A DNA stretch of 64,000 bases from Candidatus Poribacteria bacterium (lineage in GTDB: Bacteria > Poribacteria > WGA-4E > WGA-3G). The notes under the pieces are model-generated. The model did no database searches. It worked only from the letters and a program-made list of their open reading frames with translations, and was not told the origin of the DNA. This document shows, in pieces, positions 1 to 64,000 of this stretch. The stretch spans positions 45,674-109,673 of the forward strand of contig CBDBFU010000033.1 in the NCBI GenBank assembly GCA_965205025.1, given 5' to 3'. Each line of letters opens with the position of its first letter. Position 1 is the first letter of the stretch. A program made the translations under genes and the position numbers.

Positions 1-2
1 GT

Positions 3-479
3 AAGTTAGGACCGAAAAGACAGGAAGGTGATTTACAGATACCAGAAGGATTTTATTATATTGACCGATTTAATCCTAATAGCAATTTCTTTTTGTCACT
101 TGGCATCAATTATCCTAACAAATCAGATAAAATATTAGGTGTAAAAAGCAAATTAGGCGGAGATATCTTTATACATGGCGGGTGTGCTACTATTGGATGT
201 ATTCCTATAACAGACGATAAGATTATGGAAGTATATTGGTTAGCAATCCAAGCCAAGTCGAATGGTCAAGAGAAAATACCAGTCCACATTTTCCCTTCAA
301 AATTGGACAATTTATCACTGAATCGTCTCAAGAATAGTATTGGGAATGATGATGGGTTAATCCAATTCTGGTCTAATCTGAAGATTGGGTATGATTGGTT
401 TGTTGAACATGGAAATATACCTGAAATTACAGTAGATAAACAAGGGATTTACCATTTTTCGGAAGGACAGATTCCTTAG
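3..479 (+). CDS. Murein L,D-transpeptidase, YafK/DpaA-like (5' truncated by window edge)
   Basis: The frame is open from the window start (KLGPKRQEGDLQIPEGFYYIDRFNPNSNFFLSLGINYPN). It carries the YkuD-type catalytic motif IFIHGGCATIGC. Confidence 0.85.
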   Translation, partial: KLGPKRQEGDLQIPEGFYYIDRFNPNSNFFLSLGINYPNKSDKILGVKSKLGGDIFIHGGCATIGCIPITDDKIMEVYWLAIQAKSNGQEKIPVHIFPSKLDNLSLNRLKNSIGNDDGLIQFWSNLKIGYDWFVEHGNIPEITVDKQGIYHFSEGQIP

Positions 480-568
480 CATGACGTGAGTTCATGATTT
501 ATATCGGATGCGTATACCCCTCCTACAAAGATAAAAATTGGGATTCAAATCTCCTCATATAAAGAAGT

Positions 569-807
569 TATACCATATTTAGTAATTAAATCTCATTAGC
601 ATCTTTAATGTAGCACAAACTTCATGAAGATTAAAATAATAATTCGGTAATGTGTTAGAAATTCGGTTCGGTTAGGAAACCGAACCTACCGAGTTTGGGA
701 AAATGGGAATTACCGAATTTAAAACTTAATCCTCATCCAGTTTGTGTAGTATCTCAAGACATAAATATCACCCAATCATGGGAGAATCATTAATTGAAAT
801 GGTATTA
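569..807. mobile_element. MITE family A (TA-flanked, TACCAT...ATGGTAT ends), here containing MITE B
   Basis: Ends are TATACCAT and ATGGTATTA, with an internal GTAGCACAAACTT/CCAGTTTGTG REP. Uninterrupted relatives lie at 9951-10080, 27241-27357 and ~28372-28485. TA flanks resemble IS630-type MITEs (inference). Confidence 0.7.
624..736. mobile_element. MITE family B (ATGAAGATTAA...TTAATC(T/C)TCAT) inserted in a REP loop
   Basis: Terminal IR, inner IR TTCGGTAA/TTACCGAA and a central GTAGGTTCGGTTTCCTAACCGAAC REP (minus strand). The empty site at 9997-10020 lacks it. Confidence 0.75.
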
Positions 808-839
808 GAATTGATCCATTTATAATTATACCTTGGTTT

Positions 840-3800
840 TTATCTCACTACTTGAATAGTTCCTGTACCTGCCACAGCGGATTTGCTGGGATCATACATA
901 GCCTCAGCGGAAATAGGTGGTAATGTAAAACTACCTTCGGTTACTGCCCTTAGCGTATAATAGAATTTCTGTTCGTTATCTTTAGGAAATGATCCAAAGA
1001 GAATCAGCCTATCATCACGGATATCAATGTTATTTGGTCTGAAGGATTGTTGATGGAGAATTGACCTACTATCTCTTGTTTTGAGTCGAGGGTTTTCTAT
1101 TTCAAATCCTGATGGTAACATATCAACAACCACAACATTATGAAGATCCTTAGACAATGATTTTACACTGATTTCTGTGATTAGCAGTTCTCCCTGTTGA
1201 AATACTTTCTTAACACGAGATTGATCCTGTGTTAAATATCGTCTATTGATAACTATTTCATTACCATATTCCTCAATATATGAATCACGACCGATTCCAA
1301 AGGCTTCCCAATAGTAATAACATGTACCATTCCCTTGTATATTGATCTTAAAATGTGAACCGTCCCAATCTGAATTTATAAGTTGCTTACCCATAGAATC
1401 AAAACGAACGACATGATCTGTATCTCGAACAATTTCACCAGAGAATTTCTGCTGAGGTAGTTTATTTAAATATTTACCAAGTGCAAGAAATGCATAGGCA
1501 TTCTCTTGTGTTGTTCCCCATCTTTGTCTATTTGAAGCTGAATCTGTAAGACTTTCGACCAAATGTGGAATCAACGGATGGTCATCCTTTATCTCCATTA
1601 ACATATCTAAAATAATTGCATACGATCTAACACTTGAATCGAAATTCCAACCCGTATCTCGATATTCTGTTTTCTCAATATCGACTTTATCAGGTAAGAG
1701 TGATAGTGCAATCTGTTTATTTCCACTATGTGCAAAAGCCCCAGCCAGTTGAAAAATACTATAATCATTAAGATCCTTTATACGGTTATTTCTGAGATGG
1801 AACATAACCTGTTTTTCTGCTTGTCCTGCTTTACTTAATACATAACAGGCATAAACTACTTGTGGTAATCTATATTTATCAGGTTGTCTGTTCTCGTTGT
1901 AATTTGGAATTAATTCTTGTCTGACTTGTCTCCGTAACCCTTCAATCATTCTGTTATATGTGTAATCTGAAACTTGGTAACCTGCTATTCTTGCTTCAAC
2001 GAGATAATGTGCAGCATAGATACTGCTCCAGGTGTGTGTATAAGATCCGCGTTGCCAATATGAGAACATCAGATTATTTCCTAACATTTTTTCAAGTTTT
2101 TCAATTCCTACCTCAATATATTCTTTGATTTTACCCTCTTCTGCTAATGTTGGTTCAACTATACGCGCTAAATCAGTGAGGTATAGTAATGGAAATACAC
2201 GGCTTGTTGTTTGTTCAAGACACCCGTAAGGATATTGGATAAGGTATCGAAGTCCGTTTGCAAAACGTAATGAAGGGAGTGGAGATAGCGTAACCAAAAA
2301 CTCAGAAGTATCCGATCGTAAGTTCGATGGTAGTATGAATTCTGCAGGTTCATTCACGCTAACAATTCCTTGTCCAGTCTTAGTAATGTATGGTGCAGGT
2401 GACCTGATTGGAATACTGATAGGTGCTGACTTAATCTCATCTCCACCTCCAGTAATAGATAGATTAAAATCCGAAATACCAACTGCATCATGAGCGATTA
2501 CATCAAAATACACCTGTCCTTCGGTATCTGATTCAACACTCAACTGTTTTTCAAGTGAATCATCATCAATAACCATAGTCTGATGTAGATTACTATTACC
2601 AGACAATAGTTTTACTGGACCAGAGACTTGTAATTTTACCTTGAAATCAGCTGAATTGGTATTGCCATTATACACGGTAACAGGAACGCGTATACGATCA
2701 CCACTTGAAAGAAAACGAGGGAATGTTGGTGTCATGACTACTGGATCGCGCACTTGAATCATACTGGTTGCCGAACCGAAGTCTTTTCCTGCGAATGCAA
2801 CTGCCATCAGACGAAGTGTTCCATTGAATTGTGGAATATCTATACGGATATTCCCATTGCCATCTTTATCTGTTCTTATCAATCCAGACCAGAGTGATAT
2901 GGGTTTGACTCGTAGAACAGAGTCAGTGTTAACTCTTCTACCCCTACTCAACCTACGCTGTTGAACAGAACTTCTTACACTTTTTGCTGCAGGCATTGGA
3001 GATCCAATTGTATCCAATGCTACTGCTTGAGCATAAGCAATTTCGTCTTTGAAATAGGCAACTGAATCTAAACCTAATATATCCGCAAGAGATTGAATAG
3101 GTGTAATAGGAAATTGTTTATCCCGTGTAATTGCTGTATAAAATTCAAAGGATAGTGTATCTAATCTTCTCTTCTGATAGAAATATGAGTGTGGATCTGG
3201 TGTATTCATACCAGTTAGTTGAATTATACCTTCATCAACAGCTGCGACTGTTACCATATATGATTGTTCTTTTTTCTTTCCATTAACTTTAACCTTTATA
3301 TTGATATCTGAATTCGGTCGAACCTGTTCAGGAGCATCTATAGCAACATTTAAGTGATTAAGTTCGGCATTAATTTTTAATGGTAATATTCCATAAGCCC
3401 GTGCAGGAACATCCTTCTTCAATGTTGTAGTGGATCTAATTAGTATTGCAGAAATATACACATTCGGAGAATATAATTCCTCTACAGGGATTGTCAATGT
3501 CTCAGTCGTGTTTTTCAAGGTAATAGTCTGGTAACTCAACACTTTGTCACGTTCGATTGTTAGTAATACTTTCCCTTGGAATGGTGGTTTTATAGTTAGT
3601 TTCGCTTCTTCACCTGGTAGGTATGAGGGTTTATCAAGGGACATATCAAGTTTATCAGCATTTTCGATAGACCAAGGCACACCACCCCATTCCGAAACAT
3701 AAAATTGCATTGAAGTTTTTGCTTTACTCTTAAGATCCTCAATCTCTACCAAATGAACCCCAAAAGCAACAGGAATAAAATCAAACGTACCTGGTTTTTC

Positions 3801-6335
3801 AAGCGATGTTAGAGTTCTTGTTTCTATTTTCGTATAAGATGGAGATTCTTGTCCTCGCCTGTTGTGTGAATCAATAGATGATACTGTCATCTTTACCGGA
3901 TGTCCACTCGTGACCATTCCATCTGTATCTAATACGATGTATTCAAAACTAACCTTCTCATTTAATTTAACTGTTCCTTCCACAGGTCGTCTAATACCAA
4001 TATAGTGTGTATAGGGATGGACAAGAACTGAGTCAGAAGTAGAAACGGCACGTCCACCAAGATCTTGTACAGATATATGTATATCACAGTTAAGGGCAGC
4101 AGGTGGTTTTAATTCCTTTGGGAGTTTGAAAGCATAATTTACATTGCCATGTGCATCGGTCACTGTATCATTTAGTTGTATGGTGTTCCTTTCAAATGTG
4201 CGTGAATTATCAGCAAACTTATATGAATTCCATTTCTCCGGTGGTATAAATTGAATTGGTGAAAGGAAATATAAAGCGTATACTGATCTACCAACAGCAG
4301 GAGTGCCATATAGGTTTGCTGCATTTATATCAAAATTTACCTCATCCCCTACAGTATAAGTAGCTTTTTCAACATTAAGATCTATTTTCATTCTGTCTGG
4401 AATGAATTCTTCTACTTGAAAAGATACAGCACCTATCTGATTCTTCCCAATTAACATTTTGGCGTTGTACCATCCAGTTAGAGAAACATCCGCTATAGGA
4501 ATTTCAATTTCACATTCCCCTTCACTACCAGTTTTTACTTCTATTTCTTTTACAATATTCCCCGTTGGATTAACTATGTTAAGCTGTAATGGAAGCTGAT
4601 TTGGTGGAATGGTTTTTTCTCCTCGAACAATACCTACAAGATTCACTGTTTCTCCTGGTCGATATACACCTCGATCAGTATAGAGAAATGCCTCATAGTC
4701 ATCAACTAAATATGGAATACCATCAATGTCGAATCTGTTGGTGGATAATTTCTCTCGTTGCAACTGGAGTAATGAAAAGTCATTATCCTTCTTGACTGTA
4801 ATAAGAAATTCGGGATTATCTTTAAATTCATCTGTATCTATACGAAATTTGGCAAATCCATTCTTATCAGTTTTGTCAGAATACAGTATGTTCATTCTCT
4901 TATTATTTAGTATCTGTACATCTGCTTTCGAAATTGGATTTAATGAATCGAGAGAATTTACCCACACCCACATTTCATTTTTTATTACCTTTGCAACTAT
5001 CCCAAGATCTGTGATGACTAAAAGTCGTTCAGCATACCCAACTCTACCTTGATTTGAATAGATAATTATTTTAAAAATCCCGCCATGATTTTCTGTCAGA
5101 AATTCCCCTAATGGCAACTCGGTGATGACTTCTTCATTATCTATAGAAGCGATTTCGATCTCACCTTTATGAATTAGTTCAGGAAGGCTGGATAGATGTA
5201 GTTTTGCAATTCCATATTCAAACTTATCTATATTCGTGGTAGCAATTCCAAGATCTAAAGAACCCTTAAGTGGTATGAAGTATGTATCATCAATAAATCG
5301 TATTCTTGGATTAAGGTTCGGAACTTTTAATCTCGCAATATACGTATCTCTTAATATAGTACGGTCTATTGAGGACATACCATGTTTTATATTAAGTGTA
5401 TATTGTGTGCCAAATTCAAAATCACCTCGAAGTTCATATTGACTTCCACTACCAACCAATTGAAAAGGTATTGAAGGTGTTAGGCTTACATTTTCTTTTA
5501 ATATATCATGGTGAATTTGTGAACTGAATCTTAGTTGAATGTAAGGATATCCATCTCTTTGTAGAAATTGACTATCATTAACATGTAGGGGTATAATTTC
5601 TTCTAAGTTGATTGGTGCATAAATTGTTTCACTCAGCCCTATTTCAGTCTGATTGGACCTAAATCCCTTGTTAATCTTTACCTGAAGTAATCCACTCTCT
5701 AATATCGGTACAATACTATTCAACTCCAATAAAACCGTATCTGTAATCTGGCTTTGTTCTTGAAACTTATAATCAATAGTGCTTCCCTTGCTTGTAATTA
5801 TAGACAGATATTCTCCCAATGCATCAAGATTGATAACATAATTAAATGAGATTATTCCAACTACCTTTATCTGTGTTTCTTCATCAGATTGAATTTTAAT
5901 CTGTGCACTATCAACCATAAATGGGGTAGAAGTATATTTGAATTTGCTCTGACCAATTAAATTATGTTTGATCTCAGGTATGAATTTCGGTAGAAATGTA
6001 AAAGTATAATCAACAGATGGGGATAGTGTGTTATCTAAATAGATACCAATTTGGTTCTTTGCTACCCAACGTGCAGTTAATTGCATTGATGGAGTTATCT
6101 CTAAAGATTTCGTTGGTATTTCAGTATATAACTTATCATCTTCTATTACATTCTTGGATAGTCTTAACAGGAAATCTGCTATTCCACCATTTTCCTCTTT
6201 AGATTGTAGTGATACAACACTAAATTCTGTATCTCCTTCCTCTTTTGCAAGTACAGTAGTGATTGATAGGATAAGGGTTGATATGATAATGATTCCTATG
6301 ATTTGAAGTTTCTTATTTTGTGTTATTTTATTCAT
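840..6335 (-). CDS. Bacterial alpha-2-macroglobulin family protein
   Basis: Thioester motif YPYGCLEQTTS, MG2 motif FLYTDRGVYRPGETV, AAVDEG and a C-terminal DIRDDR/AEAMYDP. Start moved to ATG 6335, which has a GGAGA RBS and a signal peptide. The ORF-track extension runs into a MITE. Confidence 0.95.
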   Translation of the reverse strand: MNKITQNKKLQIIGIIIISTLILSITTVLAKEEGDTEFSVVSLQSKEENGGIADFLLRLSKNVIEDDKLYTEIPTKSLEITPSMQLTARWVAKNQIGIYLDNTLSPSVDYTFTFLPKFIPEIKHNLIGQSKFKYTSTPFMVDSAQIKIQSDEETQIKVVGIISFNYVINLDALGEYLSIITSKGSTIDYKFQEQSQITDTVLLELNSIVPILESGLLQVKINKGFRSNQTEIGLSETIYAPINLEEIIPLHVNDSQFLQRDGYPYIQLRFSSQIHHDILKENVSLTPSIPFQLVGSGSQYELRGDFEFGTQYTLNIKHGMSSIDRTILRDTYIARLKVPNLNPRIRFIDDTYFIPLKGSLDLGIATTNIDKFEYGIAKLHLSSLPELIHKGEIEIASIDNEEVITELPLGEFLTENHGGIFKIIIYSNQGRVGYAERLLVITDLGIVAKVIKNEMWVWVNSLDSLNPISKADVQILNNKRMNILYSDKTDKNGFAKFRIDTDEFKDNPEFLITVKKDNDFSLLQLQREKLSTNRFDIDGIPYLVDDYEAFLYTDRGVYRPGETVNLVGIVRGEKTIPPNQLPLQLNIVNPTGNIVKEIEVKTGSEGECEIEIPIADVSLTGWYNAKMLIGKNQIGAVSFQVEEFIPDRMKIDLNVEKATYTVGDEVNFDINAANLYGTPAVGRSVYALYFLSPIQFIPPEKWNSYKFADNSRTFERNTIQLNDTVTDAHGNVNYAFKLPKELKPPAALNCDIHISVQDLGGRAVSTSDSVLVHPYTHYIGIRRPVEGTVKLNEKVSFEYIVLDTDGMVTSGHPVKMTVSSIDSHNRRGQESPSYTKIETRTLTSLEKPGTFDFIPVAFGVHLVEIEDLKSKAKTSMQFYVSEWGGVPWSIENADKLDMSLDKPSYLPGEEAKLTIKPPFQGKVLLTIERDKVLSYQTITLKNTTETLTIPVEELYSPNVYISAILIRSTTTLKKDVPARAYGILPLKINAELNHLNVAIDAPEQVRPNSDINIKVKVNGKKKEQSYMVTVAAVDEGIIQLTGMNTPDPHSYFYQKRRLDTLSFEFYTAITRDKQFPITPIQSLADILGLDSVAYFKDEIAYAQAVALDTIGSPMPAAKSVRSSVQQRRLSRGRRVNTDSVLRVKPISLWSGLIRTDKDGNGNIRIDIPQFNGTLRLMAVAFAGKDFGSATSMIQVRDPVVMTPTFPRFLSSGDRIRVPVTVYNGNTNSADFKVKLQVSGPVKLLSGNSNLHQTMVIDDDSLEKQLSVESDTEGQVYFDVIAHDAVGISDFNLSITGGGDEIKSAPISIPIRSPAPYITKTGQGIVSVNEPAEFILPSNLRSDTSEFLVTLSPLPSLRFANGLRYLIQYPYGCLEQTTSRVFPLLYLTDLARIVEPTLAEEGKIKEYIEVGIEKLEKMLGNNLMFSYWQRGSYTHTWSSIYAAHYLVEARIAGYQVSDYTYNRMIEGLRRQVRQELIPNYNENRQPDKYRLPQVVYACYVLSKAGQAEKQVMFHLRNNRIKDLNDYSIFQLAGAFAHSGNKQIALSLLPDKVDIEKTEYRDTGWNFDSSVRSYAIILDMLMEIKDDHPLIPHLVESLTDSASNRQRWGTTQENAYAFLALGKYLNKLPQQKFSGEIVRDTDHVVRFDSMGKQLINSDWDGSHFKINIQGNGTCYYYWEAFGIGRDSYIEEYGNEIVINRRYLTQDQSRVKKVFQQGELLITEISVKSLSKDLHNVVVVDMLPSGFEIENPRLKTRDSRSILHQQSFRPNNIDIRDDRLILFGSFPKDNEQKFYYTLRAVTEGSFTLPPISAEAMYDPSKSAVAGTGTIQVVR

Positions 6336-6360
6336 TTGTCTATCTCCAATATATATTATA

Positions 6361-6502
6361 ACGTGAGTTTGATAAGACACACTGTAACCTGATCTTTTGG
6401 TTATCACCAGAGTGCACAAACTGGAAAGTTTGTGCTACAAAGACTATCTTCAGGACAAAATTCTGTTTACCGAACTGACATTTTTTATTATCAAACTGAC
6501 GT
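6361..6502. mobile_element. MITE family D, 142 bp
   Basis: TIR ACGTGAGTTTGATAA / TTATCAAACTGACGT with a 7-bp flanking direct repeat TATTATA. A near-identical inverted copy lies at 18380-18521. Confidence 0.8.
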
Positions 6503-6551
6503 TATTATATGAGTATGGTGGTTTAACTATTAGAATATTATATGGAAATTT

Positions 6552-6566
6552 GCAAATAAAATGCCA
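6552..6566 (-). promoter_or_regulatory. Sigma54-like -24/-12 motif facing the alpha-2-macroglobulin gene
   Basis: Minus-strand TGGCATTTTATTTGC has GG-N10-GC spacing. Confidence 0.4.
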
Positions 6567-6789
6567 ATTCATTTGAATTCATACCGTTGATTTATGGCAT
6601 TCATACCGTTGATTCCTTGATTTGGTAGGGACGGAATGTTTATGGCAAAAGTGTATATCCCTATGGTCACTTCCTCAGAAATGGTAGTATGTCTTGCACG
6701 TTTCTGTGCATATTGTTAATCAATGCCCTATTATGTGCATCTGAATCGACCTAACATCCCATTATCATAGGTTTTTTAAGGTTTGAAAT

Positions 6790-6804
6790 TGGCATATTAA
6801 TTGC
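6790..6804 (+). promoter_or_regulatory. Sigma54-like -24/-12 motif upstream of ORF 6864
   Basis: TGGCATATTAATTGC has GG-N10-GC spacing and lies 60 nt before the ATG. Confidence 0.45.
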
Positions 6805-6863
6805 TAAATATAGAATAATCAATTCGCCATAAAGTAAATCTTTTCAAAATCCATACCAATACA

Positions 6864-7739
6864 ATGTCACACAAAATCAATCTACCAACAATATCCATTG
6901 GTTCATACCGTGTCACACGCCTAATTATTGGTGGCAATCCGTATAGCGGAATTTCTCATAGTACTCCTGCTGCCTCCAAAGCAATGGAGGATTATTATAC
7001 CACGCAACAGATAATTGAGGATCTAAAACAAGCCGAAGTTAATGGCATTAATACAGTTCTTGCCAGAGCGGATAGGCACATTATGCGGACACTGAATGAA
7101 TACTGGAATAGTGGTGGTACAATACAGTGGATAGCACAGACCCCAAAAGCAAAAGAATATAATGACCTTAGCACATATTTAGACTTAATCGCTCAATATA
7201 AACCGATTGCTATTTATCACCATGGTGGAACAACTGACGAACTCTATATTGAAGGTAAACTTGATTCACTACATGAGAGTATGAAACAGATTCGTGACCT
7301 TGGTTGTGCTGTAGGTATTGGAACCCATGATCCCCTGATACTGAAATACTGTTATTCAGAAGGTTTTGATGTTGACTTTTACGTCTGTGCCCTATATAAT
7401 CATACACGTCACCGAGAGATGTATCTTGAAGATGACAGAGAAATTGCTGTAGCAACGATTCAAGCAATTCCATTACCCATCATTGCAATAAAAGTATTGG
7501 CAGCTGGTAGAAATGAACCTATTACTGCTTTCCAATACGCATTATCTAATATCAAACCGATAGATGCGATGGCAGTAGGAATGTATACAAAATTTCAACC
7601 GGATCAAATACATCAAAACGCACTGACTATTGCTAAACTTACCGAGGAATCTGAGAATGGAGCGGATTGTAGAACCAGAAGTAATGGATACCCCCGAGGC
7701 TGCAGCCGCTTACGACGCGATGGAGCATGGGGAGGTTGA
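6864..7739 (+). CDS. Aldo/keto-reductase-like TIM-barrel protein (uncharacterised)
   Basis: N-terminal VTRLIIGGNP and IAIKVLAAGR resemble AKR-fold proteins. The last ~28 aa overlap the next gene, so the 3' end is uncertain. Confidence 0.55.
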   Translation: MSHKINLPTISIGSYRVTRLIIGGNPYSGISHSTPAASKAMEDYYTTQQIIEDLKQAEVNGINTVLARADRHIMRTLNEYWNSGGTIQWIAQTPKAKEYNDLSTYLDLIAQYKPIAIYHHGGTTDELYIEGKLDSLHESMKQIRDLGCAVGIGTHDPLILKYCYSEGFDVDFYVCALYNHTRHREMYLEDDREIAVATIQAIPLPIIAIKVLAAGRNEPITAFQYALSNIKPIDAMAVGMYTKFQPDQIHQNALTIAKLTEESENGADCRTRSNGYPRGCSRLRRDGAWGG

Positions 7740-8319
7740 TCAAGCATTTGTTGATCGTGTCATTGCCCTCGGTGCATCTACTGGTCATTTTCTTGATGTC
7801 GGTACCGGTCCAGCACAAATTCCTATCCTACTTGCCCAAACCTGTCCAAACATTCAAATAACAGCCATAGACTTATCTGAAGAGATGTTGAAAATCGCCG
7901 AACAGCATGTTATTGATGCTTGTTTGCGTGATCGGATTACCCTTCAACTTGTTGACGCTAAAGAATTGCCGTTCCCTGATAAATCATTTGATGGGGTGAT
8001 CTCAAATAGTATCGTTCACCATATACACGATGCATTGAAAGCTTTAATTGATATGGGTAGAGTTGTCAAACCGACAGGTTTGGTGTTAATACGAGATCTA
8101 ATTCGTCCTGAAACTAATGCAGATGCACAAGGATTTGTTGATAAATATGCTGCAGATGATACACCTTACCAACAGAAACTATATTACGATTCCTTCCTTG
8201 CTTCCTTTACAATTGCTGAAGTTAATGAGATGCTGATTCAGATGGATATACCCGGTGCTGCTGTTGTGCAAAGCACTGATCGACATTGGTCTATAGAAAG
8301 AGAATTTATCAGAGAATAG
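7657..8319 (+). CDS. Class I SAM-dependent methyltransferase
   Basis: Motif I FLDVGTGPA, IDLS, DAKELPFPDKSFDGVISNSIVHH. ATG 7657 follows GAGGA. Confidence 0.9.
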   Translation: MERIVEPEVMDTPEAAAAYDAMEHGEVDQAFVDRVIALGASTGHFLDVGTGPAQIPILLAQTCPNIQITAIDLSEEMLKIAEQHVIDACLRDRITLQLVDAKELPFPDKSFDGVISNSIVHHIHDALKALIDMGRVVKPTGLVLIRDLIRPETNADAQGFVDKYAADDTPYQQKLYYDSFLASFTIAEVNEMLIQMDIPGAAVVQSTDRHWSIEREFIRE

Positions 8320-8353
8320 AGATATGTAAATAAATTAAACCCAGAGGTGTTTC

Positions 8354-9475
8354 ATGAAGCGTCTATATGTAATAATGTTGATTAGCCTTATTAGTCTATG
8401 CTCGGTTGTCACAGCACAAGCACCGCAAACGATAGCCGAGCAGCTGCTTGCTGCGACTGTCTATTTAGAAATGCGAGATAAGCAAGGTCGTCAGTCACAT
8501 GGGAGTGGTTTTTTCATAGACGATGGTCTGGTGGCGACCAACTACCACGTCATTCAAAAAGCCAAAACTGCATCTGCACAGTTAGTGAACCAATCCGAAA
8601 GTTTTGAAGTACAGGGTACCGTGGCAGTAGATCCAATGCGGGATTTAGCAATACTGAAAGTGGATAATCTTAGTGTACGTCCACTTGTGCTTGGTAATAG
8701 TGAAGCGGTACGAATCGGGGACCCTATCTACACAGTCGGTAATCCGCGCGGGATACAAGGTACATTCAGTGAAGGACGTATCAGCAACATACTACCCGCA
8801 GGTACACCCCAGAATCCTGACAAAATGATACAGTTTACTGCCGCCATTTCTCGCGGTAGCAGTGGTGGTGCTGTCGTCAATGAAAATGTGGAAGTAATCG
8901 CTATTGTCTCCGAAACACGCGGAGATGGACAAAACCTAAACTTCGCTGTCCCTGTTAACGCACTGCAAAGGTTGTTAAATAACGCAGGTGATGTAACCCC
9001 GTTGTCCGTAGACACACAAGACAGACAACCACATGCACATGTAAAACCAAAGAAAGTGGACATCATATATTTTGTCGTGTTGAGTGTTGTAGCGTTCCTG
9101 GCACTACACTTCTTACCGAGTGTCAAAGTCGAAAAAATAACAATCACTATCGGTGTCGCTGGGGTGATAGGTTTGCTGATGATGATAGCAAAAAGCATCA
9201 TACCAACACTCCTGTCTGTTCCCATGTATGACCTATTTAATGCACCAATGTCTGAACAGGGACTCTGGCATATGATAGATTGTCTGGATTGTATACCTAT
9301 TTTGGTAGGAAAAATAACCGCGCTGCTTTGCTACTTCGGTGCCATGTGCCTTATCATCGGGAGCACAAATAAAATACAAGGGATCAATATCGAAGGCTTC
9401 TTCAATACTTGTTGGGTTGCGTTGCTTGTTGTAATAGGTCAGAAAATGATTTATTGGATATTGCCCTGGATATAA
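8354..9475 (+). CDS. Secreted S1C (trypsin-like) serine protease with a C-terminal multi-TM domain
   Basis: Signal peptide and catalytic triad segments ATNYHV, DLAIL and ISRGSSGG. The last ~140 aa are hydrophobic with about 4 TM segments. Confidence 0.85.
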   Translation: MKRLYVIMLISLISLCSVVTAQAPQTIAEQLLAATVYLEMRDKQGRQSHGSGFFIDDGLVATNYHVIQKAKTASAQLVNQSESFEVQGTVAVDPMRDLAILKVDNLSVRPLVLGNSEAVRIGDPIYTVGNPRGIQGTFSEGRISNILPAGTPQNPDKMIQFTAAISRGSSGGAVVNENVEVIAIVSETRGDGQNLNFAVPVNALQRLLNNAGDVTPLSVDTQDRQPHAHVKPKKVDIIYFVVLSVVAFLALHFLPSVKVEKITITIGVAGVIGLLMMIAKSIIPTLLSVPMYDLFNAPMSEQGLWHMIDCLDCIPILVGKITALLCYFGAMCLIIGSTNKIQGINIEGFFNTCWVALLVVIGQKMIYWILPWI

Positions 9476-9540
9476 GAAAAGCAAGACAGATGGTGACAGT
9501 CAATGAACGTCATAAAGATAAGTCTGCTGAGTGAAAAATA

Positions 9541-9813
9541 TTATCCGCGATACCAAGCCCCGATAGACCTCACAATCATTTTGACAATGCCAGAGAAGAA
9601 ACCGAGTAGAAACATCCCGACTAAAACGAACGCCCCCAAACCAAGCCACCCCGATACAAACACAAAAGTACAAACAACCGCAAATATAGTCGTATTCAAC
9701 ACACCCAAACCGTAATGTTGACTGTAATATATTGCTACAAAAAATGAAAATACGGGTATGATACCAAGTAAATAAAAATACCAACGCGGCAGAAAAGGAA
9801 ACTTTTGTTTCAA
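9541..9813 (-). CDS. Small membrane protein (2-3 TM), hypothetical
   Basis: Strongly hydrophobic 90-aa ORF with a TTG start after AGGT, convergent with the protease. Confidence 0.5.
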   Translation of the reverse strand: MKQKFPFLPRWYFYLLGIIPVFSFFVAIYYSQHYGLGVLNTTIFAVVCTFVFVSGWLGLGAFVLVGMFLLGFFSGIVKMIVRSIGAWYRG

Positions 9814-9950
9814 AATTGATACCTATGAATTATAGAGAGAATTCTGTAACTCATGACACAAGATACGCCCCAAAAAGGTGCATAAAAGCAATATTTTCGT
9901 GGCACGAGATATTAAACCGTCTGAGATTTCTTAGAGGGTGTTTAACCTAC

Positions 9951-10080
9951 TAATACCATTTCTGGTAATTAAAGTCCACTAATAAATCTCTTTAATGTAG
10001 CACAAACTTCCAGTTTGAGTAGTATTTCAAGACATAAATATCACCTAATCACGGGAGAATCATTTATAGAAATGGAATTA
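9951..10080. mobile_element. MITE family A, uninterrupted copy
   Basis: TAATACCATT...AAATGGAATTA with an intact GTAGCACAAACTTCCAGTTTG REP. It aligns with 569-807 minus the B insertion. Confidence 0.7.
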
Positions 10081-10440
10081 TGTTAGATGTATGGATAATG
10101 TGTTTGGAAAAAGTGTTAATATTTATCGTTCTGATATGATTACACTTTCACGGAAACCTTCACGGAGCAATTTTACGAACCCTTATCCTATAAGGGTTTA
10201 TAATTTTAACTATACCAATTTTCCGTGAATCACATAAGTTAATATTTATTTAACTTAAATATGAACGAAATGCATCTTTGGTACTCGTCTGATACCATTC
10301 CTATAAATGTTTATCCTATGAACAGTTGTTATACGAGACTTAAAATACTGCACAATCAGAAACCTGTTATAAGTACAATCACAGAAATCATGATAATGTA
10401 TTCGTTAAATTTCTAATTGATTCTATGAATTTGAACTAAG

Positions 10441-10614
10441 TATGATAATTTATTAACGACAGGTGGGACACTTGCAGCGACAATTTAACTTGTTAAGATA
10501 CTTGGCGGGGATATTGTAGGTATTACATTATTAATAGAATTAACGAAATTTAATGATCAAGAAATGATTAGTGATATACCAATATTGTCTATATTTGAAT
10601 CTGATAATCTATGA
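10441..10614 (+). pseudogene. apt: Adenine phosphoribosyltransferase C-terminal remnant
   Basis: Translates YDNLLTTGGTLAATI*LVKILGGDIVGITLLIELTKFNDQEMISDIPILSIF. This matches the Apt PRPP loop (VDDLLATGGT) and C-terminus. There is an internal TAA at 10486 and no 5' half. Confidence 0.75.
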
Positions 10615-10621
10615 TGGTATT

Positions 10622-10894
10622 TCAGTGTTCCTCTGCGTCCCAAACTTCACCTTCATCATGAAGCGCATCCATAAGATCTTCGTATGCCGCCAGTGCTGAC
10701 AATTCATTATTGAAAAATTTTATCAAGACCTGATTTTGATTGTCGTTACTTTTATCACCTGCCATGATAAAACGTAATGCGTATTTATTATCAGGAACAC
10801 TATGATGCGTAACAATTATTTCTCTAATAAACTTTGAATTGATTGATCTGCGTATAGAACCAAACTTAGATTCTTCAATATCCTTTATGAACAT
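10622..10894 (-). CDS. Small hypothetical protein
   Basis: ATG 10894 is preceded by AGAAAGGAAA. Globular-looking 90 aa. Confidence 0.6.
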   Translation of the reverse strand: MFIKDIEESKFGSIRRSINSKFIREIIVTHHSVPDNKYALRFIMAGDKSNDNQNQVLIKFFNNELSALAAYEDLMDALHDEGEVWDAEEH

Positions 10895-11308
10895 GTTGAT
10901 TTCCTTTCTAAAAGTCAATACTTGAAATATTATATATCATGTTTTATATAAGTGTCAAAGTAAACTCAACGAATATAAATTATATGTCATTTCCCCAGTC
11001 TTCTCCTCTTCTGTAGGATGTAATTCCGATCCGCGATCTTCTCCTCTTCTGTGGAAGAAAACCGTAACGCAAAACGCCACTACAAAAGTTAAGCATGAGA
11101 GTAATTGATTTATTTTATTTTGAGAAATTAGAGGAGTAATGATACAATTTGTATTGAATGTAAAAAAACAAAGCATGCTAGTAATAGTGAGGGATATGAA
11201 AGCGGGGGATACGCTTAATCCCTAATTATACTGGGATACGCAAACTTAATCAGGCAAACACTATTTTAAATCACGTGGTGTTTGCTTCAAAACTAATGAG
11301 GTAACAGA

Positions 11309-12061
11309 ATGTTCACACCGAAACGCTTATTTTTCAGTTTAGGGTTTCTGTTTCTTACCGTCATAATAGTCTGGACAACATGGTATTTCACCATTGTACG
11401 CCCTAATCTCATAGGGAATCCTATCGTGCGTTACAACACAGAATCACAAATAACAACGAATGACACGGTAGACGCAGCAGTTATAGAAAAATCTCAGATA
11501 GGGAAAAACATTAAAGAACATGACACATCGGAAACACATAAAGAGCCAAAAGTGATGAGTCAATCTGTGCGTGAGGGGAACAAAAACACAACCGCTTCCT
11601 CTACACAAAAAGAATCGGATAAATACACAGATTATCCGCCCAAGTCTAATGACAAAAAATTAACTGCTGAGGAATTGGCGAAGAGAAAAGCCGAGGCAGA
11701 AATGATGATAAAGAATTATAAAATTCAGGTGAAGGAATTGCTTAATTCCACAAATGAACTCAAAAAGCAAAGTGAAAGATATAAAGCGAGTTACAATCGA
11801 AACGAAATGCATGCAAAACTCGTGAAGCGGTTAAACTCTCTTTCTGCTGAAGAGCAGAAAGCATACTTTGAAGATATCAAGAGTGGCAAAGCAATTGATG
11901 ATGTCCTTGAAAACATGAGGACAGCATTTAAAGAAGAAGGAATTCCCGATAGTTTTATAGGGGTTTTCTTTGAATTGCTTAAACCACAATTGGCTCAAGA
12001 ATTCGATGCGGAGAAGCATTTAGAAGAGCTTCGTGCAGATGGATTTAAACCGAAGTTTTGA
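11309..12061 (+). CDS. N-terminally membrane-anchored helical protein, tandem paralog 1
   Basis: GAGG RBS, one N-terminal TM, a charged linker and C-terminal HLEELRADGFKPKF. Confidence 0.75.
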   Translation: MFTPKRLFFSLGFLFLTVIIVWTTWYFTIVRPNLIGNPIVRYNTESQITTNDTVDAAVIEKSQIGKNIKEHDTSETHKEPKVMSQSVREGNKNTTASSTQKESDKYTDYPPKSNDKKLTAEELAKRKAEAEMMIKNYKIQVKELLNSTNELKKQSERYKASYNRNEMHAKLVKRLNSLSAEEQKAYFEDIKSGKAIDDVLENMRTAFKEEGIPDSFIGVFFELLKPQLAQEFDAEKHLEELRADGFKPKF

Positions 12062-12081
12062 GAAAATGGAGAAGTGTATCT

Positions 12082-12833
12082 ATGAAAAACAACTTCTTTG
12101 TATATAGTGTTGGTATTCTTGCAATTGTTGTTGTCCTTGGATGGACAACATGGTATTTCGCCATTGTACACCCTAAACTCATAGCGGAACCGATCATACG
12201 GTACAATACCGAATCCCAAATAGCAGCGGACAATACGCCAGACGCGACATCAGTAAAGACATCTCAAGGGCAGAAAATTTCTCAAGAAAAAAATGAAACT
12301 GTTGATAGGCATGTAGAGGGTGGAAGCACAGAAAACGCGGCACCGCTTGTGTCAAAGAATTAAATCAACACACACATCATCCAGATAAGCCTAATGATGA
12401 AGAATTAAGTGCCGAGGAATTGGCAAAGAAAAAAGCTGAAATAGAAAGGGAAAGAAAGGTAGCTGAGAGATATAAAGCTCGGGTAAATGAATTAGGAGCT
12501 AGGATAAATGAACTCCAGAAGCATTCAGAAATACGAAATAAAGAAATTGCAAATCATTTAAACTCTCTTTCTGCTAAAGAGCAGCAAGCTTACTTTGAAA
12601 ATATTCGAAGTGGTAAAGTACTTGAAGAATTACCGCCTAATTTTTTTAAATTAGCAAAGGCACATCTGCTATCAAAAGAAGATGAATATTCAGAGGAAGC
12701 AATAGACAAAGAGGAAGCAATAGACAAAGTCCTTGAAGGTTTTAAACAAGAGATACAGAAATATGCTTCAGAAGCAGGCGCGAAAAGGCATTTAGAGAAG
12801 CTTCGTGCCCATGGATTTGAACCGAAGTTCTGA
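12082..12833 (+). CDS. Tandem paralog 2 (1-nt frameshift near 12355)
   Basis: ORFs 12058 and 12420 join if one A is added in TCAAAGAA, giving 250 aa, the same length as paralog 1. Shared motifs: WTTWYFxIVxPxLI, RYNTESQI, LNSLSAxEQxAYFExIxSGK, HLEKLRAHGFEPKF. Confidence 0.7.
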
Positions 12834-12852
12834 GAAATGGAGAAACCTCTCT

Positions 12853-13146
12853 AAGAAAAACAACTTTTTTCTATATAGCATTGGCATCTTCGCAATTGTT
12901 GGTGTCCTCGTTTGCTTTATTGGATACGCAACAAATACACTCCCAATGTACACGCCAATTACAGAAAACGATGCTTTCCTTTATCAGTGGATGACGGAGA
13001 AAATTGTTGAAAACAGCACCCTCCCACCCCGTGATACACATCGCTGGCTTCCTATCGGTAGAGATAACGGTCAACTGTTACCGCTCTATTCCTATGCCAT
13101 TGCCTATACACATAAAACGTTAGCGTGGTTCTTTCCTGCACTATAA
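12853..13146 (+). pseudogene. Third, start-less copy of the paralog N-terminus fused to an STT3/oligosaccharyltransferase-like N-terminal fragment
   Basis: Upstream DNA repeats the paralog 1/2 junction, but ATG has become AAG. It continues into ENDAFLYQW...RDTHRWLPIGRD...LYSYAIAY, which is STT3-like (inference), and then stops. Confidence 0.5.
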
Positions 13147-13202
13147 GCGTCAATTTAGAATATATTTCTTTATAGAATATGTCTACAAACCTACTATTGC
13201 TA

Positions 13203-13560
13203 CGGTGAATGCCCGGTGAATGTCTAAATGGCATTCATACCGTTGATTCCTTGATTCCTGATTCGCGGGGTGAAAGGTGTGTAGAAAACAGATTGCCAAA
13301 AAATAAGCCCCAGAGGGGTGAAAGGTTTGTAGAAAACGTACCAACCAAAGTCCTAAGCCCCAGAGGGGCGAAAGGTGTATCCCTAAATTGTCGCCTATGG
13401 TGTCTTCAATAGACCTGTCTATGAAATGTTTATAGAAGATCATACGTCTCATGAGAACTCCACCTATATGTTGATATAGACATTCCGTCCCTACGGGACT
13501 CAATTATGTGGATATATACCTTTGCTATAGACATTCCGTCCCTACGGGACTCAATACCTA
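13203..13560. repeat. Cluster of element C hairpins plus AGCCCCAGAGGGG and GAGTCCCGTAGGGACGGAATGTCTATA REP units
   Basis: The same units recur at 23860-24450, 27540-27770 and 28640-28770. Confidence 0.8.
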
Positions 13561-13828
13561 CCGGTCCGCGGAATTAATATTACCGATTTTAAAAATTTAT
13601 CTTTATATAGCATTCCCCGTGGTTAGGAAACCGCACCTACCAGGTTCGGGAGAATAGTATTTTGGGTGAAATGATGTTCATATACCAATTATCAAACTCA
13701 CGTTATATTAGGATTAAATGGCAGTACATGTTCTATTTTAATTTTTGTGTTAACATAAAACATGCTATAATATACATATATTTAAACAATGTAATCTGGG
13801 GATGTATCTAAACTTAGGAGGAATTGAG

Positions 13829-14572
13829 ATGTTGAGAGTTCTTTTTGTATTGTTAATCTGCACAACTTTTGTATGTATGAATTCATATCTCGCTGTTGCT
13901 GCAGATGGTTTAGTAGGTTTTTGGCCATTTGATGAAGGAGCCGGAGGAACTGCTACGGATGTTACTGGGAATGGACATGACGGGGAGTTCAAAGGCGCAC
14001 CAAAATGGGTTGAAGGGAAATTCGGTTCAGCACTTGAATTTGACGGGAAAGATGACTACGTACTTGTTCCCGATCATGATGCCTTGGATATTGAAAATAA
14101 TATTACAATGATGGCATGGTTCAGTCCTAATGATGTGCTTACCAGTCGTCGTTTAATGGTGAAGAATAATTCCATATTTGTTATCTTTGATTTTGGAAAT
14201 AAGGACAGCATAGACTTTCTTGTGAAACCTGACAATTTATTTGCTGAATCCACAACAACAGAATGGAAAGTTGGTGAATGGTATCACTTTGCAGGAACTT
14301 TTGATGGTAAGAAATTACGTGTTTATATAAATGGAAAACTTGAAGGAGAAGCAGCTAACAGTACTCCTATTGCACCATCTGATTTAGATCTATGGATTGG
14401 TGGAGATGACTATGGACGACCAAGCGATTTCTTTCCCGGGAAAATTGATGAAGTCCGAATATATGATGAAACATTGAATGAAGCGGATATTCAAAAAATC
14501 ATGGATACACCACAAGATGTAGAGGCACTTGGAAAACTAACTACTACATGGGGAAGCATCAAGAGTAGATAA
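13829..14572 (+). CDS. Secreted LamG/concanavalin-A-like domain protein
   Basis: AGGAGG RBS, signal peptide, GLVGFWPFDEG, WYHFAGTFDG, GKIDEVRIY and the C-terminal tail VEALGKLTTTWGSIK. Confidence 0.9.
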   Translation: MLRVLFVLLICTTFVCMNSYLAVAADGLVGFWPFDEGAGGTATDVTGNGHDGEFKGAPKWVEGKFGSALEFDGKDDYVLVPDHDALDIENNITMMAWFSPNDVLTSRRLMVKNNSIFVIFDFGNKDSIDFLVKPDNLFAESTTTEWKVGEWYHFAGTFDGKKLRVYINGKLEGEAANSTPIAPSDLDLWIGGDDYGRPSDFFPGKIDEVRIYDETLNEADIQKIMDTPQDVEALGKLTTTWGSIKSR

Positions 14573-14581
14573 GGAATTTAT

Positions 14582-16201
14582 ATGACAAGCCAGCAAAAAC
14601 GCCCTGTCGTACTCATTATTCGAGATGGATGGGGCAACAATCCATATCCTGAATATCAGGAATCAAATGCTGTTCATTTGGCAAATACACCTGTAGATGA
14701 CTGGATGCGGAAAAACTATCCGCATATTACAATTCACACCTCTGGAGAAGATGTCGGTCTACCTGCAGGTGTAATCGGTAACAGCGAAGTTGGTCATCAA
14801 AATATCGGTGCCGGACGCATAGTAAATCAGGAATTACTCCGTATAAGTAATATGATTCGTTCAGGTGAATTTGCTCAGAACGAAGTTCTCATAAATGCAA
14901 TATCTCATGTGAAAAATAACAGAACAAATTTGCACCTTATGGGATTGGCAAGTGATGCGGGTGTACATAGTTCACTTGAACATCTATATGGATTGCTTAG
15001 GCTTGCAAAAGAACATGGATTGGAAAAAAAGCAAGTATTGGTACATAATTTTAGTGATGGACGTGATTGCCAACCAGATCTTGGTATTAAGTTTTGTGAA
15101 GAGATCGAAGCAAAATTAAAGGAGATAGGGGTAGGAAAAATAGCATCGGTCATCGGTAGATTTTATGCTATGGACCGAGATGATAGATGGGAACGGGTCG
15201 AAATAGCATATCGTCTATTAACTGAAGGAAGTGATTCTTCTGTAAACAACGCAGCCATGGCATATCGTGATTATTATCACAATCCTGATGATGTAAACCG
15301 AAAAGGGGATGAATTCGTTCGACCCACTGTCGTGTTAGGGGAGGATGGTAAACCGTTACCCCGAATTTCTGACGGTGATTCTGTTATATTTTACAATTTT
15401 CGGGGAGACCGTCCAAGGGAGTTAACAAAGGCATTTTGTTTAGATACATTCCCGTATGATGGTGAAGGAAAAGATGGTGTTACCCGACAAATGGGTTTTA
15501 AACGGAATTGTAAATTGAGCGTTAACTTTATTACGATGACAGAATATGAACAAGGGATGCCTGTCGAAGCGGCTATTAAGAAGCCACCCAAGATGCAGAA
15601 CACCCTCGGTTCTTTTGTCAGTGATGCAGGTTTAACCCAATTTCGTTGTGCTGAAACAGAGAAATTCCCTCACGTAACGTTCTTTTTTAATGACTATCGA
15701 GACGAACCGTATAATGGCGAACACCGACAGATTATCGCCTCTCCTCGTGATGTGACTACCTATGATCAGAAACCGGAAATGTCTGCTCCTGGAGTTACAG
15801 AGGAGATGTTAAAAAGAATAGAATCTGAAAAGTACGATCTAATAGTCTTAAACTATGCGAATGGGGATATGGTAGGACACACGGGTTCACTCTCTGCAGC
15901 TATTAAAGCCGTTGAAGCAGTGGATACTGGTGTTGGACAGATTGTCAAAGCAGTATTAGACAAAGGTGGTTCTCTCGTTGTTACTGCGGATCATGGGAAT
16001 TGTGAGCAGATGATTGATCCAGAGACTGGAGGAATACATACTGCACACACAACCTTTGATGTTGATCTAATCGTTGTTGATGATGAATATAAGGGACGTG
16101 AACTCCGTTCAGGTGGACGACTTGCAGATATTGCACCGACAGTGCTTAATCTATTAGGGTTACCTCAACCTATTGAAATGACTGGTGAATCCTTAATTTA
16201 A
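14582..16201 (+). CDS. gpmI: 2,3-bisphosphoglycerate-independent phosphoglycerate mutase
   Basis: LIIRDGWG, GNSEVGHQNIGAGR, GRFYAMDRD, NFRGDR, AETEK, DMVGHTG and TADHGN. Confidence 0.97.
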   Translation: MTSQQKRPVVLIIRDGWGNNPYPEYQESNAVHLANTPVDDWMRKNYPHITIHTSGEDVGLPAGVIGNSEVGHQNIGAGRIVNQELLRISNMIRSGEFAQNEVLINAISHVKNNRTNLHLMGLASDAGVHSSLEHLYGLLRLAKEHGLEKKQVLVHNFSDGRDCQPDLGIKFCEEIEAKLKEIGVGKIASVIGRFYAMDRDDRWERVEIAYRLLTEGSDSSVNNAAMAYRDYYHNPDDVNRKGDEFVRPTVVLGEDGKPLPRISDGDSVIFYNFRGDRPRELTKAFCLDTFPYDGEGKDGVTRQMGFKRNCKLSVNFITMTEYEQGMPVEAAIKKPPKMQNTLGSFVSDAGLTQFRCAETEKFPHVTFFFNDYRDEPYNGEHRQIIASPRDVTTYDQKPEMSAPGVTEEMLKRIESEKYDLIVLNYANGDMVGHTGSLSAAIKAVEAVDTGVGQIVKAVLDKGGSLVVTADHGNCEQMIDPETGGIHTAHTTFDVDLIVVDDEYKGRELRSGGRLADIAPTVLNLLGLPQPIEMTGESLI

Positions 16202-16262
16202 TGTGAAAACATTAGGGTTGCATAATTAATTGAAACTCTAAACAAACTTAGGAGATTTTGGC

Positions 16263-17258
16263 ATGTCTTCATTGATTGACCAAGAAGTTCGCAGCGATTT
16301 TCGCTTATTTGCAGGTCGAGCAAATCCTGCTTTAGCAAAAGAGATCGCAGGGATTTTAGGTGTTGAACTCGGAAAGATTTCGATTGGTCCATTCCCGAAT
16401 AGTGAGACACGCGTTCAGATAGAAGAGAGTATTCGCGGTACAGATATTTATATCATCCAACCTACTTGTGAACCAGCGAATGAAACACTCATGGAGCTTC
16501 TGATTACAATAGATGCTATGAAAAGGGCATCCGCCAGACAAATTACTGCGATTATTCCGTACTTTGGGTATGCACGGCAAGATCATAAAACAACAGGTCG
16601 TGAACCCATTAGCGCAAAGCTTGTTGCTAACCTATTGACGACTGCAGGTGCAAGTCGTGTAATGGCGATTGACTTACACGTGCCTCAGATTCAAGGTTTC
16701 TTTGATATACCTATGGATCATTTAACTGCGCTTACCACCTTAGCAAACTATTTTAAAGAGAAAGATATTGAAAATGGTGTAATAGTTGCTCCTGATGCTG
16801 GTCGTGCAAAGTTGGCTGAAAAATATTCTGATATCTTACGACTTCCCTTAGCAATTATGCATAAGCGTAGAAATGGGAATAACGGACAAGATGTAAAATT
16901 TGTTGAGCTTGTGGGTGAAGTAGAAGGAAAAACACCTATCATAATTGACGATGAAATCGCTACTGGTGGGAGTATTCATCAGCAGGCACAAGCCTTGGCA
17001 GCAGCAGGAGCGGAACCAGCTTATGTAAGTATCACTCACGGCGTATTTGTTGGATCTGCTTTGGAAAGACTTGAACATCCTTCCATACGAGAAGTCGTCG
17101 CAACGGATACTATTCCAATTCCTGCTGAGAAACAATTAGAGGGTAAGATTCATGTTCTGTCAATTGCACCTCTCCTTGCTGCCGCTATTTTGAGAGTACA
17201 TCAACACAGATCTGTTAGTCAAGTTTTCAGAGAACAGCATCTCGATTTTCCAGTTTAA
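16263..17258 (+). CDS. prs: Ribose-phosphate pyrophosphokinase
   Basis: PYFGYARQD, DLHVPQIQGFFD, VAPDAGR and IIDDEIATGGS. Confidence 0.95.
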   Translation: MSSLIDQEVRSDFRLFAGRANPALAKEIAGILGVELGKISIGPFPNSETRVQIEESIRGTDIYIIQPTCEPANETLMELLITIDAMKRASARQITAIIPYFGYARQDHKTTGREPISAKLVANLLTTAGASRVMAIDLHVPQIQGFFDIPMDHLTALTTLANYFKEKDIENGVIVAPDAGRAKLAEKYSDILRLPLAIMHKRRNGNNGQDVKFVELVGEVEGKTPIIIDDEIATGGSIHQQAQALAAAGAEPAYVSITHGVFVGSALERLEHPSIREVVATDTIPIPAEKQLEGKIHVLSIAPLLAAAILRVHQHRSVSQVFREQHLDFPV

Positions 17259-17285
17259 TGTTAGATTTTCCAATGAAATGAACAG

Positions 17286-18380
17286 ATGATACCAATTCTT
17301 TACCTTAGCCATACTGGTACAAGTATAGGTGGGGGAGAAAAACAACTCTATTATCTTCTAACACATTTAGATCGAACAAAATATCAACCAATTGTAGTTT
17401 TTCCAGACGATGGGATATTTGCTGACCAAGTGAGGAAAGCAGATATCCCATCTTTTATTGTTCATCTACCCCATTGGCGTAGGGTTATCTCCCGTTTCTC
17501 TCGTAAGATTGCAACCACAAAGTTAACTGAGCTTGCTAAGAAACACAACATACAAATCGTCCATACATCGGATTCATGGTTTAACCCTTATATTCTACAA
17601 CTAAAAAATCGATTGAAAATTCCTGTCATGACTCATATACGCAATTTACTGACAACCGATCAGGTATCCAAGTATTACTTTGATGAAATGGACTATATTA
17701 TTTCTATATCAGAACAGAGTAAATCTCCTCTAATTGAATCCGGTATTTCCAGGGACAAGATTGAAGTCATTTTGAACTGTGTTGACCTTAATGAATTTAC
17801 TCCCATTTATGAAAAAGATAAGAAATCAACAGATGATTTTACAATCGGAATTGTAGGAAGAATTGAGCCGTTTAAACAACAGAAGACATTCGTTGAAATT
17901 GCAAACGAAGTGAATAAACAGTGTGAATCAGTTCAATTTCAAGTTATTGGGGATGTACTTGAAATTCCTAAACACCAGACGTATTTTAGAGAAGTACGAG
18001 ATTTAGTAGCACAATTTGGTTTGGAGGATGTGATTCATTTCACAGGACATAGGAACGATATACCGAAGGCTATGCAAGAAATTGATCTACTTGTCACCCT
18101 TTCTGCAGGAAGTGTAATTGCTGAAGCAATGGCATCTGGAAAACCTGTTGTTGCATTGTCGATCGGTAGTGCTTCTGATATGATTGTTAATGGTGTAACT
18201 GGATGGGTTGTACAGATCAATTCAATCCAACAGATGAGTAATAAAATCATTCAATTGATTACCAATTCAGATGAGTATGAAAAAATGAGTATTGCTGCAA
18301 GAAAACACGCTGAATCATATTTTGGTATTGATCAACATGTACATAGAATACAGAATATATATGAGAAATTACTTCAATAA
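17286..18380 (+). CDS. GT4-family glycosyltransferase
   Basis: IGGGEKQL, IVGRIEPFKQQ, FTGHRNDI and EAMASGKPVV. Confidence 0.9.
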   Translation: MIPILYLSHTGTSIGGGEKQLYYLLTHLDRTKYQPIVVFPDDGIFADQVRKADIPSFIVHLPHWRRVISRFSRKIATTKLTELAKKHNIQIVHTSDSWFNPYILQLKNRLKIPVMTHIRNLLTTDQVSKYYFDEMDYIISISEQSKSPLIESGISRDKIEVILNCVDLNEFTPIYEKDKKSTDDFTIGIVGRIEPFKQQKTFVEIANEVNKQCESVQFQVIGDVLEIPKHQTYFREVRDLVAQFGLEDVIHFTGHRNDIPKAMQEIDLLVTLSAGSVIAEAMASGKPVVALSIGSASDMIVNGVTGWVVQINSIQQMSNKIIQLITNSDEYEKMSIAARKHAESYFGIDQHVHRIQNIYEKLLQ

Positions 18381-18521
18381 CGCCAGTTTGATAATAAAAA
18401 ATGTCAGTTCGTCAAACAGAACTTTTCCCTGAAGATAGTCTTTGTAGCACAAACTTTCCAGTTTGTGCACTCTGGTGTGAGCTAAGAGTTCGGGTTAAAA
18501 TGTGTCTTATCAAAATCACGT
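18380..18521. mobile_element. MITE family D, 142 bp (inverted relative to 6361-6502)
   Basis: ACGCCAGTTTGATAA...TTATCAAAATCACGT flanked by a 6-bp direct repeat TCAATA. It abuts the GT4 stop codon. Confidence 0.8.
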
Positions 18522-18641
18522 TCAATATAAATAAAATTGCATTAAAGACATATATTGTGTAAAATTAGTATATTAACGATATTAATTACACATTGAGATT
18601 TCAGGACGATATACCAAGCATAAATCCTAAAGGAGGTCTAC

Positions 18642-19046
18642 ATGAATCCAAGATTTGAAGTCAACAATTCTGACGAACTTGAACTTGCATTACAACATTA
18701 TAACAATTTTCATGATGATTATGTCGCAGAGATAGATATTAAGTTTGACAACTATAAAGCAATTAACGAGGATGGTAGGTCTACTGGGATTGGTGATGCA
18801 GATAAGACTGTTGTTCTCACTGTGAACACCCACCCTTATGGTATGGATCATAACCGACTTGTTCGTGTTAAATTTCAGGATGTTAAGACATTTGAAATCG
18901 TCTCATCAGAAGAATCCGGACCAAAATGGGGAGTAACAGGTGTTTATACTGAAGATAGAGATACAGATATATTTTGGGATTTTTATCCTATCTGTACCGG
19001 ATCACGATATATAGTACTTTGCGATAAGATTATATTTTCTGACTAA
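18642..19046 (+). CDS. Hypothetical acidic protein
   Basis: AAGGAGG RBS, 134 aa, with NNFHDD near the N-terminus. Confidence 0.7.
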   Translation: MNPRFEVNNSDELELALQHYNNFHDDYVAEIDIKFDNYKAINEDGRSTGIGDADKTVVLTVNTHPYGMDHNRLVRVKFQDVKTFEIVSSEESGPKWGVTGVYTEDRDTDIFWDFYPICTGSRYIVLCDKIIFSD

Positions 19047-19168
19047 AGAAACCAAATAGAAGTCCTATGAATAAACGAGAGAATTAGTAAATTCACTTTA
19101 ATTGGTCTTTCAACAAGTTATAATAACAAGATAATATTTTAGAATCATCAGATTTAGGAGACGAGTTA

Positions 19169-20029
19169 ATGCTAACACAGGAACAAATAGATTCTTATAA
19201 TGAGAACGGATATATAGGTGTTGAAGGAGTGTTGACTGAGGAAGAGGTAAAAGCACTTCGACGTGTTACCGATGAATTTGTTGAAAAATCGAGAGAAGTA
19301 ACAGAACATAACTACATTTTCGATTTGGAACCCGGACACTCCCCAGAAAATCCACAAGTTCGCCGTATTAAGAGTCCATGTTTATATCATAGTGTATACG
19401 ACCAAACGCTACGACATCCTAATATCTTGGGTATTGTTGGACAACTTATCGGTGATGATCTAAGACACAATGGACATAAACTTAATATGAAATATCCTGA
19501 GTTTGGGAGTCCGGTTGAATGGCATCAGGATTGGGCATTTTATCCACATACGAATGACGATTTACTTGCTGTGGGTGTAGTAATTGATGATATGACTGTT
19601 GAAAATGGTGCATTGATGATAATCCCCGGCTCACACAAAGGTCCAACATTGGATCATCATCAAAATGGAGTATTCATCGGTGCTGTTACCGATCCAGATT
19701 TTACACCTGAGGGTGCTGTACCCATTGAGATTAAAGCAGGTGGCATAACACTACACCATGTTCGTGCATTACATGGATCTGCTCCAAATACTTCTGATAA
19801 ACCACGTCGTCTTTTGCTATTTCAATATTGTGCTGTGGATGCATGGCCTCTAAAAGGCATTCCAGATTGGGAAACATTCAACGATTTTATTATCCAAGGT
19901 GAACCCACTAACCAACCTCGAGTTGTTTCAACACCTGTTAGAATGCCCCAACCTTATTCTGATAAGACGGGGACAATTTACGAAGTACAATCCCTTCTTG
20001 AAAACCCATTGTTTAGTAAGACACAGTAA
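19169..20029 (+). CDS. Phytanoyl-CoA dioxygenase (PhyH) family Fe(II)/2OG oxygenase
   Basis: WHQDW (HxD), ENGALMIIPGSH and HGSAPNTSDKPRR. Confidence 0.92.
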   Translation: MLTQEQIDSYNENGYIGVEGVLTEEEVKALRRVTDEFVEKSREVTEHNYIFDLEPGHSPENPQVRRIKSPCLYHSVYDQTLRHPNILGIVGQLIGDDLRHNGHKLNMKYPEFGSPVEWHQDWAFYPHTNDDLLAVGVVIDDMTVENGALMIIPGSHKGPTLDHHQNGVFIGAVTDPDFTPEGAVPIEIKAGGITLHHVRALHGSAPNTSDKPRRLLLFQYCAVDAWPLKGIPDWETFNDFIIQGEPTNQPRVVSTPVRMPQPYSDKTGTIYEVQSLLENPLFSKTQ

Positions 20030-20291
20030 TCGTCATTGATACGTTTCCACCCCTTGGTAGGTTCGGTTTCTAACCGAACCTAAACCTCCACGTTGAGAAA
20101 GATCTATTTCACCGACATCTCGCGTTCAAGGCAATTCTAATAAATAAAACCCGTTAATCTGAGAAACCACCGTGCAGACAATAACCCCTCTTTGTACCAC
20201 AAACTTTTAGTTTGTGATCTTACTCCTTCCCCTACGCGTATTCGACATTGATTTGGTGGTTCAGACAATCTCCGGATTCCGATCCCCGATC

Positions 20292-20594
20292 TTCTCTTAT
20301 CCGTGTAATCCGTGATTCAGAAAAACCTCTCTTTGTACCACAAACTTTATGAAGATTAAGAAAATATTTCGGTAATTCTAATTTTCCCAAACCCGGTAGG
20401 TGCGGTTTCCTAACCGCACTGGATTTTTCTTTAACATTACCGAATTTAAAACTTAATCCTCATTTAGTTTGTGATCTTACTCCTTACCATATGCGGATTC
20501 TGCATTGATTTGATGGTTTAGACAACTCAAAACAAACCCAAAAATATGCTAATCCTACTAAATTGACCCATGCTGACAAATTATCTACGCACCC
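20292..20594 (+). repeat. ~300-bp composite intergenic block, directly repeated at 26831-27152
   Basis: Both copies have the same order: ATCCGTG repeats, REP with MITE B (20349-20463 / 26907-27020), then AGACAACTCAAAACAAACCCAAAAATAT...CTACGCACC. A partial copy lies at ~39495-39570. Confidence 0.85.
20349..20463. mobile_element. MITE family B in REP loop
   Basis: ATGAAGATTAAG...CTTAATCCTCAT inside CACAAACTTT|TTAGTTTGTG. The empty site is ~150 bp upstream (20195-20216). Confidence 0.75.
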
Positions 20595-20610
20595 CAGACC
20601 AACAAACACA

Positions 20611-20639
20611 TTGAATCTTCCACCAATAATTGCTATAAT
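20611..20639 (+). promoter_or_regulatory. Sigma70-type promoter of hsdM
   Basis: TTGAAT-N17-TATAAT with an extended TG. Confidence 0.6.
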
Positions 20640-20670
20640 TCCTAAACAATACCTTTTTAGGAGCATCTCA

Positions 20671-22293
20671 TTGCCAAAAAAGAATTCATCTACCGATACC
20701 TCCCAAATACAAATCCCCATTGACGAACCAGAACAAACACAATTAGACATCTCACAACTCGAACAGTGGTTATTACGCGCGGCAAACACCATCCGCGGGC
20801 AAGCCGACGCTCCCAAATTCAAGGACTTCATACTACCCCTCATCTTCTACAAAAGACTCTCAGATGTTTTTGATGATGAATTCGAAAAACAGATAGAAGT
20901 ATTCGGAGACGAAGACGCAGCACGTGAAATCATCGAAGCGGATCATGAAGCTGCTCTCAAAGATGATCGTTCCCCCATAGTACGATTCTACATACCACAA
21001 TTATACAGTTGGGACAAAATACGCAACCATGGTGCCGATGGACATCTCGGAGAATTCGTCACTGAAGCGATGCGAAATGTCGCAAAACTCAACCCACCCC
21101 TGCAAGGTGTACTCAACGTTCAAGATTTCAACGAAACACAAAGCGGACAACGAACTCTGGATGACGAACGCCTCGAAGCATTAATTGAGGTCTTGAGTGA
21201 ACATAGACTCGGTTTACAAGACACAGAACCGGATATCCTCGGACGTGCTTATGAATACCTCCTACGGAAATTCGCTGAAGGTCAAGGACAGAGTGCAGGC
21301 GAATTCTATACACCCAAAGAGGTAGGGGAATTAATGGCACGACTCATTGATCCCATGCCAATGACAAAAATATATGATCCAGCATGCGGTTCGGGAGGAC
21401 TGCTTATAAAAGGTATGTTACAATACCTCGAAACACATCCTGATGATAAGAGTCAAGCACCCCATATCTTCGGTCAAGAATTAACACCGACCACCTATGC
21501 AATGGCAAAAATGAATGCATTTCTCCACGATTTTATTGATTCCGATATACAAATAGGGGATACCTTCCGTAATCCACGGTTTGTAACAGATAACACAAAA
21601 CTACAACAGTTCGATTATATTGTTGCTAATCCAATGTGGAATCAGAAGGAGTACAATGATGACTTCTATTCAAACGACAATTGGCAACGGTTCACCTACG
21701 GTAAACCACCCAGTTCTTCTGCAGATTGGGGATGGGTACAACACATGTATGCATCCCTAAATTCGGATGGACAGGCAGCAATTGTATTGGATACAGGGGC
21801 AGTTTCACGCGGAGCTGGGAGTAAACATTCAGATAAAGAACGTGACATCCGCAAACAATTTGTTGAAAAGGATCTGATTGAAACAGTCATCCTATTACCT
21901 GAAAACCTATTTTACAATACCACTGCACCCGGTATTATCCTATTACTTAACTGCAAGAAACCAGAAGATAGAAAAGGTAAGATTCTGCTAATAAATCTCT
22001 CACTACACTTTGAAAAACAGAAACCCAAAAATGTCCTAACAGATGAAGGAATTAAAATATGTAAGGAAGTTTACGATGCATGGGAATCACGAGAGAAATT
22101 AAGCAATGTCATTACCTTAGAGGACGCACAAAAGACAGATTATAATTTGAGTCCATCCCAGTTTGTTGATGTTGGGGATACCATCGAACACCGTCCAATG
22201 AATGAAATTCTTGCAGACCTTTCAGAAGCACGTATCGCACGTGAAAAAGCAGATAATGTCTTAGAAGATGTATTAAGCCAACTTAAACTGTAA
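20671..22293 (+). CDS. hsdM: Type I restriction-modification methyltransferase subunit
   Basis: LIFYKRLSD, DILGRAYEYLLRKFAE, AGEFYTP, DPACGSGG, motif IV ANPMW and LFYNT. TTG start at 20671 follows AGGAG. Confidence 0.93.
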   Translation: MPKKNSSTDTSQIQIPIDEPEQTQLDISQLEQWLLRAANTIRGQADAPKFKDFILPLIFYKRLSDVFDDEFEKQIEVFGDEDAAREIIEADHEAALKDDRSPIVRFYIPQLYSWDKIRNHGADGHLGEFVTEAMRNVAKLNPPLQGVLNVQDFNETQSGQRTLDDERLEALIEVLSEHRLGLQDTEPDILGRAYEYLLRKFAEGQGQSAGEFYTPKEVGELMARLIDPMPMTKIYDPACGSGGLLIKGMLQYLETHPDDKSQAPHIFGQELTPTTYAMAKMNAFLHDFIDSDIQIGDTFRNPRFVTDNTKLQQFDYIVANPMWNQKEYNDDFYSNDNWQRFTYGKPPSSSADWGWVQHMYASLNSDGQAAIVLDTGAVSRGAGSKHSDKERDIRKQFVEKDLIETVILLPENLFYNTTAPGIILLLNCKKPEDRKGKILLINLSLHFEKQKPKNVLTDEGIKICKEVYDAWESREKLSNVITLEDAQKTDYNLSPSQFVDVGDTIEHRPMNEILADLSEARIAREKADNVLEDVLSQLKL

Positions 22294-22507
22294 GGTTTAT
22301 AGACGTTTCACATCTTCTCTTCTGTGTGCGGGATTCCAATCCCAGATTCTTACATTCTGTAGGAGAGGATTCCGATCCCCGATCTTCTCTTATCCGTGAA
22401 ATCCGTGAAATCCGCGTAATCCGTGATTCAGACAATCCCGGATTCCTATCCCTGACTCTTCTGTAGGAGGGAACTCCCATTCCCGATCTTTTCCACCCCT
22501 TGGTAGG

Positions 22508-22612
22508 CGGGAATGCTATATAGCATTCATACCCGGGGAATGACTAAATGTCATTCATACCCGGGGAATGCTAAATAGCATTCATACCGTTGATTCCTTG
22601 ATTCCTTGATTC
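22508..22612. repeat. Triple-nested element C hairpin (CGGGGAATGC-loop-GCATTCATACCGTTGATT)
   Basis: Three hairpin heads are followed by three TTGATT tails. Other copies lie at ~6575, 13203, 23862, 24036, 24250, 27408, 35493 and 39415. Confidence 0.8.
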
Positions 22613-22747
22613 CTCAGTTTGTTGGATGTGGTGTTGATTCATAGGAGTTGCATGTATCGCTGATATGTGGTAGTGGTGGATATAATAAAGCATACCTCTA
22701 CTCAAAGAGTTATGACTTGAGGTATGCAACGTAGATTGAAGATAAAT

Positions 22748-22960
22748 CTATTTTTTTGGATTGTCTGACTGTGGCTTAGACGAATCAGGCATAGGCTTAG
22801 ATGATTCCGGCTGAGGATTGTTTTGTGGTGGTTTAGGTCTATGAACAGGTCTAATCGCAGGGGGAATATTTGGTACTGTCCACGACTGCCGTTCAGACCT
22901 ATTAGGGGGTATGGCTTTCTGGGGTTTGTTGTTCTGGGTTTGCTTTTTTTTCTTTGACAT
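22748..22960 (-). CDS. Small Pro/Lys-rich peptide
   Basis: ATG 22960 has a GGAGG RBS inside the upstream gene end. Sequence MSKKKK...RPVHRPKPPQNNPQP. Confidence 0.5.
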   Translation of the reverse strand: MSKKKKQTQNNKPQKAIPPNRSERQSWTVPNIPPAIRPVHRPKPPQNNPQPESSKPMPDSSKPQSDNPKK

Positions 22961-22964
22961 TGTA

Positions 22965-23447
22965 TTAACCTCCATTCATTTTTATAGCGCCAAATCCTAA
23001 AAATAATAAAAATATAAGTATACCGAATATAAATAAACTTATGGCAGAAATACTTAGGAAATTTCCTATTCTACCTGACGTACTCACATAAAATCGCGCT
23101 TCCTCTACATTATTTAGGTAAAAGTCTTCATTGAATTCGCTTTGTTTCCGCAAATTTTTTCTAACAAATACATAAGCACTCATATTACTAACAATAGATA
23201 AAATAAATGGGGCATAACTGAAGATCAATACCCAATGATTAACACCATTCCAGTTTACATAGGCGGTCATTAATACCAATAAACCTCCGGAAAAATATCT
23301 CATAGTTTTATTAAACTCTACGTCATTGCTTAATAGGCTATCAAATATTTTTCTTTCTTCGGCAAGGTATAAGGCATATATCTCTTTTTGTATTTCCTCT
23401 GTATCTCGTGTTTCTTCTGTATCTTGTGTTTCTTCAGTTTTTAGCAT
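22965..23447 (-). CDS. Membrane protein (3 TM), hypothetical
   Basis: GGGAG RBS. Two TMs, a charged loop and a third TM. Confidence 0.7.
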   Translation of the reverse strand: MLKTEETQDTEETRDTEEIQKEIYALYLAEERKIFDSLLSNDVEFNKTMRYFSGGLLVLMTAYVNWNGVNHWVLIFSYAPFILSIVSNMSAYVFVRKNLRKQSEFNEDFYLNNVEEARFYVSTSGRIGNFLSISAISLFIFGILIFLLFLGFGAIKMNGG

Positions 23448-23937
23448 AGCAGTAACACTCCCGCATTATATTATCATACATCTATTCAATAGTCAATTTC
23501 TTTCATAAAGGGGGTGTGTAAAGTTTTTGTCACCATAGGTGTTAATTTACTCATTAGACTCTTCTGTAGAAGGGAACTCCGATTCCCGATTCTTACATTC
23601 TGTAGGATGTGATTCCGATCCCCGATCTTCTCTTATCCGCGTAATCGCGCAATCCGCGCAATCCGTGAAATCAGTGGTTCAGACAATCCCCGAATTCCGA
23701 TTCCAGTTCCTTCAAGATCCTGTCTCTACCCCATGGTAGGTTCGGTCTCCACCCCATGGTAGGTTCGGTTTCTAACCGAACCGAAGTAACACCATTTTCA
23801 ATTGATAGAATTACATTATGACTTACATGATACAAGGCTTATGATATGCATATTATGAGTCCCGGTGAATGCCTAAATGGCATTCATACCCGGGGAACGC
23901 CAAAAAGGCGTTCATACCGTTGATTCCTTGATTTGGT

Positions 23938-24450
23938 AGGGACGATATGTCTATAGAAAACCTGTTTCTATACTATCTTGAGTCCCATAGGGACGGAATG
24001 TCTATAGCAAAAGTGTATATCCCTGTAATTGAGTCCCGGGGAATGCCCGGTGAATGACTAAATGTCATTCATACCGTTGTTTCTTGATTCCTTGATTTGG
24101 TAGGGACGAAATGATTATAACTAAGGTGAATATCCCTAAAATAGAGTCCCGTAGGGACGGAATGTTTATAGAAAACGTGCTTTTTCTCTATCTTGAGTCC
24201 CGTAGGGACGGAATGTCTATAGAAGTCGTTATCACCAATATCCTAAGCCCCGGGGAATGCTAAATAGCATTCATACCCGGGGAACGCCAAAAAGGCGTTC
24301 ATACCGTTGATTCCTTGATTCCTTGATTTGGTAGGGGCGAAATGTGTGTAGAAAGGTCATTCCTCCCCAAAGGTCAAGCCCCAGCGGGGCGAAAGGTGTG
24401 TAGAAAACGTTGCAGCCTCATCACTAAGCCCCAGCGGGGCGAAAGGTGTA
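23938..24450 (+). repeat. Tandem GAGTCCCGTAGGGACGGAATGTCTATAG and AGCCCCAGCGGGGCGAAAGGTG REP units interrupted by element C
   Basis: About 50-nt periodicity with variable linkers. Confidence 0.8.
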
Positions 24451-24507
24451 TCCCTAAATTAACACCTATGGCTACAATCATTTACGCACCCTTAGCTTCC
24501 CGTAATC

Positions 24508-24536
24508 TTGAATATACTGCAATTAGATGCTATAAT
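24508..24536 (+). promoter_or_regulatory. Sigma70-type promoter (duplicated at 27171-27199)
   Basis: TTGAAT-N17-TATAAT with an extended TG. The copy TTGATT-N17-TATAAT sits in a ~90-bp direct repeat. Confidence 0.6.
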
Positions 24537-24614
24537 GATAATCACAATTTATCAAAAGACTACTTGTAGATATTAACTCACACCCAACAAACACCTGATA
24601 GGAGATGAAAATCC

Positions 24615-26408
24615 ATGAAAATACTCGCTTATGCACTCGGTGCTTACAATATTGTAGGAACTGGATTTTCTATTATTGGTGGTATCAACCACGCCATCAA
24701 ACATTTTTGCAAAACTACAGCAGAAGAACTTTTCAAAAAATCTTTTGATAAGGTAGTTAAGCAACATGCATCTGACTTTGCTGATCTTACTGATCCGAAA
24801 ACCGTTAAAATTGATCCCCATACATTTGATAACGTTATTGCTTCACTCAAAGATGAGGACAAAAACCAATTCGCACAATTATTTGAAAGTGAGAAAATCG
24901 CAAAAATCACAACACTTTTTCGGAAATGTATTATCATCCCCAACCATCAATTGCCTAATATGGATTTAGATCAAAGAATTCGTCCCATTATTGAAAAGGT
25001 GATTATTGATTTTTATTCACAACTTCCATTTAAACAGGAAGCATTCAATCAAAGTATCCTTGAATTTATCCAAAATAACACGACTGATCAAACAGACACA
25101 GATTCTATACTAATGGAATTTAAGAATGAAATTGAACAAGTAGAGAAAGAAGTTAGTCTACGTATAACACAGGATATCCAAGCCTTTAAGGATTACACTG
25201 AAGATATTAATAACGAAATTAAAGGACTTAAGCAAACGACCGATAGGAATAGGTTAGATACATGGGAATCTCTCATAGGTAAGACTGAATTTGAGGATAG
25301 AAGTCGTATTGGAAATTTTGATGCAGACCAACTATTAGAAATCGCAAAACAGGCAAATTGGAAGATTTCTGAACCTTACAACAGTTATGTGCTTGCTTTA
25401 GGTGAAGAGCGAATGAATTTACAATCAGCATTAGACGTGTGCGTTGACTTTCTCTACACACTTTGGGATGAACCAATTTCTTTCAGACAAAAAGAATTCT
25501 TGACATTGGGTTTATTAACCGGATTTACTAAAGGCCGAGATGCTGACAAAGTATTAGACAAACTTATATATCTAATTCAAAATAAACATACACATTTTTT
25601 ACCTGTTGAAAACAGTATTCTCAGACAAATCCGTAATTTTCAACAGATCTATCCACTTGAAGAAAACTTTATGTTTTTAGAAGAACATGATATTCGTCTT
25701 AAAGGAACGCGTGTAGGAATTGAAACTATACTAACCGAATATATAGATAATAGTAGACCACCAGAAAAAATCGCTTATCATTACTATTCACCTACACTTG
25801 AACAGATTTACGCTACAATCCTATATTATCTTCAAAATCAAGAAAAAGTTACTACATATATGAAGGATTATCTTACATATTGCAAAACAGCACGTGAGGA
25901 ATACGAGAAGAATCTACCCCCGGTTGTTGTTCGCTTGCGTAAACTCATTGCAGAAAAGGAAGCAAATTCTGATATACCCGAGCCAACAATCGAAAAAACA
26001 ACACAGCAAGTACAAACCCAATCCCCAACCAATAATGAACGGGGGATAAAGATGCGTCGGTTTCTCATAGATGAAAATATTTCTCCCGAGTATGGTATGC
26101 AATTGCTTTACCATGAACCATTACTAAGGGTCTTGGCGATTGGCGATGAAGGTGCTCCTCCGAAAAGTACACCAGACCCAGAAATCTTAGTCTGGTGTGA
26201 ACAGAACCAATTTAACTTGATAACAAACAATCGGGAAAGTATGCCGCAACATCTCGCTGACCATCTGGCAGCAGGACACCATGTACCCGGCATTTTCACA
26301 ATTAATCTCACAGTACCTATGGGAAGAATCATCAATGAATTACTTCTCATCGCTGGTGCCTCTGACGAAGAAGAATATATGGACAAAATTACTTACATCC
26401 CACTTTAA
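24615..26408 (+). CDS. Fusion: unknown helical N-terminus + DUF433 antitoxin-like domain + DUF5615 PIN-like domain
   Basis: IRLKGTRVGIETIL...TLEQIYATILYY is DUF433-like. MRRFLIDENIS...TPDPEILVWC...LITNNR...HVPGIF is DUF5615/VapC45-like. All lie in one frame. Confidence 0.75.
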   Translation: MKILAYALGAYNIVGTGFSIIGGINHAIKHFCKTTAEELFKKSFDKVVKQHASDFADLTDPKTVKIDPHTFDNVIASLKDEDKNQFAQLFESEKIAKITTLFRKCIIIPNHQLPNMDLDQRIRPIIEKVIIDFYSQLPFKQEAFNQSILEFIQNNTTDQTDTDSILMEFKNEIEQVEKEVSLRITQDIQAFKDYTEDINNEIKGLKQTTDRNRLDTWESLIGKTEFEDRSRIGNFDADQLLEIAKQANWKISEPYNSYVLALGEERMNLQSALDVCVDFLYTLWDEPISFRQKEFLTLGLLTGFTKGRDADKVLDKLIYLIQNKHTHFLPVENSILRQIRNFQQIYPLEENFMFLEEHDIRLKGTRVGIETILTEYIDNSRPPEKIAYHYYSPTLEQIYATILYYLQNQEKVTTYMKDYLTYCKTAREEYEKNLPPVVVRLRKLIAEKEANSDIPEPTIEKTTQQVQTQSPTNNERGIKMRRFLIDENISPEYGMQLLYHEPLLRVLAIGDEGAPPKSTPDPEILVWCEQNQFNLITNNRESMPQHLADHLAAGHHVPGIFTINLTVPMGRIINELLLIAGASDEEEYMDKITYIPL

Positions 26409-26438
26409 CTACTGGAAACTAAATACTTCTCTTATCGT

Positions 26439-26467
26439 TTGACAATCCATATAGTGTGTGTTAATCT
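26439..26467 (+). promoter_or_regulatory. Possible sigma70 promoter
   Basis: TTGACA-N17-TAATCT with TG upstream of the -10. Confidence 0.4.
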
Positions 26468-26482
26468 ATTGATATTATCAGA

Positions 26483-26716
26483 ATGATGGCAGAAGGTATT
26501 GACTTCATCATGTTATTGTCAGATTGGTTACTTGAGAGACGAGAAAAACGTATTCAGGCAGCGAGAGAAGAAGGATATGCAGAAGGATATGCAGAAGGAT
26601 ATGCCGAAAGTTATGCTGTTGCGAAAGCCGAAAACAGCGATACAGTTGAGAAATCACCAGATCCTCCATCAAAGTCTTCAAATTCTTCATCAATACCCAC
26701 AAAAAATCCTAAATAA
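26483..26716 (+). CDS. Small protein with EGYAEG repeats (Rpn/Yae1 C-terminal-like)
   Basis: REEGYAEGYAEGYAES is encoded by a 12-bp tandem repeat (AGAAGGATATGC). The start may be 26510. Confidence 0.55.
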   Translation: MMAEGIDFIMLLSDWLLERREKRIQAAREEGYAEGYAEGYAESYAVAKAENSDTVEKSPDPPSKSSNSSSIPTKNPK

Positions 26717-26906
26717 CCCAAGTTGCTACTAACGGATTTTGATCGTTTCAACACAGCTTTTCAGACGCTAACCTCACCCCAGAGGGGTGATATCTCTATA
26801 GAAAAAGATATATCAACATCCTGTCCCGAACTTCTCTTATCCGTGAAATCCGTGAAATCCGCGTAATCCGTGATTCAGAAAAACCCCTCTTTGTACCACA
26901 AACTTT

Positions 26907-27020
26907 ATGAAGATTAAGAAAATATTTCGGTAATTCTAATTTTCCCAAACCCGGTAGGTGCGGTTTCCTAACCGCACTGTATCTTTTTCAAAATTACAGA
27001 ATTAAAAAATTAATCTTCAT
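26907..27020. mobile_element. MITE family B in REP loop
   Basis: ATGAAGATTAAG...TTAATCTTCAT in CACAAACTTT|TTAGTTTGTG. Confidence 0.75.
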
Positions 27021-27240
27021 TTAGTTTGTGATCTTACTCCTTACAATACGCGGATTCGGCATTGATTTGGTGATTCAGACAACTCAAAACAAACCCAAAA
27101 ATATACTAATCCTACTAAATTGACGCCTACGATGACAAATTATCTACGCACCATTTAGCTTCCCGAAATCTTGATTATACAGCAAATATAGGCTATAATG
27201 ATAATCACAATTTATCAAAGATTATTTGTAGAAATTATCT

Positions 27241-27357
27241 TATACCATTACTGATAATTAAAGTCTCTTTAATGTAGCATAAACTTCCAGTTTGTGCGGT
27301 ATTTCAAAACGTACACAACAACTGTTTATGGAAAAAACGTTTACAGAAATGGTATTA
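27241..27357. mobile_element. MITE family A
   Basis: TATACCATT...AAATGGTATTA with an internal REP. A direct-repeat copy lies at ~28372-28485. Confidence 0.7.
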
Positions 27358-27661
27358 TATTCTGTAGGAGGAGATTCCGATCCCCGATCTTTCCCACCAC
27401 TTGGTAGGCGGGGAATGCTATATAGCATTCATACCGTTGATTCCTCGGTTTCTAACCGAACCGAAGTGTCAATTTCAGCATTAGACTATATGGGATGGAA
27501 CTCCGATCCCCGATCCTCACTATTGTAAAATATATGAAGTCCCATAGGGACGGAATGTTTATAGACTATGTGTATAACCAATTTCCAAAACTGTGACGAA
27601 TTCACCAGGAATCCGTCTGGGAAACACACCTACCGTGGTTGTGTAATCAGACTTTATTGAA

Positions 27662-27883
27662 TAGGACTTACGCATTTCCTGTTTGTCTGTAGCCCCAGCG
27701 GGGCGAAAGGTGTGTAGAAAACGTATTGACCCTAAACACTAAGCCCCAGCGGGGCGAAAGGTGTATATTTATATGGATTTTAGTATCACTCTTTCTACTG
27801 ACAACGGGATTGTAGTGTAATATATGTGAGTAACAATTTTAAAACTAATCTGCCTGATAACTCATTATTTTGCGTAAGTCTTG
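27662..27883. mobile_element. MITE family E, 222 bp
   Basis: TIR TAGGACTTACGCA / TGCGTAAGTCTTG with a 5-bp direct repeat TTGAA. It carries two AGCCCCAGCGGGGCG REP units. Confidence 0.75.
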
Positions 27884-27928
27884 TTGAATTATAACTTCAT
27901 TTTCTTTCATCATACTCACGTTAATTAA

Positions 27929-28318
27929 ATGGTAATTGATATGTCAATATGGTTTTCTGACAATGAAAGAAAGCGATTGAAGGATAAGATTGAATATCAA
28001 AAACGTGAAGATGAAGCAATATTTCCATTAGCATATCTTGTAGTAAATGACTTTGTTGATGAACATGGTACTGCTAATCTTATGGGAATGACAGATGATC
28101 AATTGTTGGAGGAAGTTAAAGAATTCGGAGCAAACAAAGCACTTGATATAGCAGCACAACAAGCTGGAAAAGATATTTTAGAATTCGTCACAAGTATTCA
28201 GCATAATAAAAGAGACAACCAGATAGCATGTAGGATCTCTGATATGTTAGTTCAGGATGATTTTGCTGCCCAAGTCGTCAAATTAGTTAAAACACATATC
28301 TACGCAGATATACAATAA
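27929..28318 (+). CDS. Hypothetical helical protein
   Basis: 129-aa ORF with protein-like composition, lying between directly repeated blocks. Confidence 0.6.
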   Translation: MVIDMSIWFSDNERKRLKDKIEYQKREDEAIFPLAYLVVNDFVDEHGTANLMGMTDDQLLEEVKEFGANKALDIAAQQAGKDILEFVTSIQHNKRDNQIACRISDMLVQDDFAAQVVKLVKTHIYADIQ

Positions 28319-28639
28319 TTATCATCGAAATTTGTACTCTGTGAATTATAGTAAACACTTATACTGTGGAATAATCAAATTCTGATAATTAATGTCTCTT
28401 TAATGTAGCATAAACTTCCAGTTTGTGCGTATTTCAAGACATGCAAAAAACTGTTCATGGGAAGACATTTATAGAAATGGTATTATATTCTGTAGGAGGA
28501 GATTCCGATCCCCGATCTTTACTATTGTAAAAATATATGAAGTCCCGGGGAATTCCTAATGAAGATTAAGTAATACCATTTTCAATTGATAGATTTACAT
28601 TATGACTTACCTGATACAAGGATCACCATATACATTTCT

Positions 28640-28772
28640 GAGTCCCATAGGGACGGAATGTCTATAGCAAAAAGGGGGTTGCTTCACATTCTTGAGTCCC
28701 GTAGGGACGGAATGTCTATAGAAAAGGTGTATATGTCAATAAATGAGTCCCGTAGGGACGGAATGTCTATAA
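28640..28772 (+). repeat. Three tandem GAGTCCC(G/A)TAGGGACGGAATGTCTATA units
   Basis: Units start at 28640, 28694 and 28745, with 23-26 nt variable linkers. Confidence 0.85.
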
Positions 28773-28831
28773 TACAAAATCCAAAATCCGTGAAAACAAC
28801 AAGAATAATTAGTTAACTGGCACAAGTCATC

Positions 28832-31800
28832 ATGATAGATAATATTGACTGGAATAAACTAAAACCGTATAAAGATTCCAAAAATCATAGTTTTGAAGAA
28901 TTATGCTATCAAATAGCTAAAGGACGCTATGAAGGAAAAGGAAAATTCACTTCCATAGACGATAGAGGTGGTGGAGACGGAGTCGAATTCTATCTTACAT
29001 TTCCAAACGGAGAACAGTGGGGATGGCAAGCAAAGTTCTATCATTCAAAAGATAGACTAAGTCAAAGTAATCGGAAAAAATCTATTACAGATTCTTTTCA
29101 AAGAGCATGTGAGATACATCCACGTCTAAAAAAATGGGTATTGTGTACAGCAATTAATTTTACACCCAAAGAACAACTTTGGTTTGATTCTACGCTTCAT
29201 GAAATAAAACCAGATATTGAAATTGAGCACTGGGGTGATAGTGATTTTTTAAACTGGTTGAGTGAACCGCATTTTCATGGAATTTACCAATTCTTCTTTG
29301 GAAAACGTCAACTAAATTTGGATTGGTTTGAAACACAGTTTGAAAAGCAGATGGCTGGCGTAAGTGAAAAATTCGATGCTTCCTTGCATACCGAAACTAA
29401 AGTAGATGATGAAATTCACGCGCTTTTGGGGGATAATGCATTTGTACACCAAATCGACAAATGGATTGAAGAACTTGATAGTAAGCTCCCAGATTTAAAG
29501 GAGGAAATTGATGAAATCAGACATCCGATTCCAAATGTAATTGAGTGGGACGAAGAAGAAAAGTCAAAAGTCATTGAGGCTGCTGAATTACTTCAAAAGG
29601 CATTAGAGAATATAGTCGAAAGTTTTGAAAAAGCCAGAAAAATCTTGTGTAAACAGGATTTTGCCACTGCACAGTCCATTGATTGGATAGCTATCTACGG
29701 TCAACTCAACAATGTTTTTGATAATTATAGACAAGTTTCAAGACAATCTGGCATATCACAGATAAAGTATACTGTTGAAGAAGAAAATAAAGAACAATTT
29801 TTACGCAAGGCAAGTCAGATAATTCATGGACCGGATCATTTGGTTGCCAATTTATTAGATAAATTTTTCCCATCTGTAATCTGGAAACTTGGGCTTATCA
29901 ATGAGTCGAATCTAAATATCCTCGGAGATGCTGGAATTGGCAAAACCCATATCGCCTGTAATACTTGTTATGACCGATTAAAAAACGGATTACCCGCGCT
30001 GTTTGTTCGTGGAAGTCAATTTAAGACCGATCAACCAATTGAAACACAGTTACGGACAATTCTTGACATTCCACCAGCCTATAGTTGGAACGATTTTTTA
30101 CAGGCACTATCAGCAGCTGCAGAAGCCTACCATACACGTATTCCATTGATAATAGATGGACTTAATGAATCTGTACATAACGGTACTTTTTCAAATGTAT
30201 GGGAATTAGGACTAAAAGGACTTGCTAAGGAGATTGCAGACAAAAAGAACCTTGTATTAATTACAACATGCCGCAGGAGTTACGAAGAGACTATTTGGAA
30301 AGAGGTCAATCCAAAAGAAGACATCATTCCAGGGAAGGTAATTTGGAAAGATAAGGATTCACTAAATTTAGTTTATGCTTATGGTTTTGATCGATACCAG
30401 GAGGTGGAGCCTGCAGTTGAAAAGTACTTCAACGCCTACAAGATTAAAGCTGATCTTACGGGGGCACCATTAGCACAGTTTGAACATCCTATCTACCTCA
30501 AGATTTTCTGTGAAACAAAAAATCGTGAACGCAAGACTGAGGTACAAGTTTATGTAGGCGAGCAAACGCTTTTTGAAGTTTTTGATGAATATTTGGAGCA
30601 ATGTAACAAAGAAATATGTGATCGTCTGAATCGTCATCCAAAAACACTTATAGTTCAACCCGCTTTGAACAAGATGGCGGCCCACTTGTGGCAAAATAGA
30701 AGCCGTGAGATCCCTTTTGACAAATTAGTACATATTGTAGACGGTCAATCCCGCCAACATCTGGACTGGCAATCATCAAAGACGTGTGCTATGGAAAGTG
30801 AAGGGTTGTTAGTCTATCGAGATTGGACAGGCGTTGGTGAAGTGATGCATTTTACCTATGACCTATTCGGTGGGTATCTGATTGCAAAATATTTGGTTGA
30901 ACAAGCTGCTGATGATCCACAAGGTTTCTTATGCCGTGAGGAAATAGAGGCAGTACTGTTTGGCAAAGACCGTCAAATATTACATCCTATGCACGAAGAT
31001 ATAGTTAGATGTCTTGCTGCATTTCTTCCATCCGCAACAGGCCATTTTCTGCACGAACTTTCAGATCATAACAAGGCAATTAGTTTATCAATTCATTCTT
31101 TGTTTGAAATTTCCCCAAAAGATATAAACGAAGAATGTATTGACCTAATCACCCACCTTTTTGGGTTTCCTGAAAACCGTGAATCGTTCTTTAAATTAGC
31201 AGAAACTACCATTGGACATCCCAATCATCCCTTCAACGCCCAATTCTGGACAGAACGACTTACGGCATTATCTATGTCAGAACGAGACCTAAGTTGGACT
31301 GAATATGTGAGCTATAACCGTTATGATTTTGAAGATATACTCAAGCATTTTGAGGAAAATTGTCGAGGCGAACAAGAACTATCTGATTTTAGTAGGGAAC
31401 GTCTACATCTATTGGCAGAACACATTATGTGGATACTTACATCCACTGTGCGTCCATTACGGGACATAGCAACACGCGCACTTTACTGGTATGGACGACG
31501 TTTCCCAAATGAGTTTATTGATTTACTCATGAAATCTTTAACAATCAATGATCCTTATGTATCTGAACGGATGTTGGCTGCAACTTACGGAATTACTATG
31601 GCTCGTCAAAACGACTTCGATGATACCAGTTTCGTAGATGAGATGTTACCTAAATATGGAAAACAATTGTATGAAAATATGTTCAAACCTAACGCTCTAC
31701 ATGCAACAACACACATATTAGCACGTGATTATGCAAAAAGAACGATTGAAATTGCTTTGATTCATTATCCAGACCTACTAAGGGACGACGAAAAGGTACG

Positions 31801-33027
31801 TATAGAAGCACCTTATACAGATGGTGGAATTCGTGAATGGGAAGAGAATGAAGTCGATGATAACATGCACAAAGGTCCATTACGAATGGATTTCCGTAAT
31901 TATACCATTGGTTCTTTGGTTAAAGGTAGAGGAAACTATAATTTTGAACATCCTGAATATAAACGTGTATTGCGTAATATCTCATGGAGGGTACAGGAGT
32001 TAGGATACTCTAAGGAAGCATTTGAGAATATTGATGGAAGAATTGGATCACAGAATCAGCACTTTGGGAGATCTGCAAACGGTGTAAGACAGATAGATAT
32101 GGAAAAAAATATTCATGGATAGCATATTTTGAATATGCTGGTTATTTACAAGATCAAGATCTTTTACCGGAATATTATAATGACCATCGAATTGGTGAGA
32201 CAGATATTGATCCCAGTTTTCCTTCCGAAGTTAAAATGTATGAATTGGTGAAACAAGATTATTTAGGAACTGATATTGAAGATCCTGAAGAATGGGTTAA
32301 TGGAATCCCACCTACAGATTTGCAAGATTATATTACTGTAAATCAGATTTTGGAAGAAGAAGGTCCGTGGATTTTGTTACAAGGTACTTTTAGGCAGGAA
32401 AACGCAGATAACACAAGAAATATGTATGCATTTTTTCAAGGTGTTCTTGCAAAAACTGATGAAGTTGAGAGTATCATTGACTTTATAGAAGAGCATGAGC
32501 AGATTGATAGTTGGCGTATTTCTCCACCAGAAGATTATTACACATTTGCTGGTGAGATACCATGGTGTGATACATATCCTTCAAACAGTTGGGTAGACCT
32601 GTCTATAAGTTGGGATGATGATGAAACTTATGATGCACTAATTCCTAAAATATTGCCTCCTGTTAGGGTAAATAATTGGGAAGATTATCATAGTACTATT
32701 GTTCCAGGACGGAATGTTGCTACACCATCTCGTCAGATTGCTGAATATCTCGACTTATGTGGTGTTCCTCAAAGTTATGATCTTTTTGAAAAAGAGAGTG
32801 GTAAACGCGCGTCACATTCCATTGAATTTGGACAAGGATGGGGAAATGCCCAACGATTTACATATATTCGAAAAGATCTATTAGATCGATATTTAAAGGA
32901 AATGAATGAGGAGCTAATTTGGATTATTTATGGAGATAAACGGGAATTAACACCAAATGCCGATGGACCTTATAAATTATTCCATAATTTTATAGTATAT
33001 CAGTGTAAGCATAAGGATGATGAATAA
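28832..33027 (+). CDS. Avs2-like antiviral STAND NTPase with N-terminal PD-(D/E)xK (Mrr-like) nuclease; 1-nt frameshift near 32084
   Basis: FEELCYQI...GGGDGVEFY...WGWQAKFY (nuclease), Walker A GDAGIGKT and Walker B LIIDGLNE. Avs2-like C-terminal motifs are LRDIATRAL, NDPYVSERMLAA and HILARDYA. Adding one G restores KTDRYGKKYSWIAY and joins ORF 32236 (~1398 aa). Confidence 0.75.
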
Positions 33028-34288
33028 CATGTATAATGCGAGAGGTTGGAAGAATGTCCAATTAGAATCAATAGCCGATATCCGAGCAGGTTCAGGTTTT
33101 CCTATTAAATACCAAGGTAATACACATGGAAAATATCCATTTTACAAAGTTTCAGATATGAATCTAACTGGTAATGAAACTATAATGTCATTATCCAATA
33201 ATTGGGTTGATGAAAATACAGTTATAACGCTTAAAGCAAAATTATTTCCCAAAAATACAGTTATATTTCCTAAGGTCGGTGCTGCAGTTCACACGAATAA
33301 AAAGCGAATGTTATCAATTGAAGGATTAGTGGATAACAATGTGATGGGAGTAATAATTCGAAACTATAAAGTATGTATTCCTTATTACTTACTTTATTGG
33401 TTTGAATTTATTGATTTAGGCGATCTTTCTAATCCAGGAACTCTACCAGCAATTACAGCTAGAACGGTGAAAAATACTACAATCCCCCTCCCCCCACTCC
33501 CAGAACAACGCGCCATAGCTCACATCCTACAGACAATCCAACAAGCAAAATTCACCAGACAACGCGAAATAGAATTAGAACGCGAACGAAAAGCAGCCTT
33601 GATGAATCACCTATTCACACACGGAACAAAAGGTGAACCCCGAAAACAGACAGAAATCGGAGAGATACCTGAGAGTTGGGAGGTTGTTAAATTGGGCGAT
33701 AAAGCAGAATTGAGGAATGGAATTAACTTTAAGAAAGAGCAAAAGGGTCAAGGAATATTAACTGTAGATGTTTTAAATATGTACAACGACAGTTTATATT
33801 TTGATAAAGAGAATTTATACAGAGTAGAACGAAAAATGAAGGATAGTGATTTCCTTAAACCGAAAGATATATTATTTGTCCGTTCATCTTTAAAACAAGA
33901 AGGGGTTGCATGGCCAGCATTGTTTGGACAACATGATGAACCTATAACTTTTTGTGGTTTCTTAATACGTGCAAGATTAACATCAGAAGAAATTGACCCA
34001 GAATTTTTAACACACTATTTCCGCACAAATTATGCTCGTAAGTTTCTGGTGTCAAAATCAGCAAGGTTAGCAATTACTAACGTCAGTCAGGCTATTTTAA
34101 ACAGTTGTCCTATTGTTATACCAAGTTATTCAGAACAGCGACAGATTGCCAATATAATCAATTCTGTTGACAATAAGATATTTGCCCTTGAAAAAGAAGT
34201 AGAACATATAGACGAACTATTCCACACCATGCTTGAAGAATTGATGACTGGAAAACGATCCGCAATTCCACTCATAGACCATTTATAA
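33017..34288 (+). CDS. hsdS: Type I restriction-modification specificity subunit
   Basis: Two TRDs, PLPPLPEQRAIA, the central KQTEIGEIPESW and C-terminal EQRQIA...ELMTGK. Confidence 0.93.
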   Translation: MMNNMYNARGWKNVQLESIADIRAGSGFPIKYQGNTHGKYPFYKVSDMNLTGNETIMSLSNNWVDENTVITLKAKLFPKNTVIFPKVGAAVHTNKKRMLSIEGLVDNNVMGVIIRNYKVCIPYYLLYWFEFIDLGDLSNPGTLPAITARTVKNTTIPLPPLPEQRAIAHILQTIQQAKFTRQREIELERERKAALMNHLFTHGTKGEPRKQTEIGEIPESWEVVKLGDKAELRNGINFKKEQKGQGILTVDVLNMYNDSLYFDKENLYRVERKMKDSDFLKPKDILFVRSSLKQEGVAWPALFGQHDEPITFCGFLIRARLTSEEIDPEFLTHYFRTNYARKFLVSKSARLAITNVSQAILNSCPIVIPSYSEQRQIANIINSVDNKIFALEKEVEHIDELFHTMLEELMTGKRSAIPLIDHL

Positions 34289-34292
34289 CCTC

Positions 34293-34826
34293 AACCATAT
34301 TTCCCAATACACATTTTCTACATACTCCTGTTTTCACAATTGTAAAAATAAAATGAAGAAAAACTGGTAATAGATACACAGATACGTTACAATAATAATT
34401 AGCAAAAGTTATGCTGTGATAAAATACAAGGAAAATTACTCCTATATCTTTATAACAAAAATAAAAAAGTTGCTATCTGATGGAATACCCACAAACTCCG
34501 TCCGTTGGTTCATAATCTACAAAATAGGATAAACCATGTTTGAATTACGACTGAAACCTTAACCATATTTCCCAATACACATTTTCTACATACTCCTGTT
34601 TTCACAATTGTAAAATAAAATGAAGAAAAAGTAGCAATAGATACACAAATACGTTACAATAATCATTAGCAAAAGTTATGCTATGATAAAATACAAGGAA
34701 AATTACACCTATATTTGAAAACAAAAATAAAAAAGTTGCTATCTGATGGAATACCCATAAACTCCGTCCATTGGTTCAAAATCTACAAAATAGGAAAATC
34801 CATGTTAGAATTACGACTAAAACCTT
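34293..34826. repeat. Head-to-tail tandem duplication of a ~268-bp non-coding AT-rich unit
   Basis: Copies 34293-34560 and 34561-34826 both start AACCATATTTCCCAATACAC and end AAACCTT, with scattered substitutions. Confidence 0.9.
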
Positions 34827-35577
34827 CAGCATTATCAGTTTTTGAAAATCGTCCGCTAAACATTCATACGCATAGTCTAAAAAAGCAAGTACAGAGGATT
34901 ATCAAATCGAATTACCCCACATATTTTTTTAGTTTTTCAAATTTTGAAATTTTGCACCGATTCATCAAATCCTTTGTTATCCCAATCCCCAACAGGGTTT
35001 TCGGCACATCAAAACGTAATTTCTCAAAAAGCGACTAAAAAAACTTGAAAAACTAAAAAAACTTGAAAAACTAAAAATTAGACAGACGACAAACAATCCA
35101 AATCAATGGAATAGAGGAAAAGTAAAAGACACAAAAATCAACCCCACTCTTAATTGGTGCAAATTCTCGTTACCGTAAAAAAGTGGCTGTAAACCCAGTG
35201 TAGGACTAACGGGATAAAGGTTTTACCAATGTCACACCATGTGACAAAAAGTGTAACTTTTATACACATTATAGGAATAATTATATAACGAACAAGTAAA
35301 ATAAAAAGGTGTAAATTTACAAAATAATCACCCTTGATCCATTATAAAAACAATTTTTGGAAGATACATGCAATAGAAATTGTAGCACAAACTGTTAGTT
35401 TGTGCATTGTTAGACGCAAACTAAATGAAGATTAAGTAAATATTTCGGTAACTTTATATCTGTTCAAGACTTGGTAGGTGCGGTTTTCAACCACGGGGAA
35501 TGCTAAATAGCATTCATACCCGGGGAATGACTAAATGTCATTCATACCGTTGATTCCTTGATTCGAATTTCTCAGCA

Positions 35578-36213
35578 ATGAAAAATAAACAAATGGAATA
35601 TGTTGTAATATATGAAAAGGGTGAAAGCAGTTATGGTGCTTATGTTCCCGATCTCCCCGGGTGCATAGCCGTAGGTGAGACGTTAGAAGAAACCCAAACA
35701 TTAATCCAAGAAGCTATCGAATTTCATATAGAAGGATTACAAGAAGATGGTGACGATGTACCGCAACCGTCTTTAAATATCTCTGTCCAGTATGATATTC
35801 CATATCTTGGAATACACAAAGTTGTCGAAAACTATGTATATAATGACGATCCTGCTCTCTTTTCTTGTAAAGATTCTGCAGGGCATCTTTACCTTATTAC
35901 CGTCGGTAAAAACGACAAACAAAAAACCTGGCTCCGTGTTGGAATCTCCAATGAACGTTTTAATCTCATACGATCTGGTGGAATAGACCTTAGGAATGCA
36001 TTCACTGATCCTGAGAATGGCACTCTTTTTCAGGTATGTGTTCCACATGATGATTCAATAGATCCATCCTTGGAAGTCATCCAGTCCAATCAAATACCCG
36101 ATGGTATATTACCACTGCCGGGAGAACGTCTCGGATTAAAGACCAATACACTGCCAGCACTCAGTAATCCGAAAGAACTTGCAGCCTCTAACAATAGAGA
36201 CATTCTGAATTAA
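35578..36213 (+). CDS. HicB-like antitoxin domain fused to a DUF6575-like domain, probably truncated
   Basis: YGAYVPDLPGCIAVGETLEE...EAIEFHIEG is HicB-like. It is followed by YVYNDDPALFSCK...RFNLIRSGGIDLRNAF. No hicA is adjacent. Confidence 0.7.
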   Translation: MKNKQMEYVVIYEKGESSYGAYVPDLPGCIAVGETLEETQTLIQEAIEFHIEGLQEDGDDVPQPSLNISVQYDIPYLGIHKVVENYVYNDDPALFSCKDSAGHLYLITVGKNDKQKTWLRVGISNERFNLIRSGGIDLRNAFTDPENGTLFQVCVPHDDSIDPSLEVIQSNQIPDGILPLPGERLGLKTNTLPALSNPKELAASNNRDILN

Positions 36214-36501
36214 ACTCCCAACTTTACTGGAGTTTTCAGAAATCGTCTGAAGATAAGAAGGAACAAATTGCAAAATTTAGAATTTTTCAATTTTCAAAAT
36301 ATGGCACATTTAAACACCGATAAACCCTTACAGACACTGACTTTAGACCATATACGAATGCTGAATTTTAAAGTTACACCATGTAACGAAAAGTGTAACT
36401 TTTCTCCTGTTTTGGGCACATATTAGACATTCTTTGGAGAATACCAAACACTGACAATTTTAGATTAGACAGATCTATTCATTTGCACGAAATTAGACTA
36501 A

Positions 36502-39375
36502 ATGATGAGTGAAAACCAAACAGTACAAGAACCTTTAATCCAATACGCTGAACAAATAGAGTGGACACGTTTATCCCGTTCTGAAGCAATGGAATTAAGA
36601 GGGGATACCTCTATCATATATTTCCCGGATGTGTTAAAAACACAATTGTTAAAGCTCAATCCAGATATACTGGATGAATCTAACTTTGAAGAAGTAAGAA
36701 GAAATTTGAGAAACCTAAAACCGACACTTGAGGGAAACCTAACAGCACTTGAATGGATACGCGGAGAAAAATCTGTCTTCGTCCCTAAAGAGAACAGAGA
36801 ACGAAACGTCACACTCATCGATTTTGAATCACGCAAAAACAATACATTCTATGTAACTGAAGAATGGGAACAGAAAGGCGTTGTCCACACAAATCGTGCA
36901 GATGTTGTCTTCCTCATCAACGGCATACCAATTGTTGTTGTAGAAACAAAATCCGCTAACAAGACTGACGGATTGGCAGAAGGGATTGACCAAATACGTA
37001 GATACCATAATGAAACACGAGAACTCTTTACAACCGCACAACTCTTCGGTGTTACACAACTCTTAGATCTTTACTACGGCGTAACATGGAATATAAACCG
37101 AAAGAATCTGTTTAATTGGAAAGCAGATGATCCGTCAAACTTTGAACAGAAGATAAAGACATTTTTTGACCCTGAACGAATACTAAAGGTATTATACAGA
37201 TCTATCATCTTCCAAAAACGAGATGATAAAACAACCAAGATTGTATTACGCCAACATCAAAATCGTGCAGAAGAAAAGGTTATCGAAAGAGTAAAAAATC
37301 CAAATAAAACACGCGGACTCATCTGGCATACACAAGGCAGCGGAAAAACGCTTACAATGATCTCTATTGCATCACGGTTGCTACGCGGTGCAATCCACGA
37401 TGAAAAACCGACTGTCCTTATGGTGGTAGACAGGAATGAACTGGAGAGTCAACTTTTTCATAACATAACTGGATACGGTATCACAAACCTAAAAGTCGCA
37501 CAAAGTAAGGACGATCTTGAGCAGATTCTCTCGTCAGATTACCGCGGATTAATTGTATCCATGATACATAAGTTTGATAGCAGACCCGCGAACCTAAATA
37601 CAAGTACAAACGTAGTTGTTCTTATAGATGAAGCACATCGCACAACAGGTGGTGATTTTGGGAATTACCTGATGGCTGCACTACCAAATGCAACATATAT
37701 CGGATTCACTGGTACACCCATAGACAATATATCCCACGGTGAAGGAACATTTAAGGTATTCGGTATTGACGATGAACAGGGCTATCTTGATAAATACGAT
37801 ATAGCAGAATCAATTGAGGATGGTACAACTGTTCCCCTGAATTATGCTCTCGCACCGTCAAATCTTCAGGTTGATACAGAGACTTTAGAACGTGAATTCA
37901 TGAACCTTGCTCAAGCTGAAGGTGTGAGTGATATTGATGAACTAAATTCCATACTCGATCGTGCTGTTAATCTGAAAGAGATTATGAAAGCACCCAATAG
38001 AGTTGATGCTATTGCAAAATATGTGGCTAAACATTTTCTGGAAAACATTGAACCGATGGGATTTAAAGCATTCCTTGTAGGTGTAGATCGTGAAGCATGT
38101 GCGTTATACAAAAATGCATTGGACAAATATCTCCCACCTGAATATTCTGAGGTGGTATATTCAAAAAACAACAGTGATTCTGAGTTCATGAAATCCTTCC
38201 ATCTAACTGATGAACAGGAAAAGGACATACGTAAGAAGTTCATTGATAAGAACTCACAACCGAAAATCTTGATTGTTACACAGAAATTGCTAACGGGTTT
38301 CGATGCACCAATTCTCTATTGTCTGTATCTGGATAAACCTATGCGAGATCATGTCCTGTTACAGACGATTGCGCGCGTCAATCGTCCCTACGAAGATAAT
38401 GATGGTCTTGTAAAATCTGCCGGTTTTATATTTGATTTTGTCGGTATTCTTGAGAAATTAGGGAAAGCACTGGCATTCGATTCTGACACAGTGGAAGGGG
38501 TTATACAGAATTTAGATGTTCTCAAGGATAAATTTGCAGAAATGATGCATGAAACCGCACAAGAATACCTGCTTTATGCTGAAGGAACAGATGACAAAGC
38601 AAAAGAGGAAGCAATTGAACATTTTACGCTAAAGGATGACCGTGAGAGATTCTTTGAATTCTTCAAACAATTGCAAAATCTATATAACATATTATCACCA
38701 AACCCATTCCTATACGAATATATTGAGGATTTCCGTGCATTAACCAACTTATACGGTTTACTACGCAACGCATTTGCTGAGAATGTCTATGTGGATAAAG
38801 AATTAACCAATAAGACACGAGAACTCCTGCAGACACATACTGAAGGGAGCATGTTTGATTTACCGAATGAAATAACGGAACTCAACGAAGATACAATTAG
38901 AGAATTAAGACAGAGTGATAAATCGGATACAGTCAAGGTGTTAAATCTCATAAAGGTTGTAAGAAAAACAGTAGATGCTGATGCTCAATCTCAACCCTAT
39001 TTAATACCCATAGGAGACCGTGCCGAAGCAACTATAGAATCCTATGAAAATAGACAAACAGAAACACAAGATGTTTTGGAATTATTCTTAAGATATGCTG
39101 AAGAAATCTCACAAGCACATAGACAACAAAACGAACTCGGATTAGATAAAAATTCCTATGCTATCTATAAAGTTCTCAGTACTGAGATTGAGGATGTTAC
39201 AAACGAACAAGCACAGGCGGTCAATCAAGTATTTGAGAATTTCCCTGATTTCGAATGGAGTGCTGAAGAAAAAAGAAAGTTACGGTTGACCTTATATTCG
39301 ACTTTAGGGCCATCATTAAATACAGATAGTAGAATGGAAATAACTGATAAATTGATAAATTTGAAAAGGGTTTGA
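36502..39375 (+). CDS. hsdR: Type I restriction endonuclease subunit
   Basis: RADVVFLINGIPIVVVETK, WHTQGSGKT, DEAHR, GFTGTP, LLTGFDAP and LQTIARVNR. Confidence 0.95.
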   Translation: MMSENQTVQEPLIQYAEQIEWTRLSRSEAMELRGDTSIIYFPDVLKTQLLKLNPDILDESNFEEVRRNLRNLKPTLEGNLTALEWIRGEKSVFVPKENRERNVTLIDFESRKNNTFYVTEEWEQKGVVHTNRADVVFLINGIPIVVVETKSANKTDGLAEGIDQIRRYHNETRELFTTAQLFGVTQLLDLYYGVTWNINRKNLFNWKADDPSNFEQKIKTFFDPERILKVLYRSIIFQKRDDKTTKIVLRQHQNRAEEKVIERVKNPNKTRGLIWHTQGSGKTLTMISIASRLLRGAIHDEKPTVLMVVDRNELESQLFHNITGYGITNLKVAQSKDDLEQILSSDYRGLIVSMIHKFDSRPANLNTSTNVVVLIDEAHRTTGGDFGNYLMAALPNATYIGFTGTPIDNISHGEGTFKVFGIDDEQGYLDKYDIAESIEDGTTVPLNYALAPSNLQVDTETLEREFMNLAQAEGVSDIDELNSILDRAVNLKEIMKAPNRVDAIAKYVAKHFLENIEPMGFKAFLVGVDREACALYKNALDKYLPPEYSEVVYSKNNSDSEFMKSFHLTDEQEKDIRKKFIDKNSQPKILIVTQKLLTGFDAPILYCLYLDKPMRDHVLLQTIARVNRPYEDNDGLVKSAGFIFDFVGILEKLGKALAFDSDTVEGVIQNLDVLKDKFAEMMHETAQEYLLYAEGTDDKAKEEAIEHFTLKDDRERFFEFFKQLQNLYNILSPNPFLYEYIEDFRALTNLYGLLRNAFAENVYVDKELTNKTRELLQTHTEGSMFDLPNEITELNEDTIRELRQSDKSDTVKVLNLIKVVRKTVDADAQSQPYLIPIGDRAEATIESYENRQTETQDVLELFLRYAEEISQAHRQQNELGLDKNSYAIYKVLSTEIEDVTNEQAQAVNQVFENFPDFEWSAEEKRKLRLTLYSTLGPSLNTDSRMEITDKLINLKRV

Positions 39376-39672
39376 CATCACTTTCTTCCTCATGGTAGGT
39401 TCGGTTTCTAACTGCGGGGAATGCCCGGGGAATGCCTAAATGGGCATTCATACCGTTGATTTAAGGCATTCATACCGTTGATTTGAAGCCTCCCCGTTGA
39501 TTTGGTGGTTCAGACAACTCAAAACATACTAACAAATATACTGATCTCACCAAATTGACGCCTATGAGGCGGGATCTCCACGTCCATTGCAACAACATAT
39601 AGAACATAGTATGAACAAAGAACGCTCATAATATATGATTTATGAGAAACCATCTAAAAAGAAAATATCTTA

Positions 39673-41280
39673 ATGAAAAGAACACTACATATTATCACTA
39701 TAGCACTAATTATGACTTTAACCCTTAACACAACCCACATTTTTGCACAAGACTCTCCACAATGGCACCTACCAGAAGGAGCCAAAGCACGACTTGGTAA
39801 AGGATATGTATCTGAAGTTGATTACTCTCCAGATGGTAACCTGCTTGCTGTAACAAGTGGCATCGGTATCTGGATATACGATGCACAGACAGGTGAAGAA
39901 CTTAAACTACTCATAGGGCAAACAGGGTTTTTCTCAAGTGCCTTTTTCAGTCCGGATGGTAATACGTTGGCAAACGTGAGTGGTGATAAGGTACGTCTAT
40001 GGGAAGTAAGTAGTGGTCGTCTCCTACAAACTATCACCGGAAAATTTGGAATTGCAAGTAGTCTCTCCTTCAGACCGGATGGTAGGATACTCACATGGGG
40101 GAGTGAGATTAACAACGTTTATTTATGGGAAGTTAACAGTGGTCATCGCCTACACACACTTGATGGGCAACTGGGAAGAGTTTTTAGTTCCTCTTTCAGT
40201 CCGGATGGGAATATCCTTGCATTGGGAAGTCATGATAAGACGGTTCGTTTATGGGAAGTGAGTACTGGTCGTCTTCTACACACTCTCTCAGCACATACGG
40301 CTTCGGTCTTTTCTGTCTCCTTCAGTCCGGTTTGTGGGATGTGAGCACTGGACGTATTCACCGAACGCTCAAAGGACATACTTCGTATGTCAATAGTGTC
40401 TCCTTCAGTCCGGATGGTAGTATACTTGTATCTGGGAGTATGGATAACATTATCCGTTTGTGGGATGTGAGTAAAGGTAGTCTTCACAGCACATTCACAG
40501 GACATACAGATATAATCAAAAGTGTTTCCTTCAGTCCAGATGGTAGTATACTTGCATTGGGAGGAAGTAACGATGACACGATACGTTTGTTAGAAGTGAG
40601 TAGTGGTCGTCTCCAGCACACGCTCAGAGGGCATACGGAAATAATCATCGAGAGTGTATCCTTTAGTCCAGATGGAAGAAAGCTGGCATCTGGGAGTTTG
40701 GATAAGACGGTTCGTTTGTGGGATGTGAATAGTAGTAAACTCCTACACACACTGACAGGACATACGGATAGAGTCAATAGTGTCTCCTTCAGTCCAGATG
40801 GTAATACATTGGCATCAGGGAGTGATGATGGCTCAGTTCGTTTATGGGATGTGGATAGTGGAGGCACACTGCAGACGCTCACAGGGCATACGAATTGGGT
40901 CAATAGCGTCTCCTTCAGTCCAGATGGTAATACATTGGCATCAGGGAGTGATGATGACTCGGTTCGTTTGTGGGATGTGGAGTGGTCATCAGGTTGGCAT
41001 ATTCACAGAACATACTGATAGGGTCAATAGTGTCTCCTTCAGTCCGGATGGTAGAAAGTTGGCATCGGGGAGTTGGGATAATACGGTTCGATTGTGGGAT
41101 GTGGGAAGTGGTGATCTCCTGCAGACACTCACAGGACATACGAATTTAGTCAATAGTGTCTCCTTCAGTCCAGATGGTAATACGTTGGCATCAGGGAGTA
41201 GTGATGGTTCGATACTTTTATGGGAACTACCATCAACCTCTACAAATTCAACAGGTTCAAACGGTGAAAATTCACAGTAA
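39673..41280 (+). pseudogene. Secreted WD40-repeat protein, disrupted
   Basis: Signal peptide, QWHLPEGAKARLGKG and ~11 GHT...[20 protein letters not shown] repeats at 126-nt period. There is a 43-nt deletion at ~40330 and a 2-nt deletion at ~40980. Confidence 0.85.
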
Positions 41281-41573
41281 TGGTCTTGGAAATTATAGGA
41301 AGTAATATATAAATTAACGATATAGTAATTCACGGAGTACAGATACACTGAATTCTGTAACCCCTTATCACTACAGTCTTCTTTAAAATACCTCCGTGAA
41401 GGTTTCCGTGAATCGTGAAGCTGAAATTTGCTCCAAAAACTACAGAAAATTAACAGGAATTTGTTCGTTCTACTATGGATCATTTAGTATTAGAACACCA
41501 GTTTGAATTTAAAAAAGGTCAGTTCTATATACGGTATTTTGTCCCGAATTCATCTTTCTGTACCACAAACTTT

Positions 41574-41686
41574 ATGAAGATTAATTTATTAATACGGTAA
41601 TTATTATTCCGTATAGTCCGGTAGGTGCGGTTTCCTAACCGCACGAATTCTCGGCAAAACTACCGATTTATTTTTTAAATCTTCAT
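41574..41686. mobile_element. MITE family B in REP loop (within a degenerate family D copy starting ~41494)
   Basis: ATGAAGATTAA...TAAATCTTCAT in CACAAACTTT|TTAGTTTGTG. Confidence 0.7.
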
Positions 41687-41767
41687 TTAGTTTGTGGAAA
41701 ATACAAGCCGAATACCACCAAACACTTCTCAGCGGAATCCGAGATTACCACAAATATATATATCCTC

Positions 41768-42106
41768 ATGGAAAAAATCATCAAACTCACACCAGATGAT
41801 ATAAGAGAAAAAGTATACTTTTGGAGAGATAAAATCGGAGTAGAAATATCCGAAATACAACTACGGAATATGAAAAAGAAGTGGGCATCCATATCAACAA
41901 ATGGTAGACTGACACTCAACAAAGAATTAATCAATCTCCCCAATTCATTAGTAGAATATGTCATAGTCCATGAATTAGTTCACCTTCTCGTCCCAAATCA
42001 TGGAAAGTTGTATAAAGCTTATATGACATCCTACCTACCAGATTGGCAGGGCAGATCAATGTTGTTAGATGCATTAACTGAACCAGAAATGAAAATGCTA
42101 CCGTGA
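41768..42106 (+). CDS. Short YgjP/M48-like zinc metallopeptidase (type I RM-associated)
   Basis: MKKKWAS and YVIVHELVHL...PNHGK (HExxH). This family commonly follows hsdR. Confidence 0.85.
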   Translation: MEKIIKLTPDDIREKVYFWRDKIGVEISEIQLRNMKKKWASISTNGRLTLNKELINLPNSLVEYVIVHELVHLLVPNHGKLYKAYMTSYLPDWQGRSMLLDALTEPEMKMLP

Positions 42107-42259
42107 CCTTATCTGTTGCTCCACGTGGGAACGGGTTCTACTTGTTCATCACATCAATAGATATTACACGGTAAGAACAAAGAATCCTACTAATATATGA
42201 TTTTTTGATATGCTCCACCCAAATGGCCTGATTTACGGAGTATTCAGAATTTGAATATT

Positions 42260-42288
42260 TTGACATTCCTGTTTAGATATGGTATATT
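42260..42288 (+). promoter_or_regulatory. Sigma70 promoter of the three-gene operon
   Basis: TTGACA-N17-TATATT with an extended TG. Confidence 0.6.
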
Positions 42289-42340
42289 TACAGTTGTTTA
42301 GAGTCTTATGTTTACTTAATCCTGATATAAGGAATGCATA

Positions 42341-42988
42341 ATGAAATTAGATTGTTCTTCAAGTGCATTAGTAATTGTAGGTGGTTGGAATTCCCACATA
42401 TTAAATCCAAATTGGATTAATAGATATCTATTTGATGGAAAAGAAAACAGATTAAAAGTTGAAATCTTAGCTGAACTTCCTTATAGCTATAATTTAGATT
42501 ATCCAGCACAAAGGGTCTCTTCATCAGATGTTATAATCCAACTTCAAGGGAATAAATTGAGTGTCAGTCCAGTTGAAGAGAAATATATTATCAATGTAGA
42601 AGAAATAGCATTAAAACTTGCTGATTTTTTACCACATACACCAGTATCTGGTTTTGGGGTCAACTTTGTTTTTACTGATGAGAGTTCTTCGGACGAATTG
42701 GCAAATATAATACCTGTCAAAGATATTAATAAGATAGAGAATTTAGGAGCTACTCTAATTAGCCAACAGTACACTCGTAGTTTAGAATTGGATGACAAGA
42801 TTCTAAATCTAACTATTGAACTTAAGGAAGAAGCAGAAACGATTAAGATAAACTTCCATTATGAGATAAATGATCTAACTCAATTTAAGTCCAAATTGGC
42901 GGAAACCACAATTCTTGATTTGAAGAATCAAGCGATTGAATTCATATCAAAGGTTTATAATTTAGCATTGAGAGGTGACACAGAGTGA
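42341..42988 (+). CDS. Hypothetical alpha/beta protein (TIGR04255-like by pattern)
   Basis: LVIVGGWNSHILNPNWI, LPHTPVSGFGVNF and INFHY. Its stop overlaps the next start (GTGA). Confidence 0.6.
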   Translation: MKLDCSSSALVIVGGWNSHILNPNWINRYLFDGKENRLKVEILAELPYSYNLDYPAQRVSSSDVIIQLQGNKLSVSPVEEKYIINVEEIALKLADFLPHTPVSGFGVNFVFTDESSSDELANIIPVKDINKIENLGATLISQQYTRSLELDDKILNLTIELKEEAETIKINFHYEINDLTQFKSKLAETTILDLKNQAIEFISKVYNLALRGDTE

Positions 42989-43629
42989 TTAAATTGTCAG
43001 ATACGATTTTAAGTGAAGAAAAAGATACATTACTTAATGATAATTATTACGATAATAAACAGATTAAGACTATCAAAACTGACAGTTCCATAAACACTGA
43101 ATATAATGAGTTTAAGGAAGATATAAACTGGAAAGAAACACCTTCATCTAATATAGAAAAACCTATAGTTAGAGTTTTTGATGTCGCTGCCTACATATTA
43201 GAGAAAAAAGGCCTAATGAGTACAATGAAACTTCAAAAATTAGTATATTATAGTCAAGCATGGTCTTTAGTATGGGATGAAAAGCCTTTATTTCAAGAAA
43301 ATATTGAAGCATGGGCAAATGGACCGGTTGTTCGAGACCTATTTGACTATCATCGTGGAAGGTTTGAAATTGATACAATAGAAATCGGTAATTCTCAACT
43401 GTTGAATCAGGAACAACGGGACACAGTGGATGTAATTCTTAATGATTATGGTGATCAATCAGCACAATGGTTAATTGACTTAACACATCATGAAGATCCT
43501 TGGATGAATGCAAGGAAAGGTCTTCCATCATTAGAACGCGGTAATCGTATTATATCTTTAGACTCAATGGCAGATTATTATAGTTCTTTACTTGTTGAGA
43601 ATAGTATTGAAAATGCAGAGAAAGAATAA
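42985..43629 (+). CDS. Panacea (DUF4065/SocA-like) antitoxin with ~58-aa acidic N-terminal extension
   Basis: DVAAYIL, MKLQKLVYYSQAW, IEAWANGPVV and LTHHEDPW. Confidence 0.88.
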   Translation: MIKLSDTILSEEKDTLLNDNYYDNKQIKTIKTDSSINTEYNEFKEDINWKETPSSNIEKPIVRVFDVAAYILEKKGLMSTMKLQKLVYYSQAWSLVWDEKPLFQENIEAWANGPVVRDLFDYHRGRFEIDTIEIGNSQLLNQEQRDTVDVILNDYGDQSAQWLIDLTHHEDPWMNARKGLPSLERGNRIISLDSMADYYSSLLVENSIENAEKE

Positions 43630-44053
43630 GAACACAAGTCGGAAGTATAATCCAAATATTAAAAATAAAACATCAATTAAGAAAGAAGATACATATCAGA
43701 ATAAGAATCTAATATGGAAAGTAACAAAAATTGATGAGGATGGAAAATGGGGTTGGAATAACCTATCTTGTGCCGAGTTTCTAAAACTACTTTGGAAGAA
43801 GATGCGAAATTTTGAAACTATGACATGGAGTGAAATTCTGGGTAGTAAACATCACATGATATCAGTAAAAGACATCATTAAACCTGCCCAAGATAGACTC
43901 CGAGAATTAGATCATGATGATCAGGATGAGTTAGTTTCATTCAGGGTTAGTGGTAGTGAACGTATTTGGGCAATTAGATCAGAAGAATCCTCTTTTATAC
44001 TTTGGTGGGATCCAAACCATGAGATATATCCATCATCCAAAAAACACACATAG
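43613..44053 (+). CDS. Putative RelE-fold ribonuclease toxin
   Basis: Overlaps the antitoxin 3' end. Motifs ELVSFRVSGSERIWAIR...ILWWDPNHEIYPS follow a basic N-terminus. Confidence 0.65.
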   Translation: MQRKNKNTSRKYNPNIKNKTSIKKEDTYQNKNLIWKVTKIDEDGKWGWNNLSCAEFLKLLWKKMRNFETMTWSEILGSKHHMISVKDIIKPAQDRLRELDHDDQDELVSFRVSGSERIWAIRSEESSFILWWDPNHEIYPSSKKHT

Positions 44054-44135
44054 TTAATGCAAGTTAGAGATAGACAGTTTAAAATCAGAGTGGTTTAGAG
44101 TATCAGTTTTTCTGATTCAATTTCCATATTAGAAA

Positions 44136-44172
44136 TAAAAAAGGCGAGGAATGCATTCCTCGCCTATCTTTT
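44136..44172. terminator. Bidirectional intrinsic terminator
   Basis: AGGCGAGGAAT-GC-ATTCCTCGCCT with an A tract before and a T-rich tract after, between convergent genes. Confidence 0.8.
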
Positions 44173-44188
44173 GACTATGTTTACTTTT

Positions 44189-47059
44189 TTATGCCAAATG
44201 CTCCTTCAAAAACTTACCTGTGAACGATTTCCGGGTCTTAGCAATTTCCTCTGGTGTACCTTGTGCTAACACCTGACCACCCTTATGTCCACCCTCCGGA
44301 CCAAGATCAATCACATAATCCGCTGTCTTGATTACATCCAAATGATGCTCAATTACTATAACAGTATGTCCTGAATCGACAAGCCGACCAATACTATCCA
44401 ACAGTTTCTGGATATCCGCAAGATGCAGACCTGTGGTAGGCTCATCGAGGATATAAAGGTTATGTTTTCCGCGTTTAATCTTACTCAGTTCGTTAGCCAA
44501 CTTAATCCGTTGTGCTTCACCACCAGATAAGATTGTTGCTGGATGTCCAATCTTTAAATAACCAAGACCAAGTTCGTTCATAACTCCTAATTTATGGCAG
44601 ATTAACCGTTGTTCAGCAAAGAATTCAACACCCTCTTCAATAGACATTTCAAGAATTTCTGAGATATTCTTACCGTTATAGGTAACTTCCAGAGTATCTT
44701 CGTTATAACGTGCTCCTTTACAAGTTGGACAAGTTACCTCTACATCCGGCATGAAATGTAGTTGTGTTGTGATTGTTCCTTCACCGTGACACTCTTCACA
44801 ACGACCACCCTTCACATTAAAACTAAACCGTGATGCAGTATAACCGCGTGCTTCAGCAGAAGGTGTACTCGCAAAGAGTTTCCGTATGTTATCATAAAAT
44901 CCGATATAAGTTGCAGGATTAGAACGAGGGGATCTACCAATAGGTGTCTGGTCAATGTTAATTACATCACTGATATGTTCATGACCTTTTAGTTCGTCAT
45001 GTTCACCATAAAGCGTCCGGCTGTCGTGATAGATAGAATATAGTCTCTTGTAGATTATCTCGTTGAGAAGTGTACTCTTACCAGAACCCGATGCACCTGT
45101 TATGCAAATAAACACACCCAACGGAATCGTAACATCTATATTCTGTAGGTTGTTTTCTCTGGCACCAGATATACTAAGATTTTTACCATTAAGGTTACGC
45201 CGTTCCATAGGCATAGGTATCTCTCGTTTTCCACTCATATAGAGACCCGTCAAGGAATCATCACTTTTCACAATTGTATCGTAGGGACCTTGAACGACGA
45301 CATGACCCCCATGAACTCCTGGACCTGGTCCCATTTCTATGATATGATCTGCAGCCTTGATAGTACTTTCATCGTGTTCAACAACAATGACCGTATTACC
45401 AATATCACGGAGTTTTCTAAGTGTCTCAATCATCTTCTCATTGTCTTTTGGATGAAGACCGATACTCGGTTCATCAAGAACATACAACATACCCATTAAC
45501 CCTGAACCGATCTGGGTCGAGAGACGAATACGTTGCGATTCACCACCAGAAAGGGTAGCGGAACGACGGTTGAGATTCAGATAATCCAGACCTATACCGA
45601 GGAGAAGTTCAATTCTTTGTACTAATTCTCTCACCACACGTTCACCGGCTTCACGCTGCTTTTCAGGAAAATCCGTGATAGATTCTAAGAAATCCTTTAA
45701 CTGTTCAAGATGTAATTCGCCAATATCATGGATAGTATTACCATCAATCGTAACCAGCAGTCTTTGCCGTTTCAATTTCATACCATGACAATCAGGACAT
45801 GTATGTTCTACCATTACCTTACGTAGGTATTCTTCCATACCAGAGTGTGCTTCACCCTGTTTTCTATATCGACGATACCGTCTATCAATCCGCGTAATTA
45901 TCCCATCGAACCGGACAGGCATACCGACATGGTGTTCACGCATCGGTTTAGCATCTTCAGACTGACACAATGGAAATTCCTCACCTTTTGTACCGAAAAA
46001 GACTAAATCTATTACTTCCTCTGGTAAGTCTTCAAAAGGCATTTCAAGGTCAAATTTATAGTGTTGTGCAAGACTATACATCATTCGACCATCCCACCTA
46101 TCAGGCTCATAATTGAATGCTTGTTTTACAAACGCACCATCTGCAATACTCCGTTTTCTATCCGGAACAAGTAGATTGGGATGCACTTGAAGATATGTCC
46201 CCAACCCAGAACAGGTTACACATGCTCCAGTAGGTTCATTGAATGTAAAGTGGTGGGGACCAAGTTCGTGCATCAATACACCATGTTCCGCACAACCAAA
46301 ATCAGCAAGGAATTCTTTTAAATCTAAATCTTCGTCATCAGGCAATGTTATTTGGAATCTGAGGAAACCTTCACCGACAACCAGGGCATGTTCTAAGGAG
46401 GCAAGAACTTGCTTATCAATATCTTTCTTAATATATAATTTGTCTACAATAACCTGTATATCGTATTCTTTATCAGGATCAAGAGTGAATTCTTCACTAA
46501 TATCGTATTCTTCCCCATCTACACGAACATGTCTGCAACCTTTTGTCCTTATATCATCAAAAAGATATTCATTATCTTCGCCATATATCTTAAAGACAGG
46601 AGCATGTATTTCGACTTCTGTTCCTTCTGGTAAGGAGAGAAGTCGTTCTAAAATCTGATAAGGTGTTTTAATAGGGATTTCTTTCTCACAATATGGACAG
46701 TGTGCAATGCCAATAGTAGAGAAAAGCATTCTTAAATAATCTTGTAGATCGGTCATTGTTCCAACTGTGGAACGTGGGTTCATCGTTATTGTCTTCTGTT
46801 CAATGGATACTACAGGAGATAATCCATCAATAAAATCAACGTCTGGCTTTTTCAGCTGTGTAATGAATCGTTTTGCGTATGTAGACATTGATTCCAAGAA
46901 TCGCCGTTGTCCTTCAGCATAGACCGTATCAAATGCCAATGAAGATTTACCTGAACCACTAATACCAGTAACAACGACGAGTTGATCACGTGGAATTTCT
47001 AATTCGACATTTTGTAGGTTATTTTCTCTCGCTCCTTTTACTGAGACCGTCTGTCTCAT
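44189..47059 (-). CDS. uvrA: Excinuclease ABC subunit A
   Basis: Two ABC modules ([22 protein letters not shown]; [22 protein letters not shown]) and Zn fingers. It may be one of several paralogs. Confidence 0.93.
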
Positions 47060-47269
47060 TATTTATCCTCCTTTTCGGTGCATATTCATGTATCTTATGT
47101 ACATTATTAAATGAACTCTAATCTGAATTTATGAATGTATATACCTTATAAAAGTACGATTAGATTATTATCATAGTTACGTATGAACGTATAAGGTTTC
47201 TTGTAGGGATAATTTCTGATAGTATCTGTGTAATTAATTCGTAATGCAGTAATAAATAAGCAATTATTA

Positions 47270-47512
47270 CTATCTGCGGTGTTCATTCTTCCATTCAGCT
47301 ACCTCTTCAACTGTGCCAACAGGTGACGATTTCCTTAAAGACTGTAATTTTGAGAATGCATCTATAGGATAAATTGAAACTGTATCCTCAGGTGGTGACA
47401 TAATGGCAACAATCTTACCATTATTGAGAATAGAAAAACTTTCTCCATTTTCCACACGTTTCAATATATTGGATAAATTTTTTATTATTTCGTGAGCAAC
47501 TATTTCATTCAT
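47270..47512 (-). CDS. Phd/YefM-family antitoxin, orphan
   Basis: NLSNILKRVENGESFSILNNGKIVAIMSP with a GGAG RBS. No toxin ORF lies downstream. Confidence 0.75.
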   Translation of the reverse strand: MNEIVAHEIIKNLSNILKRVENGESFSILNNGKIVAIMSPPEDTVSIYPIDAFSKLQSLRKSSPVGTVEEVAEWKNEHRR

Positions 47513-47547
47513 TTTATTCTCCAAAGCATACCTCAATTAATCTAAGG

Positions 47548-49419
47548 TTATAAAAAAGGATTATCTATATCATAAAAATATGCAGGTTCATCTACAGACA
47601 CTTTACTATCCATAGTTAGACGGATAGGTTCAGAGAATAGTTCAAGTATTTCTTTCTCCGCTAACCATTCACAAGCCATATTTAACCAAAGGTCGCGATG
47701 ACCAAAATGATCATATATATCAGATAATGACCTTTCACCACCAGCATCCTCCAAGAATTCAAGCAATGGTTTAAATAGTTCTTGAGCGTTATCCTCTAAG
47801 TATCCATCTATCTGTTTAATAGCTTTATCAAGGCATTTTTCATCTTTAGGTACATTTATCATATCTGTAAAGATTGGAGTAAATAACTCAGGATTAAGAT
47901 CCAAAGCTTGGTAAATGACTTTGCGTTTTGGAATAATACCATTCTTAATTGTTTCAATTCGTGCTAATTCCCTTACAACACCCATCAAATAGTAGAATGT
48001 GTAGTTATAATCCTTTTTGAGATATAACCATTTTTCAGTTTTTGCAAGAATCGTAGTCAAGCAACTTGCACAGTTAAGTAATTGGGATTGTTTATCTCGA
48101 TCCCCAATTGTACCAAGGTCATTATGTAAATCTTTAATAGTAGGATCTTTTGTATATATAACCTCGCTTTGAGACATAATGGAATGAAATGTTGTTCCCT
48201 GCAAATTCTTCTCAAGTAAGTTTTTATACCTACCGCGCGGAATCAATTTCACTCGAATAGGTATTCCTTCTTCGATTAATTGGAAATCCTCTTGTGCTTT
48301 TGTACCATCTCTAAGAATAAGTGTGATATGTACGACAGTCCTTTCCCAGACATTATCCTCCTCTAAATTGCTGGTGAGAATAGCAGCGAGGAAATAGCGA
48401 TCTTCTGCAATAGTATCTGTAAACCTCTCAACTGCATTTTGTATATCAGAATGCATATCTTCTTTCAAACGCATCGGTTGTGGATCCGGTTCAGAATTAT
48501 CAATATAATATGCTGGTTCTTCAACAGCAACCTGACTTTTAACCGTTAACTTTATGGGTGAGGATACCTGTTGTATAATACCTTTCCATGCTAACCATTG
48601 ACAAATTATATCTACCGAAGCATTTCGAAATTTATGATGAAAATGATCATTCATCTCTGAATTAGATCGTGGACCTGTTTGCTCTTGAAGATAATCCAGA
48701 ATGGGTTGAAATATAAATAGGCGTTCTTCAATGTATCCATTAATCTCATTAAGAGTATCTTCTATCACCTTTTCATTCTTTTCACAATTAATAAGATCGG
48801 TATAAGCTTTTTCAAAGAATTCAGGATTATATTCAAGAGCAGGTTGAATTACTTCTCTCGCAGGAATTTCATTGTTTAACAATACTTCAATTCGGGCTAA
48901 CCCTTCGACCACATGCAGAATTGTAAGAAAACTAGTAATTAAGTCTTTGTTTACATAAAACTGCTTCTCAGCATAGATCAGAGAAGGTAAGGTATCATCC
49001 ATGACATTTATCAGTTGGAGTTGTTTATCACGTTCACCGATACTGTCACGACTTGCGTTCTTATCATACCATTCGGTAATTGATTGATCCCTTGAAAATA
49101 GAAGTTTACTGTGAGAAAAATATGAATGAAGGAAAGATCCTTGTTGGGCACTCTCAATCGACTTTTTAAACGAATTTCGAGGAGTTAAATTAGCATGGAT
49201 ATTTACTCCATTTTCTACCAGAGAGAAGAAGTCTTTAGTTGGACGTATACCATCTTTACCAATAATTTCTACATCTAAATCGGATTTCTCCCATACTTGT
49301 GCATGAGAAAAACTTCCAGCCACTATCGCCGCAAGTACATTAGGATCCTCTTGTACTTTATTGACAAGTGAGTCGACTGCCTCATAATACTGTTTTTCAA
49401 TATCATCTTGAGATCTCAT
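47548..49419 (-). CDS. Tandem-duplicated nucleotidyltransferase-fold protein
   Basis: The N-half has AAIVAGSFSHAQVWEKSDLDV (Pol-beta NTase motif). The C-half is a paralogous copy with the motif degenerate (AAILTSNLEEDNVWERTVVHI). Confidence 0.75.
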   Translation of the reverse strand: MRSQDDIEKQYYEAVDSLVNKVQEDPNVLAAIVAGSFSHAQVWEKSDLDVEIIGKDGIRPTKDFFSLVENGVNIHANLTPRNSFKKSIESAQQGSFLHSYFSHSKLLFSRDQSITEWYDKNASRDSIGERDKQLQLINVMDDTLPSLIYAEKQFYVNKDLITSFLTILHVVEGLARIEVLLNNEIPAREVIQPALEYNPEFFEKAYTDLINCEKNEKVIEDTLNEINGYIEERLFIFQPILDYLQEQTGPRSNSEMNDHFHHKFRNASVDIICQWLAWKGIIQQVSSPIKLTVKSQVAVEEPAYYIDNSEPDPQPMRLKEDMHSDIQNAVERFTDTIAEDRYFLAAILTSNLEEDNVWERTVVHITLILRDGTKAQEDFQLIEEGIPIRVKLIPRGRYKNLLEKNLQGTTFHSIMSQSEVIYTKDPTIKDLHNDLGTIGDRDKQSQLLNCASCLTTILAKTEKWLYLKKDYNYTFYYLMGVVRELARIETIKNGIIPKRKVIYQALDLNPELFTPIFTDMINVPKDEKCLDKAIKQIDGYLEDNAQELFKPLLEFLEDAGGERSLSDIYDHFGHRDLWLNMACEWLAEKEILELFSEPIRLTMDSKVSVDEPAYFYDIDNPFL

Positions 49420-49456
49420 TGTGTTCCTCTCCTAACAAATATCCAATTCCATCAAC

Positions 49457-50608
49457 TCAGTTTTGTGTATGTTTCTGTCTATATACCTTCCCACCTTTAA
49501 TTACAACGATGGGTTCAAGAATTTGACTACTAATTCTTGCTTCTCCACTGGCATCAATTAATTGAAATTCACCATCTCTCAACTCAAAGATAACCGCATC
49601 ACCCCATGCCCCTTTCGCAAGAGTGCCAACCTTACCCGGCATTAGAATAGTATCAGCAGGGATTTGTGTCACCTTTGCTAAAACGTCATCAATTGACATA
49701 CCGAGATATAGAAATTTGTTCACAACATTAATCAAATCATAAACGGGTCCATTGATATTGTAGACATGTAAATCTGAAGAAATCGTAGTAGGTTCAATTC
49801 CTTGTTCCATAGCCTTTTCCACAACATCCCAACTGAAAGAACCTGCGCCGTGTCCAACATCAAAGATAACACCCCGTTCAATTGCCTCGTGTACTGAATC
49901 GCGTACAATCCCATTCTCATACAAAATACCGCATTTCATATTGTGAAAACAGTGAGTTAGTATGTCACGTTTTCCCATAACTGCCAAGATTTCATCTATA
50001 GAATCACACCATGCATCTTGAGGATGTACCATCATTGGGAGTCCAACTGCATCTGCTGCTTCTCGTGCCTTGTATAAGGGATCCATACCGGCACGTTTTC
50101 CAACGATGGAGTTACGCGTCAAACGTACCTTAACACCGAGAACTACATCACGATGCTGCTCTATCATCTTACAGGCTTTATCTACATCAGCATATTCTGG
50201 TATTTCTAACTCACCTATCTCTCTTGTCAACATACCTTGTGAGGAGATATTCATCTGCGCAAGTATACGAGTTTCACTTACATCAATCACATACTTACGA
50301 AAACCTGGGAAGGTATCCGCACCCGCTGACCCTGCATCTACTACTGTTGTTGCACCTCGCGCTAAACATGTTGGATCCGGTTCAATACCAAAATGACTCA
50401 CACCATGGAAAACATGAACATGCAAATCTATTAACCCAGGTGTAACATAACATCCATTTGAATGGAATACTTCTCGACCTTCGCTGGAAGGTATATTTGT
50501 AGCAATAGTAGCTACCAATCCATCACGAAATCCAATATCTTTAGGTTCGTGGATACCCTGTGCTGGATCAATTAGAGTTACATCTTTAATGATTAAATCA
50601 TAATTCAT
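49457..50608 (-). CDS. Amidohydrolase/deacetylase (dihydroorotase-like, EF_0837/Atu3266 type)
   Basis: PGLIDLHVH, DAGSAG, GVKVR, MVH, THCFH, FDVGHGAGSF and ISSDLH. Confidence 0.88.
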   Translation of the reverse strand: MNYDLIIKDVTLIDPAQGIHEPKDIGFRDGLVATIATNIPSSEGREVFHSNGCYVTPGLIDLHVHVFHGVSHFGIEPDPTCLARGATTVVDAGSAGADTFPGFRKYVIDVSETRILAQMNISSQGMLTREIGELEIPEYADVDKACKMIEQHRDVVLGVKVRLTRNSIVGKRAGMDPLYKAREAADAVGLPMMVHPQDAWCDSIDEILAVMGKRDILTHCFHNMKCGILYENGIVRDSVHEAIERGVIFDVGHGAGSFSWDVVEKAMEQGIEPTTISSDLHVYNINGPVYDLINVVNKFLYLGMSIDDVLAKVTQIPADTILMPGKVGTLAKGAWGDAVIFELRDGEFQLIDASGEARISSQILEPIVVIKGGKVYRQKHTQN

Positions 50609-50625
50609 ATTGATTGAGTTCCGTA

Positions 50626-51387
50626 TTATTCTGAAGATACATTCAATTCAGTTCGTATTGCTTCGCGTACCATGTTACAAACTTCATTTGCCTTATCTGC
50701 ATCAGTTTCTGTCGGTAAATCACTCGGATAACGTGTATCTACAACATGTGTTGTTAGGGAAGGAAGCTGATTTTTCCATGTAGACCATGAAGGGTAAATT
50801 GGTAGAATTAGATTCAACAATTCGTTCAGATCATGAGTTCTGCGAAATGGGATATTATTCTCTTGCAATAGTGCTTTTAGATATTTTTCTACACATTGTT
50901 GAGAAAGGAAACAGATAACATGAAAAACAGGATTTTCTCCCCGTTGGTTCTCAATGGCAACAGTATAATCCCCTTCAGCAAATTCAATCCATTCTAATGT
51001 TAGTGGGTTCAATTCAGTCATTTTTTTCTCTGGAGGTATAAGGTAAAAGTCATCAGATTCATATAGTACTACTCCTTTTTCAGTTATTTCCCGTAAGAAC
51101 CAATCGTTATATGTTATCCGATATGCCAGAACTTCAGGAGAAAGTATATGAAGATCCATTTTGAATCGTTTCGGTATACGTGCTTTTATATCTGACACTT
51201 TTTGACGTGTATTCGATTCATCTACTGGCATGATTACCAATAAATCAACATCAGAATCTTCAGACGGGGTACCATAGGCATAAGAACCGAAAAGTATGAT
51301 CTGGAGTGGTGAGAATTCACGTACTATATCATCACAAGTAGCTTGAATTTCTTCTCGAGTGACCATCAATTTCTCCAAGGTGTTCAC
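50626..51387 (-). CDS. MNT (minimal nucleotidyltransferase)-HEPN fusion protein
   Basis: ILFGSYAYGTPSEDSDVDLLV, then WIEFAEGD...QQCVEKYLKA...RTHDL...TRYP. Confidence 0.88.
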   Translation of the reverse strand: MNTLEKLMVTREEIQATCDDIVREFSPLQIILFGSYAYGTPSEDSDVDLLVIMPVDESNTRQKVSDIKARIPKRFKMDLHILSPEVLAYRITYNDWFLREITEKGVVLYESDDFYLIPPEKKMTELNPLTLEWIEFAEGDYTVAIENQRGENPVFHVICFLSQQCVEKYLKALLQENNIPFRRTHDLNELLNLILPIYPSWSTWKNQLPSLTTHVVDTRYPSDLPTETDADKANEVCNMVREAIRTELNVSSE

Positions 51388-51560
51388 TGGTGGGTATCGT
51401 ATATGCTTTATGGTAATTACAAGAATTGTTGCTGGATAGTCGGTTAATTATGCTATAAATTCATTACGTGTGCAAGTGTAATTCGTATCATTAATCGTTT
51501 TGTAGATTCTTGGTAAATAGGTTTATTCTTCTTTTACCAAATGTTAATTAACTGGCACAT

Positions 51561-51606
51561 AAAAAGGGATGGCCAATAGTGTAAATCTTCACATTGACCA
51601 TCCCTA
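51561..51606 (-). terminator. Intrinsic terminator after 51645 ORF
   Basis: AGGGATGG...CCATCCCT stem with a T tract on the minus strand. Confidence 0.6.
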
Positions 51607-51644
51607 TGTATTAATTACTACTCTTATATGAATAAACAATTCAG

Positions 51645-52595
51645 TTATTTCTTTTCAGCCACCCATTTAATATATTCTACTTTATATGTATCCCAATTCT
51701 CAGTTGGTGGAATATCAAATAAACCTGATGTCCAAACATTTGGTTTTTCTTGTATTCTTAAAAGCATGTCACGTGCATTCAGATAATGACAATATTCCTC
51801 GATATTCTGAATTCTAACACCATGATCAAGCAAGTTTTGAAGCCATTCATTACGAGGTAAGGACGAATCCATCTCTTCTAATGAGATCAACTTTCCTCCA
51901 TATTTCAATATTTCCACACCATTCATCACATAAGTATTACTGATAGTAGTATTCTCATGTCTATCATTGTATTGTTCATCATACATATTCATTAATGATT
52001 CAACAGAACTCTGATTGTTGTGAGGTCCTGAGGATACATTCGATGCAACATGTATATTTTCAGTATGAAAACTCCCAGAAACGTTTTCAAAATTCTCTTT
52101 ATGATTTTGAACTTGTTCATTGATGCTTTCCACATGTTCATCTGCTTTATCTCGAAATTCATCAATCTGTTCACGGATTTTCTCAATTTGCTCGTTAGCA
52201 GTCTCTTCCTTATGTTCAAATTGTTCACGTATCCTTTCAATACGCTCTTCATACGATTCTTGACTCCGTTCAATTTCATTTTCGATTTTCTCAATTTGTT
52301 CTTGAATATTCCGCTCTTTTTCCTCTGATTCCTCCTCCATCTTTTCCATCTGCTCTTCAATAATTCTATGATGTGATTCCAATTCTTCGTTTAATTTTTC
52401 TATCTGGTCTACAGCAGACTCAGTATCAAGACGTTGTTGATTCTCTATTTCATCTATTTGGTGTTCAATACTCGTTCGATATTCATCAATTTGGCTTTGT
52501 ATTCTTTCAATTTGTTCATCCGCAACACGTTCATTTTCATCAAACCAAGTTTTTGTTCGGTTAATAAGTTCTTCAAATGATTCTAAGATGTTCAT
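51645..52595 (-). CDS. Acidic 18-residue-repeat helical protein with C-terminal globular domain
   Basis: Eight 18-aa repeats (EQIEKIxxQI...) followed by a PRNEWLQNLLDHGV...IPPTENWDTYK domain. Confidence 0.8.
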   Translation of the reverse strand: MNILESFEELINRTKTWFDENERVADEQIERIQSQIDEYRTSIEHQIDEIENQQRLDTESAVDQIEKLNEELESHHRIIEEQMEKMEEESEEKERNIQEQIEKIENEIERSQESYEERIERIREQFEHKEETANEQIEKIREQIDEFRDKADEHVESINEQVQNHKENFENVSGSFHTENIHVASNVSSGPHNNQSSVESLMNMYDEQYNDRHENTTISNTYVMNGVEILKYGGKLISLEEMDSSLPRNEWLQNLLDHGVRIQNIEEYCHYLNARDMLLRIQEKPNVWTSGLFDIPPTENWDTYKVEYIKWVAEKK

Positions 52596-52622
52596 ATTTA
52601 TCTCCTAAATATTTTCTAATAG

Positions 52623-52650
52623 AGGGATAACAACTCTGTTGAAATCCCTC
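52623..52650 (-). terminator. Hairpin/terminator after the PhyH-HEAT gene
   Basis: GAGGGAT...ATCCCTC stem. Confidence 0.45.
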
Positions 52651-52690
52651 ATTTTTCAATTCAGTTTAACTATGCTGATTAGCTATAGAA

Positions 52691-54193
52691 TTAGAATGTA
52701 CTTTCACTATTTGTAACTGCACACCAACGAGCCATAAGTAAATAATCCAAAAGTGCTGTCTCCGCCTCTGGAGTGCCAATACGTTTTAGTGCATGAATTG
52801 AATTGTCTCGAACATACCGATTACTATCACTGAGAGAATCTTTCAGTATAGGAATTGCATCACTGGAAGCAGGACCAATTTGAGCTAATGCTAAAGCAGA
52901 TTCAAATCTTACTTGTGCATCTTCATCATTAGCCAATCTATCGATTAATACAGGGACTGCAGGTGCAGCAGCAGGTCCAATTGCCCCAAATGCTTCAGGA
53001 ATATAGCGTCGTACTTCAGCATTCGAATCTTTTGCTTTTTCAATCATTACATCCACTGCGGATTCTGCTCCACTGCCTATCTGTGCTAAAGCATAAGATG
53101 CTTCAACCCGTACTCCTTCATTTTCATGATTGATGGCTTCGTTCAGTGCAGGAACTGCTGGAGTACCAACTGCAGCTAATGCATAAGCAGCCATCCGTCT
53201 TGTTGACCCATTTTCATCAGACAGTTTTTCGATTAGAGTTGGGACAGCAGATTCACCTATTGCACCTAAGGCATACGCAGCATTTAGTCTTGCGGGTTCA
53301 TATTCATCACCTAAGAGATTCGCCAATTCTGGGATGGCATCTGTAGCAGCTTCTGCTAACATACCTAATTCATCTGCAGCATTGGAACGAACATCAGGAT
53401 TTTCATTCTTTAATTCTTCAACATGTGTGGATAAATTACCATTGGATGAATTTTCTCCATTTGTCGAACCAGACATCCAATTCCAAACATGTCGCCAAGT
53501 CGTTTGATGCTTCTTAGCGGCAGGATTACTCTTTTCATTGTAACCATTGATTTTCCAAGAAGAGTCTTCTGATTGCCATTCAGGTTCATTAGGTTCATCC
53601 AATCGGATAAACTGAAACTTCATCATATATCGAGTTTTGTCAGTACTGTTTGCCATTGCGCGATGCCATAGGTCAAAATGTATTACTGAAATAGTTCCTG
53701 CTTCACCACTAAGTGCTACTTCTCCATCATTATTATCAGTTATTCGATGACTATAATATTGTGTTCCAGATAAGATTGCAGACGGACCAATTTCTACCGG
53801 AGTATCTTGTGGATAGTAAAACGCCATTGCCCATCTTGGAAGATGGTGTCTTACTTTTTGGTGTCCCCAATAACTATCCTTATGAAATCCTTGTCCACCA
53901 CTATGCGGGGTATTTCGATGCGGATGTCGATGTGAATGCATTACATAGTTTTTACCTAAAACACTTGTGAATGCCCCTCGAACTGCTGGATCTTCAAATA
54001 CCGCTTGTAGTTCAGGAACTCTGGGTAGGATGTTGTTTCCTAAGTTGCCTTCCTTTTCTGTATATTCTTGAGTTTTCCTATAGATTGTTTCATGAACACT
54101 TCGGGGTAAATCTGTTTTAATTGAGATGTACCCATTAATAATAAAATCCCTCATCTGATCATCGGTTAATAGATGTGACTGTTCTTGCATCAT
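52691..54193 (-). CDS. PhyH-like dioxygenase fused to HEAT/PBS-lyase repeats
   Basis: FHKDS (HxD) and HFDLWHRA...RYMMKFQF, then repeated VRxxAAxALGxIG units. Confidence 0.88.
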   Translation of the reverse strand: MMQEQSHLLTDDQMRDFIINGYISIKTDLPRSVHETIYRKTQEYTEKEGNLGNNILPRVPELQAVFEDPAVRGAFTSVLGKNYVMHSHRHPHRNTPHSGGQGFHKDSYWGHQKVRHHLPRWAMAFYYPQDTPVEIGPSAILSGTQYYSHRITDNNDGEVALSGEAGTISVIHFDLWHRAMANSTDKTRYMMKFQFIRLDEPNEPEWQSEDSSWKINGYNEKSNPAAKKHQTTWRHVWNWMSGSTNGENSSNGNLSTHVEELKNENPDVRSNAADELGMLAEAATDAIPELANLLGDEYEPARLNAAYALGAIGESAVPTLIEKLSDENGSTRRMAAYALAAVGTPAVPALNEAINHENEGVRVEASYALAQIGSGAESAVDVMIEKAKDSNAEVRRYIPEAFGAIGPAAAPAVPVLIDRLANDEDAQVRFESALALAQIGPASSDAIPILKDSLSDSNRYVRDNSIHALKRIGTPEAETALLDYLLMARWCAVTNSESTF

Positions 54194-54354
54194 ATATCTC
54201 CCTATAGAAATAAGGTTAAGATGAATAAGTTTTACCTACAAAACAAAGTATGACGTTGTATTGTATGATACTATTTTACTTGACATTATTTAATTTGTCA
54301 TATATTTTTTCAAGTGAAAACTAAATTTATTTGTATATAAGAAAGTATTGAAGC

Positions 54355-56272
54355 GTGTTACAACAAATATCCAGATCAAGCGTATCTTTCCGTGCAGTAT
54401 TCATCGGATTACTTTGTGCAACATTAGAATGTCTACTTGCCCCTTACAATGACTATGTTATCAGAAATATATTCTTGGCAGGTGGTCATTTTCCTGTCGG
54501 TCCATTCTTTATACTGATACTGTTTGTCTTAGGTATTAATATAATTCTAAAACATATCAATCCTAAATCTGCATTTTCTCCCGGTGAACTGATTACTATC
54601 TGGTGCATAATGCTAGCCCCAGCAGGTATTCCGTCATCAGGGATGATGCGTTATGCTATTAGTCCAATGGTAGCATATCAGTATTTTGCCACCCCAGAAA
54701 ACGATTGGGAATCACTATTCTTTCATTATATACCACATTGGCGTGTTGTTAGAGATGAGACTGCTATTACATCATTCTACAGAGGTTTATTCGCAGGTGA
54801 ATCTGTACCGTGGAGTGCTTGGATCACACCAATTCTGATTTGGAGTTCTTATGTCATTGTAGTATATTTTGTGATGATCTGTTTATCGGTATTACTCCGT
54901 AAGCAGTGGGTTGAGTATGAACGGTGCGCATTTCCATTGGTAAAACTACCAGTTGAAATGGCAACACAAGGTACAGGAAGGTTAGGTCCTTTGTTTAAAA
55001 ATAGTGCCCTCTGGTTTGGATTTGCATTTCCTGTATTCTTACATACGATAAATGGTCTCCATACATTCTTTCCTTCAGTCCCTCATATTCCACGGGATTT
55101 TTGGCTTAACCAATTTTTGACAGATAGACCGTGGAGTGCTTTGCGGCCATTTCAGATTGTGATTTTCTGGTCAATGGTAGGATTTAGTTACCTCTTAACC
55201 TTGGAAGTATCATTTAGCATCTGGTTTTTCTTTATTTTTTTATAAACTCCAATGTCTTATTGGAGTGTTACTTGGATTTCAATTGACATCTGGTCCTGGC
55301 GTGCAGTGGACTGGGAAGTCGTTTAGTGCAGCTCAGGAAACAGGAGCATGTTTGGTATTTGTAGCAATTGCTCTATGGAAAACAAGACATCATATTAGGA
55401 ATATGATAAAAACCGGTTCATCTGATGAAACCTTACCCTATGGGGTTACTATTATAGGGTTGATTTGTGGAATAAGTGTTCTTGTGTTTTTTAATCATAT
55501 GATGGGTATGTCAATATTATTCGCTATAGGATTTGTTCTGTTCCTACTTGCCATGTATATTGTTCTGACTTGGCAAGTGATAAATGGTGGTATTCCATTT
55601 ATTAATCCTTCGTTTTCTCCACAGAGTTTCTTTCTTACAACACTTGGTACATCAAAGATTCACCCATCTACATTGACATCATTGATGATGCATCCGGTAT
55701 GTTTAACACTTGACTTACGAGAGTTTATGATGCCGAATATTATGAACGGACTTAAGGCAGCTGATGAAGCACGGATTAAAAGACGACAACTTTTGATCGC
55801 AATGGCAATAGCAATGGTTATAGGTCTTGGTGTTTCCTATTATTCAGCACTTAAAGTGGGTTATGCCCATGGTGCCCCATATATGGGTGGCAGTTGGTTT
55901 ATGCGTCAACTTGAGGGATTGCTGACGAGTCCTAAAACAACAACAAACTGGACGAACACAGGTTTTATTGTATTTGGGGGTGGATTTACAGGGTGGTTGA
56001 TGTGGATGCGTCAGACATTTGTATGGTGGCCATTGCATCCTCTTGGTTACACAATGTTAAGTTCATGGGCAACATTTAAATTGTGGTTCTCTATTTTCCT
56101 GGGTTGGGGTATGAAGTTTGCAATAGTTAAATACGGGGGTTTGAAAGCTTATCGTAAAGCGAGACCTGTTTTTCTTGGATTAGTAATTGGTGAGATGACG
56201 TGTGCAGGTCTGTGGGCAATTGTTGGAATGGTTACAGGTATTAGTAGTGGATATAGAATACTACCAGATTGA
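54355..56272 (+). CDS. Polytopic membrane protein, DUF6785/DUF6784-like (putative peptide transporter); 1-nt frameshift near 55238
   Basis: RKQWVEYERCAFPL, WWPLHPLGY and RPVFLGLVIGE. Removing one T from the T-run restores FFIFYKLQ and joins both ORFs. Confidence 0.75.
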
Positions 56273-56284
56273 AATGATGAAAAT

Positions 56285-56322
56285 AAAAAAGCTGGTAGAT
56301 CTCATGAACTACCAGCCTTTTT
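56285..56322. terminator. Bidirectional intrinsic terminator
   Basis: GCTGGTAG...CTACCAGC flanked by A and T runs, between convergent genes. Confidence 0.8.
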
Positions 56323-56337
56323 GTATGGTATGAAAGT

Positions 56338-57102
56338 CTACTTGGATTTTAGGTGGCCCCATTGAGTTGCGAGTTTACTTTGAGGTTCAACAGGTGTGAG
56401 TCCGTCAGTATTCAAACTCTCAATCTCACCTGCTGTCAACGCTACATTGTAGATCCGTGATTCTTCAATATGAGCACTGAGTTCACCTGGTCCACTGGTA
56501 CCGTTGACATGACGTTTTCCCCAAATAGCTTCAGAATCACCAGCTTCCCAGGTTCTAAGATCACCTCTTCTAAAACTACCCATACTTTCACCATTACGAT
56601 AACCAGTAATTTCATATTGGTCATTTACATTCTTATAGGTAATTGCGACAAAAACTAAATCACCAGTTTCTGGTTCAGTAACAGCATTTGGAAAATCATT
56701 TGTCCTACGGAAATGACTACTCCCAGGCATCCACTGTTTATTAACCCTTTCTGCCCATACTATACCACAAAACTGATCAGTTGATACTTCATCTAATGTC
56801 AGAGCTGAGCCATTGGTCTTAGCATAACTATCTAATGCAACCCAAGAAGCTAAAGTCAACTCGGTTATGTCAGGTCCAGTGTAATCCAGGGCATGCGCCC
56901 ATTTACCTACATCAACGACTAATTGTCCACCTTCTATTGATGCACCATGTAAGACGATATCACCAAAGTTTCCGGTTTCTTCTTCAAGAGAATCAAAACG
57001 CCACCATCCAACCAAATTACCTTCTTGAACCTGTGCAGATATAGAAAGTGGTATACATACAATAATAAAAATACCTATAAAACAAAAAACATATTTTGGC
57101 AT
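56338..57102 (-). CDS. Secreted LamG-like protein, paralog 2
   Basis: Signal peptide, LVGWWRF, IEESRIYNVALT and the tail VEPQSKLATQWGHLK. Confidence 0.85.
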   Translation of the reverse strand: MPKYVFCFIGIFIIVCIPLSISAQVQEGNLVGWWRFDSLEEETGNFGDIVLHGASIEGGQLVVDVGKWAHALDYTGPDITELTLASWVALDSYAKTNGSALTLDEVSTDQFCGIVWAERVNKQWMPGSSHFRRTNDFPNAVTEPETGDLVFVAITYKNVNDQYEITGYRNGESMGSFRRGDLRTWEAGDSEAIWGKRHVNGTSGPGELSAHIEESRIYNVALTAGEIESLNTDGLTPVEPQSKLATQWGHLKSK

Positions 57103-57249
57103 GTGATTTATACTCCTAATTAATTGCTTTTTAGTAAGAATTATAACTATTATGACATATCCTGTTATTAGTCTATCTCAGAGTCCATAATTTCTAATAA
57201 ACTCTGAGATAAATCTTTATAAATTCCACAATTATGAGGATTGTGATAA

Positions 57250-58010
57250 TTATTGTCTCTTAATACTTGCCCAACGTGTTGCTATTTTTCCTTGAGCTTC
57301 AACTGCAAGACCACCAACAGTTAAATCCTTAACTTCGTCAGCGGTGAGAGCAACATTATAGATACGGGATTCTTCAATATGAGCATTTAGTTCTCCAGGT
57401 CCAGCAAGACCATTAACGTGTCGTTTTCCCCAAATTGCTTCAGCATCACCTGCTTCCCAAGTTCTCTTATCACCTTTTTTTAAAACTCCCAAGACTTTCA
57501 CCATTACGATACCCAGTGATTTCATAAAGATTGCCTACAAGCTTATATGTTATGACAATGTTCATCATTTCACCAGTATCTTTTTCTGTTACAGCCTTTG
57601 GAAAATCATCTGTACGCCGAAAATGACTACTTCCCGGCATCCACTGTCTATCTTTTCTTTCTGCCCACACAATAGCACAGAACTGATCAGTTGATACTTC
57701 ATCTAAAGTAAGAGCAGAACCGTTTGTTTTGGCATAATTATCTAAACTAACCCAAGTGACCAAACTTAATTCTGAGATATCTGGACCTTCGTATTCTAAT
57801 GAATGAGCCCATTTTCCTGTTTCGACGACTAATTGCCCTTTTTCGATTTTTGCACCGTGAAGTACAACATTACCGAAGTTACCTGTTTCCTCTTTTTCGT
57901 TATTAAATAACCACCAACCGACAAGGTTTTTCTCTTGTACTTGTGCAATTGCGGTGATTGAAAAAACAAAACATTAGTAATAGCACGGCACTGATGTAAC
58001 GAACTTTCAT
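57250..58010 (-). CDS. Secreted LamG-like protein, paralog 1 (two +1 homopolymer frameshifts near 57965 and 57478)
   Basis: ATG 58010 with a GGAG RBS. It is collinear with 56338-57102 once one base is removed from each run. Tail VEAQGKIATRWASIK. Confidence 0.8.
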
Positions 58011-58278
58011 TCTAAGTTACTCCTTTTATGTTAACATAGTTAGAGTCTAATCAGTTATAAAGATTGTTTAAACCTTCTATTGTTGTTTGAATAGAGGAAT
58101 TATTGATTAGTTGTTAAATTACCTTAGCGAGACACTATTGAAAATTTATATATGATCACTGAAAACAACATAGTTAGACATTTTGTATTGACATTAAAAT
58201 AGCAAATTTATTATGGGTTTACAAGATAAAACTGATATACTTCGATAAATCTAATTGATGTTCGGATTTAAAATCTCA

Positions 58279-59718
58279 TCAATCTTCATCATTAGAATCA
58301 GACTTAGGTATTTTTGAAATTAATCCGTCTTTTTCAATAATTGCATGACGTGTAATATGCCACAATGGACTATGACCTCCTTTACCGTCAGGAGCTACAG
58401 ACTGCCAAGCCCCAAAGTGAAATGTCATAGCAACATAGTCTCTTTGAGCGTCTGTATGAGTTGTCCCAAACACATCATGCTGAGTCCAGTTAGTATAATT
58501 AACAGGTTCACCACTATCCCATTTCCACACACCTTCTTCTTCAACGTCGTTTAAACCTATCCAATATGGTTGTCGACCAAATATTGTCTGAAGCCAAAGT
58601 TGTTCGTTAACATCAGTGATAGAGACAAGATGAGCAAGTTCATCAATCGCAGTTTGTTGTGCATCATGCCAATTCTCACATTGGATTTTCTTATATGCAT
58701 GTCCATTAGCAGGATTTATAATCCATACCTCTTTTTTTCTATGTTCTTGTTTTTGTTTGGCAATTTGTTCCTGTTTTTGCTGTTGAATTAACTTCTGAAA
58801 TTCAACCGGATCAATGTTCGGTGGTGTTTGTTGTCCTATACCATTTCCAGGTCGAGATCTAATGAGTTTTTCAAGGTCGTTATCAGCTGGGTTGCCATCC
58901 AATTTAATTACAAGATTCTCTGGTGCTGGGGTTTCATAATCCAATTGAAATGGGGTTACGCCTCCCTTAAAATTTTGATATTCAACTGACACTGTATATA
59001 TTCCTGAATCACTACGATAGTATGTGAAATATCCTGAGTCATCTGTAAATGCACTTGTTCCATAGCTTCCGCTACCCTGATCACCTTTTACTATCATATT
59101 CAATCTTATTCGAGTATTTTTGATTGGATTTTCATCCTTTGAAACTACTTGAGCTTTTATTTTCAATAGTTGCTTTACTCTAATTTTTGTATTCTCAAAC
59201 ATTTCACTTGAATCTAATGCGAATGTTAATTTTTCATCTGGTCCAAATTCTTCTTCATTCTCATAAAGTGTAATCTTCCCAATTTGTATGGATACAATCT
59301 GTTTATCTGCCTTATGTGTATTGGGGTTTTCGGGAGTTATTATTAGTTGTATAAATCCTTTTGGAAGACTCTTGGTAGTAAACTTTCCTTCTTGATCTGT
59401 CTTGACAATTACCGGAAATTTACTCTGTTTAATTTCATCATTATTGTTTGGATTCAGTTGAAATGGTATTGGCAACACTACATGACGTGGCAAAAATCGA
59501 CCCCATACACCATCTTCTATTGGCTCTAAGTGGTCTCCTACTTGTTTCATAGGCATGATTGAAATTGAGACGTTTTCAATTGGATTATCTTCTATATCTA
59601 CGACTGTACCAGATAGAGTAGGATTTTCAGTATTCTGGTTAGTATCAATTTCTTCAGCAACTATATTCATTGAAGAAATAAGATATAGGAATATAAAAGT
59701 AAGGATTGCAATTCTCAT
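58279..59718 (-). CDS. Secreted protein: carboxypeptidase-regulatory-like beta-sandwich domains + C-type lectin-like domain
   Basis: LSGTVVDIEDNPIENV and TDQEGKF, then HAYKKI...WHDAQ...HLVSI...YWIGLND...WKWDSGEPVNYTNW. Confidence 0.85.
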   Translation of the reverse strand: MRIAILTFIFLYLISSMNIVAEEIDTNQNTENPTLSGTVVDIEDNPIENVSISIMPMKQVGDHLEPIEDGVWGRFLPRHVVLPIPFQLNPNNNDEIKQSKFPVIVKTDQEGKFTTKSLPKGFIQLIITPENPNTHKADKQIVSIQIGKITLYENEEEFGPDEKLTFALDSSEMFENTKIRVKQLLKIKAQVVSKDENPIKNTRIRLNMIVKGDQGSGSYGTSAFTDDSGYFTYYRSDSGIYTVSVEYQNFKGGVTPFQLDYETPAPENLVIKLDGNPADNDLEKLIRSRPGNGIGQQTPPNIDPVEFQKLIQQQKQEQIAKQKQEHRKKEVWIINPANGHAYKKIQCENWHDAQQTAIDELAHLVSITDVNEQLWLQTIFGRQPYWIGLNDVEEEGVWKWDSGEPVNYTNWTQHDVFGTTHTDAQRDYVAMTFHFGAWQSVAPDGKGGHSPLWHITRHAIIEKDGLISKIPKSDSNDED

Positions 59719-59721
59719 TAA

Positions 59722-60985
59722 TTATCTCCTAATATGGTTTTCTTCTTCAATCTCAGTAACAAGATCCTCAGGATTATAGATTTCTTTTTCTAAGATTGTA
59801 TATTCAGTTATTTTTGTAATTGGACTATCTGGAATACCGATATCCCATTGTCTTGATTTACCAATTAAGATTGTATGGTATTTATTTTCAGTATCCTTTT
59901 CGTCAAGTTTTGGTTCAGAAATCCAATTTGAATAAGTAAGAGCTTCACCAGTATTCCATGTTTTTTCACCTGCTACCAGACCGATCCAGTAATTCGTATC
60001 ACCAAACACTTCAAGTACCCAATGTTGTTCCCCCTCATCATTGATAGTTAATAAATGTGCGTTTTCTTCAGTAGCAATTGCTTTTGCTTCTTGTAGACTC
60101 TTACATTTTACTTTCTTGTATGCATGTCTATTTTCTGGATTAATTGCCCACACACCATGCTCCATGAGATTCATAAAAGCCCTCATATTGGGAGGAGGAC
60201 CACCTCGTTGATTTCTGACTATTTTCAGCTTTCTTCTGTTGTTGTAGTTCATTTTCATTGGTGTTACGTGTTAATTTTAAGACGAGATTTTCAATTTGTT
60301 GTCCTTCTTCCACCTTGATAGGTTTTGATTCAACGGATAAACCTTGGTATTGGATTTTAACTGTGTAACTTCCCGGACGGTTTAGATAGTGGACAAAACG
60401 ACCTTCATCATCGAGTGTACTATTACCACTTCTTCGTCTATTTCCCCCTTCCATAATATCAAGCTTAACAGAAGTATTTCTTAGTGGTTCATCGTCAGAG
60501 GAGACTACTTGTCCACGAAGAGCTATCCGACGTTTAACTGTAATTTCCAAACTATTGATGATTGTGTTTTTTGGAATTGCAAATTGTAATCCACTGTATC
60601 TTAAAGTATGAAGATTAGTAAATAACCTTATTCCTTCTATCTTAATGCCAGCGATTTCATACTCAGATTTATTGGGAAGTTCACTAAATTTTAAAATCAT
60701 AAACTTTTTGGGTTCAAATTCTGCAAACCTGAAGTTACCCAATTTGTCTGAATCAGTCCGTAATAACTGTTGTATATCCTGATGTTCAATTGGCATACCT
60801 CTCCGAGGATTAAGTTTATCTGTTATATAGATGGACAGATTAAAACCTTCGACTGGTTTGCCTTCTTTATCTATTACAATCCCTGATAATTGACTGTTTG
60901 CTATACAAATATTTGTCAAGAATATCAGGTTTATCATACAAAAGATGATGAAAATAATTAGTAGCTTGGAATGAGAACTTTTCAT
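59722..60985 (-). CDS. Secreted paralog with C-type lectin-like domain (frameshift near 60220-60250)
   Basis: ATG 60985 with an AGGAG RBS. ORF 60140 holds the beta-sandwich part and ORF 59722 holds HAYKKV...YWIGL...YSNW. Confidence 0.75.
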
Positions 60986-61168
60986 TTTGAAACTCCTATT
61001 GGATAGAGTAAAAACAATATGATCAGTACTTTGGAAAGATAGGTTACAAACAATAATAACATAGATGTTTACCAAATTTCAATTGTAAATATTTAATACT
61101 TTACATATCTGAGAATGCAGGTTATAAATATCCTCAATACTTATGAAAACCCGTGAATATAAACAATA

Positions 61169-61183
61169 TGGCACGAGAATTGC
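61169..61183 (+). promoter_or_regulatory. Sigma54 promoter consensus upstream of the TonB-like gene
   Basis: TGGCACGAGAATTGC is a perfect TGGCACG-N4-TTGC. Confidence 0.65.
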
Positions 61184-61294
61184 ATCTAAGATGAGTATAT
61201 GAATGTTAAAAAGTCTCAAGAAAATAATTATGGTAGTTATTTCGTTTGAATACATAGGAAATACTTACAATTAGATATTTTAGGTGTTAAAACT

Positions 61295-62125
61295 ATGAAC
61301 ATTATTGTCCAAATATTAAACAAGATTACCTTAATTAGTCTAAAACAAAACCTATCAATGATTCTCTCCATATTTATACATGGAGTGGGTATATCGATTA
61401 TTGGTATATCATCTGTTGATTCTCCTGACTATCAGATGAATGTGTTGGATGTAGATTTTGTTACTATACAAACACCAAAAAGGATAATTACCATTCCAAA
61501 GAAAAAATTGGTTACACCCAGAATAGATATCATGAAAACGACTGATCTATATCGTCCGAATAAGCATATTCAGTCTTCAACTGTAACAAATCAATTATAT
61601 AATAGTGATGAAATCATTTTGGGATCCACATCCATGTATGAACTTCACACGTGTGGTGATACAGACAATCGATTCTCTTCAATACACATTCCTATGAAAC
61701 AAAAAGAGATTGTAGTTGATAAGATGTTATCTTTTGCAAGACCTTCATTTATACGACCAGAAAAACAGACAAATGTGAATCTACCAGAATCTGATGACCA
61801 TGTAGTAACACCTTTACCATTAAACATTCCAGATATTTCTGAACCAACTCAAAATGCCAGTTTTATAAAAAAGGTTGATCCTCAATATCCTGAATCAGCA
61901 CGACTTACCCATCAAGAGGGTTTAGTGGTATTGGAAGCAACAATTGGGATAGATGGAAAAGCAACAGATATACGCGTTGTTGAGGTAATAAATGTGAGTG
62001 GACTTGGGTGTGAGGAATCAGCAATCCAAGCTTTGAAAGCTTCTCAGTTTGCCCCAGCAATGAGTGGAAATAGTATCATACCCCAACGGTTACGTATCCC
62101 ATACCGCTTCAGTTTAAAAAGTTAA
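61295..62125 (+). CDS. TonB-family energy transducer
   Basis: N-terminal TM with SIFIH (SxxxH) and C-terminal PQYPESARLTHQEGLVVL...FAPA...IPYRFSL. Confidence 0.85.
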   Translation: MNIIVQILNKITLISLKQNLSMILSIFIHGVGISIIGISSVDSPDYQMNVLDVDFVTIQTPKRIITIPKKKLVTPRIDIMKTTDLYRPNKHIQSSTVTNQLYNSDEIILGSTSMYELHTCGDTDNRFSSIHIPMKQKEIVVDKMLSFARPSFIRPEKQTNVNLPESDDHVVTPLPLNIPDISEPTQNASFIKKVDPQYPESARLTHQEGLVVLEATIGIDGKATDIRVVEVINVSGLGCEESAIQALKASQFAPAMSGNSIIPQRLRIPYRFSLKS

Positions 62126-62276
62126 TTATTCATTATTACTGCTTCTTTCCGTATTTACCCTTATATCTCTATTTTATTAATTACATCCCTTCCAGTTAGT
62201 TAGGAAAAAATCACTTGCCAAGATTATAGAATATTTCTATACTTTCCTATATTCTTGATGATGTAAGGAAAGATTT

Positions 62277-63026
62277 ATGAATGTTCAACTGACTGATAGG
62301 GTTGGTGTAATAACAGGTGGTTCTACAGGTATCGGTGCAGCAACGGCAATTGCGTATGCAAATGCAGGAGCTAAAGTTGTAATTGGTGATATCAATGAAG
62401 TTGATGCACTTGAGACCATAAATGAAATTGAGAAAAATGGTGGTGAAGCAAAGTTTGTTCTTACAGATGTAACTATTGAAGAGCAAGTCTCAAATCTCAT
62501 CGATATTGCTGAGGAATCCTTCGGGGGGATACATGTATTAGTAACAAGTGCAGGAGTACTACAAGGGGCAAGTGTTCGTATAGATGATTTTGAGGCTGCT
62601 ACGTTTGACTCAGTCATAGATGTAAACTTAAAAGGTACATTCTATGCTATTAAGCATGCTGTTCCTGTTATGGAAAGAAGTGGAGGAGGAGTGATTCTCT
62701 GTATTGCATCTGGTGCAGGTGTTCGTGGTGGAAGTTCATCGGTTGCATATGCATCAAGTAAAGGAGGAGTCAACGGTCTTGTTATGACAGTTGAGAATCA
62801 AGTTGGTGGTAATATTCGGATGCATACAATTTGTCCTGGAGGATTGTCTACACCTTTGAAACTTGGACAGATAGCACAATCAGCCAAACTCGCTGGAAAT
62901 GATCCGGATACTGCAGTTGAGCAAGCAATGAACTCCCTTGGTGATCCTGCTGGAGTAGGGAAGGTATTGACCTTCTTAGCTTCTGATGAAGGATCTTATA
63001 TAAGGGGGCAGATCTTCACAAGATAG
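62277..63026 (+). CDS. Short-chain dehydrogenase/reductase
   Basis: TGGSTGIG, SAG, YASSK (YxxxK) and ICPG. Confidence 0.92.
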   Translation: MNVQLTDRVGVITGGSTGIGAATAIAYANAGAKVVIGDINEVDALETINEIEKNGGEAKFVLTDVTIEEQVSNLIDIAEESFGGIHVLVTSAGVLQGASVRIDDFEAATFDSVIDVNLKGTFYAIKHAVPVMERSGGGVILCIASGAGVRGGSSSVAYASSKGGVNGLVMTVENQVGGNIRMHTICPGGLSTPLKLGQIAQSAKLAGNDPDTAVEQAMNSLGDPAGVGKVLTFLASDEGSYIRGQIFTR

Positions 63027-63042
63027 TGGTTAGACATTATTA

Positions 63043-63414
63043 TTATTTTATGGTCTTTTCATGGTTTATTGAATAGTCAATATTTAACCATAGACTTTTT
63101 GAATATCGATAGAAAAAGGTTGGAAATATACCAGAAATTAAACACCAGAAACTGATATTAAGTATATTAGGAACTGAAGTGAGTAAACTTACAATAAAGT
63201 AACCTGGGAATATAAGTAATACTGTCGCGCCATAATTAATATACATTGCCCCAATGAAATAGCCCTGTTCGCGTTCATACTTCAATCCACAATTTGGACA
63301 ATGTGAATACATCCTAAATCCTTTCTCAAATAGTTTTCCTATTCCACATTCTGGACATATCAGTTTAAAACTATATCTGAGAATTCTGTTTAAGTTTACA
63401 AAATACTTTGTCAT
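63043..63414 (-). CDS. DUF983-family membrane protein
   Basis: CPECGIGKLF...CPNCG...EQGYFIGAMYI followed by two TMs. Confidence 0.8.
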   Translation of the reverse strand: MTKYFVNLNRILRYSFKLICPECGIGKLFEKGFRMYSHCPNCGLKYEREQGYFIGAMYINYGATVLLIFPGYFIVSLLTSVPNILNISFWCLISGIFPTFFYRYSKSLWLNIDYSINHEKTIK

Positions 63415-63442
63415 AAATACAATTCAGATCAGATAAGTATAA

Positions 63443-64000
63443 TTAGTAGGTATTGTCATCCCAAAAGACTTTAAAGGTCCGTAATAGAATTTTAAAATCA
63501 GTCCACAATGATAAATTCTTGATATAATCCAAATCAATTGGAATTCCTTCACGAATTGTACCCTTTCGTTTAGAACTAAGTTGCCACAGACCTGTCATTC
63601 CTGGTCGAACAAGATGTCGCTGATTTTCTGATTTTTCGTATTGTTCTGCCAGAAATGGCATTTCAGGTCTTGGTCCTACAAGACTCATTTCCCCTTTAAT
63701 TACATTAAACAATTGAGGTAATTCATCTAAACTGGTTTTTCGGATCCACTTTCCGATAGAAGTGATGCGTTGGTCATCAGTTGACTCTGGATTTTCAGAA
63801 TAGGAAGGTGTGTCAATGTGTAGACTTCTGAATTTATATATTATAAAGCGACTGTTGTTAATCCCAACCCGTTTATGTGAGAATAACACAGGTCCTCGGG
63901 AGGATACCTTAATGAGAACAGCAATAAGAATCATTATTGGTGAAAAAAGTAGGACTAAGATTAGTGCAGCGAAAAAATCTATGATGTATTTTCCACGTCT
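63443..64000 (-). CDS. Bacterial sugar transferase (WcaJ/WbaP-like phosphoglycosyltransferase), 5' truncated
   Basis: YKFRS, RKTSLDELPQLFNV, MSLVGPRP and RPGMTGLWQ. The frame is open to the window end. Confidence 0.93.
   Translation of the reverse strand, partial: RRGKYIIDFFAALILVLLFSPIMILIAVLIKVSSRGPVLFSHKRVGINNSRFIIYKFRSLHIDTPSYSENPESTDDQRITSIGKWIRKTSLDELPQLFNVIKGEMSLVGPRPEMPFLAEQYEKSENQRHLVRPGMTGLWQLSSKRKGTIREGIPIDLDYIKNLSLWTDFKILLRTFKVFWDDNTY

Follow-up and report, generated by a model that had tools for sequence, protein, structure and literature searches.

A short repeat of sponge-symbiont Poribacteria, which was named E, has repeatedly inserted complete copies of itself into its own sequence in a fixed orientation, and the products are arrays in which a number of hairpin heads is followed by a single G and by the same number of tails. 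The array at positions 22508-22613 of the window, which is the 64,000-nucleotide stretch of DNA analysed in this study, is one of these. E has the form CGG(G/T)GAATGCC-loop-GGCATTC-ATACC-G-TTGATTY(C) with a length of 36-37 nt, and it is most likely a non-coding, non-autonomous mobile DNA hairpin of Poribacteria. An initial annotation of the window had proposed that the hairpin inserts into itself in the manner of Russian dolls at ATACC|G. This proposal is borne out by comparisons of filled and empty sites, by correlated counts of heads and tails and by the arrangement of resident and newcomer units.

The unit E and its loci in the window

Positions 22508-22613 (forward strand, as for all loci below) consist of three hairpin heads, then one G, then three TTGATTCC tails. 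The heads at 22508-22588 follow the pattern CGG(G)GAATGNN-loop-NNCATTCATACC. Head 1 (22508-22533), the resident, reads CGGGAATGCT-ATAT-AGCATTCATACC and has the stem GAATGCT/AGCATTC. The two nested newcomers are head 2 at 22534-22561 (CGGGGAATGAC-TAAAT-GTCATTCATACC, stem GAATGAC/GTCATTC) and head 3 at 22562-22588 (CGGGGAATGCT-AAAT-AGCATTCATACC, stem GAATGCT/AGCATTC). The single G between heads and tails, at 22589, is part of the innermost, intact unit, and the tails occupy 22590-22613 with the innermost first. The GGTAGG at 22502-22507 is the left part of a host repeat of REP-C type that holds the resident unit, comparable to the sequence at 27403-27408. A 576-aa ORF ending at 22293 and opposite-strand ORFs from 22748 flank the cluster. 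Heads 1 and 3 have a common stem, and the array therefore folds as a single long composite hairpin. Pairing of the tails with the 5' ends of the heads (GGAAT/ATTCC) was not seen in the computed folds, and no Rfam family was matched within the window. The building blocks of E are over-represented in the window: GAATG-N8-CATTCATACC has five matches versus 0.23 expected, with at least five in 0 of 100 shuffles, and TTGATTCC occurs 17 times versus 4.4 expected, a count matched by 0 of 100 shuffles.

The loci named in the initial annotation, which were nested clusters, split REPs and a copy in its own loop at 39415, were all found again as described. At 23863-23935 two heads and two tails lie in the loop of a RAYT-type REP, GAGTCC|..|GTAGGGACG (also given as GAGTCC|..|GGTAGGGACG). 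The locus at 24251-24330 has two heads and three tails, one tail too many, and the one at 35494-35565 has two heads and two tails at a CTAACCA|..|CGAATTT site within an IS630-type MITE. A left arm only, followed by a complete unit and two tails, was found at 13203-13258, where the insertion is at the loop side of a resident without a right arm; the locus at 24037-24099, in a REP-A loop, has a left arm only, a unit and three tails. A single unit (1:1) occupies 27409-27444 as GGTAGG|unit+CC|TCGGTTTCTAACCGAACC (also given as GGTAGG|..|TCGGTTTC), and the empty form of this host site, GGTAGGTTCGGTTTC.., is common in the genome. At 39415-39486 a complete unit (39426-39461) lies within the loop of another unit. 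A Logan contig, possibly from the source sample itself, spans 36376-40420 without difference.

With the outer motifs alone as anchors, 223 of 268 heads pair at all seven stem positions and 24 pair at six of seven. In a set of 60 different heads, taken from the window and from other genomes, 97.9% of the 7-bp helix is paired, and both sides have changed at five of the seven pairs (UA to GC, GC to CG, CG to AU or UA, CG to UA, and GC to AU). The initial annotation had made its reading depend on significant covariation of the stem. None of 500 shuffles reached any of five covariation measures, slid controls were 26-44% paired, and compensatory changes thus maintain the 7-bp stem. The outer CGG/CCG pairs are nearly invariant, hence uninformative. 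The four stem variants listed in the annotation (GAATGCT/AGCATTC, GAATGAC/GTCATTC, GAACGCC/GGCGTTC and GAATGCC/GGCATTC) all occur genome-wide. In a DNA palindrome, compensation could also arise by templating from arm to arm, and it is no proof of selection on RNA.

Head and tail counts and the order of nesting

The genome to which the window belongs is a Candidatus Poribacteria MAG of 5.66 Mb in 33 contigs (95% complete, 4.3% contamination). Clusters were defined by our own regular expressions, with half heads counted as heads, and 244 E clusters were obtained. One head was present in 191 clusters, which had no tail in 8 cases, one in 156, two in 17, three in 6, four in 2 and five in 2. Two heads were present in 49 clusters (no tail in 2, one in 8, two in 32, three in 5, four in 1 and five in 1). 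Three clusters had three heads, with three tails in two of them and five in the other, and a single cluster had five heads and four tails. At least two tails were found in 43 of the 53 multi-head clusters versus 27 of the 191 single-head clusters (Fisher p 6e-20; for this and the other p-values, kinship of the copies means that independence is overstated). Heads and tails were equal in number in 77.9% of clusters, while 10,000 permutations gave a mean of 56.7% and a maximum of 65.2%. Since many copies are not independent, clusters were also collapsed by their flanks or composition. The association of heads and tails had a p of 1e-15 after collapsing identical 15-nt flanks (193 clusters) and of 4e-10 after collapsing clusters that agreed in host class, head variants and tails (146 clusters). 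In other genomes (80 loci, 79 clusters), 64 of 67 single heads had one tail and 9 of 12 multi-head clusters had at least two tails. The three multi-head exceptions carry a shorter tail (TGATTC) in runs, which were missed in the parser's counts, and two of the three have three shorter tails, equal to the number of heads.

This genome-wide correlation had been set beforehand, in the initial annotation, as the test between nesting and slippage, and the counts proved to be strongly correlated here and in the other genomes. By slippage, heads and tails would be neighbouring tandem repeats that grow and shrink independently, and the 3:3 ratio at 22508 would be a coincidence. Among the 80 clusters with at least two heads or tails, 34 have equal counts, 35 have an excess of tails and 11 an excess of heads, and the array of five heads and four tails has five identical heads. 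Therefore slippage or partial deletion acts too, on top of nesting. As the main cause, slippage is contradicted by the correlated counts, by adjacent heads that are mostly of different subfamilies with the resident outermost, and by a systematic difference between inner and outer tails. In that role it is scarcely credible, and it stays as a secondary process.

The position of each unit within a nested cluster indicates which was there before. The typical head of single units depends on the host: GAATGCC-TAAAT in REP A, GAATGCC-ATAA in REP B, GAATGCC-CTAA in host D and GAATGCT-AAAT at the MITE site. The first head of a double has the form typical of its host in 6 of 7 cases for A, 3 of 5 for B, 3 of 4 for D and 3 of 3 for the MITE site (C3), and the second, inner head belongs to another subfamily. 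The tails were compared by their endings after TTGATT. Outermost tails (n=70; TG 22, CG 17, CC 11, CA 10, CT 5, TA 3, TC 1, TT 1) cover the same endings as single units (n=164; CG 53, TG 44, CA 38, CT 13, CC 9, TA 4, TT 2, TC 1), and inner tails are nearly always CC (n=103; CC 92, TC 8, other 3). The outer head and the outermost tail are typical of the host and the inner parts differ, which means that first head and last tail together make up one old unit. With the old unit outside and another subfamily inside, it follows that a complete new unit was inserted between ATACC and GTTGATT.

In all, 42 different nested compositions were counted, and in these the GAATGAC and GAACGCC subfamilies each take the inner position nine times and never the outer one. 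All 56 head-head junctions are direct (co-oriented), and none is inverted. The tandem form head-tail-head-tail, in which a tail is followed by a head, is the expected product of tandem duplication or circle integration; it was looked for genome-wide and gave 0 cases. In addition, a unit lies within the loop side of another unit at ten loci, all of them direct, and an eleventh regular-expression match was a chance hit.

Junctions, distribution and genomic context

The resident site reads ..CATACC-G-TTGATT.. and the double reads ..CATACC-[CGGGG..ATACC-G-TTGATT-CC]-TTGATT... However the double is divided, it does not resolve into the resident and a single continuous insert; the resident G must therefore be lost. 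The G-less self-junctions TTGATTCCTTGATT and TTGATTTCTTGATT occur in 81 and 11 copies, and the junctions that would keep the G (TTGATTCGTTGATT, TTGATTTGTTGATT and TTGATTCCGTTGATT) occur in 0 copies genome-wide. A clean insertion of HUH type, a 2-nt core of IS110 or serine type and a duplication of CC each predict a kept G, and each was rejected on this count.

Host sites were compared as empty and filled paralogous copies, in which E stands for CGG..GTTGATT. A net gain of the unit plus 1 nt was found in REP A (empty GAGTCC-CG-TAGGG, filled GAGTCC-E-TGG-TAGGG), at 27409 (empty GGTAGG-T-TCGG, filled GGTAGG-E-CC-TCGG) and in four cases of C1 (empty GGTAGG-TG-CGG, filled GGTAGG-E-TGG-CGG). Two further cases of C1 (GGTAGG-TG-CGG filled as GGTAGG-E-TG-CGG) gained exactly the unit. 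The net gain was the unit minus 1 nt in REP B (empty AAGCCC-CAGC-GGGG, filled AAGCCC-E-CGC-GGGG), C2 (empty TTTCC-TAAC-CGAACC, filled TTTCC-E-CAC-CGAACC) and D (empty AAGGGG-GATT-TAGGGGG, filled AAGGGG-E-CTT-TAGGGGG). One to three loop bases are lost, and no target duplication is present at any host site compared, which agrees with the initial annotation, as does the insertion of E into other hairpin repeats (REPs), for which both empty and filled forms were found at five host sites. The annotation had also described one target base replaced by two. Self-insertion in this genome follows this rule, as do three host contexts, but it does not hold for three other host families or for self-insertion in two other genomes, where two bases are lost and one is gained. 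Thus, the junctions are not uniform: the unit plus 1 nt is found in A, C1 and self, and the unit minus 1 nt in B, C2, D and self in those two genomes. Each host junction is possibly one amplified founder; therefore the self-junction, which represents many independent events, is the reliable one.

Mobility rests on these paralogous comparisons, and public assemblies of four read sets break at the repeats. The genes flanking 22508 are not adjacent in any of 39 relatives, so far as an orthologous empty site is concerned. Genome G042 is syntenic, but its intergenic DNA is unalignable, with kilobase-scale block differences and no clean empty site. An excision footprint, in which a head is joined to a tail without the G, was represented by one doubtful case among 8 ATACCTTGATT sites.

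E was found in two genera of one family. A 17-mer of the unit, searched in one genome per species, gave 80 loci. Of these, 75 are in records of Candidatus or uncultured Poribacteria, and two from "uncultured bacterium" are both true units. Three matches outside Poribacteria (Spirochaetota, Porticoccaceae and Roseivirgaceae) were rejected as bare 17-mers with no hairpin. Within the same genus, E was found in 24 of 24 genomes by the exact 17-mer and in 39 of 39 by a 19-mer with one mismatch allowed; the latter also found it in 58 of 65 genomes of a second genus of the family. It was not found in any of 7 genomes from another four genera of the family (19-mer) or of 16 genomes from three more families of the order (exact 17-mer). 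Copy number among relatives varies from 1 to 484 per genome, with counts such as 484 and 335 as against 2 and 4, and a reversed control pattern gave 0 throughout.

E is strictly intergenic, with 0 of 171 loci within crude ORFs of at least 150 aa. In spacers between co-directional genes it is sense in 74 cases and antisense in 34, and it is more frequent in divergent than in convergent spacers (36 vs 20). Neighbouring copies at most 300 nt apart have the same orientation in 61 cases and the opposite in 4. Orientation also continues in long runs along contigs, and no link of orientation with local GC skew was seen in this draft genome (Fisher p 0.42).

The loop of E is itself a landing site for a 1258-nt IS of IS630 type (a 395-aa ORF with DDE_3 and HTH domains) and its MITEs of 105-170 nt. 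Terminal repeats of this family abut E arms in 79 of 590 cases, and most abut other hairpins. The long elements bounded by E halves are this IS or its MITEs inserted in the E loop, and they were rejected as a parent of E. Genes bracketed by inverted E copies were found in four pairs, with no recurrent gene. The frequent GAATGCT-AAAT variant sits in an IS630-type MITE and thus owes much of its copy number to hitch-hiking, and many copies of E have multiplied passively inside RAYT-REPs and the IS630-type MITE. The term "minimal selfish hairpin" in the initial annotation needs a qualifier, as a large share of the copies spread passively in larger repeats.

Candidate enzymes, alternative explanations and known systems

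The only HUH enzymes found in this genome are encoded by three RAYT-like Y1_Tnp genes, which are nearly identical (157 aa; Pfam E 1e-28) and have inverted GAGTCCCGTAGGGACGGAATGTCTATAG repeats (GAGTCCCGTAGGGAC-type or related), not E, at their flanks. Throughout the genus, the stems that flank RAYT genes change with the RAYT lineage (GTCCC/GGGAC, GCTCC/GGAGC, GCCCC/GGGGC and GCACC/GGTGC). RAYT loci are flanked by their own co-varying repeats; thus REP A and REP B are the repeats of RAYT, and E is their lodger. E cores were found in 0 of 21 RAYT loci of other genomes. In this genome (G000), one E lies approximately 400 nt upstream of a RAYT gene, and a decayed E tail lies just upstream of all three copies. 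Of 40 genomes, 22 have this RAYT type, and its presence is unrelated to the number of E copies (Spearman -0.06, p 0.71), with a median of 66 copies in genomes that have it and 116 in genomes that do not. A Y1_Tnp of any kind was found in all five genomes checked, whether they had 1 or about 300 copies of E, and for this reason some Y1 enzyme may still act on E. The IS110, RVT_1 and TnpB profiles had no match in the 95% complete genome of the window, and the Y2_Tnp profile search, which had no match in any control genome either, is uninformative.

The initial annotation had linked E to the HUH enzymes of IS200/IS605. This link is not upheld: the sole Y1 genes are RAYT-like and have other repeats, their presence is not tracked by the number of E copies in 40 genomes, and a target base is lost, whereas IS608 inserts cleanly with no loss of a target base. 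The TCAA end that was taken as an HUH feature is a weak argument. In IS608, TCAA is a feature of the 3' end, and on the bottom strand of E it is found 2-3 nt away from the unit's 5' end. Also, a Y1/RAYT, IS110 or TnpB gene flanked by E, which the annotation had suggested looking for, was not found.

We consider it reasonably probable that E is a mobile hairpin which inserts into hairpin loops and into itself by means of a putative trans-acting enzyme, and which is then amplified passively. What the data described above show is self-nesting, a strict orientation, the form of the junction, stem covariation and a patchy abundance. Insertion would take place on single-stranded DNA folded into hairpins, which would account for the loop targets, the strict orientation and the runs of orientation along contigs. 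A sequence-specific enzyme would act in trans and recognise the hairpin together with the 12-14-nt 3' tail. Copying was probably replicative, as no excision footprints were seen. E would enter hairpin loops in one orientation, most readily just 3' of its own hairpin, and replace one to three bases. We know of no rule for HUH, DDE, serine, tyrosine or IS110 enzymes that matches such junctions. A more specific proposal is that E is the substrate of a novel ssDNA insertion reaction, in which a folded hairpin with a short 3' tail would be integrated into loops in one orientation, with one to three target nucleotides swapped, by a putative unrecognised transposase of Poribacteria; in this specific form the proposal is quite unlikely.

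Another explanation is that E is an ordinary REP, with RAYT cleaving and religating single strands of E so that they end up within or next to REP hairpins. The three RAYT-like genes and the decayed E tail upstream of each are consistent with this. The bottom strand of E, CGGTATG + hairpin + CCCCG, is built like the GGTAGG + hairpin repeat of the genome, E sits in the loops of RAYT's own REPs beside their GTAG, and REPs within small palindromes are described for other phyla in the available part of PMC3733652. However, E has no GTAG or CGTC tag, its nearest equivalent being GTAT. According to the part of PMC3479197 that was available, cleavage by the E. coli RAYT is at C|T and requires GTAG at the foot of the hairpin; every base of GTAG was changed singly and cleavage tested, and a change of GTAG to ACGA abolishes cleavage. 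The junctions of E are C|C and C|T or C|G, versus C|T on both sides by the E. coli rule. In addition, RAYT loci elsewhere bear their own co-varying REP in place of E, close neighbours are co-oriented and not arranged as inverted REPIN doublets, and the number of E copies has no relation to this RAYT type, which is missing from G017, G048 and G049 (>200 copies each). Taken together, movement of E by RAYT is unlikely, though not negligibly so.

Two explanations do without a dedicated enzyme or without mobility. By template switching, a nascent strand at a hairpin would switch to another copy of E and back. This would suit the absence of target duplication, the loss of 1-3 loop bases, the chimeric flanks that exist (for example, a REP-A left arm, E and a REP-B right arm) and the failure to find RT, IS110 or TnpB in the genome. 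The left flanks mostly end in CC, as for most source copies, and microhomology is possible. But the inserted unit has the same two ends in all 42 nested compositions, and a return by the 9-nt CCGTTGATT homology would give two heads and one tail, which is rare (8 of 49 two-head clusters). Template switching would also have to act on a single sequence family in only two genera, and it is decidedly unlikely as the source of E. Alternatively, E could be kept as a functional RNA or DNA element, such as a stabiliser of mRNA 3' ends, a terminator or a protein site, with its multiplicity due to selection. The covarying stem, the strictly intergenic location and the preference for the sense strand between co-directional genes would fit this. 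Copy numbers of 1 to 484 among close relatives, the nested arrays, the preference for divergent over convergent spacers, a hairpin that is not followed by a T-run and the lack of an Rfam match in the window all oppose it, and a functional element is a very improbable explanation.

The insertion of E has similarities to that of IS200/IS605 elements (IS608, ISDra2): no target duplication, a strict orientation, and a hairpin followed by about 10 nt to the end. Runs of orientation along contigs would also be expected from strand-specific insertion; those of E had no link with local GC skew. IS200/IS605 elements insert 3' of a fixed 4-5-nt target without duplication or loss. E has no fixed 4-5-nt 5' target, its left flanks being varied (..TCC, ..CCC, ..ACC, ..AGG, ..GGG, ..CCA), and it loses a target base. 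Unlike these elements, E has one hairpin and not subterminal hairpins at two ends, and no tnpA or tnpB is in or beside it; only IS630-type elements are bracketed by E halves.

The SDRs of Nostoc, reported by Elhai and colleagues in 2008, are said to have copies within their own copies, compensatory stem changes and no known enzyme. Like E, they are hairpin repeats of tens of nucleotides without coding capacity that insert site-specifically. E is from another phylum, unrelated in sequence and longer (36-37 nt), so that the likeness is of kind only. Its occurrence in Poribacteria rules out that E is a member of a Nostoc SDR family. In the available portions of PMC5861425, PMC4390886 and PMC2884548, the SDRs are repeats of ~20 nt that are possibly mobile, and SDR5 inserts precisely in the HIP1 octamer.

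The REP and REPIN-RAYT systems, or REPtrons (Di Nocera et al. 2013, PMC3733652; Messing et al. 2012, PMC3479197; Bertels and Rainey 2011, PMC3116915; each available in part), are a further comparison. Like REPs, E is a short (20-40 nt), extragenic, high-copy DNA hairpin that persists vertically with lineage-specific bursts. Hairpin repeats lodged in other palindromes are already known for some REP families, although the word "nested" does not occur in the part of PMC3733652 that was available, and here the REPs of RAYT host E. In contrast to the GTAG/CGTC tetranucleotide at the foot of REP hairpins (PMC3479197 and PMC3733652, in the portions available), E has CGG(G/T) on the top strand and GTAT on the bottom strand before the stem. 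E does not flank RAYT and its abundance is unrelated to RAYT. Its arrays are co-oriented and nested, not inverted doublets or alternating BIMEs, and it has a conserved 3' tail of 12-14 nt. Among the matches listed in a weak search, no literature on hairpin repeats or MITEs of Poribacteria was found. The present analysis contributes quantitative proof of self-nesting, the distinction of resident and newcomer, the base-replacing junction and the comparisons that set E apart from REP-RAYT systems.

Small hairpin repeats fill the intergenic DNA of bacteria, and their mode of movement is mostly not known. The record left by E is unusually clean, with dozens of independent insertions in one site of its own in which resident and newcomer can be distinguished. 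The self-junction is constant (one base out, 37 in, no duplication) and the orientation strict. Biochemical tests can thus start from a defined substrate and a target (ATACC-G-TTGATT), with a product that can be predicted. If the enzyme is new, a hairpin-guided insertion that replaces nucleotides would be of mechanistic interest, and if the mover is RAYT, the known range of RAYT activity would widen. If the reading as an ssDNA reaction is true, E, at 36-37 nt, would rank with the smallest elements for which repeated insertion into themselves is documented.

E also resembles the MITEs of DDE transposases, represented here by the IS630-type MITE (~135 nt), in being non-autonomous, high-copy and hairpin-forming. 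It differs from them by having no target duplication and one orientation only, and its ends are unrelated to those of the IS630-type IS in this genome (one IS compared). Elements of IS630 type also land at hairpin tips, including the loop of E, and the layering of hairpin-seeking elements in symbiont genomes (E, RAYT-REPs and IS630-type MITEs) is made visible.

Position of E subfamilies and the flanks of their hosts

The subfamilies of E, the 36-37-nt hairpin repeat (head, G, tail) that lodges in hairpin loops and in its own copies, differ genome-wide in the position they occupy within nested arrays. Units with GAATGAC and GAACGCC stems were each found nine times as the inner unit, nested in a resident E, and never as the outer unit, while those with the GAATGCC stem were single or outer in 99 of 112 cases. 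The inner GAATGAC and GAACGCC units are the recent ones. In addition, some E units in the genome carry left and right arms from different host repeats (for example, L001 1060-1125), with either REP-A or REP-C on the left and REP-B on the right. Such chimeric flanks are as expected if the intervening DNA was deleted by recombination between two E copies.

E-rich spacers and variable segments

Window positions 22298-33482 and 39378-41300 were compared with L136 (G042:C185), from a syntenic relative. The first segment spans ~11.2 kb in the window's genome versus ~1.8 kb in G042, and the second, between conserved blocks, ~2 kb versus ~150 nt (~1.9 kb extra). Both extra blocks start at repeat clusters containing E, and thus E-rich spacers coincide with variable segments. 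Directly upstream of the E array at 22508-22613, further short repeat families occupy 22331-22493: three copies of GGATTCC.ATCCC.GATCTTC, a 35-nt repeat present as a pair (TTCTGTAGGAG..CCGATCTT) and, at 22392-22426, three tandem copies of the 9-nt ATCCGTGAA.

Other mobile elements and their repeats

A 1258-nt IS (L137, G000:C7:209784-211091) encodes a 395-aa DDE_3 (IS630-type) transposase and shares the terminal repeat ATGAAGATTAA with its MITEs of 105-170 nt. These terminal repeats number ~590 genome-wide, and the family is represented in the window near 35425-35450. The IS and its MITEs are located at hairpin tips, where no TA duplication was evident, and six full-length IS copies lie in E loops, each in a different E unit.

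Three near-identical genes for RAYT-like Y1 transposases lie outside the window (contig C27, loci L001-L003, L112, L134). Upstream of each gene, GAGTCCCGTAGGGACGGAATGTCTATAG forms an array of direct repeats; downstream, it occurs twice in inverted orientation. In the genus-wide comparison, the stem of this flanking repeat varies by RAYT lineage (GTCCC, GCTCC, GCCCC, GCACC), whereas its tail, ..ATGT.TATAG, is constant.
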